Virus record (IMG/VR): IMGVR_UViG_3300025870_001501
Span: 1-43,350 of that record
DNA length: 43,350 nt
Strand: one strand, 5' to 3'
Origin: a virus
Lineage: Duplodnaviria; Caudoviricetes
Shown: piece after piece, positions 1 through 43,350 of the stretch
Position numbering within the stretch: position 1 is the stretch's first letter
How the letters are laid out: every line of letters begins with the position of its first letter
Translations under genes and position numbers: made by a program
Notes under the pieces: model-generated
Databases searched by the model: none
Told to the model about the DNA's origin: nothing
What the model saw: the letters and a program-made list of their open reading frames with translations, nothing else

Positions 1-255
1 CTGGTTGGGTCATTCACGGGTGTTAGGTACGTGGTCACACTGACCGACACGATCAATGCAAACAAGATTGAGATAATGAACATGCAGAGAGACATGACTG
101 TGATAAGGGATTCAAACACTGATCTGAAACAGCGTCTGGCAAGGGCAGAAGGTACCTGGGAGATGGCAGAGAACCTGTACAGAGAACTGGCGGAGAAGGT
201 CAGAGACATGGCATGGGACATCAAGGACCTTAGCAGGGAAGTTAACGGAAACTAG
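1..255 (+). CDS. coiled-coil hypothetical protein (5' truncated by window edge)
   Basis: Frame is open from base 1; heptad-like amphipathic sequence; stop 1 nt before next ATG. Confidence 0.65.
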   Translation: MVGSFTGVRYVVTLTDTINANKIEIMNMQRDMTVIRDSNTDLKQRLARAEGTWEMAENLYRELAEKVRDMAWDIKDLSREVNGN

Positions 256-256
256 A

Positions 257-841
257 ATGGATACTCTCAGGATGGCTCCAAATAAATTTACACTGCTGTT
301 GTTAGCCTTGCTCATATTATTTGCTGTGTTGGTTAGACCTGCTCAGGCACGTAACGAATACCTCAACAGTTACTCAAATGCGTGTCAGTATGGTTCTGTT
401 GACCTAAGCACCAGTTACTCACAGGACGACACCGACTACAGACACTACTCGCCCAGCAACGACTACGACAACTTCTCAGACAGGAAAGAACTGAGATTGA
501 GTTTCAGGAAGTACTTGGGTGTGAGCAAAAAGATGTGTGATGAACAAAATAAAGTATTACTAGAGAATGAGAACCTGAGACAGGAACTGGAGATGCTGAA
601 GGTGTGCCAGAAGTACGCGGACAGACCACTGCCACCACAGTTTGCCACAGTGGAGAAACACTGCAAGGGACTGAGAGCAAGACCTGTTAGAGAAAAAAGC
701 GAAGATCCTTTATGGGACGAAATGAAGAAAGATTACCTAAAGGCTAATCCTAAAGCAGACGTTTACAATCCACCCAAAGACAGTTTGAAGATTCCAACAG
801 ATAAACAAATGAACGGCCCTTTACCAGAACCTAAAAATTAA
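257..841 (+). CDS. exported hypothetical protein
   Basis: Hydrophobic signal peptide ending PAQA|RN; several Cys. Confidence 0.7.
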   Translation: MDTLRMAPNKFTLLLLALLILFAVLVRPAQARNEYLNSYSNACQYGSVDLSTSYSQDDTDYRHYSPSNDYDNFSDRKELRLSFRKYLGVSKKMCDEQNKVLLENENLRQELEMLKVCQKYADRPLPPQFATVEKHCKGLRARPVREKSEDPLWDEMKKDYLKANPKADVYNPPKDSLKIPTDKQMNGPLPEPKN

Positions 842-857
842 TATTTTTTGTTTTGAG

Positions 858-933
858 TGGTGGAGGATACAGGGATCGAACCTGCTACCTCCTGAATGCA
901 AATCAGGCGCTCTCCCAGATGAGCTAATCCCCC
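858..933 (-). tRNA. tRNA-Ala(TGC)
   Basis: 76-nt cloverleaf GGGGGATTAGCTCA...GTTCGAT...CCACCA; anticodon loop TTTGCAT; G3:U70 Ala identity pair; encoded CCA. Confidence 0.96.
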
Positions 934-942
934 AGTTAAGTA

Positions 943-1018
943 TGGTGCCCCTTGTCCGAGTCGAACAGACCACCTACTGATTACAAATCAGTTGCTCTAC
1001 CAGATGAGCTAAAGGGGC
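943..1018 (-). tRNA. tRNA-Thr(TGT)
   Basis: 76-nt cloverleaf GCCCCTTTAGCTCA...GTTCGAC...GCACCA; anticodon loop TTTGTAA; encoded CCA. Confidence 0.96.
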
Positions 1019-1019
1019 A

Positions 1020-1628
1020 TTAAACTATGTTGCCTGACACTGTGATTCTGTGTTTGTCCGATGTGTAAAAAGGTGTAACAGAATGATTCATGTTTCCAGG
1101 AAACAATACTAATTTACCTTCAAAAGTTTTATCCACAGGCAATATTTGGTTTCTAATTGTTCCCATAGCATCTGTGTAATGAAAGTTAAATGCAGGCAGT
1201 CGTTCAATGTTTCTGCCTGAGTAATTCACATGAGCTTTTTCTTGCTCCATGGTGTAAGGCACTTTGACCCACAAGGCAAAACTAAACTCACCATTATGAG
1301 TGTGTGTTCCAAAATATTCGTGTTTGGATTGATAATTGACCCAAGCGTCTTTGAGTGTGTAGGTATTTTTTAATTTGTCTCCATAAGCAGAGTGTTCACA
1401 ATACTTTTGACACAACGGTGCTATCAAATTTTCTAAATGTTTAACACAATCTTGTAGATAGAATTCGTTTTGTAAATTACTGGCATGACCTAAATCATTA
1501 ATCGTTGCTGAATCAAAGTCTTTTTGAATTTTGTCTATTTCTAACTGGATAGGTGCAAGTTCTTCAGGTTGCAGTGTGGCTTGTACATAGCCTTGATTTG
1601 GAAAAGTTCCGTAGAAAGTGTCGATCAT
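1020..1628 (-). CDS. putative 2OG-Fe(II) oxygenase (TIGR02466-like)
   Basis: WVN...HTH...FSFALWV...LFPGNMNHSVTPF...RITVSGN motif set. Confidence 0.8.
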   Translation of the reverse strand: MIDTFYGTFPNQGYVQATLQPEELAPIQLEIDKIQKDFDSATINDLGHASNLQNEFYLQDCVKHLENLIAPLCQKYCEHSAYGDKLKNTYTLKDAWVNYQSKHEYFGTHTHNGEFSFALWVKVPYTMEQEKAHVNYSGRNIERLPAFNFHYTDAMGTIRNQILPVDKTFEGKLVLFPGNMNHSVTPFYTSDKHRITVSGNIV

Positions 1629-1645
1629 ATATTAATTTATCATTA

Positions 1646-1784
1646 GTCGGAAACACACTTACTGGAAAAAGGTTTGGAAAAGCCTTAAGTGGGTTAAAGA
1701 CTCACGTACTCTAACCCTTCTTATTAAGAAACTTGGGCTTCTCCCGCCACCTTCATTCAGTGGAGTTTCCGACCCTCTATGAGG
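1646..1784. ncRNA. candidate structured non-coding RNA
   Basis: GTCGGAAAC (1646-1654) pairs with GTTTCCGAC (1765-1773) and encloses several hairpins; GC-richer than flanks. Confidence 0.45.
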
Positions 1785-1815
1785 AGTTATATAAAATAAG
1801 GCCTAGGTCGGCGCT

Positions 1816-2037
1816 TCATTTTTTACTAATTGACCTAGTCACCTTGTTGATGGTTTCCATCAATATATCTAATATTGCGTACACCAACATTAAGCAAAGA
1901 AATATTACTGTTATTGAACCTATTAAGGCCCAATGAACAATGTTCCCTGCAAAATCTTTTAACTTATCAAACAAAATACTGTTACCGCTATTACAAATAG
2001 AGCAAATACGAAAGCAATGGTGCCTAAGCAACTCCAT
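1816..2037 (-). CDS. small membrane protein (true start probably downstream, near 1974)
   Basis: One long hydrophobic segment; 5' part overlaps a better-supported ORF. Confidence 0.35.
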   Translation of the reverse strand: MELLRHHCFRICSICNSGNSILFDKLKDFAGNIVHWALIGSITVIFLCLMLVYAILDILMETINKVTRSISKK

Positions 2038-2090
2038 TCAACACGTTCTATTCTATTTTTTGGTTTGCGTATTTTAACTATTTTTACCAT
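1959..2090 (-). CDS. small membrane protein (43 aa, MVKIVKIRKPK...)
   Basis: Read by hand; GAGG RBS and sigma70 promoter directly upstream; C-terminal TM helix. Confidence 0.55.
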   Translation of the reverse strand: MVKIVKIRKPKNRIERVEWSCLGTIAFVFALFVIAVTVFCLIS

Positions 2091-2102
2091 AGTGTTCCTC
2101 TT

Positions 2103-2131
2103 ATTATAGTGTCGATTACTACCAAAGTCAA
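2103..2131 (-). promoter_or_regulatory. sigma70-type promoter
   Basis: TTGACT-N17-TATAAT on minus strand. Confidence 0.7.
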
Positions 2132-2310
2132 CACAAAAATTTGTTTATTGCATTTTTTATAGTTTTTGGTAGATAATCCAATTCCATATGCTCCAACACT
2201 GCATTAGATTTGGCATAAGGACCTTTGTAGATTATTTGACATTTGTCGTAGAACTCTTTGTTTTCGGATGCTCTTTCAAAGTCGTTGCATATTTTTTTAA
2301 TTAGATTCAT
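2128..2310 (-). CDS. hypothetical protein
   Basis: ORF packed between minus-strand neighbours. Confidence 0.5.
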   Translation of the reverse strand: MNLIKKICNDFERASENKEFYDKCQIIYKGPYAKSNAVLEHMELDYLPKTIKNAINKFLC

Positions 2311-2464
2311 TAAGTCTTTCTATGTGTACAGGTATCACTGGATAACTGTTCTTTACCATTCGTTCTTCATCATAGGTTATTGCTATCGGTAATGTAAACG
2401 AGTAGTTGACTTTTGGAGCACAACCTACTATAATAACGAATAATAATAACACTAATTTAAGCAT
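2297..2464 (-). CDS. small putative lipoprotein (55 aa, MLKLVLLLFVIIVGC...)
   Basis: Read by hand; IVGC lipobox-like motif; TAAATA upstream. Confidence 0.55.
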   Translation of the reverse strand: MLKLVLLLFVIIVGCAPKVNYSFTLPIAITYDEERMVKNSYPVIPVHIERLNESN

Positions 2465-2470
2465 TAGTTG

Positions 2471-2483
2471 TATTTAATAAATA
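2471..2483. promoter_or_regulatory. divergent pair of phage late promoters (TATTTA-A-TAAATA)
   Basis: Palindromic arrangement feeding ATG 2464(-) and ATG 2489(+). Confidence 0.6.
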
Positions 2484-2488
2484 TGAGC

Positions 2489-2764
2489 ATGAACAAAAGA
2501 CTAGAAACGGCAGTAATTTTGATCCTAATATTGATATTGGTAGGCATTGGTATCAGCAGTTGTGCCAAACCCAACACAGAACGCACAGCAACCCCTACAA
2601 GCAACATATTGATACATAGTGGATCCATTGGTAAAATATTGGGTTGTATGTTTGCTCCTGGAGAATGCGACAAGATGAAAAAGAACAACAAAGAACATGA
2701 TTCTAGTGATATGACCGAAGAGTTTGAAAAACTTGACGAACAAATGGAAAAGGAAAACAAATAA
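2489..2764 (+). CDS. putative lipoprotein
   Basis: MNKRL + hydrophobic stretch + ISSC lipobox; TAAATA-N5-ATG start. Confidence 0.65.
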   Translation: MNKRLETAVILILILILVGIGISSCAKPNTERTATPTSNILIHSGSIGKILGCMFAPGECDKMKKNNKEHDSSDMTEEFEKLDEQMEKENK

Positions 2765-3075
2765 TGTACAAAATTTTAATACTTGCATACCTAATAGGAC
2801 AGTCGCCGATCGAAACACAAAAAACATTTCAAATGGGACAAACATTTGACACAATGGAAGAGTGTAAAAAAGAACTTCTTCTTATGGATCCAGACAGAGG
2901 AACGTATGATGTACTTTGGGACTTTGTGAACAACATGAACTTTCAATACGATTGGTTGATGGCTGGTTGCAAGAATGATAAAACAGGAGAAGAGTTTCAA
3001 ATAGAACCTTCTTATCCAAAAGGTAAACCACTTGAACTAGAAGGTTTACAATTAGACGGACAATTAAAAGTATAA
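2764..3075 (+). CDS. exported hypothetical protein
   Basis: TAATG coupling; short N-terminal hydrophobic segment; F-x-T-x-E-E-C...C pattern. Confidence 0.7.
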   Translation: MYKILILAYLIGQSPIETQKTFQMGQTFDTMEECKKELLLMDPDRGTYDVLWDFVNNMNFQYDWLMAGCKNDKTGEEFQIEPSYPKGKPLELEGLQLDGQLKV

Positions 3076-3146
3076 TATAATTTCTTCGCATAGGTGCTAT
3101 TAAAAAAGCACATATAATTTCTTCATTGATGCATCTAAATACTATT

Positions 3147-3383
3147 ATGAAATGGTTTATAATAGTTTTAATGATGGGTGCATATCCTGACGGAACTAAA
3201 GATATGTTCTGGTATGACAAACCTCAATTCAACACCGTTGAAGAATGTCAACTCTATGTGACTTTTAATGCTGACAGTATCAAAATGAATATGGCTGGAC
3301 AGTATGGACCACAGCCAATAGAGATGGTTTATTGTGTCAGAGAAGATCGCCTTAGCCAATTTGGTGTACCTGAAAAAGTATAA
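3147..3383 (+). CDS. exported hypothetical protein, probable paralogue of 2764-3075
   Basis: MKWFIIVLMM; FNTVEEC...C pattern; TAAATA-N5-ATG. Confidence 0.7.
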   Translation: MKWFIIVLMMGAYPDGTKDMFWYDKPQFNTVEECQLYVTFNADSIKMNMAGQYGPQPIEMVYCVREDRLSQFGVPEKV

Positions 3384-3656
3384 TTACTTAGAATCAATAA
3401 CGTCTAGTTCAACACTAATCCCATTACTTTTAATAACCTTCTCGCTCATCACAGTTACTTGAGTGGGTTGTAAATGTTCAGAATCTGAACTCATTACTTG
3501 ATGAAAATCTTCAGACACATTGGTTGAAAACTCATCTAGTATTTGTTGTTGTGTGAATGTTTGATTGTGATCAACTGTGATTCTTACAGTTGCTTCTATT
3601 TCTGTTTTGAATTGTGAAGTGTTCCTTTTGCCTATCATATTACTATAATACAACAA
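3384..3656 (-). CDS. hypothetical protein (start probably about 3638)
   Basis: ORF behind a TTGACA-N17-TATTAT promoter. Confidence 0.6.
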   Translation of the reverse strand: MLYYSNMIGKRNTSQFKTEIEATVRITVDHNQTFTQQQILDEFSTNVSEDFHQVMSSDSEHLQPTQVTVMSEKVIKSNGISVELDVIDSK

Positions 3657-3676
3657 AAGGAAACTTCTGTCAATTG

Positions 3677-5581
3677 TTATTTCTTATCTTCTTCTTTGGG
3701 ATCAACTTCTTTAAAGTCAGCGTCTACAATATTTTCTTCTGTGCTTTCGCCTTGTTGTTCCGACTGTGCTTGTTCTTCTTGTGCTTGTTTGTACACTGCT
3801 TCGCCCAACTTCATACTGGCTTCTGTGAGTGTTTTGATTGCTTCTTGAATCTTACTCACATCATCTGTTTTGGATGCGTCGATTAAAGTTGCTTTGGCAT
3901 CTTCAATTGCTTTCTTTTCCTCTTCAGATATCTTGTCGCCATGCTCTTTGAGTTGCTTGTCGATTTGATGTGTCAGTGTTTCAGATTGGTTCTTTGTTTC
4001 TACCAACTCTCTTTTCTTCTTGTCTTCTTCTTTGTTGGCTTCTGCATCTTTAACCATCTGGTCAATGTCTTCATCTGAAAGTCCACCCGATGCTTGAATA
4101 GTGATCTTCTGTTCTTTGCCAGTGCCTTTGTCTTTGGCACTCACACTCAAGATACCATTTGCATCTATATCAAATGTAACTTCGATCTGTGGTAAACCTC
4201 TTGGAGCAGGTGCAATACCTTCAAGGTTAAAGTTACCCAGCAATTTGTTGTCCACTGCCATATCTCTTTCACCCTGTGTAACTCTGATGGTCACTGCCGC
4301 TTGGTTGTCTTCAGCAGTTGAAAACACTTGACTTTTCTTTGTGGGAATAGTTGTGTTCTTTTCTATTACTTTGGTTGTTACTCCGCCCAGTGTTTCAATA
4401 CCAAGTGATAAAGGTGTAACGTCTAACAACAATACATCTTTGACATCGCCTTGCAGTACTCCACCTTGAATAGCGGCACCCAATGCCACCACTTCATCTG
4501 GATTAACTCCTTTGTGTGGTTCTTTGCCAAAAAAGTCTTTGACTGTGTCAAACACTTTGGGCATTCTAGTCATACCACCTACTAACACCACTTCACTAAC
4601 ATCTTTTGCTGTGACCCCAGCATCTTTCAATGCCTGTTTGCAAGGAGAGAGTGTTCGTGCTATAAGATCACCAACTAAACTTTCCAATGTTGCTCTAGTC
4701 ATCTTTATGTTGATGTGTTTAGGTCCTGTTTTATCTGCTGTGATAAAAGGTAGATTGATGTCTGTTTGTGCGGTACTTGACAATTCTATTTTGGCTTTCT
4801 CAGCCGCCTCCCTCACACGTTGTACAGCCAATTTGTCGTTGGCTAAATCAATACCTTGATCTTTTTTAAATTCACTGATGATGTAATTTGTGATTGTAGC
4901 ATCAAAGTCTTCGCCACCCAGTGTTGTGTCACCATTTGTGGATTTAACTTCAAACACTCCGTCACCTAGTTCTAATATAGAAACATCAAATGTACCTCCA
5001 CCTAGATCGTACACAGCAATCGTGCCTGACTTTTTCTTATCCAGACCGTATGCCAACGCCGCCGCAGTTGGTTCATTGATAATTCTTTCCACTTCCAGTC
5101 CAGCAATCTTACCTGCGTCCTTTGTAGCCTTACGTTGACTGTCATTGAAGTACGCCGGTACAGTGATCACTGCCTTTGTAACTTCGGAACCTAGATATTT
5201 TTCTGCTGTTTCTTTCATCTTACGTAAAACAGAAGCAGAAATTTCAGATGGTGCATATTTTTTGCCATTGGCTTTAACCCAAGCATCACCGTTGTCTGCT
5301 TTCACAATTTCGTAAGGAAGTGTTTTGATATCTTTTTGCACAGCATCACCGTCGAATGTTCTACCAATCAAACGTTTCGCCGCAAATATTGTGTTGCTTG
5401 AATTGGATACTGCTTGTCTTTTTGCAGGCATACCAACCAATGTTTCAGAGTCTGTGAATGCTACCACACTTGGAGTGGTTCTTGCTCCTTCTGTATTTTC
5501 AATAACTTTTGCGTCCTTACCTTCCATCAAAGCAACACAAGAGTTTGTTGTACCCAAGTCTATTCCTATTATTTTACTCAT
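3677..5581 (-). CDS. dnaK: molecular chaperone DnaK (Hsp70)
   Basis: [37 protein letters not shown] signatures; 634 aa. Confidence 0.99.
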
Positions 5582-5589
5582 TTTAGTTT

Positions 5590-5605
5590 CTCCTTGTTAA
5601 GCGAG
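5590..5605 (-). promoter_or_regulatory. ROSE-like RNA thermometer hairpin sequestering the dnaK SD
   Basis: mRNA CUC-G-CUU-AAC-AAGGAG: UCGCU motif with bulged G paired to AGGAG. Confidence 0.6.
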
Positions 5606-5625
5606 TTTTTTTTATTATGTAAATT

Positions 5626-5653
5626 ATATAAGCACTCTTTGTCAAATGTCAAG
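5626..5653 (-). promoter_or_regulatory. RpoH (sigma32)-type promoter of dnaK
   Basis: CTTG-N17-CTTATAT, matching the alphaproteobacterial heat-shock consensus. Confidence 0.7.
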
Positions 5654-5666
5654 AGTTTTTGGTAAA

Positions 5667-7322
5667 CTAATCGTAGAAATCCCCAGATTTCATGTTAGTA
5701 TTTTCCACAGGATCCCAATCTTTCTTAACAGACTCGGGTTCATCAAACACTGACGCTCCTGTTGTGATTAATAATCCAGCAATACTTGAAGCATTTATTA
5801 ATGCTGTTTTTGACACTTTGGTAGGATCGATAATACCCAATTCCATCATGTCACCAAAATCACCTGTTCCAGCATCATAACCAAAGTTACCTTTACCTTT
5901 CAGTATTTCATTTATAATCACATCTGGCGATCCGCCTGCGTTCGCAATAATCTGTCTCACTGGAGATTCGAGTGCTTTCAACACAATCTGTATACCTGCT
6001 GTTTGATCTTCGTTGTCTCCTTGCAGATTTTCAATGTTTTGTTTGGCTCTTAAGAAAGCAACTCCACCACCTGGCACAACACCATCTTCAACTGCGGCTT
6101 TGGTAGCATTTAAGGCATCTTCAATTCTGTCTTTTTTCTCCTGCACTTCAACTTCAGTTGCGGCACCCACTCTAATCACTGCGACTCCGCCTGTAAGTTT
6201 GGCTAATCTTTCTTCTAATTTTCTTTTGTCATCGCCACCTTCACTCATTTCAATCTGTTTTTTAAGCTCTGCAACTCTGATGTCTATTTTAGATTTAAAT
6301 CCCTTGCCACCTATGATTGTGGTTGTGTTTTTGTCTACAACTACTCTTGATGCTTGTCCAAGGTCTTCCAATTTGGCTTTTTCTAAAGTTAATCCTGTGT
6401 CGTCTGATATCACTTCACCACCTGTTAGTGTTGCCATATCCTGCAACATTGCTTTTCTGCTGTTGCCATAACCCGGAGCATGAACTGCCGCACATCTAAT
6501 TGTGCCTTTGGCATTGTTCATCACTAATGTGGCTAGTGCCTCTCCTTCAGCATCTTCACACACAAATAAAAACGGTTTGTTCTTTTTGGCAAGTTCTTCT
6601 AATAGAGGAACAATTTCTTGAATAGTTCTAATGTGCTTACCTGTTAATATAATATAAACATCTTCCAATTCCACAAGTTGTTTTGCTGGATTGTTAATGA
6701 AGTACGGACTCATATAACCTCGATCAAATTGCAATCCTTCTACAACTTCCAGTTCATTCTTCATGGTCTTGCCTTTTTCAACAGTGATAACACCTTCTTT
6801 GCCAACCTTTTCCATAGCCTCAGCAATCATAGATCCTATGTCTTTGTCTGAGTTGGCAGATATAGTTCCAACTTGTTCTATTTCGTTCTGTGTTTTACAT
6901 TGTTTTGATATTTTAGAGAGTTGTTCAACCACTACATCAGTGGCTTTGTCCATTCCTCTTTTTAAATCCATTGGGTTCATGCCGGCAGTGATATACTTAA
7001 CACCTTCATTAACAATTGATTGAGCTAACACTGTGGCAGTGGTTGTTCCATCACCTGCTTCTTCGTTGGTTCTGCTGGCAACTTCCTTAACCATCTGAGC
7101 ACCCATGTTGGCTAGATCATCTTTTAATAAAATTTCTTTTGCTACTGTGACACCATCTTTGGTTATTGCTGGAGCACCCCATGTTCTCTGTAGAACAACA
7201 TTTCTACCTTTGGGTCCTAGAGTTATTCTCACAGCATTTGCTAGAATATCTACTCCTTGAATTAGTTTGCTTCTGCTACGAGATCCAAATTCTACTTTTT
7301 TTGTTTTACCATTAATTGCCAT
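5667..7322 (-). CDS. groEL: chaperonin GroEL (Cpn60)
   Basis: [37 protein letters not shown] motifs; no GGM tail. Confidence 0.99.
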
Positions 7323-7356
7323 GTGTATAATACTCCTTTGTTAATACTATGCTAGT

Positions 7357-7384
7357 ATATAAGCATTTGTGTGTGTTTGTCAAG
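7357..7384 (-). promoter_or_regulatory. RpoH (sigma32)-type promoter of groEL
   Basis: CTTG-N17-CTTATAT, same architecture as the dnaK promoter. Confidence 0.7.
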
Positions 7385-7401
7385 TGGTTTATGAATATAT
7401 T

Positions 7402-7593
7402 TTAATGTATGGCTTCGGCAACACTGGCACACTTGTGTTCCTCAACAAATTGGACATCGTCCAGTTTGATTGTTGGTTCATTTTCCAACAGTGTTTCGTA
7501 AGCATCTTGAAGATCCATGGCATACACTTTGAAACAACTGTCGTCATCGGTGTGCATTAGATAAATTTTGACAGGGTATTCGATAGTCCTCAT
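7402..7593 (-). CDS. hypothetical protein
   Basis: ORF in minus-strand run. Confidence 0.6.
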   Translation of the reverse strand: MRTIEYPVKIYLMHTDDDSCFKVYAMDLQDAYETLLENEPTIKLDDVQFVEEHKCASVAEAIH

Positions 7594-7607
7594 ACCAACT
7601 GTTTATG

Positions 7608-7997
7608 CTATTGTTGTGGAGTTATTGTTAAATCGTGAGTAACAAACAGCAGGCAAGTGTCTTCGCTGATTGGGACATTCATTGTTGCCGCTGTGCTGGA
7701 TCCATCTGAACTAATAAAATATGTGAGTAGAAACACAGGTTCGCCTTTGGGATCGGAATTAGTTCTACCCAAACTCATATTCACAGCCACAAAACCTTTT
7801 GCTGTTAGTTCTTCGAAGATTGTATTTCCTTCAGCACACACCATAGGCAACTTCTGCCAATGGTAACCTGGAGTCAATGTAGGCAAAGTGGCATTTGGTG
7901 TTTTGGGTGTTTCAGGTGTTTCGGATGTTTCTTCTGCAGTTATGCTAAAGTTTAATAAGAATACAGCAATCAACATTCCCCAAATAAAGTTTTTCAT
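7608..7997 (-). CDS. exported hypothetical protein
   Basis: Start reassigned to MKNFIWGMLIAVF (signal peptide); TAAATA-N5-ATG; Pro/Thr-rich linker. Confidence 0.7.
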   Translation of the reverse strand: MKNFIWGMLIAVFLLNFSITAEETSETPETPKTPNATLPTLTPGYHWQKLPMVCAEGNTIFEELTAKGFVAVNMSLGRTNSDPKGEPVFLLTYFISSDGSSTAATMNVPISEDTCLLFVTHDLTITPQQ

Positions 7998-8022
7998 GCT
8001 AATATTTATTCTAAAAAGTAGG

Positions 8023-8319
8023 CTAGTTACTAGATTTTTTAGATTTTTTAGATTTATTTGAGTCTTTGGTTTTTTTACTACGCCAAGTTTTTGGAGTAAT
8101 TGTTGTGGGAGGAATCCAACCTGCATTCTGATTAGACATACCCATTTCTTGATTAGTAACTCCGTAAGGAACTTTTTCAACTTTGCCACCTTTGGCAAGA
8201 AACTCTTTCATAAGTTTTTCTCTTTCCTTTGCTTTCTCTTCCAAAGTTAATTCTGGTCCATCAGGCTGTTGCAGTTTAACAACTTTTTTGAATTTTGGAG
8301 CATTTTTAGGTCTCATCAT
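8023..8319 (-). CDS. basic hypothetical protein
   Basis: GGAGGAG RBS; EFLAKGGKVEKVP motif recalled from small phage proteins. Confidence 0.7.
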   Translation of the reverse strand: MMRPKNAPKFKKVVKLQQPDGPELTLEEKAKEREKLMKEFLAKGGKVEKVPYGVTNQEMGMSNQNAGWIPPTTITPKTWRSKKTKDSNKSKKSKKSSN

Positions 8320-8519
8320 TTCACACTCCTCCTGTGTGAGTCTTGGTTATTACAGAAAACTCTTATCAACCTAGACACATCAACTTCCTCAGTCTTCAAA
8401 GACCTTGGATTTGTGAATCTAACGATACAATCGTTAACCTTCAATGTTGCCGAGTTAGTGTCTACAACAACTGCGTCGTCTGTGTTCTTTCTCCAATCGT
8501 GTGATGAGTATTGTGTCAT
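8316..8519 (-). CDS. hypothetical protein
   Basis: ATGA overlap with next gene. Confidence 0.7.
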   Translation of the reverse strand: MTQYSSHDWRKNTDDAVVVDTNSATLKVNDCIVRFTNPRSLKTEEVDVSRLIRVFCNNQDSHRRSVK

Positions 8520-8735
8520 TAAATTATCTCTTTCTCTAATAAAACAAACAACTAAAAGTTATCCGTTTTGTGCTGATTCAATTATTGAATTATACAGATT
8601 GTTTGCATATTCAGTAATGGTCGATGCCCACTCTGGTTGTACAAGATATATGTACATTCCAATTGCACCAATTATTATGCCTTTGATCATATTGCCTTTC
8701 CTTTTTGCCTTTTTGTTAATAATATATTCATTGTG

Positions 8736-8927
8736 TTAATAAGTCAAGTATTTTGTTTTGTACCATTTGTAAAAATCTTTGTTTGCAAAGAACTTCGCTA
8801 CATCACTGGCAGGCACTTGATCACTTCTGATACAGTCTGCTATGTTTTGATATTCTTCTACCACAGCGTCTTTGTTAGAGCCTTTCAGGATGTCTATCAA
8901 TTTCTTTTTGCTCACTTTTCTAACCAT
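8736..8927 (-). CDS. hypothetical protein
   Basis: TAATG coupling. Confidence 0.65.
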   Translation of the reverse strand: MVRKVSKKKLIDILKGSNKDAVVEEYQNIADCIRSDQVPASDVAKFFANKDFYKWYKTKYLTY

Positions 8928-9184
8928 TAGTGTACAACCTCTTTCTTATCTTTTTGAAAAGGTTCAATGTCTACTGCTGATGAACAAACATCATCCAGTA
9001 ATCTTTGGAAGTCTTCTTTGGGTAAACATGAACGATACATTTTCAATCCCAAAGCAAGATACACACTGGCTACCATTTGATGATCATTGTCTATTCCTTT
9101 TTCAACCATCTGCTCAAAGATTTCTGCGTACAGTTCTTCGTGATGCTCTGCAATTTGAATTTTCTTTTTGATATCGTCTGACAT
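8927..9184 (-). CDS. hypothetical protein
   Basis: Tightly packed operon member. Confidence 0.65.
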   Translation of the reverse strand: MSDDIKKKIQIAEHHEELYAEIFEQMVEKGIDNDHQMVASVYLALGLKMYRSCLPKEDFQRLLDDVCSSAVDIEPFQKDKKEVVH

Positions 9185-9496
9185 TTATACTCCAGCCCAA
9201 TGTTTTAATAGTCCCAAACCAAGCAGGGCAACACCAATACTGTTTAGCACAATCAATGCTCTGTCATGCCAAAGTATTCCTACCCACAGCCATCCAGCAA
9301 CACCAGTCATTTGTACTGCTATGTTGTATGGAAACAAATTGATTGATTGCAACATCCAACCTGATATAACAAAAAACACAGACACCCACTTCACATACCA
9401 ACTTAGGTCATGCAATGGAGTGATCTTCTTGTAAACTCTTGTGGAGTTCAATGCTTTGATCTTGTCGTTTAATTTGATATGTTTTTTATTAGTCAT
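9185..9496 (-). CDS. small multi-TM membrane protein (DUF6552-like)
   Basis: WYVKW...PYN...GWLWVGILWHDRALIVLN pattern; three TM helices. Confidence 0.65.
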   Translation of the reverse strand: MTNKKHIKLNDKIKALNSTRVYKKITPLHDLSWYVKWVSVFFVISGWMLQSINLFPYNIAVQMTGVAGWLWVGILWHDRALIVLNSIGVALLGLGLLKHWAGV

Positions 9497-9623
9497 GTCT
9501 TTTGTAAACTGTTAGTAGATGATTTAAAACTCCTTCCCAATATGATTTAAACCAAGGATCCTGTGCTGAAAGCATAGAGTTTCTAGCATTACGAATCAGT
9601 CTTTCTTTACTGGGTTCAAACAT
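9489..9623 (-). CDS. hypothetical protein (44 aa, MFEPSKERL...)
   Basis: Read by hand; fills the operon gap exactly. Confidence 0.55.
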   Translation of the reverse strand: MFEPSKERLIRNARNSMLSAQDPWFKSYWEGVLNHLLTVYKRHD

Positions 9624-9624
9624 T

Positions 9625-9810
9625 TTACTGAGATTGTTCATCATTCACCTTTTCAATTTCACCTTTATCAGTTTCTTTTAGATAACCCATTGAAATCATC
9701 ATGTCTACTGCTCTTGCACTGGCTAACATTGTGCCTCGTTCTTTGCCTAGTTTAAAACTGATATAGATTATTGCACCAATACTCAGTCCAAATATTAAAA
9801 TTTCATTCAT
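9625..9810 (-). CDS. small membrane-anchored protein
   Basis: Start at MNEILIFGL via ATGA overlap; N-terminal TM helix. Confidence 0.6.
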   Translation of the reverse strand: MNEILIFGLSIGAIIYISFKLGKERGTMLASARAVDMMISMGYLKETDKGEIEKVNDEQSQ

Positions 9811-9947
9811 GACATTATCCACGGTCCGAACAGGATCAGTATCAACATGATGGGCACCACAATGGTCATGGGCCAAAAGTTCAACAACTCAATCCAATCC
9901 TTTTTGGTTAATTTGTATTCTTTTTGTTTTCTTTGTTTCTTAATCAT
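9807..9947 (-). CDS. small membrane protein (46 aa)
   Basis: Read by hand; ATGA overlaps at both ends; C-terminal TM helix. Confidence 0.6.
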   Translation of the reverse strand: MIKKQRKQKEYKLTKKDWIELLNFWPMTIVVPIMLILILFGPWIMS

Positions 9948-10117
9948 ACTATTCTAGTACCTTGAGTTAATTTTTTGATAGTATCTTCTATTTCATACAG
10001 TTGTTCGTCCAATTCAATAATCTTTTTTGTATTGGTTTCAAACTCTAATTGGTCTTTCACTGTTATTTTTTGACGTTCTAAATCAGCAACTTGTTCTTTG
10101 TTTGATTCTGTAAACAT
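9944..10117 (-). CDS. small coiled-coil protein (57 aa, MFTESNKEQ...)
   Basis: Read by hand; AAGGAGG RBS; strong promoter upstream. Confidence 0.65.
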   Translation of the reverse strand: MFTESNKEQVADLERQKITVKDQLEFETNTKKIIELDEQLYEIEDTIKKLTQGTRIV

Positions 10118-10138
10118 TTTTCCTCCTTAAGTTATCTT

Positions 10139-10168
10139 ATTATAACACATTTTGGTACCACCTGTCAA
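10139..10168 (-). promoter_or_regulatory. strong sigma70-type early promoter
   Basis: TTGACA-N18-TATAAT heading a run of tiny ORFs. Confidence 0.75.
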
Positions 10169-10199
10169 CTGCACAGAAACCGCAGTTTCATTGACTTTT

Positions 10200-10430
10200 C
10201 TACCAAGGCAGTTTCACAGTGTCCGAGTTGTTATAATAATCAGTTTCTTCTACAAATTTTGACCAACTGTATGGTTCGTTTGGAAAAAATTTAATCTGTT
10301 CTCCACACACAAAACAAACATCGTGTGCTCTGTAACCAGGAGCCTTGGCACCTTTTTGCCATTCTCCCATTGTGGCCGAACAGCCTTGAAGCAACGTCAG
10401 TAAAATAATTGTTGACAATATTCTATTCAT
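10200..10430 (-). CDS. putative lipoprotein with CxxC
   Basis: LQGC lipobox; CFVC motif. Confidence 0.65.
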   Translation of the reverse strand: MNRILSTIILLTLLQGCSATMGEWQKGAKAPGYRAHDVCFVCGEQIKFFPNEPYSWSKFVEETDYYNNSDTVKLPW

Positions 10431-10512
10431 ACTTTATATTACAATAAAACAACCGAAATGTCAATGGTTATAAAGTGCTAGTTTTATTGGCTTTTCATAA
10501 ATATAGATTGAA

Positions 10513-10972
10513 TATGACAAAACTATTAGAACACAAACACATTATAATAAGAGCAGAAGCAAACAATCCTCCTAAGGATGAAACATTTGCTATCAATTCA
10601 CTTGCTAATTTAATCGAACGCATTGATATGAAACTGTTGATGGGTCCGTTTGCCAAGTATGTTGAAATGGAAGGCAACCGAGGATTAACTGTTGCCGCAA
10701 TTATAGAAACCAGTCACATTGTATTACATAGTTGGGACGAACCATCGCCTGCTATCATACAACTTGATGTGTACACTTGTGGAGCATTTGATCCCAACAC
10801 AGTGTTTGAATGGTTACAACAGTTTGATATAGGTAAAGTAGATTGGAAATATATCGATAGAGAACACGGTTTACAAGAACTAGATTACACCCCTCCAGCA
10901 AGACCCTTGCCAACACACAATTACACAACCACAGAAATTGTTGAAGCAATGGACAGCATACTTTCTAGATAA
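10513..10972 (+). CDS. speD: S-adenosylmethionine decarboxylase proenzyme
   Basis: GLTVAAIIETSHIVLHSW...QLDVYTCG, pyruvoyl self-cleavage family motif. Confidence 0.85.
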
Positions 10973-10993
10973 ATATGTTTATCACACAACCTA

Positions 10994-11215
10994 ATGGAGG
11001 TGAGCATGAAGTTACGATCCATTCAGATAAATCTAGCACTAGGTCAACAGATTCTAGTTGGTCACAAGGAAGAAAAAGCAACCATCACAAAAATAGAACA
11101 TTTTGAAAAGTCTGGAGATGTGGTTATAAAGACCACTAGAGGCACTAGGAAGGCACTCACTTTTAAGATGTTACCAGAGGTTCAGGCGGGCAATTCAGCA
11201 GACAAATATCGCTAA
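10994..11215 (+). CDS. hypothetical protein
   Basis: TAAATA upstream; GGAGG before second Met. Confidence 0.65.
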   Translation: MEVSMKLRSIQINLALGQQILVGHKEEKATITKIEHFEKSGDVVIKTTRGTRKALTFKMLPEVQAGNSADKYR

Positions 11216-11223
11216 ATATTTTT

Positions 11224-11460
11224 ATGAAAGTACAAGAAGTAATAATATCCGAAGCAGGGCCTGCCAGTAAAGCATTGTGTAGAAGCAAAAAACCTGATCA
11301 TGCACTGGGTGCCAGTCAGTTGGCAAGTTGTAAAAGTCAAGGTTACAGAAAACGTTCAGGAAAAAAATCTTACAAGATTGGCAAGAAGAGAGTTTATGTT
11401 TCTGGAAAGAAGATTAAAGGCGAGCCATACGGCGGACCATTACCATTGTATAGTAAATGA
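11224..11460 (+). CDS. small basic putative head-internal protein
   Basis: MKVQEVIISE N-terminus; Lys/Arg-rich; TAAATA-N5-ATG. Confidence 0.65.
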   Translation: MKVQEVIISEAGPASKALCRSKKPDHALGASQLASCKSQGYRKRSGKKSYKIGKKRVYVSGKKIKGEPYGGPLPLYSK

Positions 11461-12011
11461 GAACATCGATAACAGGATCTAAATGGCAAAATAAGATACT
11501 AATCTCTACTCCCAAAATGGGACAGGATAGTACATTTGCAAGAAGTGTAGTATTTGTGTATGAAGAGTCTCCGCAACATGTGGCAGGACTTGTTATTAAT
11601 AAACCCACAAGAACAAAATTAAAAAAGATATTAGAATCTAAAGGATTTGCAACAGTTGACATGAAGGACCTAGTTTACCAAGGTGGACCAGTAAACCAAG
11701 AAAGTATTTTATTACTACACACAGACGAATGGAGTTGTAAGAACACTCTTAAATTGGGTAACGGATTCAGTTTAACAAGTGATGCTCAGATGTTAAAAAA
11801 ATTACACGAAGAAGATTCACCAGACGAATGGAGATGTTTTAGTGGATTAAGTGTGTGGTCACCAGGACAATTAGAAGGAGAAATCAACAGCAAGTGTTGG
11901 TTGACTGCAGAACCATCAGAAGAATTGCTTTTAAACACTCCTATTGAACAGATTTATGAAAAAGCAATTAAAATCTGCTCACAACAAACATTCAACAAAT
12001 ACATAGATTAA
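11457..12011 (+). CDS. YqgE/AlgH family protein (DUF179)
   Basis: LISTPKM-D-FARSVV, GLVINKP, YQGGPV, WSPGQLEGEI. Confidence 0.9.
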   Translation: MRTSITGSKWQNKILISTPKMGQDSTFARSVVFVYEESPQHVAGLVINKPTRTKLKKILESKGFATVDMKDLVYQGGPVNQESILLLHTDEWSCKNTLKLGNGFSLTSDAQMLKKLHEEDSPDEWRCFSGLSVWSPGQLEGEINSKCWLTAEPSEELLLNTPIEQIYEKAIKICSQQTFNKYID

Positions 12012-12036
12012 ACTGAGTAGTTAACTAAATACTGAT

Positions 12037-13215
12037 ATGCTTTCAGTTAATCCTTTTCAGGACATCATCAACAATCTCAAAGAGTCTGGAAATTACAGAG
12101 TTTTCAATGACATTCTTCGTGAGAGAGGTGAATACCCAAATGCTATATGGTATGGCAAATACAATATTAAAAATATTGTGAATTGGTGTTCAAATGATTA
12201 CCTAGGTATGGGTCAACATAAGGTGGTTCTAGATGCTATGCATACTGCATTGGATCAAACAGGTGCAGGCTCTGGTGGGACTAGGAACATAGGTGGAACC
12301 AGTCACTACCATGTAGCACTTGAAATTGAATTGGCTAAACTGCACAGCACTGAGTCGGCATTACTTTACAGTTCTGCCTACGTTGCAAACGAATGGAGTC
12401 TAATTGCATTAAAACGCATCATTCCTGATATTGTGTTTATTAGTGACAGCAAGAATCATGCTTCATTAATACAAGGTATCAGACATAGTGGTGCTGAGAA
12501 ACATATTTTCAAACACAATGATCTCGAGCAATTGGAATCTATACTCAAAACTTGTAAAGGCACACCTTGTATTGTCTTTGAATCTGTGTATAGCATGGAT
12601 GGGTTCATGAGTAAAATTACGGAAATCTGTGACCTAGCAGAAAAGTATGGTGCTATCACATATCTTGATGAGGTTCACGCAGTCGGCTTGTATGGAAATA
12701 AAGGCGGAGGTGTTACTCAAAAATTAGATCTACAAGATCGAATAGATATTTTGAATGGTACACTTGGTAAAGCCTTTGGCACACAGGGAGGTTACATCGT
12801 TGGTAAGTCTATTGTTTTAGACGCAATACGTTCTGTTGCCTCGGGCTTTATCTTTACAACTTCAATGAGTCCTGTGATTTGTGCAGGTGCATTGGCAAGT
12901 GTCAAGTATGTTGCAGACAACAACGACTTAAGAATAAAACATCAAGAAAGAGCAAACAGACTTAAAGAAATTTTTCGACAGAAAAACATTCCAATGATTG
13001 AAAACGAAACTCACATAGTTCCGGTTCATGTTGGAGAGGCTAAGAAGTGTAAAGCAATCAGCGATACACTGATAAATGAATATGGAATATATTGTCAAGC
13101 AATAAATTATCCAACAGTTGAAGTAGGCACAGAGCGACTACGTTTTGCACCGACACCGTTCCATACAGATGCAATGATGCATGATTTAAGAGACGCTCTA
13201 GAAAAGGTACTATAA
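12037..13215 (+). CDS. hemA: 5-aminolevulinate synthase
   Basis: [42 protein letters not shown] (PLP Lys), FIFTTS. Confidence 0.96.
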
Positions 13216-13634
13216 TGAATAAGATAAAAAAATATTTGTATCAAGCATTGGGATTTCTATGTGTGGGTATTGCCTACATAGGTTTTGTTACTCCAGGAAT
13301 ACCATTCTCGATATTTTTAGTGGTTGCCGCTTGGGCATTTGCAAAGAGTTCACCTAAGATGGAGGCTTGGTTGTATAACCATCCATGGTTTGGTAAATTC
13401 TTAACCAACTGGACAAAGAAAAGAGTATTTCCTATAAAAGGAAAATACGCAATGATATTAGTAATGAGTTCCACTTTAGCATTTACTTGGTATTTCACAG
13501 GTAATATGAAAGCAGTATTATGGTCAGGCATATCCATGGCACTAGTGGCTGTTTGGGCATGGCGTTATCCTTCTACTGTAGAAGAACACAATGCCAGAGT
13601 GAAAGCAGGCAAGAAGATTGGTTGGCTAAAATAA
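13215..13634 (+). CDS. ybaN: YbaN/DUF454 inner-membrane protein
   Basis: IGFVTPGIP...FAKSSP...WLYNHPWFG; TAATG-coupled to hemA. Confidence 0.85.
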   Translation: MNKIKKYLYQALGFLCVGIAYIGFVTPGIPFSIFLVVAAWAFAKSSPKMEAWLYNHPWFGKFLTNWTKKRVFPIKGKYAMILVMSSTLAFTWYFTGNMKAVLWSGISMALVAVWAWRYPSTVEEHNARVKAGKKIGWLK

Positions 13635-13637
13635 TAT

Positions 13638-14213
13638 GTGTTTAAAAGAATAGAAAACGTATTATCAGAAGCAGACTACAATCAATTACACGATACATTA
13701 TCATCGTTCCAATTTGACTGGCACTACTTGCCATCGTCTGTTCCACCAGATGTAATAGATGTTGTAAGTAAATCAAACTCATTTAACTTATACGAGCCTG
13801 GACAATTTGTTCACATGTTCTACGATCAAAAACCGTTGAGTCCTTATTGGAAGTTGGTCGAACCTATTTTGAAATCACTAGATAAACCGGTGGTAGAGAT
13901 GGGCAGAATCAAAGCCAATTTATTGATGCAGAATAACAGCGATAATCATGCTGTGAATTGTCCACATGTGGATAGAGATCGAGAAGGTTGGCACAGTTTA
14001 ATATATTATCTTAACGACTCCGATGGTGACACTGTATTGTTCGATAAAAAAGGCAACAGCGGATGGGATAATTTACAAGTTCAAGACACAGTAACACCTA
14101 AGAAAAATACTGCTGTGCTGTTTGAAAGCGATCAGTATCATGCTGGAACGAATCCTGTTGACAACCCTAGACGAATTGTGTTAAACTTTATTTTAAAATT
14201 TAAAAATGACTGA
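13638..14213 (+). CDS. 2OG-Fe(II) oxygenase
   Basis: PHVD...YYLNDSDGDT...HAG...RRIVLNF. Confidence 0.85.
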   Translation: MFKRIENVLSEADYNQLHDTLSSFQFDWHYLPSSVPPDVIDVVSKSNSFNLYEPGQFVHMFYDQKPLSPYWKLVEPILKSLDKPVVEMGRIKANLLMQNNSDNHAVNCPHVDRDREGWHSLIYYLNDSDGDTVLFDKKGNSGWDNLQVQDTVTPKKNTAVLFESDQYHAGTNPVDNPRRIVLNFILKFKND

Positions 14214-14868
14214 TAAGAACTTTAATATGATTCCGTTGTTTGGTATACCTTTGTATCAAACTGTGATAGAACCTGGTGTTAGCGAAGAAGAATTAAAATT
14301 TATCAAAGAACAAAAGTACGAAAGATTTGCCGCAGACAACGGATTTGGTTCTGTGGATAAATTTTTGTTAGACAATCTAGAATTAAAACAGTTAAAACAA
14401 AAACTTTTACATAAATGTGAACACTACATTCACGAAGTGTTAGACATTGATGAATCTAAAGCAAAGTTTGACATCACAAATAGTTGGAGTGTGAAACATA
14501 TTAAAGGTGATGAAAGCGATGCTCACACTCATGCAGGTAGTATGTTCAGTGCTGTTTACTATCTTCAAACAGAACAAGACAGTGGAGAAATTGTTTTTCA
14601 TAAAGAAAAAACAAACTACAATGTCTTGACACCAACGGTGAATGTGCCATACAAAAATAAAAACTTTAATATCTGTAACTCAGACGTATTTGCTATGCCT
14701 CCTCAAAATAATATGATGGTAGTTTTTCCTTCAACATTACCACACAGTGTTGAGCCTAGTAAAAGTAACACAGAACGATTTTGTATTGCTTTTAATCTAT
14801 TTGCTTTTGGCAAATTTGATCAAGGAGGAAGATCTCAATTAGGTTTACTCAACATTACAAAAACATAA
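14206..14868 (+). CDS. putative 2OG-Fe(II) oxygenase (TIGR02466-like)
   Basis: HTH...FSAVYYL...VFPSTLPHSV...RFCIAFN. Confidence 0.85.
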   Translation: MTDKNFNMIPLFGIPLYQTVIEPGVSEEELKFIKEQKYERFAADNGFGSVDKFLLDNLELKQLKQKLLHKCEHYIHEVLDIDESKAKFDITNSWSVKHIKGDESDAHTHAGSMFSAVYYLQTEQDSGEIVFHKEKTNYNVLTPTVNVPYKNKNFNICNSDVFAMPPQNNMMVVFPSTLPHSVEPSKSNTERFCIAFNLFAFGKFDQGGRSQLGLLNITKT

Positions 14869-14876
14869 ATATTAGC

Positions 14877-15104
14877 ATGGATGATCGTATGCACATGGAA
14901 GAAATTAACCTAGTCGATTTATACCAAGAAGAAATTGATTTTCTTAATCAACAAAACAAATCGTTAGAAAAATCTACAGATCCTATAGACCAAAGACAGT
15001 GCTGGAAAAACGAAATTGTGATTCAATATTTCAAAAGAAGAATTGATGAAGAATTAGATATACAAGGTCAATTCAGAGCTCAATTGCCTAAAACTTTACA
15101 TTAA
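14877..15104 (+). CDS. hypothetical protein
   Basis: TAAATA-N5-ATG. Confidence 0.65.
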   Translation: MDDRMHMEEINLVDLYQEEIDFLNQQNKSLEKSTDPIDQRQCWKNEIVIQYFKRRIDEELDIQGQFRAQLPKTLH

Positions 15105-15511
15105 TTGCAACTGCTGATAACTTTAAGATACATGGAATCGTATTCCCAGTTAACACCGTGAACTTCCAATAGATATTTTTTTTGAAGTGGATATATTTCT
15201 GCTTCAGATTGTGCCATACAATCAAACTTGGTGCCCACAGCATCATTCAAGTCGTGTACATAATGCATTAACTCATGCATCAATACACCTTTGTCAAACA
15301 CATTGAACATATTAAAAGTGTCTTTAAGATATATGGTGTCTGTGCTAGGATCATACAAAGCATGGATCTCACCGTCTGGTACGACATCACCAAAGTGCAT
15401 TTGATTTAAACTGCTTTGACTCACCATCTTTATTGCCGGATGTGGAATCAGAGTGTTGTAATCTGTTTCTGCACCAATCCACAATAATATAAAAGCAACC
15501 AATGTTTTCAT
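15101..15511 (-). CDS. HEXXH zinc-metallopeptidase-like protein (DUF6647-like)
   Basis: ALYD...TIYL...VLMHELMHYVH...EAEIY; start reassigned by TAAATA-N5-ATG. Confidence 0.7.
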   Translation of the reverse strand: MKTLVAFILLWIGAETDYNTLIPHPAIKMVSQSSLNQMHFGDVVPDGEIHALYDPSTDTIYLKDTFNMFNVFDKGVLMHELMHYVHDLNDAVGTKFDCMAQSEAEIYPLQKKYLLEVHGVNWEYDSMYLKVISSCN

Positions 15512-15644
15512 GCAAATATTTAAAATAAACAAGGTGTTTATTTTAGTGTCTTTTAAGTTATGTGAGTAGTTAATACTTAATAGTATCTGATTATAATAAC
15601 AGCATACTTTATTAAATATTAGTATATTAAAAGAGGGCAACTAC

Positions 15645-18600
15645 ATGGCAATTTTTACAGATCCGTTAGCAATTGGAAAAGTTACCACAGCCGAACAACC
15701 GTTCACAATTCAACGTGGTAATGAAACGATAGAATTAAGCGAAGGTGATTTCATCTATCTAGATGACATGATCAGTGCTGGCGGAACTGCTGTGGGTATT
15801 GCTTTCGCAGACGAAACCACAATGTCTGTTGATCCAAACAGCACCATGACAATAGATGATTTTGTGTACGATCCCGAAAACCCCACTGTGGGATCCATGA
15901 ATGCCAATGTATTAGAAGGTAACTTTTCTTTTGTTTCAGGACAGATCGCCAAGACAGGTAACGATGCTATGAAAGTCACAACACCTGTGTTGACAATAGG
16001 TGTTAGAGGTACACAGGTTGCGGGTAAAGCCAACACAGAAGGCGAAGACAACGAGATAGTACTACTGCCCAACAGTGATGGTTCAGTTGGACAAATTTTA
16101 ATTGCCAACCAATCAGGCGAAGTGCTACTGACAAAACCATACGAGGCCACTATTATTGCAAACGCATATGTACCACCAACAGTTCCTGTGATCCTGCCAA
16201 AGGCAGAAGTGCTCAAGAAATTTGCTAAAACTATCTCCACAACACGTAAGACGGAAGCCAAAGCGGAAGTGGAAAGAGAGACAGAGGAAGCCACTAAAGA
16301 AAAAGCAGAAGCAGAAAAAGAAGGCGAGGAACTGGAAGAAGAGAAAGAACAACTAGAAGAAGAAAAAGAACAACTGGAAGAGGAAGCCGAGGAACTTGAA
16401 GAAAAATCTGAGGAACTGGAAGAGGAGGCGGAAGAACTTGACGAGGAGGCCGGAGAGCTGGAAGAAAAAGAAGAAAAGGTTCTAGAAGAAAAAGAAGAAA
16501 AACAAAAAGCCAAAGAACAAAAAGAGAAGGAAATTGAAGAACTAGAAGAACAACTGGAAGACATTCCTGTCGAGGAAAGAGAAATGATCGAACAGGAACT
16601 GCAACAGTTGGAAGAAGAATTTCAAGAGATCGAGGAAGAGGTACAACAGATCGAACAAGAGATCGAAGTGATCGCCCAGGAGAAAGCAGTTGTGGAACAA
16701 AAAGTTCAAGAGATAGAAAAAGAATTTGCTGAAATCAAAGAGGATTTTGCAGACATAGAAGCCAAAGTAGAGTTTGTAGAAAAAGAAGTGCTACAGGTTA
16801 TCGAAAAGGAACTAGTGATTGAGCAAAGAGTTCTGGCTGTGGAACAAAGATTCGAAGCCATCGTACAAAACTTTGAAAAATTCCAAGAGGAATTCGTACA
16901 AGAGTTTGAAGAATTTATACCAGTGGAAGAAATGCAACAGTTCAAAGAAGAAGCACCACAAGAAATGATGCGTGATGTACAAGAGAACGTCATGGAAGAA
17001 TTTAATGAAGTGGTGGAAGCACCACAAGAGATCATAGAAGAGGAACCCAAAGATATCTTTGCTGAGGAGAACGTGGAAGAGCAGATGCAGGAGATGGAAA
17101 ACAACGAAGAATTCCAGGAATTTGAAAAGATGATGGAAGAAGAAATGGCACCAGAGGGATTCAATGAGGACAATGACGTGTTCAACGTTGCTGAAGAAAA
17201 TCAAGTGGATGATCAAGCAGTGGAACAGTTTATACAGGAAGAAAAACAAAAAGCATTAGCAGAAGCCCCCATAGCACAAGAGATAGACAACTTCTTACAG
17301 GAGATAGATCCTGACAATGAAATGATTGACCAACAGGTCCAGGACATGATTGTGATAGAATCCCAGCACATAGATGAATGGTTTGATGGTGCTGGTGCAG
17401 GCATCAACAGTGTTGAGGATTTTTACGCCCTAGAGGAAAACGATTATTGGGATGTCATAGACAACAACGAGGATGCCTATAACGATTCCATGGAGGCAGA
17501 TTACATCATGGATCAGTTCATATACGAAATGGCAGAGGAACAAAACATCAACGTGGCTCCTTGGTTGGACATGCCAGCCGCAGTCACAGGTAATGAGAAC
17601 ACAGCAGTTGGCACAACACTGGGTTACGTGTATGGTTCAGATGCCAATGGCGATCAATTGACTTATTCTATATTTGATGATCCATCAGGCAACATTGGCA
17701 TAGACGGCAACAGGTTGTACCTGGCCAATGCTTTGAGTGTCACTGAAGATGTCACATTCAATGTGCTTTTGAAAGTGCAGGATCCATACGGAGCATCAGA
17801 CATAGACTCATGGCAAGTGACTGTGGAGAACAATCACTCACCTGTGATATCCAACACCAGTGCTGTGTCATTGGCAGAGGATGTCAGTACAGGCACATCA
17901 GTGGCAACAATATCTGCCTCGGATGCAGAGAGTGAAGCAATCACATATTCAATCACGGCAGGTAACACAGGCAACGCATTCACAATCAACTCCAGCACAG
18001 GTGCAATCACCACAGCGGCGGCACTGGACTATGAGACCACAACCAGTTACAGTTTGACAATCACAGCCACAGACGCATTTGGCAACGTGACCACTACCAC
18101 GCAGACTGTGAACGTCACAGACGTCAGCGAGGGTGCCAGCATACACGAAAACATATTGGACTTTGAAGACGTACACTCCGGCAACGACGGTGGCGAGATA
18201 GCCTACAAACTGAACGTGGGTTACTACGACATGGTCTCAGGTCAAGGTGACACAACCAATCAGGCGAGGATCATTGAGAACACAGGACACACAGCAACCA
18301 ACCTGACCAATGTTCGAACTTCCGATCTTTCGAACATAGACATCCTTTATGCACACAACGGAAGCAACAGTTCCTATTCCTCTGAATGGTTCACAGGCAC
18401 TGGTCAGTCAAGTGATAGTGCGGCAAGTAGTTCCAGCAGTGCCATATGGAGTTGGGTCAACGATGGTGGTATACTTTTGGTACAGGACAGACACGTGACA
18501 AACGCAAACGCGATGTTGTTGGGTGAGTCAGCCACAATCACAAAAAAACTTGGTTCTGGCCTAAACGATGACACAGACTTCAGGACGGAACTGAACGACA

Positions 18601-19304
18601 CCCTATTGTACAACGGTGCGGCGGGCACACTGACCAACAACACCCTGGACGGTGGTGACCACACTGACCACGGCCACATCACCAACCTGGGCACAGGCGA
18701 GGTGGGCATAGGACACAGGGGATCAAACAACGCCACTCCAAACGGTGAGAGTTACAACAACGCATTTGCCTACAAGTACGGTTCGGGACTGGTGTACTAC
18801 GACACATATCCCATGGACCTCTGGGACGCATACGGTGTCAACGATACATACACTGCCAACAGCCAATTAAAAACAGGTGGTGCACAGACCTACAACGAGA
18901 ATCTCATACAGTGGGCGGCGTCGCTGTACTATGACGGGGCATCACAGATCAACGGTACCAGCAGTTCTGAAACCATATTTGGAACCATGGGTGATGACAC
19001 AATATTCAGCAAGGACGGCGCAGACGAACTGTGGGGCGGTGCGGGTGCGGACACCTACATATACAAACAGGTTTACCAGTCAGATCCAGGTGGTGACGGA
19101 CAGCAAAACGACACTATTATAGATTTCAATTACAGCGAGGACAGGATTGACATCAGTGCTATAACGAATGGTGCAAGTATTTCAAGGACCTTAGTCAACA
19201 ACACACTGTTCAAAATAGACACCGACAACAACGGCAGTTATGACATGCAATGGGATCTGGACGGCTACACAGGCACAGCAGACCAAGTAACTGTGGTAAC
19301 ATAA
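15645..19304 (+). CDS. giant T1SS-type substrate/adhesin: FecR domain, Glu-rich coiled-coil stalk, cadherin repeats, RTX/T1SS C-terminal signal
   Basis: FecR motifs (FADETTMSV, TPVLTIGVRGT); LDYETTTSYSLTITATD cadherin; GADELWGGAGADTY RTX nonapeptides; DTIIDFN...DRIDIS export signal; no signal peptide. Confidence 0.85.
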   Translation: MAIFTDPLAIGKVTTAEQPFTIQRGNETIELSEGDFIYLDDMISAGGTAVGIAFADETTMSVDPNSTMTIDDFVYDPENPTVGSMNANVLEGNFSFVSGQIAKTGNDAMKVTTPVLTIGVRGTQVAGKANTEGEDNEIVLLPNSDGSVGQILIANQSGEVLLTKPYEATIIANAYVPPTVPVILPKAEVLKKFAKTISTTRKTEAKAEVERETEEATKEKAEAEKEGEELEEEKEQLEEEKEQLEEEAEELEEKSEELEEEAEELDEEAGELEEKEEKVLEEKEEKQKAKEQKEKEIEELEEQLEDIPVEEREMIEQELQQLEEEFQEIEEEVQQIEQEIEVIAQEKAVVEQKVQEIEKEFAEIKEDFADIEAKVEFVEKEVLQVIEKELVIEQRVLAVEQRFEAIVQNFEKFQEEFVQEFEEFIPVEEMQQFKEEAPQEMMRDVQENVMEEFNEVVEAPQEIIEEEPKDIFAEENVEEQMQEMENNEEFQEFEKMMEEEMAPEGFNEDNDVFNVAEENQVDDQAVEQFIQEEKQKALAEAPIAQEIDNFLQEIDPDNEMIDQQVQDMIVIESQHIDEWFDGAGAGINSVEDFYALEENDYWDVIDNNEDAYNDSMEADYIMDQFIYEMAEEQNINVAPWLDMPAAVTGNENTAVGTTLGYVYGSDANGDQLTYSIFDDPSGNIGIDGNRLYLANALSVTEDVTFNVLLKVQDPYGASDIDSWQVTVENNHSPVISNTSAVSLAEDVSTGTSVATISASDAESEAITYSITAGNTGNAFTINSSTGAITTAAALDYETTTSYSLTITATDAFGNVTTTTQTVNVTDVSEGASIHENILDFEDVHSGNDGGEIAYKLNVGYYDMVSGQGDTTNQARIIENTGHTATNLTNVRTSDLSNIDILYAHNGSNSSYSSEWFTGTGQSSDSAASSSSSAIWSWVNDGGILLVQDRHVTNANAMLLGESATITKKLGSGLNDDTDFRTELNDTLLYNGAAGTLTNNTLDGGDHTDHGHITNLGTGEVGIGHRGSNNATPNGESYNNAFAYKYGSGLVYYDTYPMDLWDAYGVNDTYTANSQLKTGGAQTYNENLIQWAASLYYDGASQINGTSSSETIFGTMGDDTIFSKDGADELWGGAGADTYIYKQVYQSDPGGDGQQNDTIIDFNYSEDRIDISAITNGASISRTLVNNTLFKIDTDNNGSYDMQWDLDGYTGTADQVTVVT
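16325..16480 (+). repeat. degenerate 21-bp tandem repeat (E-L-E-E-E-x-E heptads)
   Basis: About 7 copies of a GAACTGGAAGARGAR-type unit. Confidence 0.75.
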
Positions 19305-19317
19305 ATATAGGTATATA

Positions 19318-21054
19318 ATGAACAAATTCGTACACTACATTTTGATAGCAATCATGTTCAACTGGAACATAGCCGTCTTTGCGGAAGACAGTGGAGGGTG
19401 TGAATGGGAAGTGGTGGAAGTAACTGAAACTTATATTCAAGAGAAGTGTGGAGACAATCAAGTAAGAATTAAGTCCAAACCTATTGAAGGCATGAACATT
19501 GAGATAGTTGAAGCACCCAAAAATAAAAAAAACAATCCCATAAAAGAATTCAAAGACAAAGTAGAAAAGGCTCCCAAAGTTATTGAGAAAGTTGAAAAAC
19601 TTGAGAAGATAGAACAGGAAGTCATAGCCACAGAAGATAAAGTTAAAGAACATATTGAGAAAAAGAAACTGGCAGAAACACCTGTTGCAGAAACAACAAA
19701 ACCCAAAGTTAAAAAAGAAATTGCTAAAAAACAAGTTGATGCCAAAGCAGATGAAAAACTGGTAAAACAAGCCACAGAAAAAGCATGGTCAGATGTTGAC
19801 GCTGATCAAAAAATTACATGGATGCAGTTCCATGAATTGCTACCAAGACTGATCGTTGAGAATGAAAAGATCAAAGCGGCTGAACTGGATTACGAAGCGG
19901 CTGTTGAAGCATTAAAATCAGAATACACAGCATACTATCCTCAGGTTTCTGTATCAATTGGCAACAACTGGGAAGATGATAGAACTCCTGCAAAAGGTAC
20001 ATATCCCAACAACACAATCACACACGATTCTAAACAGGGCATACAAAAATCAATCACAGTCACACAGATGATCTGGGACGCAGGCAGAACCACTGCCATG
20101 ATAGACAAAGCCAAAGCAACTGCTCAACAGGCACACTATAGATTGGAACTTACAAAAGAAGATGTTGTAATAGAGGCAATCAATGCTTGGTTAAATTTAC
20201 AAAAGGCTTACAACACACACGAAGCGAATAAAAAAATAGAAGCCAATGCTAAAGTTACATTGTCTATGACAATAGAAAAAGTGAAAAAAGGCGAAGGTTC
20301 TAAACTTGAACAATTACAAATTGAACAACAGTACAGAACATATCAAACTCTTTCAATGACAAGTAGATTGGGATTAGACAGTGCTATACAAAGATTTCAA
20401 AACGTTTGGAGATTCAAACCACACAACATCGCAGGCATGCCAAAACCTTTGGCAGACGCACTGGGCATAATTCCTGTACAAGGAACTCCAGTGTCCAACA
20501 ACACAACACTGCGTATTGCCAGCATGGATGTTACTATTGCTCAAGAACAATTAAATTTTGATAGAGCAGAATTTAAACCAAGAGTGGACGGCAAACTGTC
20601 TTACACAGAGAAGGACGGTGAACTGGCAGGTGGATATGATACAAGTAATTCGCAGAAAGAAGAATGGAGAGCAGACATCACCATGACATGGAAGTTATTC
20701 AATTTCAAGAACAGACACATGACCAATGCAGACCGTTCTCGTTTGAATGCCGCTAACTTTAGATATTCTAATGTGTTAAGAACCACACAGGAACAGTTCA
20801 ACAACGCATGGAACAACTACGTGTTGGTTGAAAAGAATCTAGCCACTCTGAAGAGAACAGTTGAGATAAATCAAGAAATGTACAAACTCACACTGGCAGA
20901 CTTCCAAGCAGGTAACTCACCCATAATGGCGGTGTTTGGTATGAAGACAGCACACTTAATGAGTGAGGTTGCGTATCTAAACGCACAGATAGATTGGCAG
21001 ATAGCAAGATATCAACTGCACAAGGTGTTAGGTGTTGTAGACCCACTTCTATAA
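19318..21054 (+). CDS. TolC family outer-membrane channel with K/E-rich N-terminal extension
   Basis: Signal peptide; two OEP repeats (YYPQVSVS...TQMIWDAG; FKPRVDG...TWKLFN; FQAGNSPIMAV). Confidence 0.85.
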   Translation: MNKFVHYILIAIMFNWNIAVFAEDSGGCEWEVVEVTETYIQEKCGDNQVRIKSKPIEGMNIEIVEAPKNKKNNPIKEFKDKVEKAPKVIEKVEKLEKIEQEVIATEDKVKEHIEKKKLAETPVAETTKPKVKKEIAKKQVDAKADEKLVKQATEKAWSDVDADQKITWMQFHELLPRLIVENEKIKAAELDYEAAVEALKSEYTAYYPQVSVSIGNNWEDDRTPAKGTYPNNTITHDSKQGIQKSITVTQMIWDAGRTTAMIDKAKATAQQAHYRLELTKEDVVIEAINAWLNLQKAYNTHEANKKIEANAKVTLSMTIEKVKKGEGSKLEQLQIEQQYRTYQTLSMTSRLGLDSAIQRFQNVWRFKPHNIAGMPKPLADALGIIPVQGTPVSNNTTLRIASMDVTIAQEQLNFDRAEFKPRVDGKLSYTEKDGELAGGYDTSNSQKEEWRADITMTWKLFNFKNRHMTNADRSRLNAANFRYSNVLRTTQEQFNNAWNNYVLVEKNLATLKRTVEINQEMYKLTLADFQAGNSPIMAVFGMKTAHLMSEVAYLNAQIDWQIARYQLHKVLGVVDPLL

Positions 21055-21084
21055 TATTGTCAAATCAATTAAATACTACTATAT

Positions 21085-21834
21085 ATGACAAGTTTTTTAC
21101 GACAATTATTCCGCGATAAATCAAACGCCATAATGCTATTAACAAGCAGTTTGATCATTGCCATCTGTGCGTTGGCTCCGGCCTTGTTTGTGATTATTGT
21201 GTTGAACAAGTATCTAGCATCTGGAGTTACATCCACCCTGATATCTTTGGGTATGGGTGCCATACTATTGTTGGCATTTGAATTTGGTTTCAGACAGAAC
21301 AGAGCAGGCATGATACAGCAGTTGAACATTAGGATATTCACTCCATTGTTGAATGCATATGCAAAAAAGATTAAAGAAACTCAGATCACAGGAGAACAGT
21401 TTAAAAGATTAGAAGTTGCAGGTGGAACAATTAAGGGTGCAACCGGTTCCAGCATTACTGGTTGGATATTGGATTGGCCATTTGTGTTGGCATTTCTTAT
21501 TGTGCTACTCTATATCAATTGGACAGCGGCTTTGATTGCTGGGATATTCATGATCATCATGATGGTGTTAACAGCACAGAGATTGAATCTCAGTCTACAA
21601 CAGGACAGCACAGCAAATTTAGAAATATTTTTAACAGGACTAATGACAGTGGTCATCATGTCAGTGGGTGCGACACAAATTATCGCAGGTTCATTGGACG
21701 TGGGATTATTAATAGGTTCCAACATATTGGCGGCAAGAGCACTGCAAGGTGCTAACAAATATGCCAAAGCAAAGGAGGCAATAGAAAAACGTGACCGAGC
21801 AACAGCAGAAATCATCAATTTCATCAAACAATAA
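21085..21834 (+). CDS. T1SS ABC-transporter transmembrane domain only (no NBD)
   Basis: LAPALFVIIVLNKYL...STL, LDWPF, GSLDVGLLIGSNILAARAL match PrtD/LapB-type TMD; no Walker A or LSGGQ. Confidence 0.8.
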   Translation: MTSFLRQLFRDKSNAIMLLTSSLIIAICALAPALFVIIVLNKYLASGVTSTLISLGMGAILLLAFEFGFRQNRAGMIQQLNIRIFTPLLNAYAKKIKETQITGEQFKRLEVAGGTIKGATGSSITGWILDWPFVLAFLIVLLYINWTAALIAGIFMIIMMVLTAQRLNLSLQQDSTANLEIFLTGLMTVVIMSVGATQIIAGSLDVGLLIGSNILAARALQGANKYAKAKEAIEKRDRATAEIINFIKQ

Positions 21835-22516
21835 ATTCTTTGGCTTGTTGACAAGTCTATTTGTTGTGTTCTTTGTATGGATGTCATTTTCCAAAGTCGA
21901 TATAACTTCTGTCGCCAACGGACTGGTAATACCTGAAAAAAATATCACAACACTTGGCACAATGGTTACAGGAGAAATTGTGAAAGTGAACCACAAGCAA
22001 GGAGACGTGGTTAAAAAAGGCGACATCATAATCACAATTAATCCCGGAGTAGGATACGAACCTTATCACATACGAGCAAACATAGATGGGAAGATACAAC
22101 AACTTACATTTAAAAATCCAGGCTCTGTGGTAAAACAAGGTGACGCACTGGCAGTGCTGGTACCCCTAGATCAAAAATTAATTGTTCAAGGACAATTGCA
22201 AATAAAAGACAGAGGCTATGTAGAAGTAGGACAAACAGCAAAAATTAAATTGGCAAGTTCAGAAGCATTCACATACCTTCCAATAGTAGCCAAGATAATT
22301 TCCATATCTCCTGATGCTGTACAAGGACAAGCAATGTCGTTCTATGAAATAGAATTAGAATTAGATTCACAGGCTTTTGCCAACGGAGACTTGCAGTACA
22401 AACTAGTGCCTGGTGTACAAGTACACGTGTTTATCTTGACTGGAGAACGTACAATATTGAGTTACGTGACAACACCCTTTCACAACAGCATAGGCATGGC
22501 ACTACAGGAGAGATAA
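21791..22516 (+). CDS. HlyD family membrane fusion protein, helical hairpin missing
   Basis: N-terminal TM; GEIVKV..KQGDVVKKGD; IRANIDG; ISPDA; LVPG; TGERTILSY; only 241 aa. Confidence 0.85.
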   Translation: MTEQQQKSSISSNNKFFGLLTSLFVVFFVWMSFSKVDITSVANGLVIPEKNITTLGTMVTGEIVKVNHKQGDVVKKGDIIITINPGVGYEPYHIRANIDGKIQQLTFKNPGSVVKQGDALAVLVPLDQKLIVQGQLQIKDRGYVEVGQTAKIKLASSEAFTYLPIVAKIISISPDAVQGQAMSFYEIELELDSQAFANGDLQYKLVPGVQVHVFILTGERTILSYVTTPFHNSIGMALQER

Positions 22517-22517
22517 C

Positions 22518-22874
22518 ATGGAACAAAAGAAATTAACAATCAGGGAAAGATGGCGTAAGGCTATGACTGCGGACAACATGGTTGATCTCAGTGTTGACAT
22601 CTTCCTCATTGTGTTCGACGTGTTGAGCTCTCCCATACTGATCGTCATGAGAATTGTGCGTTGGATATTGGCCAAGTTCGTCAATGACCATGTAAAGAGT
22701 TTTATCAAGAGGATAGTGCATTGGTTCTTGGACAACAGGAAGATCAGACTAGAACGAGGACAGAACATATTCCGTTACTACTGGTACCTGTGGATGTTGA
22801 GTCCTTTTATTGTTTTTGCGTTGTGGATGCTGATAGCAGTCACAATAGGATTAAGACAAGGTGCAGGACTGTAA
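22518..22874 (+). CDS. small membrane protein
   Basis: Two hydrophobic segments; GGAG RBS; TAATG-coupled to the cyclase. Confidence 0.75.
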   Translation: MEQKKLTIRERWRKAMTADNMVDLSVDIFLIVFDVLSSPILIVMRIVRWILAKFVNDHVKSFIKRIVHWFLDNRKIRLERGQNIFRYYWYLWMLSPFIVFALWMLIAVTIGLRQGAGL

Positions 22875-24799
22875 TGAAGATATTCACAAGCATATGGATG
22901 GTGATAGTGTTTGCGATTGTGCTGACAGGAATCAGGATAGACAACAGCGACACAGTAAAAATTATTAGATATAAGACTTGGGACAAATTTCAAACAATTC
23001 AACCAAGACAGATGGTAAGTGATTCTGTCACTGTTGTAAACATCACAGAACAAGATATTAAGACGTATGGACAATGGCCATGGCCCAGACATGTGATGGC
23101 TATGCTACACGCAGAGTTGTCTGATGCAGGTGCAATCCTTGTGAACTACAATATAATGTTTGCTGAACCAGACAGAATGAGTGGTGTTGAATATCTAAAA
23201 TCAATGCCTATGACCAATGATTTGCGAGAGCAATTGGGACAAGCATTGTTGGACACAGATGCAATATTCTCCATAGTGTTGAAAGAATCTAAGAAAGCCA
23301 TTTTAATGATGAGTGTTAAAAACACTGCTGACACAAACTTACCCAGCACAACACAGATCATAGAAAAAGGCAACGTGAAGCCATGGTTATACGAGTATGA
23401 AGGCATAGTGTCCCCAAATGCAAAAGTTTCCGTAGGTGCAACAGGCATGGGTGTGAATGTTACTTCACCGGAACCAGATGCTGTTGTGAGAAAGATGCCT
23501 GTGTTAATACGTGTGGGAGATAAGATATATCCCTCTATGCTACTAGAGAATGTTAGACTTTTAAATAAATCAAAAAGAATCAAAGTCATAGCAAAACAAC
23601 ACGGCATAGACGAAGTGCTTGTGAGCAAGAAGGCAGGTATACCTGTGAATCATAATGCAGAAATGTATATCAACTATGCAGACCCTTCAATGTATGTTAA
23701 TGTGTCAGCCACAGATATACTGACAGGCAATTACAACGAAAACAAAGTTAAAGGCAGAATTATTGTTATAGGTTTGGATGCCGCAGGATTGAGTGTGTTG
23801 AAATATACACCGCATGGACTTACAACAGATCAAATGATTACTGCCCAATCATTGGATACATTGTTAACAGGCAAATATTTGTTGCGTACACCACAAGCAG
23901 ACACATATGAAATTGCGTTCCTGGCGTTGTTATTATTGCTGTTGATATTAGTACTGCCTAGAACCAGTGTGTTGTTGGCTGTACCTCTTTTATTATTTGT
24001 GGAAGTAGGTGTTGCCTACGGAGCATTCACGGCATACACTAACAAAGGATTTCTTGTAGACCCATCTTGGATAATGTTGTCTGTGTTTTTAATTTGGTCT
24101 CATTCTGTGTACAACAACTTTGCGACACAGAGCAGATTGAAACAACAGATCAAGAAACAGTTTGAACACTACCTTGATCCTGGCATGGTTAAAAAATTAC
24201 AAAAGGATCCCAGCCTACTTAAACTGGGAGGCGAGACAAAGAACATGACTTTCTTGTTCTGTGACATCAGGGGCTTCACACCTATCAGTGAGAAGTACAA
24301 AGGCAATCCAGCAGGACTCACAAAACTTATTAATAGATTCTTGACACGCATGACAGATGTTATAATCTCAAATGGTGGAACAATAGACAAGTTTATGGGT
24401 GACTGTATTATGGCATTCTGGAACGCACCTATTGAAAATAAAAAACACAGAGAACTAGCAGTTAAAAGTTCTTTGGAAATGACTGTGGCATTGGCAGAAT
24501 TGAATATGCATCTACAAGCAGAAGGACTTCCACAGATCAACATAGGAATAGGAATCAACACAGGCGATGCATTGGTGGGTAACATGGGATCGGAACAGAG
24601 ATTTGATTACTCTGTGATTGGCGATGCAGTTAATCTAGCAAGTAGATTAGAGAGCTCATCTAAAACATTAGGCAAAACCATAGTGATAGGTGAGAACACA
24701 AGACACACAATAGAAACAGTTTACCCGTTTGAGTACATTGACAGCATCACAGTCAAAGGTAAGACTGAAAATATAAAAGTTTATACTATTCCTTTATAG
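22874..24799 (+). CDS. CHASE2-domain class III adenylate cyclase
   Basis: GQWPWPR CHASE2 motif; 3 TM; CDIRGFT, DKFMGD, DYSVIGDAVNLASRLE with all catalytic and ATP-specifying residues; start reassigned to ATG 22874. Confidence 0.93.
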   Translation: MKIFTSIWMVIVFAIVLTGIRIDNSDTVKIIRYKTWDKFQTIQPRQMVSDSVTVVNITEQDIKTYGQWPWPRHVMAMLHAELSDAGAILVNYNIMFAEPDRMSGVEYLKSMPMTNDLREQLGQALLDTDAIFSIVLKESKKAILMMSVKNTADTNLPSTTQIIEKGNVKPWLYEYEGIVSPNAKVSVGATGMGVNVTSPEPDAVVRKMPVLIRVGDKIYPSMLLENVRLLNKSKRIKVIAKQHGIDEVLVSKKAGIPVNHNAEMYINYADPSMYVNVSATDILTGNYNENKVKGRIIVIGLDAAGLSVLKYTPHGLTTDQMITAQSLDTLLTGKYLLRTPQADTYEIAFLALLLLLLILVLPRTSVLLAVPLLLFVEVGVAYGAFTAYTNKGFLVDPSWIMLSVFLIWSHSVYNNFATQSRLKQQIKKQFEHYLDPGMVKKLQKDPSLLKLGGETKNMTFLFCDIRGFTPISEKYKGNPAGLTKLINRFLTRMTDVIISNGGTIDKFMGDCIMAFWNAPIENKKHRELAVKSSLEMTVALAELNMHLQAEGLPQINIGIGINTGDALVGNMGSEQRFDYSVIGDAVNLASRLESSSKTLGKTIVIGENTRHTIETVYPFEYIDSITVKGKTENIKVYTIPL

Positions 24800-24929
24800 A
24801 ATCTTTATCTATTTCTTTTACAGCAACAACTTCTTTGGGTTCATATGTTTCGTCCCAGCAACAGTCATCTCGGGAAACACACGTGCTCTCTACATATACT
24901 TTTTTGCTCTTCTTTTGATCTTCGTACAT
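24786..24929 (-). CDS. small Cys-containing acidic peptide (47 aa)
   Basis: AAAGGAG RBS before MYEDQKK; convergent with the cyclase. Confidence 0.6.
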   Translation of the reverse strand: MYEDQKKSKKVYVESTCVSRDDCCWDETYEPKEVVAVKEIDKDSIKE

Positions 24930-24943
24930 TGTATTCTCCTTTT

Positions 24944-25070
24944 GTAAAATAATACTTGTAAATTTACTTATAGTAAACTTATAGTAAATTTCGTCGAAAA
25001 TCAATGTCTAAGGTGTAAATTGTGTTGAATGTTTGTAAATTTAAATTTACAAAATTTACAAATAGTAAAT
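24944..25070. repeat. GTAAA/TTTAC box array with perfect 22-bp palindrome
   Basis: GTAAA at 24944, 24958, 24973, 24984, 25015, 25035, 25065; TTTGTAAATTTAAATTTACAAA at 25032-25053. Confidence 0.65.
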
Positions 25071-25297
25071 TATTTTTTCTTTTCTCTAGCAGTTTTGACT
25101 TTGGTCTGTAATCTTATCAAATCGTTGTCGAGCAACCTTATCCTATCTATGAGTTTGATTAGTGTTGCTGACGTAGAACTCAACTTGGGTGTGATTTCTG
25201 TTGTAATAAACTTCCACAGGAAGTAAATGAAGTATGCTAGAAAGAATACAGCAACAATAGGAAATCCGTAATCGTTTATGAGTGTAACTATGTCCAT
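25070..25297 (-). CDS. small holin-like membrane protein
   Basis: INDYGFPIVA + TM + coiled coil. Confidence 0.65.
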   Translation of the reverse strand: MDIVTLINDYGFPIVAVFFLAYFIYFLWKFITTEITPKLSSTSATLIKLIDRIRLLDNDLIRLQTKVKTAREKKK

Positions 25298-25578
25298 CAG
25301 TCTTTCCTCGCATCTGTCTTGCCGTCTGCTCTAGCCACCCTGTCTGTGTCTATTGGCAATCCTAGTTGTTCGGAAACTTCTTGGTCTATTTTAAGTATGT
25401 CGTTGTTCATGGTCTTCACCCTGTTGTCCAGTTGTGAGATCACAGTCTCGATGAACTTGATGGAGTTTACTATGCCATTCAGGATGTATTTTATAATGAA
25501 CAGTATGAATACACCCATTCCCACTGTGGCGGCAATTGGTAATCCTAGCTCTGCTACTAATTGAAAGAACTGTGTCAT
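25297..25578 (-). CDS. small holin-like membrane protein, paralogue of neighbour
   Basis: VAELGLPIAA + TM + LDNRVKTMNNDILKI (neighbour: LIDRIRLLDNDLIRL); TATAAATA upstream. Confidence 0.65.
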   Translation of the reverse strand: MTQFFQLVAELGLPIAATVGMGVFILFIIKYILNGIVNSIKFIETVISQLDNRVKTMNNDILKIDQEVSEQLGLPIDTDRVARADGKTDARKD

Positions 25579-25710
25579 TATGTGTGTATTTATAGGCAGT
25601 TGTACACTAGGAATTAAAAGATTGACAACCAAAAATACACCTGCTATACTGTGACTGCACAGTTTAATATTAGGATTTAATCGGTAAATACTAAAAAGTA
25701 GGCTAGAACT

Positions 25711-25977
25711 ATGAAAAAACATACCAGAAGCATATTAGACGAATTAAGAAACATTGGCAGAATTAACAATGTTGAAGCCTTTATTGAGACCACAGGCTCA
25801 AATATCATCGAAAGTGCAGTGAATCTGCTCAATACTATAAAAGAAAATTATCCAGAGGACACAGCACAAGAACTGGAGAGAAGATTTTTAAACAGTATTC
25901 GTAACAAAGAAGCCAAAAAGTTTCAAGTTGGTGTGAAGAAGATAATTGAAAGTAAAAAATTAGATGACAATTCTTAA
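25711..25977 (+). CDS. hypothetical protein, putative virion component
   Basis: TAAATA upstream; first gene of the late block. Confidence 0.7.
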   Translation: MKKHTRSILDELRNIGRINNVEAFIETTGSNIIESAVNLLNTIKENYPEDTAQELERRFLNSIRNKEAKKFQVGVKKIIESKKLDDNS

Positions 25978-26716
25978 AGAAGGCGGCAACATATTCAAAG
26001 ACCCCAACGGAGAACTAGCCACTCAGAGAATTAATCAAGCAGATGTGGCTCCCACACTTGCCTGGTTGGAAAAAATCACAGGATTAGACCTACAAAGTAA
26101 TATGTTGGGCACAACAGGAAAAGCACCAACATCGGGTGACTTGGATGTTGCAGTGGATCAAAGTAAGATTTCAAAAGATCAATTGGCAGACACATTAACA
26201 CAATGGGCTATAAAGAACAAACAAGATCCTAAACTGTGGGTAAAGAAGAGTGGCATCAGTGTTCATTTTAAAACTCCTATCAGAGGCAGTGCAAAGAATG
26301 GATATGTCCAATCAGATTTAATGTTTGGAGATCCAGACTGGATGCGTTGGAGTCTTCAAGGTGGACAACCTGGCTCACCATACAAAGGTGCAGACAGACA
26401 CGTGATGATGGCATCAATTGCCAAACCACTTGGATTCAAATGGAGTCACAAAGCAGGATTATTAAACAGAGACACAAATGAACCTATCACTAAAGATCCT
26501 AACAAGATTGCTGAACTGTTATTAGGCAAAGGTGCAACTGCAAATGATTTAAACACAGTGGAATCTATTCATGCAAAAATAAAAAATAGATCAGACTATG
26601 ATACGTTGGTTGCTGATGTAAAAGATTCATTTGCTAAAGTGGGTAAGACATTGCCAGAAAGTATTAAAGATCCAATTGGATGGTACAGAGCAATACTAAA
26701 CAAAATTAAAATATGA
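25964..26716 (+). CDS. pol-beta-superfamily nucleotidyltransferase-like protein
   Basis: LGTTG...SGDLD (G-S/T...DxD) plus third Asp in VQSDLM; LKE|GG N-terminus. Confidence 0.65.
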   Translation: MTILKEGGNIFKDPNGELATQRINQADVAPTLAWLEKITGLDLQSNMLGTTGKAPTSGDLDVAVDQSKISKDQLADTLTQWAIKNKQDPKLWVKKSGISVHFKTPIRGSAKNGYVQSDLMFGDPDWMRWSLQGGQPGSPYKGADRHVMMASIAKPLGFKWSHKAGLLNRDTNEPITKDPNKIAELLLGKGATANDLNTVESIHAKIKNRSDYDTLVADVKDSFAKVGKTLPESIKDPIGWYRAILNKIKI

Positions 26717-27846
26717 GACTAGTAGAATTTAAAGAAGTTGACAAAAAGAATGTCGCTCTCAAAGAATCAAGAATTCAACATGCAGAAGATTTAATTTTCT
26801 GGGAAGGTTCTAGAGGAGCCATAAGAGCAATTGAACAATTACAATCATTAAGCAAAAGCACACAGTCACTCACAATTAAATGGGACGGTTCACCTGCTGT
26901 GGTGTTTGGCAGAAATCCTAATGGAGAATTTATTTTTACAGACAAGTCAGGCTTTGTGGCAAAAGGTTATGACGGTAGAGCAACTAACTCAGCAGACTTA
27001 AAAAGTGCTATTGTGGGAAGAGGAAAAGATCCTACAAAAAAGAAAGCACAGGCACAGTATGCTTCTAAAATGGCATCAGTGTTTGATACTGTGCAACAAG
27101 CAGTGCCTGAAAACGTTCAAGGATATTTTGTTGGAGACATGTTGTATTTTCAAACTCCTAAAAAAGCAGGCGGCAAATTTATATTCAAACCCAATGTGGT
27201 TCAGTATGCAGTGGATGTTAACAGCGAGATAGGACAACAGATTGCCAACAGCAGTGTGGGTGTTGTTGTGCACCACAGAATGACTGAAGACGGTAAAGTA
27301 TTACCTATTAATGATTTAGATATGATTCAAGGCAGTGTGTTGGCAATACCACCTACAACACTCAATAAGAAAGATCCAATACAAGTAAAAGGGTTGGATC
27401 AATTAAAATCACTAGTCTCCAACAGTGGAGCAGAAATAGACAAATTGTTGAACAAGAACAAGATAGCAGAAATGAAACTGACTGATCTACCCAACATTTT
27501 ATACACCTACACCAACAGCAAAGTGGACACAGGATTAAACAGATTGGGTGAAGATTTTTTGAGATGGTTGGCGGCAAGTGCTGTGAGTCAACCCAAAAGA
27601 ATTAAAATTAAAGAATATGTAACAGCAAACATACAAGCATTCAGCAAACTGTGGATTTTGGTTGGCGGAATAATGAAAGTCAAAGATTCAATCATCAATC
27701 AGTTGGATCAAGCACAAGGCGACATAACAGCAACAATCAACGGCAAACCAGGTGGTGAAGGCTATGTTTTAGGCTCTCCAGAGGGTAATATTAAATTAGT
27801 GAAACGTTCTGGCTTCACGAAAGCCAACAGAGCGATAAATAGATAG
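26713..27846 (+). CDS. RNA-ligase-like covalent nucleotidyltransferase (DUF6267-like)
   Basis: TIKWDG (motif I KxDG), VGDMLY, GEGYV, KLVKR. Confidence 0.7.
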   Translation: MRLVEFKEVDKKNVALKESRIQHAEDLIFWEGSRGAIRAIEQLQSLSKSTQSLTIKWDGSPAVVFGRNPNGEFIFTDKSGFVAKGYDGRATNSADLKSAIVGRGKDPTKKKAQAQYASKMASVFDTVQQAVPENVQGYFVGDMLYFQTPKKAGGKFIFKPNVVQYAVDVNSEIGQQIANSSVGVVVHHRMTEDGKVLPINDLDMIQGSVLAIPPTTLNKKDPIQVKGLDQLKSLVSNSGAEIDKLLNKNKIAEMKLTDLPNILYTYTNSKVDTGLNRLGEDFLRWLAASAVSQPKRIKIKEYVTANIQAFSKLWILVGGIMKVKDSIINQLDQAQGDITATINGKPGGEGYVLGSPEGNIKLVKRSGFTKANRAINR

Positions 27847-27856
27847 GGAGAACAAA

Positions 27857-28246
27857 ATGAAAGCAAAAGAATTTATTAGAGAATTTAGAGACATAGATCC
27901 AGCAGATGATCCAAATGCAGGTATGGATCAAGAGTTCAAACAGGATCCTATATTTCATCAATTGGGTAAAATATTAGACAGCAGAGGCAATCCAAATCCT
28001 TTAGACACAGTGATAACAGATGATGGCAAAAAATTTAAAGTAACATTTAAACAAGCCACAGTGTTGAGAAGATTATTAACTGCACCCAGTGTTAAACCTA
28101 ATACTAAAGCACAGTTTACAAAAGATCTTCAACAAAGTCAAACACTTGAAAAGTATTTACAAGCAGATGACATGGTAGAGTTGTTTATTTCTACGTATAA
28201 TCCAGAAAAAACAGAACCTAGTCCATACACCAAATACGAAAACTAA
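27857..28246 (+). CDS. putative head-internal protein
   Basis: MKAKEFIRE N-terminus; late promoter and GGGAG RBS. Confidence 0.65.
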   Translation: MKAKEFIREFRDIDPADDPNAGMDQEFKQDPIFHQLGKILDSRGNPNPLDTVITDDGKKFKVTFKQATVLRRLLTAPSVKPNTKAQFTKDLQQSQTLEKYLQADDMVELFISTYNPEKTEPSPYTKYEN

Positions 28247-28256
28247 GACAGAGGAT

Positions 28257-29174
28257 TTGTCCGTTTCAATTATGACGACAAAACTATCAACACACACTGA
28301 CACTTCACTGGACTTTCTAAGTTCACTGTTTGAAGCACGTATGACTCGTGACTCACAGGATCATAAAGTTCTTACCTACACAGATTGTGCTGAAAGATTG
28401 TATATCACACTGTTGATACTGCAACTGTTGAATCAATATCCCACATACAGACAACTGGCTTCCAAGTATTCCAAAGACACAAAACATTCAAACTACGATA
28501 GATTCAGAATGTATTCCACAGACCTATACAACTTTGTATATTTTGTGACAGGTGACGAAGAAGCAATGAACAAATTAAAAAATCCAGACAGTGCCAAAGC
28601 AATGAGAAAGAAAAGCAGATTCCCCACAATGGCATTCAATAGATATTTGTCAGCATTACAACAAGGATTGATAGCACCCAGCATCATGCAGGTGTTTTTA
28701 AATATTGAATCAGGACTCAACATACAGAACACAGACTACAAGTCAATCAGAAGAAGTCTATTTCAATTCAGCACACTGTCTACACGTGACAAACAAAATC
28801 TAGTCACAAGACTGCTTCATGCCGCCAGAGCCAAATTGAGAAGTTCAGACAGCATAGAGCATTTGGAAAAATTAGCCTCAGACAGAAATCTTGAAACAGG
28901 CAGAGTGAACGATGCTGAACCAAAAGTGAGTGTGCCAGATGTGAGTACTCAAGGCAAAGACCTTGCACTGTACAGATACATCATGGGTGGCAAAAATCTT
29001 GTGGCAGTGAAACGTTTTATAGATTCAGCACTGTCAGGCAAATCAATACCTTCTGCGATTGTGCAGGCATATCTACCAGCAATTCAACTGATAGATGATA
29101 TTGTGAAAGCAGGCCCTTCTTATGTGAGTGTGCTAAAAGCACTGCAATCTAGAGCCAAAAAGAGCCGTAAATAA
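28257..29174 (+). CDS. hypothetical protein, putative virion component (start uncertain)
   Basis: Long ORF in the late block. Confidence 0.7.
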   Translation: MSVSIMTTKLSTHTDTSLDFLSSLFEARMTRDSQDHKVLTYTDCAERLYITLLILQLLNQYPTYRQLASKYSKDTKHSNYDRFRMYSTDLYNFVYFVTGDEEAMNKLKNPDSAKAMRKKSRFPTMAFNRYLSALQQGLIAPSIMQVFLNIESGLNIQNTDYKSIRRSLFQFSTLSTRDKQNLVTRLLHAARAKLRSSDSIEHLEKLASDRNLETGRVNDAEPKVSVPDVSTQGKDLALYRYIMGGKNLVAVKRFIDSALSGKSIPSAIVQAYLPAIQLIDDIVKAGPSYVSVLKALQSRAKKSRK

Positions 29175-29193
29175 TATAGTATCACACAATTAC

Positions 29194-29271
29194 TACCAAA
29201 ACCTTATAAATAATTGCATATGCACTTCTGAGCGAAGTGTGTGTCATTAAAGAGAAAACAGGAGAAAAACA
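29194..29271 (+). promoter_or_regulatory. late promoter + leader hairpin + RBS (copy 1)
   Basis: TATAAATA 29205-29212; CACTTC-TGAGC-GAAGTG; CAGGAG. Confidence 0.75.
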
Positions 29272-29658
29272 ATGGCAACATTAACAAAAACAAATCCACC
29301 AGTAGCAAACGCAATTGGTGAAATCCGTAACTTCGGAAAAGCAATCACAATGATCGCAATAGATTGGGACATTGATGCAGATGCATCAAGAATCGCAATG
29401 GAAGCCTTACACAACACAATTATGACAAGAGCGACTATCTTAGCCGCAGGTGCAGTGTATGACACAGGAACAAAGCAAGACTTTATTCTTGAAGGTGATT
29501 TCCCAGGAAGTGATTACGTATCAGAAGACGGTACAGTAACAGGTACATTTGCCGCGGCATTAGTAGAAGACATTATCAACTTGGCAACAGTTGATGGCGT
29601 TAACTTTGCGGCAGGCACAGTAGCAGTAACGGAAAAAACAACTTTAAAATTTGCTTAA
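29272..29658 (+). CDS. putative abundant virion structural (decoration-like) protein
   Basis: Ala/Thr/Gly-rich; own promoter and terminator. Confidence 0.7.
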   Translation: MATLTKTNPPVANAIGEIRNFGKAITMIAIDWDIDADASRIAMEALHNTIMTRATILAAGAVYDTGTKQDFILEGDFPGSDYVSEDGTVTGTFAAALVEDIINLATVDGVNFAAGTVAVTEKTTLKFA

Positions 29659-29680
29659 TAGTTAATTTTCAAGTAATATT

Positions 29681-29711
29681 CAAAAGGGCGGCTTTATGTC
29701 GCCCTTTTGTT
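29681..29711 (+). terminator. intrinsic terminator
   Basis: AAAAGGGCGGC-TTTAT-GTCGCCCTTTT. Confidence 0.85.
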
Positions 29712-29730
29712 GCCTTAACCCATTCTTTTT

Positions 29731-29807
29731 TACCAAAACTTTATAAATACTAGCAACATACACTTCGGAGCGAGGTGTGACCATTAATAGAAAACAGGAG
29801 AAATAAA
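29731..29807 (+). promoter_or_regulatory. late promoter + leader hairpin + RBS (copy 2)
   Basis: TATAAATA 29742-29749; CACTTC-GGAGC-GAGGTG; CAGGAG. Confidence 0.75.
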
Positions 29808-30152
29808 ATGGCAACAATAGCAGGATCAAACGGTAAAACAGTAGCAAACGGCGTTGAGTTCTTAACAAAGGACATCGAATTCTACTCTTTCACTGGATAC
29901 ACAGGAGTACACACAAACCCAGAAGCGGCAGATTCAGTATTTCACAAATTAGTGAGAGCAATTGCATCTGAGGCTAACATCGTTGTATTAGGAACACCTT
30001 TAGCAAACGACCTAGTAGTAGGTTTAGAAGGTGGCTATGCAGGTAAAGGTGCAGTAGCGGCGGCGGCTCAATTAGAAGCAGTTGCAGATGCAGGTACTGG
30101 AGTTAACGGTGCAGTAGCGGCAGTTTCTATACAAGGTGATACTTGGGCATAA
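29808..30152 (+). CDS. putative abundant virion structural (decoration-like) protein
   Basis: Ala/Gly/Val-rich; same cassette design as the preceding gene. Confidence 0.7.
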   Translation: MATIAGSNGKTVANGVEFLTKDIEFYSFTGYTGVHTNPEAADSVFHKLVRAIASEANIVVLGTPLANDLVVGLEGGYAGKGAVAAAAQLEAVADAGTGVNGAVAAVSIQGDTWA

Positions 30153-30196
30153 TAAGGTAAGCGAGATAAGACTTCTTATCCTATTAACAAGAATAC

Positions 30197-30231
30197 AAAA
30201 GAGCGTTCAGGAAACTGGACGCTCTTTTTTT
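30197..30231 (+). terminator. intrinsic terminator
   Basis: AAAAGAGCGTTCAG-GAAA-CTGGACGCTC-T7. Confidence 0.9.
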
Positions 30232-30267
30232 ACGACTTATAAGTACGTATGCTAGGAACAACAGCAT

Positions 30268-30672
30268 ATGAGATACAAAATATTATCACTGATAGATATC
30301 ACAAAAACAAAGGTTCGTCGTGGACAATTTGAAGACGTCAAAATTGTAAACCAGTTTAGCAATTACATGGCATTTGAAAATTCGTTGCTGTTGAGATCCA
30401 ATATGAATTCAATATCAACCCCTACATCAGAAATACAAGACATCACCAATTTAAAATTTGGAGACAACTATGTGGGAGAACACATGGTGTGGACAACTGT
30501 GATAGAACCAGACTTTCCTGATGCTGTGAGCATTGACACACTGCAAGAGGATTTTGATTTGGTACCCATGTTGATTGGGTTGAATGAAACTGTCAACATC
30601 AAAACTGGTGTGTTTAGAACCAAAGATTTGGATTATACCAATGTGTTGTTCATTAAACAGTTAGATAATTGA
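30268..30672 (+). CDS. hypothetical protein
   Basis: ORF in the late block. Confidence 0.7.
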   Translation: MRYKILSLIDITKTKVRRGQFEDVKIVNQFSNYMAFENSLLLRSNMNSISTPTSEIQDITNLKFGDNYVGEHMVWTTVIEPDFPDAVSIDTLQEDFDLVPMLIGLNETVNIKTGVFRTKDLDYTNVLFIKQLDN

Positions 30673-30777
30673 GACTAACAAAGAATAAATAAATGTATAA
30701 GGCTTATTGAGACATAAAATACAGGCAACAACTTCCAAGAGAAATAAAATTGATATAATAACCGGAAGAGAGAGAAA

Positions 30778-31011
30778 ATGGCTACAGAGCTAGAGAAACA
30801 AAATTTAGAAGCACACGTTGATTTGTGTGAACAAAGATACAAAAACCTTGAATCTCGTTTGGATAAAATCGAGGAGAAGGTGGAAGATATCCACACAGAC
30901 ATTCAACATGGCAACAAAAGCATGGTGAAAGTGATCATTGGTGCCACAGGCACAATAGTTGCTGGACTGTTATCCACTATTGTTGTGTTATTATTAAAAT
31001 TCCCAGGTTAA
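30778..31011 (+). CDS. coiled-coil protein with C-terminal TM helix (XhlA/holin-like topology)
   Basis: HVDLCEQRY + heptads + hydrophobic tail. Confidence 0.65.
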   Translation: MATELEKQNLEAHVDLCEQRYKNLESRLDKIEEKVEDIHTDIQHGNKSMVKVIIGATGTIVAGLLSTIVVLLLKFPG

Positions 31012-31061
31012 TTCAAACACCCTCCACAACTGCTAAATATTCGTACTAGACAGGGTAAAGC

Positions 31062-31427
31062 ATGAAAATTACAGAAATAATTACAGAATCAGTTGTTCAG
31101 ATTTGGTCACGTACCAAAGCAGGTCAAATGGTTAGAAAGTACAGATGCACAGCAGGACCTAGAAAAGGTCGTGTGGTCAGTTCTCCTTCTGTGTGTACAC
31201 AGCCTAAAAAAATGTCATCAGTGATGTCAATCAAAAAAGCCAAAGCAAGATCTGGATCCACAATGAAAATTAAGAGAACTAGAACAAAGAAAACTGCTGG
31301 AGCAAGTATTAGACTGGGCAAACTGAATAGACCCAGTACATCAAGAAACAGACCAAACAGAAGAAGTGTCAGTAGAAAAACATTCAAAAGAAGTGGTGGC
31401 GGAAAAAGGAAAGCAATCAGCACATGA
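31062..31427 (+). CDS. highly basic putative head-internal protein
   Basis: MKITEIITE N-terminus; K/R-rich; late promoter. Confidence 0.7.
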   Translation: MKITEIITESVVQIWSRTKAGQMVRKYRCTAGPRKGRVVSSPSVCTQPKKMSSVMSIKKAKARSGSTMKIKRTRTKKTAGASIRLGKLNRPSTSRNRPNRRSVSRKTFKRSGGGKRKAIST

Positions 31428-31801
31428 AGATAAAAGATATCACAGAAACGCCGTACCTACAAAAAACACTGAACACATTGGGCAGTCAGCAAAGAACTGG
31501 AGCACCCATACCTCCAAACAAATTACCCAAAGGTCCAATTAAATCAGGATCAGTGAAAGCACCACTGAAACAAACTAACACTCAAGCACAGCAACAGATA
31601 GTGAAGCCAGGTAAAACTGTGCCTATGCCAACAGGAGCAAACAAAGAAACGGATTATGAAGTGGACAAAGTCCAAGGTGATCAAGTCACAATGAAAACCA
31701 AAACTCCGTCAGCTCAATCACCTCAATCAATCACAGTGAATAAAAAAGATTTAGATCCTGTGATCACTAATCTACAACGTAGACAAAAAGCAACACAATA
31801 A
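31424..31801 (+). CDS. putative head-internal protein
   Basis: MKIKDITE; ATGA overlap. Confidence 0.65.
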   Translation: MKIKDITETPYLQKTLNTLGSQQRTGAPIPPNKLPKGPIKSGSVKAPLKQTNTQAQQQIVKPGKTVPMPTGANKETDYEVDKVQGDQVTMKTKTPSAQSPQSITVNKKDLDPVITNLQRRQKATQ

Positions 31802-32016
31802 TGAAAATAAACGAACTTGTACAAGATTTTGTAATTCAAACTTCCAATGAAGAACAACACATATTGGATAAACTAAAAGAAATGACAAATATGGATAATT
31901 TTTTAGAAAGAGAACAAGAAGTGATTCGAAATCTTATTAACAAGAGTTTAGTACGTCGCATTGAACGTGGCAATAAAACATTGGTGGTTGCAAATGGATC
32001 TACAGAAACTATCTAA
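31801..32016 (+). CDS. hypothetical protein
   Basis: MKINEL; TAATG coupling. Confidence 0.7.
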   Translation: MKINELVQDFVIQTSNEEQHILDKLKEMTNMDNFLEREQEVIRNLINKSLVRRIERGNKTLVVANGSTETI

Positions 32017-32419
32017 AAAACTTAAATTATTCATAGACCAACAAGCAGAGCAGATGTGCCTACCCATTCAGCACGGCAACAGTCTGCGTATCAAAAACTT
32101 TGTGGTACGTGAAAACAGCATGGGATTTTTGTTGTACGATATAAAAAACCATAAACAGGTTACCACAACATTCACAAAAACAGCGGCACTGGCTATGGCA
32201 AGGCAGATGTCCCAAAACAAGCAGGACAGTTTACAATACATAGGATCCACAGATGATCGAATACACCACAAATACAATGAATGTGTGTTTTACAAGCACA
32301 CAATAGCCAGAACCGATGATGATATCAAGCGAGAATCTGCTAAAATACGATACGATATTGCATGGGAAGATTTACTCAAGTTAAGAGACACCCTGGACGA
32401 CTACATATTTGATAAATAA
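31994..32419 (+). CDS. hypothetical protein
   Basis: Likely start MDLQKLSKK after GGTGG. Confidence 0.7.
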   Translation: MDLQKLSKKLKLFIDQQAEQMCLPIQHGNSLRIKNFVVRENSMGFLLYDIKNHKQVTTTFTKTAALAMARQMSQNKQDSLQYIGSTDDRIHHKYNECVFYKHTIARTDDDIKRESAKIRYDIAWEDLLKLRDTLDDYIFDK

Positions 32420-32439
32420 ATTAACAAAGGAACACATTA

Positions 32440-33630
32440 ATGAAAATAGAGCAATTTAGACACCAAGCAACAACTGAACAGTTAAACGATAGACTGTCAA
32501 AAGTGTTTGGATCAGCAATCAAACTAGAACAATTCACAGATGCACAGTTAGAAACTGCTCGTGCAAGTGTGTTAGACAAGATTGCAAATCTAGAACAAAA
32601 TGAGTCCTTTGATGGGTTAAGTCACAACGAAGACTACCATAAGCAAAAAATGTTTTTAGACGTAATAGATTCTGCCATCAACGACAGAACAGTAGAAGCA
32701 AAATTACAAAACGATATTTTAGTCCAAGCAGATGAAATAATTGGTGACTACATTGACATGGACAAAGAAGCATTAAAAATGAACAAGCAGGCTGTTATTG
32801 CTGACATAGAAAAAAGACAAGCAACAGCACAAGGTGACGAATCATCTGCTTTACATTATGCAAAACAAAAAGTAGAACAAGATTTCGACGATACTGGAGC
32901 AGAAATTGAAAAATCAAATGAAGGTAATCAATTTGCACAGGCAGTACAAAAAGCCAAAGCGGCAGGCATGAAAGCAGGCGATAAATTCAAAGTAGGCGAT
33001 AAAGAATTTACACTGCAAGATGCAGAAGAATTATTAGCAAACACAATGAACGAAAAATCAAAGCCAGACTTCCTAGACATGGACAAAGATGGTGATAAAA
33101 AAGAACCTATGAAAAAAGCAATCAAAGACAAAAAGACAGCAGTTAAAGAAGGTGCAGAAGAATCTGCTCAATTAGTAATGGCATCCAAAGACATGGTTGA
33201 TAAAGTTACGGGTTGGATGGAAGACACAGCATCTATGCAGACTGAAACTATGTTAGAATTAGCAGACGCTATTAGAGATGAAATGGGCGTGGAACAATCA
33301 GAAGCATTTACAAATTCAGTGAAGCCAAGTTTAGAATCTTTATACACTTCACTTGAAGCAACAAGAGAAGCACTAACAGGTGGCGTAGCCATTCTGACAG
33401 GCGAACAAGCACCAGACACAATTGGTGCGGATAGCGATAGTGAAGAACCAGCAATGGAACCTACAACAGATGATGATGCAGATATGCCAGATCAAACAGA
33501 TGATTTTTCAGCAAGCGAACCTGCAACAGGCGGCGAGGAACCAGCAGACAGAAGTAAAAGAGAATCATTCATTCAGATGTCTAGAAGACTAGCAGAAACA
33601 CTTTCAACAAAGTCAAAAAAAAAGGCTTAA
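32440..33630 (+). CDS. acidic prohead core/scaffold-like protein
   Basis: Helical and acidic; repeated xxE-G/S sites; PDFLDMDKDGD EF-hand-like motif; late promoter. Confidence 0.55.
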   Translation: MKIEQFRHQATTEQLNDRLSKVFGSAIKLEQFTDAQLETARASVLDKIANLEQNESFDGLSHNEDYHKQKMFLDVIDSAINDRTVEAKLQNDILVQADEIIGDYIDMDKEALKMNKQAVIADIEKRQATAQGDESSALHYAKQKVEQDFDDTGAEIEKSNEGNQFAQAVQKAKAAGMKAGDKFKVGDKEFTLQDAEELLANTMNEKSKPDFLDMDKDGDKKEPMKKAIKDKKTAVKEGAEESAQLVMASKDMVDKVTGWMEDTASMQTETMLELADAIRDEMGVEQSEAFTNSVKPSLESLYTSLEATREALTGGVAILTGEQAPDTIGADSDSEEPAMEPTTDDDADMPDQTDDFSASEPATGGEEPADRSKRESFIQMSRRLAETLSTKSKKKA

Positions 33631-33953
33631 TTTCTGAAGCCTCTGACACAGAGTTAATTCAAGTTCTTAGAAATTTAATCAGCAGTGCTGATTCACGTGA
33701 TCAAAAAGCATATTTGAGTTTTGATGCGTTGAACAACATAATGACTAATGTCGGAGGCTTCTCAATCAATCACGACAGTTTTAAAAATCTCTACAATAAA
33801 AGTTCTTCAATCAAAAAAATGATTAAAACTTTCGATAAGTCAGGCATCACTCTTGATACTGATGCTGAAGAACCAAACATTCCCACAAAAAAAGGTGATC
33901 GCTCTGCTGGTTTAAACACAATGGCAAAGAGAGCAACCAAAAAACGCACTTAA
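33615..33953 (+). CDS. hypothetical protein, possibly reached by -1 frameshift from the upstream gene
   Basis: Frame open from 33585, first TTG 33714, first ATG 33741; A9G run at junction. Confidence 0.55.
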   Translation, partial: KKKGLISEASDTELIQVLRNLISSADSRDQKAYLSFDALNNIMTNVGGFSINHDSFKNLYNKSSSIKKMIKTFDKSGITLDTDAEEPNIPTKKGDRSAGLNTMAKRATKKRT

Positions 33954-33991
33954 TACTTGACTTTTCACCAATAGTATTATAATATTAAGAC

Positions 33992-34360
33992 ATGGATAGA
34001 ACCAAAGAACAAATACTTCATGACATCGAATCCGTAATTGAAAAATATATCAAGTCTCAAGTTGAATCTCACGGAGGTCAAGTTGAAGCAAAAGAGTTCG
34101 ATGTTGATACAGGAAAATTAACCATGTTGATGAAAGGTGCCTGTTCAGGTTGTGCAGGTAGTACTGCCACTCTGCAGAAAGGTATAGAGTCAACAATGAA
34201 ACATTATGTGCCTGAAGTAAAACAGGTTGTTGGTGAAGATGATCCTAACAGTACAACTAAACCTTATTACGATTACAATCCATGGGACGGTCCAACACAA
34301 GATGATATGTTAGATGAGTTGGATAGACTGTCTACAGAAAATAACAACAATGAAAATTAA
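33992..34360 (+). CDS. NifU/NfuA C-terminal domain Fe-S carrier
   Basis: SHGG-VE...MKGACSGC...TLQKGIE...VPEV. Confidence 0.9.
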   Translation: MDRTKEQILHDIESVIEKYIKSQVESHGGQVEAKEFDVDTGKLTMLMKGACSGCAGSTATLQKGIESTMKHYVPEVKQVVGEDDPNSTTKPYYDYNPWDGPTQDDMLDELDRLSTENNNNEN

Positions 34361-34934
34361 TTCTGTCTTTAGTAGTTTCATAGCAATTGAAAATATAGAC
34401 ATATCAAACAAAGATGAAGTTATAAGTTGGTCAAAAAAAGAAATAAATCACGATGCCACACCAAACTATAAATCCACAGGCACAAATCATCTTAACGTAG
34501 ATGAACCTGTATTGAAAGAACTTGTACAAAAAATTGAGAATGGTTTTAATAATCTACACAATCAATTAGGATTAAGCAACAATCACAAACAAATAGTTTC
34601 AAGTCTTTGGGCAAATGAAGGCAGTGACAACAGTGCCATTGAAGCACCTCACAGACACGTGGACGGAGTTTTCAGTGCAGTGTACTGGCCCATAGCAGAT
34701 ACTGGGTGTGCTCCACTTACTTTTATAAATCCAAACAATCAAATGAGTTATGTGTTCAAAAGTAATATAATAGAACATATGAATGAATTCAATAGTGACA
34801 GAATAGATGTACAACCGCAACTAAATCAATGTGTGTACTTTCCGTCATGGTTATGGCATTATGTCAGTCATGCGTTGAGTAAAACTAACAACAGAATGAG
34901 TTTCGCATTTAACAGCGAAGCAGTAAGTAAATGA
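34350..34934 (+). CDS. putative 2OG-Fe(II) oxygenase (TIGR02466-like)
   Basis: LWAN...PHRH...FSAVYW...YFPSWLWHYV...RMSFAFN. Confidence 0.85.
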   Translation: MKINSVFSSFIAIENIDISNKDEVISWSKKEINHDATPNYKSTGTNHLNVDEPVLKELVQKIENGFNNLHNQLGLSNNHKQIVSSLWANEGSDNSAIEAPHRHVDGVFSAVYWPIADTGCAPLTFINPNNQMSYVFKSNIIEHMNEFNSDRIDVQPQLNQCVYFPSWLWHYVSHALSKTNNRMSFAFNSEAVSK

Positions 34935-35614
34935 CTTTAATTACAAACAAAATAGATTATAAAAAATTATCAAGAACTTCTTTAAATGGCAAGAGAGTTT
35001 ACCAATGTCCAGACGGCAATGCTGTGGCATCAGTTACCACAATACTAGATGCAACCAAAGACAAATCACATCTTATTGAATGGCGCAAAAGAGTTGGTGA
35101 ACAAAATGCTGTACGTATCACAAAAGAAGCCTCAGGCATTGGAACTAGAATGCACAAATATCTTGAAGATTATATTGAGTTAGGCGATTGGCCCTCTCCA
35201 GGATCTAATCCGTATGCTCAGCAGGCATTTAAAATGGCGCAAGTTGTTCATAAAAATGCATTGGTGGATATGAATGAAATTTGGGGTTCAGAGATTGGAT
35301 TATATTTCCCAAAAATATATGCAGGTACCACAGACTGTGTAGGAGAATACAAAGGAGCACCTTGCATCATTGACTTTAAACAGACAAACAAGCCTAAAAA
35401 ATTAGAATGGATTGAGGATTATTTTTTACAGTTGGTGGCATATGCTGAAGCACACAACGAAACATACGGCACAGACATCAAAGAAGGACATGTATTCATG
35501 TGTGCTAGGGATCTAACGTACCAGCAATTTGATATAACACCCTTAAATTACAGCAAATACAAAGATCAGTGGTGGCGTAGAGTAGAAGAGTACTATATTA
35601 AACACACAGTTTAA
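34931..35614 (+). CDS. PD-(D/E)XK exonuclease
   Basis: SVTTIL, GTRMH, YAGTTD...IIDFKQ, YFLQLVAY. Confidence 0.85.
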   Translation: MTLITNKIDYKKLSRTSLNGKRVYQCPDGNAVASVTTILDATKDKSHLIEWRKRVGEQNAVRITKEASGIGTRMHKYLEDYIELGDWPSPGSNPYAQQAFKMAQVVHKNALVDMNEIWGSEIGLYFPKIYAGTTDCVGEYKGAPCIIDFKQTNKPKKLEWIEDYFLQLVAYAEAHNETYGTDIKEGHVFMCARDLTYQQFDITPLNYSKYKDQWWRRVEEYYIKHTV

Positions 35615-35669
35615 ATCAACATCAATTATACCATCACACTCGATAAATACACACAGCAGGAGAAAAACA

Positions 35670-37280
35670 TTGGCAATTGTATCGATATCAAGAATTCAAA
35701 TACGAAGAGGTAGAAAGAACCTAGGTTCTGGATTACCCCAACTTGCAGGTGGAGAACTTGGTTGGGCAGTGGACACACAAGAACTTTACATAGGTAATGG
35801 TGCTGTGTCTGAAGGTGCACCAGCAGTAGGCAATTCTAAAGTATTAACAGAACACGACAACTTGTTTACATTGAGTGATCAATACACTTACCGTAATGGT
35901 TCAAATATACAAACAGGAGTTACATCAGCAACTCCTATCAAAAGAAGTTTACAAAACAGACTGGATGACAATATTGATGCCAAATCGTTTGGCGCAACAG
36001 GTGATGGATCAACTGATGATACTCTAGCATTACAAAGAGCAATAGATCAACTGTTTCTTCCTTGGAGTAGTTCACCAGATGCAGACACCTACAAAAAAAG
36101 AATTGCATTAAAATTATCTGCAGGCTTATACAAAATTACAAACAGTTTGAAATTGCCACCATATGCTTCAATCATTGGAGATGGTAGTGATAAAACTGTG
36201 ATCAACCAAACAGGTGTATTTCCTGTGTTGGAAACAATTAACGGTGAGGGCATTGCGGCACAAACAACATTAATTAATCAAACAACTAATATTGAATTGA
36301 AAGGTTTAACTTTAAACAGTAATACCACACAGCCCGGATTAAAATTAGCAAGTTGTAAAAACAGTTCATTCACAGACATAAACATTAAAGGTCCGTGGGT
36401 TCAAGCACAAGGAGCCGCATTGGTGGCAACTCAGATTGGTATTTTATTAGAAGCAACATCTACTCCAGTTACATCTAAAGACAACACATTTGAAAAGATC
36501 AAAGTTTCCAATTTTTCATATGCTGTATCAAGTGACGATGATGTTGTACACAACACATTTAATAATTCAATAATTGAAGAATGTGGATACGGAATTGTGT
36601 TTGGTAAAAATACTACTTTAGGTGGAGTTGGTCAAGCCACAGGTCCAATCAACAACACAATAACCAATTCTAAATTTATTGATATCAACTTGCAAGGTAT
36701 CTGGATTAAACACGGAACAGGCAACATCAGTGAAGCAAACAATTTTTCAACAGTTGGTAACGATGCTGGTTTAGATACTGCACCAAAACACAGTGTAATT
36801 AAATTTGAAAAAAATCAAAATATAACTTCAAATGATTTCTTTGCTAGAACTAATGCAATGATACGCAACTTCAATAATATTGCTTATATTACAGAAGTAG
36901 AAGGAGCATACTTGGGTAACTTTAATTTCACAACAAAATTCAATATTGGTCAATTAAATGCATACACTGATTTTTTAAGATTACCTACAGACACTAGCAA
37001 AACAATTCATATGAATTATGTTTATAAAAACACAGTAGACACAGGAATGAGAAAAGGCACTCTTAAAATATTAATAGACAAAGAAAATAATACAAGTCAT
37101 ATCAGTGACGATTATGACTTCCAAGGAACAAATGCAGATCAATTAAACTTTCAAGTGACACTAAATGATCTAGATGCAGATGCTAATTTTGAAACTCTTG
37201 TTGTCCAAGCAATTAATCCTGCTCCAGTCAACGCAGGCGAATCTGCCAATGTCACAATCCAAATTCAAAATATCTCATAA
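35670..37280 (+). CDS. virion fibre/spike-like protein with pectate-lyase-like beta-helix
   Basis: RIQIRRG...LAGGELGW..DT..LYIGNG N-terminus; FGATGDGSTDDTLALQRAI; TTG start with CAGGAG. Confidence 0.75.
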   Translation: MAIVSISRIQIRRGRKNLGSGLPQLAGGELGWAVDTQELYIGNGAVSEGAPAVGNSKVLTEHDNLFTLSDQYTYRNGSNIQTGVTSATPIKRSLQNRLDDNIDAKSFGATGDGSTDDTLALQRAIDQLFLPWSSSPDADTYKKRIALKLSAGLYKITNSLKLPPYASIIGDGSDKTVINQTGVFPVLETINGEGIAAQTTLINQTTNIELKGLTLNSNTTQPGLKLASCKNSSFTDINIKGPWVQAQGAALVATQIGILLEATSTPVTSKDNTFEKIKVSNFSYAVSSDDDVVHNTFNNSIIEECGYGIVFGKNTTLGGVGQATGPINNTITNSKFIDINLQGIWIKHGTGNISEANNFSTVGNDAGLDTAPKHSVIKFEKNQNITSNDFFARTNAMIRNFNNIAYITEVEGAYLGNFNFTTKFNIGQLNAYTDFLRLPTDTSKTIHMNYVYKNTVDTGMRKGTLKILIDKENNTSHISDDYDFQGTNADQLNFQVTLNDLDADANFETLVVQAINPAPVNAGESANVTIQIQNIS

Positions 37281-37731
37281 GCCTAATATTTTTTACGGCA
37301 ACTACATAGAACGCCTAGAAGATTGGCAAAGCATACGGAACTTGGTTAACGAACTACAGGATCCTGTTGATGTGTTGATCAATATATTTCAAAATTGTCC
37401 TAGAACCAAAACCAACACAGATATCTATAAAAAAGACACCTGGCTTACTCCTTGGCAACTGATTGAAAAAAATGAATATGATCTTGTTGACATTTCTCTC
37501 TTAGTCAGTTATACTGTGTTATTAACTGATAATTTTAAAGATGAAAATGTTAAGATACATACAGTTTATAAAAAGGAATTTAAGTCAAACAACCAGAAGT
37601 TTAATTACATATTTGAAATGAAAAACACTCTAATAAACACACACACTATGGCTAAATTAAGCAAATCAGAGTTTGACAAAAACTACATTCTGCAATATAC
37701 TACCCATATACAAGAACCGATAAATACATAG
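37249..37731 (+). CDS. hypothetical protein (start uncertain)
   Basis: ORF between the fibre gene and nrdA. Confidence 0.6.
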   Translation: MSQSKFKISHKPNIFYGNYIERLEDWQSIRNLVNELQDPVDVLINIFQNCPRTKTNTDIYKKDTWLTPWQLIEKNEYDLVDISLLVSYTVLLTDNFKDENVKIHTVYKKEFKSNNQKFNYIFEMKNTLINTHTMAKLSKSEFDKNYILQYTTHIQEPINT

Positions 37732-37758
37732 AATTGAATTAATAAGAATAGGAATATA

Positions 37759-40119
37759 ATGGAATTGAATACGTCTAAGGAACAAATCATCAACACATCT
37801 GCAATTAAAATTAAGAAAAGAGACGGACGGTCAGAACCTTTAGACATTGACAAAATTCATTTTGTCGTGGAAGAAGCCTGCGAAGGATTAGCAGGAGTAA
37901 GTTCATCACAAATAGAAATTAACGCCAACATACAATTCTATGATGGCATGACCACAAAAGAAGTTCAACAAATTTTAGTACGTTCAGCAAATGATCTCAT
38001 ATCATTAGATGCACCCAACTACCAATACGCCGCGGCAAGATTACTTTCATATGATGTGCGTAAAGAAGCACACGGTCAATATGAATATATGCCTTTGTTA
38101 AAATTAATTTTAAGAAATATTAAAGCAGGTGTGTACGATAAAGGCATTGTGGAAAAATATAATAAATCAGAGATTAAAAAGATGAACACATGGATCAAGA
38201 GAGAAAGAGATCTTGATTTTACATATGCAGGTTTAAGACAAGTAGTAGACAAATATCTTGTACAAGATAGATCATCAGGAGATTTATTTGAAACTCCACA
38301 AGACATGTACATGATGATTGCGGCAACACTGTTTGCAGAATATCCAACAAAAACAAGATTAAGTTATGTTAAGAAATACTATGACGCTGTATCAACATTT
38401 AAGATTAATATTCCAACACCAGTAATGGCAGGAGTGAGAACTCCTATCAGACAGTTTGCTTCATGTGTACTGATAGACAGTGCCGATACATTGTCTTCAA
38501 TATTTTCAAGCGACATGGCAATAGGATTGTACGTTGCCAGAAGAGCAGGCATAGGAATCAATGCAGGACGTATCAGAGGCATCAATGCAAAAATAAGAGG
38601 TGGAGAGGTTCAACACACAGGAGTGATTCCGTTCCTTAAAAAGTTCGAATCAACTGTGAGATGTTGCACCCAGAATGGAGTACGTGGTGGATCAGCAACT
38701 GTACATTTTCCAATATGGCACCAAGAGATTGAAGACATTCTTGTGCTTAAAAACAACAAAGGCACAGAAGACAACAGAGTGCGTAAGTTAGATTATTCAA
38801 TACAGATTACAAAACTTTTCTATGAAAGATTTATGAACGATGAAGACATCACATTATTCTCACCACACGATGTACCAGGATTATATGATGCATTTGGTAC
38901 CGACAAGTTTGATGCACTATATAAAAAATATGAAAAAGATTCATCAGTTAATAAAAAGACAATACCAGCACAAGATTTATTTTCTGATTTATTAAAAGAA
39001 AGAGCAGAAACAGGACGTATCTACGTCATGAATTTGGATCATTGTAACTCACACAGTTCATTCAAAGACAAAGTATCAATGAGTAATTTGTGTCAAGAGA
39101 TCACACTGCCCACAACACCAATCAGTTCAATAGACGATTCGCAAGGAGAAATAGCACTGTGTATACTGAGTGCAATCAACGTTGGACAATTAAACAACCT
39201 TGACGATTTAGAAAACTTATGTGAATTGACTGTTAGAGCATTGGAAGAAATTATAGAGTATCAAGATTATCCTGTGTTAGCGGCAGAGCTATCCACTAAA
39301 TCAAGAAGAAGTTTAGGTATAGGATATATTGGATTAGCACATTACCTAGCAAAACAAGGACACAAATATCATGATAAAGGTGCTTGGGATTCTGTGGACA
39401 GATTGTCTGAAGCATTTCAATTCTATCTATTAAAAGCATCTAACAAAATAGCACAGGAAAAAGGTGCTTGTGAAGGATTTAAACAGACAAAATACGCAGA
39501 CGGTTTGTTGCCAATTGACCACTACAAAAAAGATGTGGACAAGATCGTGCCACACAAACAGAGAATGGCATGGGAATCATTGAGAAAAGACATAGCCAAA
39601 CATGGACTAAGACACAGCACACTGTCAGCACAGATGCCAAGTGAGAGTTCTTCCGTTGTTAGTAACGAAACAAATGGTATAGAACCACCAAGAGCATTAA
39701 TGGCAATTAAGAAAAGTAAGAAAGGTCCACTAAAACAGATAGCACCAGGCTACCCTAAACTAAAGAATGCTTACACATTGCTTTGGGACATGCCAAGCAA
39801 CGAAGGTTATATCAACGTTGTTGCCATGATGCAGAAATATTTTGATCAAGCCATATCAGGCAACTGGAGTTACAATCCCACACACTTTGAGAACAACGAA
39901 GTTCCAATCTCAGTGATGGCACAGGACATGCTAACAGCATACAAACTTGGTTGGAAAACAAGTTACTATCAAAACACTTATGACTTCAAAGGTGAAGAAG
40001 AAGATGTTCAACCAGCAGGATTAGATGTAGAACCTGCACAACTGAATAACGAAGAAAAAATTAAAGAACAATTAGCAGATTTAGAGGATGATGAAACGTG
40101 TGATGCGTGTGCAATATAA
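37759..40119 (+). CDS. nrdA: class Ia ribonucleotide reductase alpha subunit with ATP cone
   Basis: IKKRDG cone; QFASCV; SNLCQEI; KTSYY; C-terminal CDAC. Confidence 0.98.
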   Translation: MELNTSKEQIINTSAIKIKKRDGRSEPLDIDKIHFVVEEACEGLAGVSSSQIEINANIQFYDGMTTKEVQQILVRSANDLISLDAPNYQYAAARLLSYDVRKEAHGQYEYMPLLKLILRNIKAGVYDKGIVEKYNKSEIKKMNTWIKRERDLDFTYAGLRQVVDKYLVQDRSSGDLFETPQDMYMMIAATLFAEYPTKTRLSYVKKYYDAVSTFKINIPTPVMAGVRTPIRQFASCVLIDSADTLSSIFSSDMAIGLYVARRAGIGINAGRIRGINAKIRGGEVQHTGVIPFLKKFESTVRCCTQNGVRGGSATVHFPIWHQEIEDILVLKNNKGTEDNRVRKLDYSIQITKLFYERFMNDEDITLFSPHDVPGLYDAFGTDKFDALYKKYEKDSSVNKKTIPAQDLFSDLLKERAETGRIYVMNLDHCNSHSSFKDKVSMSNLCQEITLPTTPISSIDDSQGEIALCILSAINVGQLNNLDDLENLCELTVRALEEIIEYQDYPVLAAELSTKSRRSLGIGYIGLAHYLAKQGHKYHDKGAWDSVDRLSEAFQFYLLKASNKIAQEKGACEGFKQTKYADGLLPIDHYKKDVDKIVPHKQRMAWESLRKDIAKHGLRHSTLSAQMPSESSSVVSNETNGIEPPRALMAIKKSKKGPLKQIAPGYPKLKNAYTLLWDMPSNEGYINVVAMMQKYFDQAISGNWSYNPTHFENNEVPISVMAQDMLTAYKLGWKTSYYQNTYDFKGEEEDVQPAGLDVEPAQLNNEEKIKEQLADLEDDETCDACAI

Positions 40120-40127
40120 ATATAAGT

Positions 40128-41228
40128 ATGTCAAAAACAGTATTCAATAAACAAAAAGTAGATTATCTAAAACAACCCATGTTCTTTGGTGCAGATGGTG
40201 GCATACAGAGATACGACGATTTCAGATATCCACAATTTGATAAACTTAATCAGACCATGATTGGATATTTTTGGAGACCAGAAGAAGTTTCGTTACAAAA
40301 AGACAGAGCAGATTACCAATCATTCAGACCAGAACAGAAACACATATTCACATCAAATTTAAAATATCAAACACTGTTGGATTCAGTGCAAGGTAGAGGA
40401 CCAAGTCTTATGTTCTTGCCATATGTTTCTAATCCAGAACTAGAAGGATGTATTGTTACTTGGGATTTCTTTGAAACAATACACTCAAGATCATACACAC
40501 ACATTATGAAGAACATTTATTCAGATCCTGCAGAAGTGTTTGACACCATATTGGATGATAAAGAAATATTAAAGAGAGCAGAATCAGTAACAAAAGAGTA
40601 CGACAAGTTTGGCAAGATGGCATTAGACTATCAAGTGGGCAAAAAAGTGGACACACTTGATTTAAAGCGACAATTATATTATGCAATGAACACTGTGAAC
40701 TTGTTAGAAGGATTAAGATTTTATATATCATTTGCTTGTACATTCGCATTCGGCGAGCTTAAACTGATGGAAGGATCAGCAAAGATACTTTCATTGATTG
40801 CTAGAGATGAAGCAACACATTTAAACTTGTCTACCAATGTTATTAAAGCATGGCAAAAAGGAGATGATCCTGAAATGACCAAAGCAATGAAAGGCACAGA
40901 GAAGACTGTGATACAAATGTTCAAAGACTGTGTGGAAGAAGAAAAAGCATGGGCAAAACATTTGTTTAAAGATGGATCAATTATAGGTCTTAATGAAAAA
41001 TTACTAGGTCAATATGTTGAATGGATTGCTAACAAAAGATTGAGAGCATTAGGGTACGATGCTATTTACGATGTATCAGCATCTCAAAATCCACTACCTT
41101 GGACACAGCATTGGTTAAGTTCAAAAGGTATGCAGGTGGCTCCTCAAGAGACGGAAGTAGAAAGTTATATCGTGGGTGGTATAAAACAGGACGTACAAAA
41201 AGGTCAATTCAAGAAATTTTTATTATAA
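40128..41228 (+). CDS. nrdB: class Ia ribonucleotide reductase beta subunit
   Basis: FWRPEEV; DSVQ; ETIHSRSY; EGLRFY; RDEATH; start by TAAATA-N5-ATG. Confidence 0.98.
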   Translation: MSKTVFNKQKVDYLKQPMFFGADGGIQRYDDFRYPQFDKLNQTMIGYFWRPEEVSLQKDRADYQSFRPEQKHIFTSNLKYQTLLDSVQGRGPSLMFLPYVSNPELEGCIVTWDFFETIHSRSYTHIMKNIYSDPAEVFDTILDDKEILKRAESVTKEYDKFGKMALDYQVGKKVDTLDLKRQLYYAMNTVNLLEGLRFYISFACTFAFGELKLMEGSAKILSLIARDEATHLNLSTNVIKAWQKGDDPEMTKAMKGTEKTVIQMFKDCVEEEKAWAKHLFKDGSIIGLNEKLLGQYVEWIANKRLRALGYDAIYDVSASQNPLPWTQHWLSSKGMQVAPQETEVESYIVGGIKQDVQKGQFKKFLL

Positions 41229-41404
41229 TGGTAGACTTCAACACAATGAATGGTATGGAAGTTCTGACATATTTGTTAACTTCTCCAGAAGAAAGATTCA
41301 TCTGGGTGTTGATAGGTATGGGAGTAATAATTTGGTTGTTGAGTCTGTACATGGACAAAGACAATCAACCCGTCGACTGTAAATCACCAGAACATCATCT
41401 ATAA
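41228..41404 (+). CDS. small membrane protein
   Basis: TAATG coupling; one TM helix. Confidence 0.6.
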   Translation: MVDFNTMNGMEVLTYLLTSPEERFIWVLIGMGVIIWLLSLYMDKDNQPVDCKSPEHHL

Positions 41405-41441
41405 ACATTGACTTTATCCTCAAAAGAAGTTACACTTAGGT

Positions 41442-41855
41442 ATGCCCAAATATAATTTACTCTGTTCTAGAGATCATAAATTCGAAGGATGGTTTGCATC
41501 AGAGAAATCGTATCTGGATCAAAAAACTAAAAAACTGATTGCTTGTCCAATATGTGATAACACAGGTGTACGAAGAGCAGTAATGGCTCCAAATGTAAAT
41601 TTGAAATCAAAAAAGATCAAAAGTAAAAAAAGTAACACAGCATTTTACAACAGTCGATCAACTCTACAACATCTTAAGACATGGGTAGAAAAGAACTGTG
41701 TAGATGTTGGAGATGATTTTGCCAAAGAGGCTCGGAAAGCAATGGCAGGAGAACGTGATGACCATATATACGGTACAGCATCGGATAAAGAAATAACAGA
41801 CCTTCACAAAGAAGGTATAGGAGCAATAAGGATACCAAATGTCAAAGATAACTAA
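41442..41855 (+). CDS. DUF1178 family Zn-ribbon protein
   Basis: YNLLC..DHKFEGWF...CPIC...MAPNV...VGDDFAKEAR; TTGACT-N17-TACACT promoter. Confidence 0.9.
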   Translation: MPKYNLLCSRDHKFEGWFASEKSYLDQKTKKLIACPICDNTGVRRAVMAPNVNLKSKKIKSKKSNTAFYNSRSTLQHLKTWVEKNCVDVGDDFAKEARKAMAGERDDHIYGTASDKEITDLHKEGIGAIRIPNVKDN

Positions 41856-42096
41856 AGCGATTGTATGGAGCAACGTAGGTTGTTCATACTGTGAACAAGC
41901 AAAAAACCTATTAAAATCAAAAAATATAGAGTTTGAGGAAAGAAACATAGCACACGGAACGTGGACAGTGCAACAGTTACAAGAAGCAGTTCCAGGAGCA
42001 AGAACAGTGCCTCAAATATTTGTTGATGAAAAACACGTTGGTGGATTTCAAGAATTAAAAACACTGATTGATCAACAAGGAGGTGACGATGCCTAG
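41839..42096 (+). CDS. glutaredoxin
   Basis: CSYC, TVPQIF, GGF. Confidence 0.93.
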   Translation: MSKITKAIVWSNVGCSYCEQAKNLLKSKNIEFEERNIAHGTWTVQQLQEAVPGARTVPQIFVDEKHVGGFQELKTLIDQQGGDDA

Positions 42097-42376
42097 TTTA
42101 CAACAAGGAGATATTATCACAATTAAACTGATGAGTGGCGAAGAAGTGTTAGCCAAATTGATTGAGATTACACAAGATTCAATTAAAATATCAAAACCAA
42201 GAGCAGTGGTTAATATTCCTAACAAAGGAATAGGTCTTGGACCGTTTGTGTTCACTGTGCCTCAAAATGCTGATGTAGAGATATACAAAAATAATATTGT
42301 GTGTTTCACAGAAACAGAAGATGGTATGGCACGTCAGTACAGAGAAGGTACAACAGGATTGACGTTACCTAAATAA
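42089..42376 (+). CDS. Sm-like fold hypothetical protein
   Basis: IKLMSGEEVLAKL pattern recalled from T4-like phages; AGGAGG RBS. Confidence 0.65.
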   Translation: MPSLQQGDIITIKLMSGEEVLAKLIEITQDSIKISKPRAVVNIPNKGIGLGPFVFTVPQNADVEIYKNNIVCFTETEDGMARQYREGTTGLTLPK

Positions 42377-42966
42377 TGAATAAAATTATAGCAATAGATT
42401 GTGATGGAGTGCTACTCAATTGGGAGCAATCATTCGACGAATGGATGGAATTTCAAGGCTTTCCTAAACATGCCAGTGATCATTATGAAGTGAATATGAA
42501 CTATCACATGAACAAAGGTCAATGCGAAGTGCTTATAAAGATATTCAATGAAAGTGCATGGATGAAGTCATTAAAACCTATGGAAGGTGCTGTTGAAAAT
42601 GTTAAAAAAATAGCAGAACTAGGATATAAGTTTTATGTGATAACCAGTCAAACATTGGATAAGAAAGCCAATCTGTTGAGAGAAGAGAATCTTAAGCAAG
42701 TGTTTGGTGATGTGTTCGAACATATTGAATGTTTAGACACAGGAGCAGACAAACACGAAGCTCTATCTAAAATACCGGAAGGAACGTTTTGGATAGAAGA
42801 TAAACCTGCTAATGCACAGTTAGGTTATGATATGGGTTTGGTAGCATTGCTACTTGACCTTCCTCACAATACAATGTATAATGAGGATAAGGATTCGGTT
42901 CAACGAGTAAAAAGTTGGGCTGAAATTTATAACGTTATAAAGGAGAAAAATCATGGCGACTCATGA
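42376..42966 (+). CDS. HAD-family 5'(3')-deoxyribonucleotidase-like protein
   Basis: IDCDGVL, ITS, K, WIEDK motifs. Confidence 0.85.
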   Translation: MNKIIAIDCDGVLLNWEQSFDEWMEFQGFPKHASDHYEVNMNYHMNKGQCEVLIKIFNESAWMKSLKPMEGAVENVKKIAELGYKFYVITSQTLDKKANLLREENLKQVFGDVFEHIECLDTGADKHEALSKIPEGTFWIEDKPANAQLGYDMGLVALLLDLPHNTMYNEDKDSVQRVKSWAEIYNVIKEKNHGDS

Positions 42967-43129
42967 AGAAATAAAAGAAGCATACGAAACGTACATTGCT
43001 GAATCTGAAGCATTCGAAACAAAGGGTGTTAAAGCGGCGGCGGCTAGAGCAAGAAAGGCTCTTGGTACTTTAGGTAAAGCGACTAAAACAAGAAGAAAAG
43101 AAATACAAGAGAAGAAAAACTCATTGTAA
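42953..43129 (+). CDS. small histone H1-like (Hc1-like) basic protein (58 aa)
   Basis: Read by hand: KGVKAAAARARKAL...RKEIQEKKN; AAGGAG RBS. Confidence 0.75.
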   Translation: MATHEEIKEAYETYIAESEAFETKGVKAAAARARKALGTLGKATKTRRKEIQEKKNSL

Positions 43130-43138
43130 TTTTATTGA

Positions 43139-43164
43139 TGTTGCGGGTGTAAAAATCCGCAACA
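43139..43164. terminator. GC-rich hairpin, probable terminator or processing site
   Basis: TGTTGCGGG-N8-TCCGCAACA; no clear U-tract. Confidence 0.5.
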
Positions 43165-43225
43165 CAACACACAAATTTTCAAAAAAATAATAAATACATC
43201 ATAAGAAAACAAGAAACAAAATAAT

Positions 43226-43350
43226 ATGGCAACAGGTAAAATAAAATGGTTCAATTCAGCAAAAGGATTTGGATTCATTACACCAGACGAAGAAGGCAAG
43301 GACGTTTTCTTACACATCTCTGCTCTTAAAGCCGCTAACCTCAAAGAAGT
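43226..43350 (+). CDS. cspA: cold-shock protein (3' truncated)
   Basis: [31 protein letters not shown] (RNP1/RNP2). Confidence 0.95.

Follow-up and report, generated by a model that had tools for sequence, protein, structure and literature searches.

A phage-borne, reduced type I secretion cassette carries a FecR-ended giant adhesin-like protein and a CHASE2 cyclase

Results

Gene content and promoter-like motifs of the cassette

The window, the whole 43,350-nucleotide stretch of phage DNA that was analysed, carries six co-oriented, tightly packed genes on its + strand, an arrangement claimed in the first-pass annotation and borne out by the open reading frame calls. The module, its motifs and the genes that flank it are as follows.

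15645-24799, +, module of six genes, all co-oriented
15645..19304, +, giant adhesin-like protein, 1219 aa (Pfam: FecR, one cadherin, one RTX block)
15669..16235, +, N-terminal FecR-fold domain of the giant protein, by fold and profile; match to the MpIBP retention domain, which anchors at the cell surface, over its first half
19318..21054, +, TolC-family outer-membrane channel, 578 aa (Pfam OEP, PF02321)
21085..21834, +, ABC-exporter membrane domain without NBD, 249 aa (Pfam ABC_membrane, weak, E 0.004)
21791..22516, +, HlyD-type adaptor, 241 aa, hairpin deleted (Pfam HlyD_3 and lipoyl)
22518..22874, +, small two-helix membrane protein, 118 aa (no Pfam or family match)
22874..24799, +, CHASE2 receptor class III nucleotidyl cyclase, 641 aa (Pfam CHASE2 and Guanylate_cyc)
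15613..15618, +, TAAATA promoter-like motif of phage type, 5' of the giant gene
19302..19307, +, TAAATA 5' of tolC, overlapping the giant gene's stop codon
21070..21075, +, TAAATA 5' of the ABC membrane-domain gene
15101..15511, -, DUF6647 gene with an HExxH motif; in this lineage of phages it lies upstream of the slot that holds the cassette
25070..25575, -, two small paralogous genes, phrog_18771

The cyclase starts at 22874, at an ATG overlapping the stop codon of the preceding gene, where its homologues also begin; a 692-aa form from the TTG at 22721 is unlikely and was rejected. Membership of the DUF6647 gene in the module is uncertain. The phrog_18771 pair accompanies both T1SS and curli cassettes (58/80 loci) and, judging by position, probably corresponds to the 'HK' genes of PMC9599517.

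The TAAATA motifs that had been reported before the first three genes are present at all three sites. The window as a whole is not enriched in TAAATA (31 occurrences against 39 expected), but the placement of the motif is real: 16 of the 61 window genes have it in the 50 nt before their start, compared with 1.7% of random places. Upstream of the giant, TolC and ABC genes it was found in 30/30 cases from 14 loci, and the copy 5' of tolC, shared here with a stop codon, is free-standing in L001, L011, L057 and L065. Because TAAATA precedes nrdA and nrdB as well, assignment to a late programme does not follow from the motif, and our literature search returned no paper tying TAAATA to late promoters in jumbo phages.

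Phage origin, synteny and selection

The 148-kb contig that holds the module also carries phage polymerase, tail-fibre, virion and endolysin genes. Reads from an independent run cover the module and its flanks at even depth, one contig from that source joins the flank to the giant gene, and the same gene order and flanks recur in independent contigs. The claim that the module is phage-borne therefore stands, and host contamination is rejected on the phage motif, the depth and the conserved flanks. The six genes have median dN/dS values of 0.07-0.14, against 0.07 and 0.12 in two controls; by this measure all six are under purifying selection. An assembly chimera, contamination or a set of decaying pseudogenes is hardly credible as an explanation: it can appeal to the lack of any independent-run contig spanning the entire stretch and to searches for gp23 capsid and Terminase_6N that gave no match on five carrier contigs each (the gp23 control matched nowhere), but it conflicts with the motif, the phage genes, the independent contigs and a dN/dS of about 0.1.

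The cassette occurs in a family of very large marine phages, and its gene order is conserved in marine viral contigs. All 11 viral loci compared keep it, TolC lies directly upstream in 75/75 testable metagenome loci, and the cyclase lies downstream in 53/54. The small membrane-protein gene, counted as a member in the first-pass annotation, is indeed present here but separates the HlyD gene from the cyclase gene in just 13 of 31 loci, and one RNA-run contig omits it; we treat it as optional and rejected it as a core part. RNA-run contigs from three studies overlap the module and are uninformative on transcription, strand and level.

An export kit without ATPase or adaptor hairpin

The TolC gene matches PF02321 at E 1e-49, with a TIGR01844 score under the curated cut-off, and its product has a hydrophobic N-terminal signal and a charged N-terminal extension of ~150 aa. 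No TolC relative was found in 50,697 GenBank phage records. In alignment with full-length relatives, the ABC gene has lost the NBD and ~50 residues from the long cytoplasmic loop that precedes the last conserved helices; the missing loop is the one on which the ATPase docks. Among complete copies, 76/78 are 248-251 aa long and none is longer. A search for a separate ATPase in ten partial phage contigs (11-47% complete) placed PF00005 over the cut-off in only one, where the gene lies ~14 kb off in an unrelated operon that we take to be a Suf operon.

The adaptor lacks the ~185-aa alpha-helical hairpin, and bacterial adaptors are longer than it by about that length. A short linker joins its lipoyl halves, with 14 residues in 58 of 62 parsed adaptors and 68 in the other four. 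The family is abundant in metagenomes: 1589 proteins of 127-406 aa match the short adaptor (E 1e-20 or better), some of which may be fragments. Canonical type I secretion requires both the ATPase and the adaptor hairpin. With neither present, display by the canonical route is impossible. The earlier description of a type I secretion-like apparatus thus holds for the TolC, ABC and HlyD genes and fails for the ATPase, the coupling loop and the adaptor hairpin: the module is an incomplete T1SS.

For the same anchored sensor, export could instead be powered by an intact T1SS of the host, with the phage membrane domain and adaptor acting as scaffolds that hold TolC and the FecR end by the cyclase, or as poisons of host export. 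Marine Alphaproteobacteria hold intact relatives of all the parts, with FecR-like giants in 69 of 91 genomes of the order concerned, and a membrane domain without its ATPase-docking loop is hardly a pump. However, the phage parts are just ~30-37% identical to these bacterial relatives, the strongly conserved membrane helices suggest a cargo path, and the host may lack a T1SS. We consider a host-powered system unlikely.

A giant protein with a FecR-fold end

The giant protein carries a net charge of -200 and has no Cys, no signal peptide and no membrane helix. An acidic helical stalk (about aa 200-640) precedes a cadherin domain (741-825), a variable head (835-1100) and an RTX block (1104-1137). 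Across the phage giants there is no signal stretch, with net charges of -170 to -288 and 0-1 Cys. The name RTX giant, given in the first-pass annotation, suits the single block here; across relatives RTX is minor, with a Pfam match in 1/6 other phage giants, plus L209. The only lead on the head is a weak Atlas match to DUF4960 (0.90, 158 shared features).

A profile search with the FecR end retrieved 5IX9, the MpIBP retention domain (E 1.7e-4). The predicted model of this end (pLDDT 91.5) superposes on 5IX9 with an rmsd of 1.3 Å over 61 columns (E 0.015) and on the FecR-type anti-sigma domains 4M0H and 6OVK with TM 0.50-0.57 over ~150 columns. As modelled, the N-terminal domain adopts the fold of FecR/PupR signalling domains, with the MpIBP plug match inside it; NCBIfam retention models gave no match in the giant protein. 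Positions G122-T123 (nt 16008-16013) are invariant (71/71). Gly-Thr is given as the dipeptide of FecR/FoxR self-cleavage in PMC9249621. If the giant were to cleave itself there, the plug could be lost. No ECF sigma, cytoplasmic anti-sigma domain or TonB transducer was found among the window genes and neighbours, and no LapG or LapD among the neighbours of the module.

An N-terminal hydrophobic stretch, read as a signal peptide, is present in 53/54 curli-type FecR proteins versus 0/8 phage giants. From these sequences we infer two routes of FecR to the periplasm, one curli-type and one giant-type. This contrast, the 5IX9 profile and the fold model support the proposed periplasmic FecR end as a putative anchor or signalling domain. 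The closest FecR relative of the phage giant is a bacterial T1SS cargo, and the FecR of the bacterial locus L102 falls with the phage giants (support 99/97).

These features bear on a further reading, in which nothing is displayed: the reduced parts would make a passive leak across the envelope, or a pore that times lysis, and the giant would be its plug or gate, whose state the cyclase reads. The loss of both motor and bridge would suit such a pore, as would the phage-type promoter motif before three genes, and a passage of PMC9004378 proposes the same role for the Melnitz curli pore. A plug alone accounts poorly for a giant that keeps domains of extracellular type (cadherin, RTX), whose C-terminal half varies, whose composition is that of a T1SS cargo and whose nearest FecR relative is a bacterial one. 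We regard a pore as improbable.

The CHASE2 cyclase and its recombination

Besides CHASE2 the cyclase has membrane helices, and its catalytic motifs DIRGFT, DKFMGD and VNLASR are intact. The base-selecting positions hold Lys and Ser, which presumably indicates ATP. The T1SS-type CHASE2 domains form one group (support 99) and the catalytic domains mix with curli-type ones: catalytic domains are up to 94% identical across cassette types, and the CHASE2 sensors sort by cassette. Between L073 and the window, cyclase identity is 88-100% over aa 441-640 and 10-45% over aa 1-400, with the recombination boundary between sensor and catalytic parts at about aa 400-440 (~nt 24070-24190). Relatives exchange the kit for a curli export kit via recombination inside the cyclase gene.

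Distance correlation is lower for FecR-CHASE2 (0.50) than for FecR-CsgG (0.60), so the sorting of CHASE2 by cassette can arise from linkage alone. This confounding would fit adhesin export and cyclase being separate functions, mere neighbours in a recombination hotspot. So would L081 and L328, which have T1SS genes without an adjacent cyclase of their own type, and the bacterial FecR-giants, beside which a CHASE2 cyclase occurs in 3/20 neighbourhoods and is missing from 17/20. Chance adjacency is nevertheless quite unlikely in our view: FecR and CHASE2 cyclase occur together in 63/80 FecR loci, beside either of two unrelated export systems and in various orientations, and a passage of PMC9239204 places them together in unrelated bacteria. 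No cNMP-binding protein was found in five phage contigs.

Discussion

We propose that the cassette is a stripped T1SS kit with a giant adhesin, whose FecR anchor in TolC controls the cyclase so that contact changes cAMP; we hold this reading tentatively, at a little under even confidence. The signal-less giant would be exported C-terminus first, as LapA-type adhesins are, passing through the phage TolC, in which its N-terminal FecR/retention domain would keep it anchored. TolC would dock on the short adaptor, the membrane domain would serve as a passive conduit, and energy would come from the membrane potential acting on the acidic chain and from folding outside. The periplasmic FecR end would contact CHASE2 and control the cyclase, and surface contact would shift cAMP in the infected cell. 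A host receptor would then read the cAMP, most likely leading to an adhesive or superinfection-resistant state. A broader scheme is possible but rather doubtful: marine jumbo phages would run a modular surface sensor in the infected cell, with interchangeable exporters (curli, or a type I conduit that needs no ATP) that each come with a periplasmic FecR anchor and a matched CHASE2 and that all feed one shared cyclase domain.

The cassette can serve as a natural experiment on the roles of the ATPase and the adaptor hairpin in type I secretion, in a family kept under selection in metagenomes. If the broader scheme is true, the T1SS form would be the first ABC-fold protein exporter without ATPase and without adaptor hairpin, and a giant-adhesin retention plug would double as a signalling domain. 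As a second, independent implementation, the cassette explains the published and so far unexplained phage curli-FecR-cyclase block, the constant being the periplasmic FecR and CHASE2 cyclase rather than the fibre. Natural chimeras supply cognate and non-cognate FecR-CHASE2 pairs, making what CHASE2 senses testable.

Comparison with known systems

Passages of PMC9599517 and PMC9004378 describe a curli (T8SS)-FecR-adenylate cyclase module in the pelagiphages HTVC008M (KC465899) and Melnitz (MZ577097). Like the window, it combines an export kit, a FecR protein, a CHASE2 cyclase and a small gene pair; its FecR is 35% and its cyclase 32-35% identical to the window's homologues. In relatives (L077) the curli cassette fills the slot that the T1SS cassette takes up here; L036 has both cassettes. 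The curli module exports by CsgF/CsgG, whereas the window kit is TolC/ABC/HlyD, and no CsgF, CsgG or curlin was found in the window. In the window FecR is part of a giant adhesin-like protein with no signal peptide, unlike the curli-type FecR, and the window's FecR and CHASE2 group apart from curli-type ones. The claim that no such phage system has been described needs narrowing: the curli-FecR-cyclase form is published (PMC9599517), and an intact T1SS cluster lies on a bacterial contig. We found no report of the T1SS version, and no T1SS or TolC in the passages of PMC9599517 searched, although supplements of the cited papers may list T1SS-like genes.

Alphaproteobacterial T1SS with FecR-RTX cargo (L102, L250) share TolC, giant, ABC protein and adaptor with the window. 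Unlike the window they are intact, with an ABC protein of 575-577 aa that includes the ATPase and a hairpin-bearing adaptor of 429-435 aa; L250, a bacterial contig, combines TolC, a FecR-RTX giant and a CHASE2 cyclase with an ABC protein and an adaptor of full length.

The Sinorhizobium protein NsrA carries a FecR domain. CHASE2 cyclases that make cAMP act downstream of an outer-membrane sensor in the Sinorhizobium NsrA-CyaD1/D2/K-Clr system, and Campylobacterota have CHASE2-cyclase/FecR clusters, as set out in parts of PMC13001267 and PMC9239204. There the sensor is a beta-barrel, whereas the window would use a TolC-threaded adhesin.

Each of the window's two deletions is tolerated, by published description, in another protein. 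BesA of Borrelia is a hairpin-less adaptor (PMC3807786), and SbmA, which with BacA has the ABC fold but no ATPase, is a proton-driven, ABC-like protein (PMC13316013). SbmA/BacA serve peptide import and BesA drug efflux; neither exports protein.

The LapA/MpIBP adhesins (LapBCE; PDB 5IX9) resemble the window's giant in being acidic and signal-less, with cadherin and, in some of the phage giants, RTX domains, a retention-plug match and a TolC partner, and the LapA-type retained adhesin, as described in 10.1101/198937, is a precedent for the anchor. The window differs from them in that its plug corresponds to the first half of a complete FecR fold, its kit has no ATPase and no hairpin, and its cassette is phage-encoded and linked to a probable cAMP cyclase.

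A conserved six-gene module in a jumbo-phage lineage

The first-pass annotation had proposed six co-oriented genes at 15645–24799, and all six open reading frames were recovered with their domains as named: a giant FecR-RTX protein, TolC, an ABC membrane domain, an HlyD adaptor, a small transmembrane protein and a CHASE2 cyclase, the last most likely starting at 22874 (641 aa). The window further encodes GroEL, DnaK, NrdAB, 2OG-Fe(II) oxygenases and a virion protein. Besides the module, a 148-kb contig of a close relative carries phage DNA polymerase, virion proteins, tail fibre and endolysin (scan of 102 ORFs of at least 150 aa outside the module region). Its polymerase is nearest to those of jumbo phages (Phosso, 49.7%; Vibrio 2.275.O; 121Q), and the window gene at 25964 has matches only in Phosso and Atu_ph07. 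CheckV places contigs of 148–172 kb at 41–47% completeness.

Contigs from four sequencing runs of separate studies cover 30/30, 30/30, 30/30 and 29/30 bins, with depth in one run (X3) of 27–29 in the flanks and 22–46 inside the module. One contig crosses from 11000 into the giant gene, and none from the four runs spans the entire stretch; that the module is an artefact is extremely improbable. Other features of the window are:

3677–7322 (−): phage-encoded DnaK and GroEL genes, side by side
10475–14868, upstream of the module: S-adenosylmethionine decarboxylase, AlgH-like DUF179, class I/II aminotransferase, DUF454 and two 2OG-Fe(II) oxygenase-like genes
24940–25075: AT-rich, with short repeats and a perfect 22-nt palindrome near 25032–25053
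25070–25575 (−): small paralogous gene pair, inverted; in many relatives on the same strand, after the cyclase
35670–37280: likely tail spike, pectate-lyase-like, with a beta-helix and an N-terminal Mtd domain

Many unrelated contigs match the window at 24940–25075 alone, with a depth spike and loose ends, so the element is common to them and may be of origin or operator type. Elsewhere, a related phage contig (L088:237–2187) holds a gene run that we take to be Suf-like Fe-S assembly genes.

The hexamer TAAATA occurs 31 times in the window against 39 expected, so there is no overall enrichment, but it lies upstream of 16/61 genes compared with 1.7% of random places. It precedes the giant gene in 7/7, tolC in 9/9 and the ABC gene in 14/14 cases, and likewise nrdA and nrdB, and reads as a putative phage expression signal common to all of these. 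Of the proposal that the module is wired into the phage late programme, the phage motif stands; "late" is a presumption whose sole ground is likeness to the T4 late box.

The cluster recurs in the synteny search that had been suggested. Eleven viral loci with TolC were found, three of them near-identical, and each keeps the order TolC-ABC-HlyD-(small)-cyclase. From 230 metagenome loci, the 80 best were taken by likeness to the short form, one of them identical to the window; TolC is immediately upstream in 75/75 and a cyclase downstream in 53/54 where the contig is long enough. Median dN/dS is 0.07–0.14 (pairs with dS 0.1–1.5), and the small gene is found in 13 of 31 loci. Export kit and cyclase as independent neighbours appear improbable; on the other side, two related loci (L081 and L328) carry T1SS genes without a T1SS-type cyclase.

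A reduced export kit and its putative giant cargo

Aligned with full-length alphaproteobacterial relatives (mostly 564–574 aa), the phage ABC gene ends ahead of the ATPase, and a long cytoplasmic loop in its product, presumably the ATPase-coupling loop, is shorter by ~50 residues. Length is 248–251 aa in 76 of 78 complete copies and longer in none, in a metagenome set picked by likeness to the short form. The adaptor is ~185 hairpin residues short; the hairpin is absent in 58/62 copies and short in 4/62. The adaptor of related locus L035 also retains a short hairpin and is an intermediate step. The apparatus called type I secretion-like thus has the TolC, ABC membrane-domain and HlyD genes but neither ATPase nor adaptor hairpin. 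A fitting stand-alone ATPase was absent from 10 partial contigs. Export of the giant by a host motor is unlikely but worth weighing. Each deletion alone can be tolerated, that of the hairpin in BesA (PMC3807786) and that of the ATPase in SbmA (PMC13316013). That the kit is a leak or lysis pore seems improbable.

The giant has a net charge of −200, no cysteine and no signal stretch, and runs from a FecR/retention domain through an acidic stalk, cadherin and a variable head to an RTX block. Its first 200 residues give a high-confidence fold model resembling the FecR-type signalling domains 4M0H and PupR 6OVK, and contain the MpIBP anchoring domain 5IX9 by profile and fold match. G122-T123 is invariant (71/71 sequences); a Gly-Thr bond is the self-cleavage site of FecR and FoxR (PMC9249621). 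In a tree of 34 of ~76 available FecR domains, the eight phage giants cluster with a Rhodospirillaceae T1SS cargo on a long branch (99/97), separate from curli-type FecR. Some giants of related loci carry an extra 78–135 aa domain ahead of FecR (L011:6919, L057:523, L065:1553, L209:3905 and alphaproteobacterial L102:6951); the window giant does not. Next to the module lies:

15101–15511 (−): DUF6647 protein with a hydrophobic N-terminus and HExxH in 6/6 full-length copies, possibly an exported metallopeptidase able to release the adhesin

Of 91 genomes from the marine alphaproteobacterial order of G006, 69 encode FecR-like domains of the giant-protein type, and a CHASE2 cyclase is present in 3 of 20 bacterial neighbourhoods taken from among the strongest FecR-like hits. 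In one alphaproteobacterial locus, L250, a CHASE2 cyclase and a FecR-RTX giant stand together with TolC and with full ABC and adaptor genes; we infer that the phage kit descends, in reduced form, from a cluster of this type.

A curli counterpart with a swapped sensor

Relatives of the module cyclase and FecR lie in pelagiphages HTVC008M and Melnitz within csgF-csgG-curlin-fecR-curlin-cyclase, a block already published (PMC9599517). Of 581 viral FecR loci, the 80 best hold CsgG in 74 cases, a cyclase in 63 and TolC in 1. In the same jumbo lineage, L077 has a curli cassette between flanks identical in kind to those of the window, and L036 has T1SS and curli cassettes together, with two cyclases. 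Another type of curli cassette, reversed in orientation (L036:3848–10527, L064, L080–L087), encodes a 730–736 aa FecR protein with a signal and a shorter, 547 aa cyclase; in L036 it is flanked by two cyclases.

In FastTree-only trees, cyclase catalytic domains of the two cassette types intermix (curli-type 80–94% identical to the window), whereas CHASE2 domains sort by cassette (identity 35–87% within, 21–32% between); identity jumps near residue 400–440. A hydrophobic stretch at the N-terminus of FecR is present in 53/54 curli loci versus 0/8 T1SS giants. Because of this difference and the CHASE2 sorting, the same FecR domain likely reaches the periplasm by two predicted export routes, each with its own CHASE2 sensor, although linkage alone could suffice for the sorting.

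Proposed mechanism and comparison with known systems

The best reading as a whole, held tentatively, is passive export coupled to signalling. The giant chain would reach TolC by way of the ABC membrane domain, acting passively, and the short adaptor, with membrane potential and folding outside as the driving forces; the FecR/retention domain would remain periplasmic and set cyclase activity, and cAMP would be read by host machinery. The reader of cAMP is placed in the host because five phage contigs yielded no cNMP-binding gene.

The annotation had called the system undescribed. Its curli-FecR-cyclase counterpart is in print, and literature searches, with closed journals and supplements outside their scope, found no published phage T1SS. 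New here are T1SS and curli cassettes occupying one slot, the sensor swap inside the cyclase gene, the FecR signal-peptide switch between cassette types and the intact bacterial version of the cluster. The module departs from canonical T1SS in two defining features; by analogy, it may be likened to a LapA-type anchored adhesin in its anchoring and to an NsrA/CyaK-type relay in its cAMP signalling.

Follow-up and report, generated by a model that had tools for sequence, protein, structure and literature searches.

How can a type I secretion locus be maintained by a phage when its ABC transporter has lost the ATPase domain? The question is raised by a virus record of 43,350 nt (Duplodnaviria; Caudoviricetes; IMGVR_UViG_3300025870_001501), the whole of which was analysed and is referred to here as the window. 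The record is about 12% complete, and a phage genome of several hundred kb is therefore implied; it carries genes for DnaK, GroEL and ribonucleotide reductase together with phage-type genes. An open reading frame on its plus strand (21085..21834, ATG start, TAA stop) encodes a protein of 249 aa, in which an initial annotation had recognized the motifs of a type I secretion transmembrane domain without a nucleotide-binding domain (NBD).

A membrane domain without an ATPase

The 249-aa protein matched only the membrane part of the type I secretion ABC models TIGR03375 (E 2e-14), TIGR01842 and TIGR01846, and all three matches were below the cut-off (52.7 bits vs. 693 required for TIGR03375). The profile of its family matched HlyB (8DCK/7SGR, E 4e-11, in two stretches) and PrtD (5L22). 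The AlphaFold model was all-helical (pLDDT 83.9), and its best Foldseek match was HlyB 8DCK, with a TM-score of 0.70 by query length. Profiles, AlphaFold and Foldseek all bore out the first reading: a LapB/HlyB-type membrane domain of six TM helices, with the type IV exporter fold and homologous to HlyB/PrtD, is present and a fused NBD is absent. The 55 full-length relatives found (about 30% identity, the nearest mostly of 540-590 aa) all carried the ATPase domain; in the alignment to them the 249-aa protein matched from residue 1 through TM6 and then ended.

Loop lengths were compared between anchor residues in 17 short forms and 45 of the 105 full-length relatives available. The span P132-G195 (TM4-TM5) was 64-69 aa in all 17 short forms vs. 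119-121 aa in all 45 full-length relatives, and 56 aa of the second cytoplasmic loop, with its coupling helix, were missing from every short form. The remnant is a short TM4-TM5 link (residues 165-180; 21577..21624), and in the AlphaFold model an 8-residue turn joins the two helices in the loop's place. The first cytoplasmic loop (TM2-TM3 span) was about 6 aa shorter in the short forms (median 58 vs. 64), and the two periplasmic spans did not differ in length. One coupling loop was thus lost with the ATPase, not both. The initial annotation had seen shortened cytoplasmic loops and a joint loss of the motor and its docking loops. This was correct for the loop that it had named, between VLTAQR and LEIFLTG, and for the ATPase, but the first loop is nearly full length; the comparison with HlyB and PrtD that it had suggested gave a fold of their type with the second coupling loop not intact. 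Among 15 divergent sequences, the periplasmic loops were conserved at 0.86 and 0.81 and the cytoplasmic loops at 0.46-0.50, the first cytoplasmic loop (0.46) being the least conserved region of the membrane domain. Such a conserved periplasmic face is as expected if the dimer and adaptor contacts matter and the motor contacts do not. The 249-aa protein is real and conserved and departs from canonical type I ABC transporters: it corresponds to their membrane half, without the ATPase domain and the second coupling loop.

A cognate ATPase encoded by a separate gene was also searched for. As had been stated initially, no NBD gene was found in the window: PF00005 gave no match, and the best E of our own NBD profile among 193 frames was 0.4. 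The profile of the relatives' ATPase domain found nothing in 110 cassette sources (109 loci, some of them duplicates, and the window) and recovered all six bacterial control loci. In eight virus records (about 680 kb), PF00005 was matched above the cut-off once, by SufC in a suf operon. The orphan-NBD scan proposed in the initial annotation thus returned no cognate NBD from these incomplete records; the eight are 7-47% complete, so that absence from the genome is not proven.

Cassette organization and partner proteins

The gene belongs to a cassette that encodes, on the same strand and in this order, a 1219-aa FecR-cadherin-RTX protein, TolC, the 249-aa protein, a 241-aa HlyD, a small membrane protein and a CHASE2 cyclase. 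Genes of the ABC, HlyD and TolC families and an RTX-type cargo stand together in one locus in the window and its relatives, and a FecR-domain protein, a CHASE2 output protein and an outer-membrane channel are co-located in it. The tolC gene was directly 5' of the membrane-domain gene in all 95 loci with room for it, hlyD was 3' of it in 94 of 95, and the cyclase gene followed within 2 kb in 64 of 66; the other two loci adjoin a curli block. The 118-aa membrane protein (22518..22874) had no Pfam or NCBIfam match, and its gene is patchily distributed, being present in some cassettes only. The class III nucleotide cyclase with a CHASE2 domain (22874..24799, the ATG at 22874 being taken as its start; 641 aa) matched PF05226 (E 3e-38) and PF00211 (E 6e-22). 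Gene-by-gene identities across the cassette form a mosaic. In three loci (L033:3848-10536, L095:3227-7729, L111:3364-5568) a curli block, consisting of CsgF, CsgG, an unassigned gene and a FecR protein, adjoins the cassette tail to tail, with a second CHASE2 cyclase in L033.

The predicted cargo (15645..19304) consists of an N-terminal FecR domain, a long acidic coiled-coil-like stalk (37% Asp/Glu in residues 200-640), a cadherin domain, a C-terminal RTX repeat and an end like that of type I targets. PF04773, PF00028 and PF00353 were above the cut-off, the last-named RTX repeat at the C-terminal end, where TIGR03661 gave a weak match below it. No signal peptide was recognized by inspection. 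Among the matches listed, many cargo homologues ended differently and had no RTX repeat close to the C-terminus. Comparison of L006:4284-8216 with the window gene showed two alternative C-termini, RTX-type and non-RTX, swapped among close relatives.

The TolC-family outer membrane channel (19318..21054, 578 aa; PF02321, E 1e-49) has a signal-peptide-like start, an added N-terminal two-cysteine module and a charged tether, which varied in length among the matches listed. The module had no match in 14 bacterial loci, and it may be guessed that it stands in for the adaptor hairpin as a link. In the periplasmic tip of H7/H8 (20902..20949), an Arg and an Asp that were both kept in the three bacterial TolCs were both missing from all 65 phage TolCs. 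By motif position these are presumably R367 and D371 of E. coli. A gating role of these two residues is described in the available text of PMC8277102.

The HlyD-type adaptor (21791..22516) matched TIGR01843 in two stretches, below the cut-off. It has a TM anchor, directly joined lipoyl halves and a beta-barrel, and the alpha-hairpin is absent. Its gene starts with GTG behind a Shine-Dalgarno-like AAGGAGG (21772-21778) and overlaps the membrane-domain gene by 44 nt. The hairpin, which docks TolC, was absent from 79 of 81 homologues, and a hairpin tip of about 60 aa was kept in the other two; these (L028:1753-2724 and L091:3552-4460), with their partial hairpin, are intermediate between full and hairpin-less forms. 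Reduction is therefore common to the three channel parts, affecting the NBD and loop of the ABC, the hairpin of HlyD and the gate residues of TolC. The initial annotation, which was silent on the changes in HlyD and TolC, had described the first of these only.

A TAAATA motif was found within 50 nt 5' of the membrane-domain gene in all 65 distinct sequences (21069..21075 in the window) vs. none of 325 coding control windows, and 5' of tolC in 47 of 48 distinct upstream 50-mers (19301..19307) vs. 1 of 240. It also precedes the cargo gene (15612..15618; based on the window alone) and was found 5' of the cyclase in only 1 of 60 cases. The motif resembles the T4 late promoter consensus. Since the controls were coding rather than intergenic windows, late expression of the cassette from TAAATA is an inference, with the copy at 21069..21075 as the predicted late promoter for the membrane domain, HlyD, small membrane protein and cyclase. 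Elsewhere in the window, two alike upstream elements (29206-29250 and 29743-29787), each with TATAAATA and then a common stretch, stand 5' of paralog-like genes at 29272 and 29808.

Conservation, origin and host

Homologues of the 249-aa protein numbered 843, with lengths from 136 to 436 aa, and a length of 249-250 aa was shared by 119 of the best 120. Seven further clusters (30-61% identity) had the same length and the same deletion, and both were unchanged down to 34% identity. A tree was built from 168 columns that exclude the deletion; in it, 15 of the 16 short forms formed one clade (support 99), P0210 being unplaced. Pairwise dN/dS had a median of 0.144 and a maximum of 0.468 over 905 pairs, which are not independent (those of 4095 with dS 0.1-1.5, from 91 distinct sequences), similar to TolC (0.107), HlyD (0.103) and the cyclase (0.082). 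Host genes carried by phages often erode, and neutral decay of a captured bacterial operon might be suspected for this reason. However, signs of decay (dN/dS near 1, scattered breaks, a unique allele) were looked for in the family and not found, and the low dN/dS, the best homologues of nearly uniform length, the loop deletion constant down to such low identity and the conserved upstream motif leave this explanation hardly any probability; it was rejected. The gene is kept under strong selection in a family of large ocean phages. The initial view that selection for a new role, not random decay, had shaped the protein is supported by these values and by the short close homologues, the allele being neither unique nor neutrally evolving.

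Full-length ABC relatives occur in Rhodospirillales-type MAGs, and one locus (L023) has TolC, a FecR-RTX protein, ABC and HlyD in cassette order. In the marine order of MAG G005, an intact ABC relative of 530-544 aa was present in 24 of 42 genomes, and all nine loci examined there had a FecR protein, ABC, HlyD, CHASE2 cyclase, cNMP-binding HlyD and C39-ABC. Based on these donor-type loci with the same gene set, the phage cassette is a condensed version of a locus that is conserved in cells; it keeps the sensor arm and drops the motor. The phage ABCs shared 24-39% local identity with those of the G005 order, with scores below those of the Rhodospirillales relatives, and the two were not sisters in a gap-free tree. 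In L249:12489-18759 and L263-L270, the CHASE2 cyclase adjoins a HlyD fused to a cNMP-binding domain and a C39-ABC, an arrangement conserved in this marine alphaproteobacterial order; beside a second type I system with FecR-RTX cargo, it is a possible cAMP-gated secretion circuit. Six relatives of about 1000 aa were also seen (P0237, P0266, P0267, P0300, P0312, P0318), and the four inspected are natural ABC-HlyD fusions.

The host is probably SAR11. The best 80 DnaK matches, from a scan of 23 of 64 parts, were all Pelagibacterales (71-81%), and DnaK leans to SAR11 over the order of G005 (75-76 vs. 69%), as do PetB and SufC, whose genes came from related records and not from the window; GroEL favours neither, and HemA points slightly away from SAR11. 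No type I adaptor passed the cut-off in 201 SAR11-family genomes (a sample in which G133 counts as one row), and no LapB-like ABC was found in five SAR11 genomes, most of them complete. A CHASE2 protein was present in 49 of the 201 genomes. Among five such loci examined, two were phage-like curli blocks and three were chromosomal, and in all three of the latter FecR and predicted barrel genes adjoin a CHASE2-SpoIIE protein. Domains binding cNMP were found in 9 of 121 SAR11-family genomes and in none of five phage records. Several contigs of this phage family (L011 and L012, i.e., G005:C12 and C19, and G005:C13), probably misbinned, occur in MAG G005, which is labelled Rickettsiales; as this MAG also holds other phage-like contigs, co-binning is weak host evidence. 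Host-like genes in the window (3677-7322, 11457-14868, 33992-34360) encode DnaK, GroEL, a HemA-like aminotransferase, AlgH/DUF179, DUF454, 2OG-Fe(II) oxygenases and, by inspection, a NifU-like protein; in related records, cytochrome b (L040) and a suf operon (L124) were seen. Three SAR11-family runs (L242:25-13401, L243:41-10247, L244:1064-11994) encode a giant adhesin followed by a short adaptor of about 238 aa, an adaptor of about 444 aa and a membrane-peptidase-adaptor fusion of about 700 aa; they contain no ABC gene and are possibly another export set without an ATPase.

Possible function and related systems

The main reading, to which a probability of about 45% is given, is that the 249-aa domain and the hairpin-less HlyD form a self-contained, unpowered gate in the inner membrane for the FecR-tipped adhesin, which in turn would signal to the cyclase. 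The membrane domain would still dimerise and bind HlyD, as suggested by the periplasmic loops being its most conserved parts, and its cytoplasmic entrance would be short and not cyclable, since NBD and swapped loop are both missing. As the cargo has no evident signal peptide, an inner-membrane route would be needed; the acidic chain would thread C-terminus first into a TolC that needs no hairpin to open and would be pulled by calcium-driven folding outside, perhaps aided by the membrane potential, so that the adhesin would cross the envelope of the infected cell late in infection. The N-terminal FecR domain would remain in the periplasm as a plug and control the CHASE2 cyclase, the cassette thus reporting surface contact as cAMP. 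This sensor step is suggested by gene context: FecR and CHASE2 proteins occur together in all nine full donor-type loci, in the three chromosomal SAR11-family loci and in the phage curli blocks, and they co-occur with three different outer channels (TolC, CsgG and a predicted barrel). In a wider and tentative form, large marine phages could have evolved an ATP-independent type I secretion, with a passive gate, a hairpin-less adaptor and an ungated, tethered TolC, which installs the plugged adhesin in a host without such a system and wires surface contact to cAMP late in infection.

The unpowered gate is favoured by the losses in ABC, HlyD and TolC occurring together, the fixed synteny, the purifying selection, the absence of a cognate NBD from the sources scanned and a likely host in which no adaptor passed the cut-off, and calcium-driven ratcheting of RTX cargo is documented in the available text of PMC6891781. 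On the other hand, mutations that abolish ATP hydrolysis block secretion in the HlyB system, according to the accessible part of 10.1101/2025.05.27.656419, and no ATP-free type I system was found in the literature searched. Moreover, the loss of the hairpin leaves the periplasm without a sealed duct, the non-RTX end of many cargo homologues weakens the ratchet, and the TolC tip, being hydrophobic, could form a hydrophobic gate instead of an open one. The uncertain host, the intact full-length relative in many genomes of the other marine order, the scarcity of cNMP-binding domains in SAR11-family genomes and phage records and the incompleteness of all virus records also count against it.

Several other explanations have to be considered. 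The phage membrane domain and short HlyD may be built into a type I complex of the host, in which they would act as a scaffold or select the cargo while a full-length host ABC supplies the ATP. The HlyB/D complex, as described in the available text of 10.1101/2025.05.27.656419, comprises three ABC dimers and six adaptors, and one dimer may carry cargo while others hydrolyse ATP; the order of G005 has the full donor locus with an intact frame, and one of its MAGs holds two phage-cassette contigs. Such powering in trans is nevertheless unlikely, given the distance between phage and candidate host ABCs, the lean of DnaK, PetB and SufC to SAR11, where no adaptor passed the cut-off, and the other phage-like contigs in that MAG. 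Somewhat more doubtful is a cassette that exports nothing, in which the domain and short HlyD would be an inner-membrane scaffold or small-molecule pore organizing TolC, FecR and the cyclase, with the large protein reaching its place by some other route, e.g., release at lysis or attachment to the virion. The absence of both motor and duct agrees with it, as do the swapping of the cargo C-terminus without a matching change in the membrane domain and the late-promoter-like motif, which fits late or structural genes. However, the cargo gene adjoins tolC and its product has no signal peptide by inspection and, in many homologues, a type I-like end, while the FecR proteins of curli blocks, which have no such gate, do have signal-peptide-like starts by inspection.

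A dominant-negative decoy, poisoning the host type I system and, e.g., removing the receptor of competing phages, is improbable. Both truncations are shaped as might be expected of poisoning subunits and full type I systems exist in marine alphaproteobacteria, but a decoy needs no TolC, cargo and cyclase of its own in fixed order, none of the host ABCs found is a close relative of the phage protein, and the swapped loop, much of the dimer contact, is lost. Less probable still is a split transporter, in which an ATPase from a separate phage gene at another place in the genome would dock on the membrane domain. Incomplete records and a nearly full-length first loop leave some room for it, and a database protein, P0244, joins part of the short-form domain to part of an ATPase; this protein, however, has neither TM1-3 nor the Walker A region and is probably a chimera produced by assembly. 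Against a split transporter, the loop that would do most of the docking has been deleted, the remaining cytoplasmic loop is the least conserved region, and the eight virus records gave SufC only. Of the three roles proposed in the initial annotation, passive pore or scaffold fits best, and the decoy is the poorest fit, since TolC, cargo and cyclase are all retained in the cassette itself and a target is mostly missing from the likely host.

Whether ATP serves type I secretion in initiation, in gating or in continuous pushing has long been asked. The phage family provides a natural, selected deletion series, with no ATPase, no coupling loop, no or a partial adaptor hairpin and an altered TolC tip, and its four small genes make the question directly testable. 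If the unpowered gate is correct, abundant marine phages would have, beside the published curli block, a second set of genes that combines secretion with a sensor, which would point to infected cells being given new adhesive or sensing surfaces. No published description of the cassette was found in the full-text literature searched, which covers few subscription papers; the cassette is a variant of type I secretion without a motor of its own.

Among known systems, the HlyB, PrtD and LssB/LapB exporters (TIGR01846, TIGR01842, TIGR03375; 8DCK, 7SGR, 5L22) share with the 249-aa protein the six-helix fold and motifs, and its gene likewise adjoins those of a HlyD adaptor, TolC and RTX-type cargo. 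In contrast to them, the phage protein has no NBD, C39 domain or second cytoplasmic loop, the phage adaptor has no hairpin and the phage TolC lacks the two gate residues. The alphaproteobacterial TolC - FecR-RTX - ABC - HlyD locus with a CHASE2 cyclase (L023 in part; L249, L263-L270) is similar in gene set and core order, has a FecR domain 38-48% identical to that of the phage and holds the nearest full-length ABC relatives. It differs in its ABC of 528-654 aa with an NBD and its HlyD of 415-452 aa, and the G005 order adds a second system (cNMP-binding HlyD and C39-ABC) that the phage cassette lacks.

The pelagiphage curli (T8SS) block with FecR and adenylate cyclase, which adjoins the cassette in L033, L095 and L111, is also a phage-borne secretion set without a periplasmic gate, according to the available text of PMC9599517 and PMC7029224, in the main text of which the terms 'TolC' and 'type I' do not occur. 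It uses CsgG/CsgF and FecR proteins with signal-peptide-like starts, and no ABC-derived part. In Borrelia BesABC, as described in the accessible part of PMC8277102, a hairpin-less adaptor (BesA) works with a weakly gated outer channel (BesC) as in the phage set, a precedent that counts for the unpowered gate; unlike the phage set, BesABC is an RND pump for small molecules with its own energy coupling. Similarly, in Sinorhizobium NsrA - CHASE2 cyclase and in the FecR-CHASE2 clusters of Campylobacterota, an outside signal passes via an outer-membrane protein to a CHASE2 cyclase, and the Sinorhizobium CHASE2 cyclases respond to outside signals (PMC13001267 and PMC9239204, available text). These pathways are cellular and have a beta-barrel receptor, with a known cAMP receptor, Clr, in Sinorhizobium, whereas the phage set is predicted to use a TolC-threaded adhesin.

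Follow-up and report, generated by a model that had tools for sequence, protein, structure and literature searches.

Does a type I secretion adaptor require its helical hairpin chiefly for bridging the periplasm, or for unlocking the TolC channel? This is an old question, as is the need for ATP beyond the start of type I secretion. Both are raised by a locus in a 43,350-nucleotide stretch of viral DNA (the window; IMG/VR record IMGVR_UViG_3300025870_001501), a phage record that is about 12% complete, in which an adaptor of the HlyD/PrtE type carries a short loop in place of the hairpin. The genes around it occur in a constant order: giant protein, TolC, ABC domain, adaptor, an optional small protein and a CHASE2 cyclase (Table 1). 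The giant lies directly 5' of TolC in every locus that reaches that far. The small two-TM protein appears dispensable, as it is absent in, for example, L004 and L119. A small membrane ORF follows the cyclase (window positions 25319-25564, minus strand) and is kept in several relatives, on either strand.

Table 1. Positions of the cassette features in the window.
Feature	Position	Strand	Remarks
Giant acidic protein, 1219 aa	15645..19304	+	net charge -200; no signal peptide
TolC-family outer-membrane channel, 578 aa	19318..21054	+	signal peptide
H7/H8 tip of phage TolC	20902..20940	+	F529, S534, A538, G541 at Y362, R367, D371, D374
PrtD/LapB-type ABC membrane domain only, 249 aa	21085..21834	+	six hydrophobic segments
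Hairpin-less HlyD/PrtE-type adaptor, 241 aa	21791..22516	+	GTG start
10-residue loop (residues 84-93, between I83 and I94)	22040..22069	+	in place of a helical domain of ~190-200 aa
Small two-TM protein, 118 aa	22518..22874	+	no family; found in 38/71 loci
CHASE2 membrane adenylate/guanylate cyclase	22874..24799	+	ATG at 22874; found in 66/71 loci

The adaptor lacks the whole helical domain

The adaptor consists of a short cytoplasmic tail, a TM helix (residues ~9-33), a continuous lipoyl domain, a beta-barrel and a C-terminal helix, and the motifs quoted in the preliminary description of this DNA are all present in the ORF at 21791-22516. Pfam and NCBIfam both group it with HlyD-type adaptors, with a TIGR01843 score of 161.2 against a curated cut-off of 208.65 bits, which leaves it under the cut-off. 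Alignment to the solved HlyD structure (8DCK) places adaptor residue 84 at HlyD 128 and residue 93 at HlyD 329; 8 adaptor residues stand for 200 residues of HlyD. An AlphaFold2 model based on a 124-row alignment has a pLDDT of 91.8 and contains no helix between the strands at 79-84 and 92-95. The N-terminal TM anchor, lipoyl domain and beta-barrel of HlyD-type adaptors are thus present, and neither the alignment nor the model contains the long alpha-helical periplasmic domain with its TolC-binding tip. The proposal that this is an HlyD adaptor with the hairpin excised is borne out by both, and the retained hairpin that a structure prediction might have revealed is absent from the model. The adaptor shares with the HlyD/PrtE/LipC adaptors (TIGR01843; 8DCK, 7SGR, 5NEN) the TM anchor, split lipoyl halves, beta-barrel, C-terminal motif and gene order with ABC and TolC, and differs from them in the loss of the whole helical domain and in a partner ABC protein that lacks its ATPase domain.

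The best eight fold matches of the adaptor model are all BesA (E 3e-12), the adaptor of the Borrelia BesABC pump (4KKS/4KKT/4KKU). The available text of PMC3807786 describes a 9-residue loop in place of the hairpin in BesA, and that of PMC4446572 a disrupted gate in the partner channel BesC. The phage adaptor is similar in having a loop of 9-10 residues for the hairpin and a partner channel whose gates are predicted to be disrupted. BesA, however, is a lipoprotein with a membrane-proximal domain and serves an RND drug pump with a periplasmic dome, whereas the phage adaptor has a TM helix, a type I C-terminus and an ABC-derived, domeless partner, and the two are only 23-24% identical. Judged from its sequence, the phage adaptor is a descendant of a type I adaptor, separate from BesA.

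The deletion is conserved and under purifying selection

The loop is present in 66 of 71 phage-type loci, in 50 distinct proteins; of the other five loci, four miss the junction and one has a mini-hairpin. As most of these loci had been found using the adaptor as the query, a second search was made with the ABC domain; it returned 20 loci, of which 19 were contigs already known to carry the loop and one was the mini-hairpin contig. The best 120 of 1565 clusters of adaptor homologues are all 241 aa in length. Single contigs span the junction widely in three of four independent DNA studies and narrowly in the fourth, and the loop is encoded by 32 distinct DNA versions, its protein sequence nearly invariant and its synonymous sites variable. 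Against the window, adaptor omega values are 0.03-0.09 in eight of nine pairs, the ninth being saturated; those of the ABC domain and TolC are 0.05-0.13 and 0.05-0.11, respectively. The hairpin deletion is therefore under purifying selection and is not an assembly artefact, a concern raised at the outset that the independent assemblies, the 32 DNA versions and the low omega rule out; the conservation across homologues that had been proposed as a check is equally clear. The phage loop was seen in none of the 25 loci found by scanning GTDB with the adaptor alignment. RNA libraries contain fragments of the cassette, one of them across the loop, although contigs cannot show transcription. A decaying remnant or an assembly error is hardly credible as an explanation: three independent truncations in adjoining genes speak for it, but the idea is largely refuted by omega values of 0.03-0.13 across all three genes, uniform gene lengths and the independent assemblies.

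The lipoyl domain is under unusual constraint in the main phage groups. Comparison of group A with group C gives a pN of 0.10 for the lipoyl domain and 0.28 for the barrel (pS is saturated in both), and lipoyl identity to L082 is 83-89% in the main phage groups against at most 77% in 25 comparable full-length pairs; the excess constraint is absent in groups D and E. The constraint in the main groups is compatible with a new contact surface on the lipoyl domain, although it does not show one.

The most divergent phage version seen (L120:2-1313, ~46% identity) still has the loop and the ATPase-less ABC domain. A distant HlyD-like protein of 262 aa (P0324; 30% identity) has a junction of 14 residues and seems to have lost its hairpin separately. 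Identities of ABC, adaptor barrel and lipoyl domain disagree across loci (L082:9992-10693 and L081), and such mosaics suggest frequent recombination.

The partner ABC protein has no ATPase domain

The ABC protein stops after its sixth helix, without an ATPase domain, and lacks ~56 residues of the cytoplasmic TM4-TM5 region present in its closest full-length relatives, which are labeled LapB/PrtD-like and, where named, are mostly alphaproteobacterial. All 51 complete phage partner genes encode 248-252 aa and none includes an ATPase domain; a Walker A motif was found in none of 59 phage ABC loci. Five phage records (55-172 kb, 15-47% complete) contain no type I ATPase elsewhere, and no separate gene encoding a hairpin was found in these partial records. 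Their sole ABC ATPase over the cut-off is, we presume, SufC-like and part of a suf cluster. A related phage record (L096:237-2187) carries Suf-like Fe-S cluster genes, which by reading we name SufB, SufE and SufC.

By the features of classical type I secretion, the cassette has a TolC-family channel and a giant that is acidic, lacks a signal peptide and ends in an RTX motif, and it lacks an NBD-bearing ABC exporter. The suggestion that the complex is not a classical exporter is accordingly supported by the missing ATPase domain (51/51), the missing hairpin and the altered TolC gates described below.

The TolC channel has lost its gate residues

In a profile alignment, T152, D153, Y362, R367, D371 and D374 of Escherichia coli TolC correspond to L330, E331, F529, S534, A538 and G541 of the phage protein, and both turns lie at the expected places in an AlphaFold2 model. 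Each of the 39 distinct phage TolC ends carries S or T at 367, A or G at 371, and G at 374; F stands at 362 in 37 of them. In the bacterial TolCs of the parent family, T152, D153, R367 and D or E at 371 are kept in 15/15 distinct complete sequences, a set from which a frameshifted copy and a more distant TolC were excluded; these 15 have A, S or T at 374, so that D374 was already lost there. According to the accessible text of PMC8277102, Y362F with R367S raises the conductance of E. coli TolC up to 800-1000 pS, the aspartate rings act as a cation filter, and VceC and EefC also lack equivalent gate residues. Gate loss is thus not confined to hairpin-less systems, since VceC/EefC and the mini-hairpin phage L119 are also affected. 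M537 falls at the position of the OprM hydrophobic plug L412, and the phage channel may therefore still be sealed.

The second job of the hairpin, the unlocking of TolC, appears to have become unnecessary in the phage set. The TolC tips are 96-97% conserved compared with 88% for the core, a comparison that has no outside control. When the phage TolC profile was run against PDB sequences, the best three matches were open-state mutants and wild-type TolC was unlisted even at E 1; we do not count this ranking as evidence. When TolC (23-578) was co-folded with two copies of the adaptor (34-241), the score was 0.02 against a mark of 0.32; from a run without controls, this speaks neither for nor against a contact.

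The giant protein and the search for a bridge

The giant comprises an N-terminal FecR-like domain, an acidic E/Q/K-rich stalk, cadherin repeats and a C-terminal RTX motif, and would be the substrate of the cassette. Its N-terminus matches the retention domain of MpIBP (5IX9; 73 profile positions, E 2.4e-6), which served as the template for the LapA retention module in the part of bioRxiv 10.1101/198937 that was available. The giant is for this reason better read as cargo threaded through TolC, and by homology it would be retained in the TolC pore. LapA/LapBCE and MpIBP are likewise giant RTX adhesins in which a homologous N-terminal domain precedes a low-complexity linker, but they are served by a complete ATP-driven exporter with LapG/LapD control, whereas a CHASE2 cyclase is the neighbor here; a family scan of the window proteins found neither a LapG protease nor a LapD receptor. 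Net charge per residue is -0.15 to -0.19 in 11 phage giants and -0.05 to -0.15 in eight bacterial giants, six of them partial. The E/Q/K-rich region of the 11 phage giants covers ~140-490 residues, with ~-20 to -59 charges per 100 residues.

The preliminary description had suggested that the periplasmic bridge is supplied by the coiled-coil stalk of the giant or by the N-terminal extension of TolC, either of which would replace the hairpin as a conduit. The stalk fails in this role: in two of the 11 phage giants (L029, L091) it is missing, replaced by a short acidic Pro-rich linker, although the adaptor loop is the same, and hence it is not the bridge. Elsewhere it is very variable and acidic, and a bacterial parent giant, whose adaptor has the full hairpin, already has an acidic stretch behind its FecR domain. 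The extension (roughly residues 23-165, a two-cysteine beta-meander and a charged linker) is phage-specific, being found in 24/24 full-length phage TolCs and 0/6 bacterial relatives, and it has an invariant cysteine pair and modeled helices at 89-117 and 136-162, all of which speak for a structural role as a conduit. Its length, however, ranges over 114-192 aa, its second helix is mostly missing in L091 and L094, and its pLDDT is mostly <50; no match was found in the ESM Atlas. A conduit made of stalk or extension is consequently unlikely; as a rigid bridge the extension does not hold up, and it is possible only as a flexible tether.

A further alternative does without protein export. Here TolC would be ungated and the membrane domain passive, and together they would conduct small molecules or ions, either for uptake or for depolarization that brings about superinfection exclusion; the giant would be dealt with apart from them. 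Passive flow of this kind would be allowed by the loss of the anion-repelling ring, the lock and ATP coupling, and an import role is proposed for the curli pore of pelagiphages in the available text of PMC9599517. A giant that has no signal peptide, has an RTX tail and a retention-type N-terminus and is encoded directly 5' of TolC fits this poorly, and we regard it as quite improbable.

The published pelagiphage module of curli (T8SS), FecR and adenylate cyclase (PMC9599517, as far as its text was available) resembles the present cassette in combining a phage-borne outer-membrane pore, a FecR protein and a cyclase, and it also lacks its usual gate (CsgE). It adjoins this cassette in L088. The secretion machinery is unrelated, and the main text of PMC9599517, as available, contains neither TolC nor HlyD. 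In L088:683-7394 and L092:3848-10536, a CsgG-FecR cassette with its own cyclase lies beside the present one (Pfam checked for L088).

Bacterial relatives and the order of loss

In a class sample of 401 genomes, which we take to be alphaproteobacterial, the parent family occurs in ten, all of which (10/10) have an ATPase-bearing ABC protein and a full-length adaptor; the TolC search of the same genomes at E 1e-40 returned 0/401, a threshold that is too strict. The complete bacterial relatives have, as called, ABC proteins of 548-620 aa and adaptors of 430-501 aa. These parent cassettes (L109-L118, L123) provide the closest full-length ABC, adaptor and TolC proteins, and two of them include a giant with the same FecR domain (40-43% identity). 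Unlike the phage loci, they keep the ATPase, the full hairpin and the TolC lock and have no TolC extension, and no cyclase match was found in the ten regions read. One parent cassette has a TPR + GT41 glycosyltransferase gene between the giant and ABC genes (L110:5712-7991).

Two phage-type adaptors, in L119 (1864-2724) and P0216, retain 64 residues at the junction. Matched to a profile built from 83 full helical domains (195 positions), this mini-hairpin falls at positions 86-141, the central TolC-binding tip, with a score that none of 200 shuffles reached. L119 has the same ATPase-less ABC protein and the same unlocked TolC gates, its TolC N-terminus lying off the contig. Compared with L082, the mini-hairpin adaptors are 42-44% identical in the lipoyl domain and 79-83% in the barrel; P0216 and L119 fall below all 23 loop-bearing rows in the lipoyl tree (bootstrap 99) and are nested inside them in the barrel tree. 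The conflict suggests recombination between mini-hairpin and loop alleles, although AU tests rejected neither tree constraint (p 0.07 and 0.26) and the conflict is not significant. Since the tip must descend from a hairpin-bearing ancestor, the simplest order is loss of the ATPase and shortening of the hairpin, followed by its complete loss. A stepwise loss is thus likely, on trees whose conflict is not significant. Other adaptors of the parent family are also shortened, with 79 (P0232), 93 (P0228), 145 (P0249) and 58 (P0242) residues of the helical domain; P0242 retains the base of this domain and not the tip, and P0228 is labeled Methylococcales.

The bacterial relatives also supply the main rival to a self-sufficient phage device, in which a complete type I system of the host would move the giant. 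In that case the phage TolC would serve as an additional pore for retention. The short adaptor and the membrane domain of the phage would act as a scaffold, or as subunits mixed into the host complex, and hold the periplasmic domain of the giant by the cyclase for signaling. Such borrowing requires no new energy source; complete relatives exist (10/401 genomes), the cyclase is present in 66/71 loci, and the curli-FecR-cyclase module offers a parallel (PMC9599517, available text). In the available part of PMC11026475, the HlyB-HlyD assembly is described as consisting of three dimers and six HlyD, so that it has space for subunits that do not pump. The same sample also weakens the case, as the family is found in only 10/401 genomes. 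Phage and bacterial subunits are only ~30% identical, the altered TolC tip is poorly suited to docking a host hairpin, and a tunnel of mixed subunits would be open wherever one of them lacks the hairpin. Borrowed export is a serious possibility, if still improbable on this evidence.

A putative self-unlocked export device

Taken together, these results suggest that the adaptor, the ATPase-less ABC domain and the lock-less TolC form a putative self-unlocked, ATP-free device that threads the giant through the envelope of the infected cell and retains it beside a cAMP sensor, a tentative reading to which we assign a probability of about 0.45. By means of its TM helix and barrel, the adaptor would still form a ring on the membrane domain. 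Once TolC had lost its lock, the channel would open without the help of a hairpin, and the hairpin would have shrunk to its tip and later disappeared. There would be no long sealed tunnel; the exposed lipoyl ring would make direct or transient contact with the tip of TolC, perhaps with the N-terminal extension of TolC as a helping tether. A chain with a net charge of -200 would be strongly driven outward by the membrane potential and ratcheted by calcium binding; the acidic giant would be moved by this potential and by calcium-driven folding outside, and would stay threaded in TolC by its N-terminal domain, able to talk to the CHASE2 cyclase.

In favor of the self-unlocked device we count the loss of the gate, the BesA/BesC precedent, the stepwise loss, the lipoyl constraint, the traits of the giant and the absence of a type I ATPase from the five phage records. 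Against it we count that the bacterial parent giants are acidic too and that the ATPase search covered records with a completeness of only 15-47%. Its weakest steps are energy and distance. No precedent was found for ATP-independent export by a type I system. The periplasmic barrel of TolC measures ~100 Å; together with the lipoyl and barrel domains it falls short of a typical periplasm, and as there is no dome, the two membranes would need to be unusually close. In RND pumps, a 70 Å periplasmic dome (BesB) lifts BesA, according to the available text of PMC3807786. The most complete version of this reading, a phage-built type I machine with neither ATPase nor periplasmic tunnel, in which potential and calcium folding pull the giant through a passive pore, a bare lipoyl ring docks on an unlocked TolC and the retained giant reports to a cAMP cyclase, is rather doubtful.

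Hairpin-less adaptors are already known in RND pumps (BesA), as are phage modules of pore, FecR and cyclase for curli (PMC9599517, available text). The phage set would be the second lineage after BesA/BesC in which hairpin loss is paired with gate loss and, as far as the literature found goes, the first for type I protein export; the threading and anchoring of a giant by a phage set is likely a manner not described for type I secretion. Literature searches on phage-borne type I systems, on SAR11 type I secretion and on periplasm width, with most subscription journals outside their scope, found nothing describing this set. The alleles form a natural series under strong selection, from full hairpin, ATPase and locked TolC through a tip-only hairpin to no hairpin, so that the roles of the hairpin and of ATP can both be tested with natural alleles. 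The family also points to surface remodeling and sensing in infected cells as a widespread strategy of ocean phages.

The phages and their genomes

The loci belong to a family of large uncultured ocean phages: relatives of the window are fragments of 137-172 kb with an estimated completeness of 29-47%, which implies large genomes. Among cultured phages there was no close relative, only six weak matches, all <35%. The window itself also encodes, at 3677-7322 and 12037-14868, DnaK, GroEL, a 5-aminolevulinate synthase-like enzyme, DUF454 and several 2OG-Fe(II) oxygenases. The 5-aminolevulinate synthase-like gene presumably indicates an alphaproteobacterial host.
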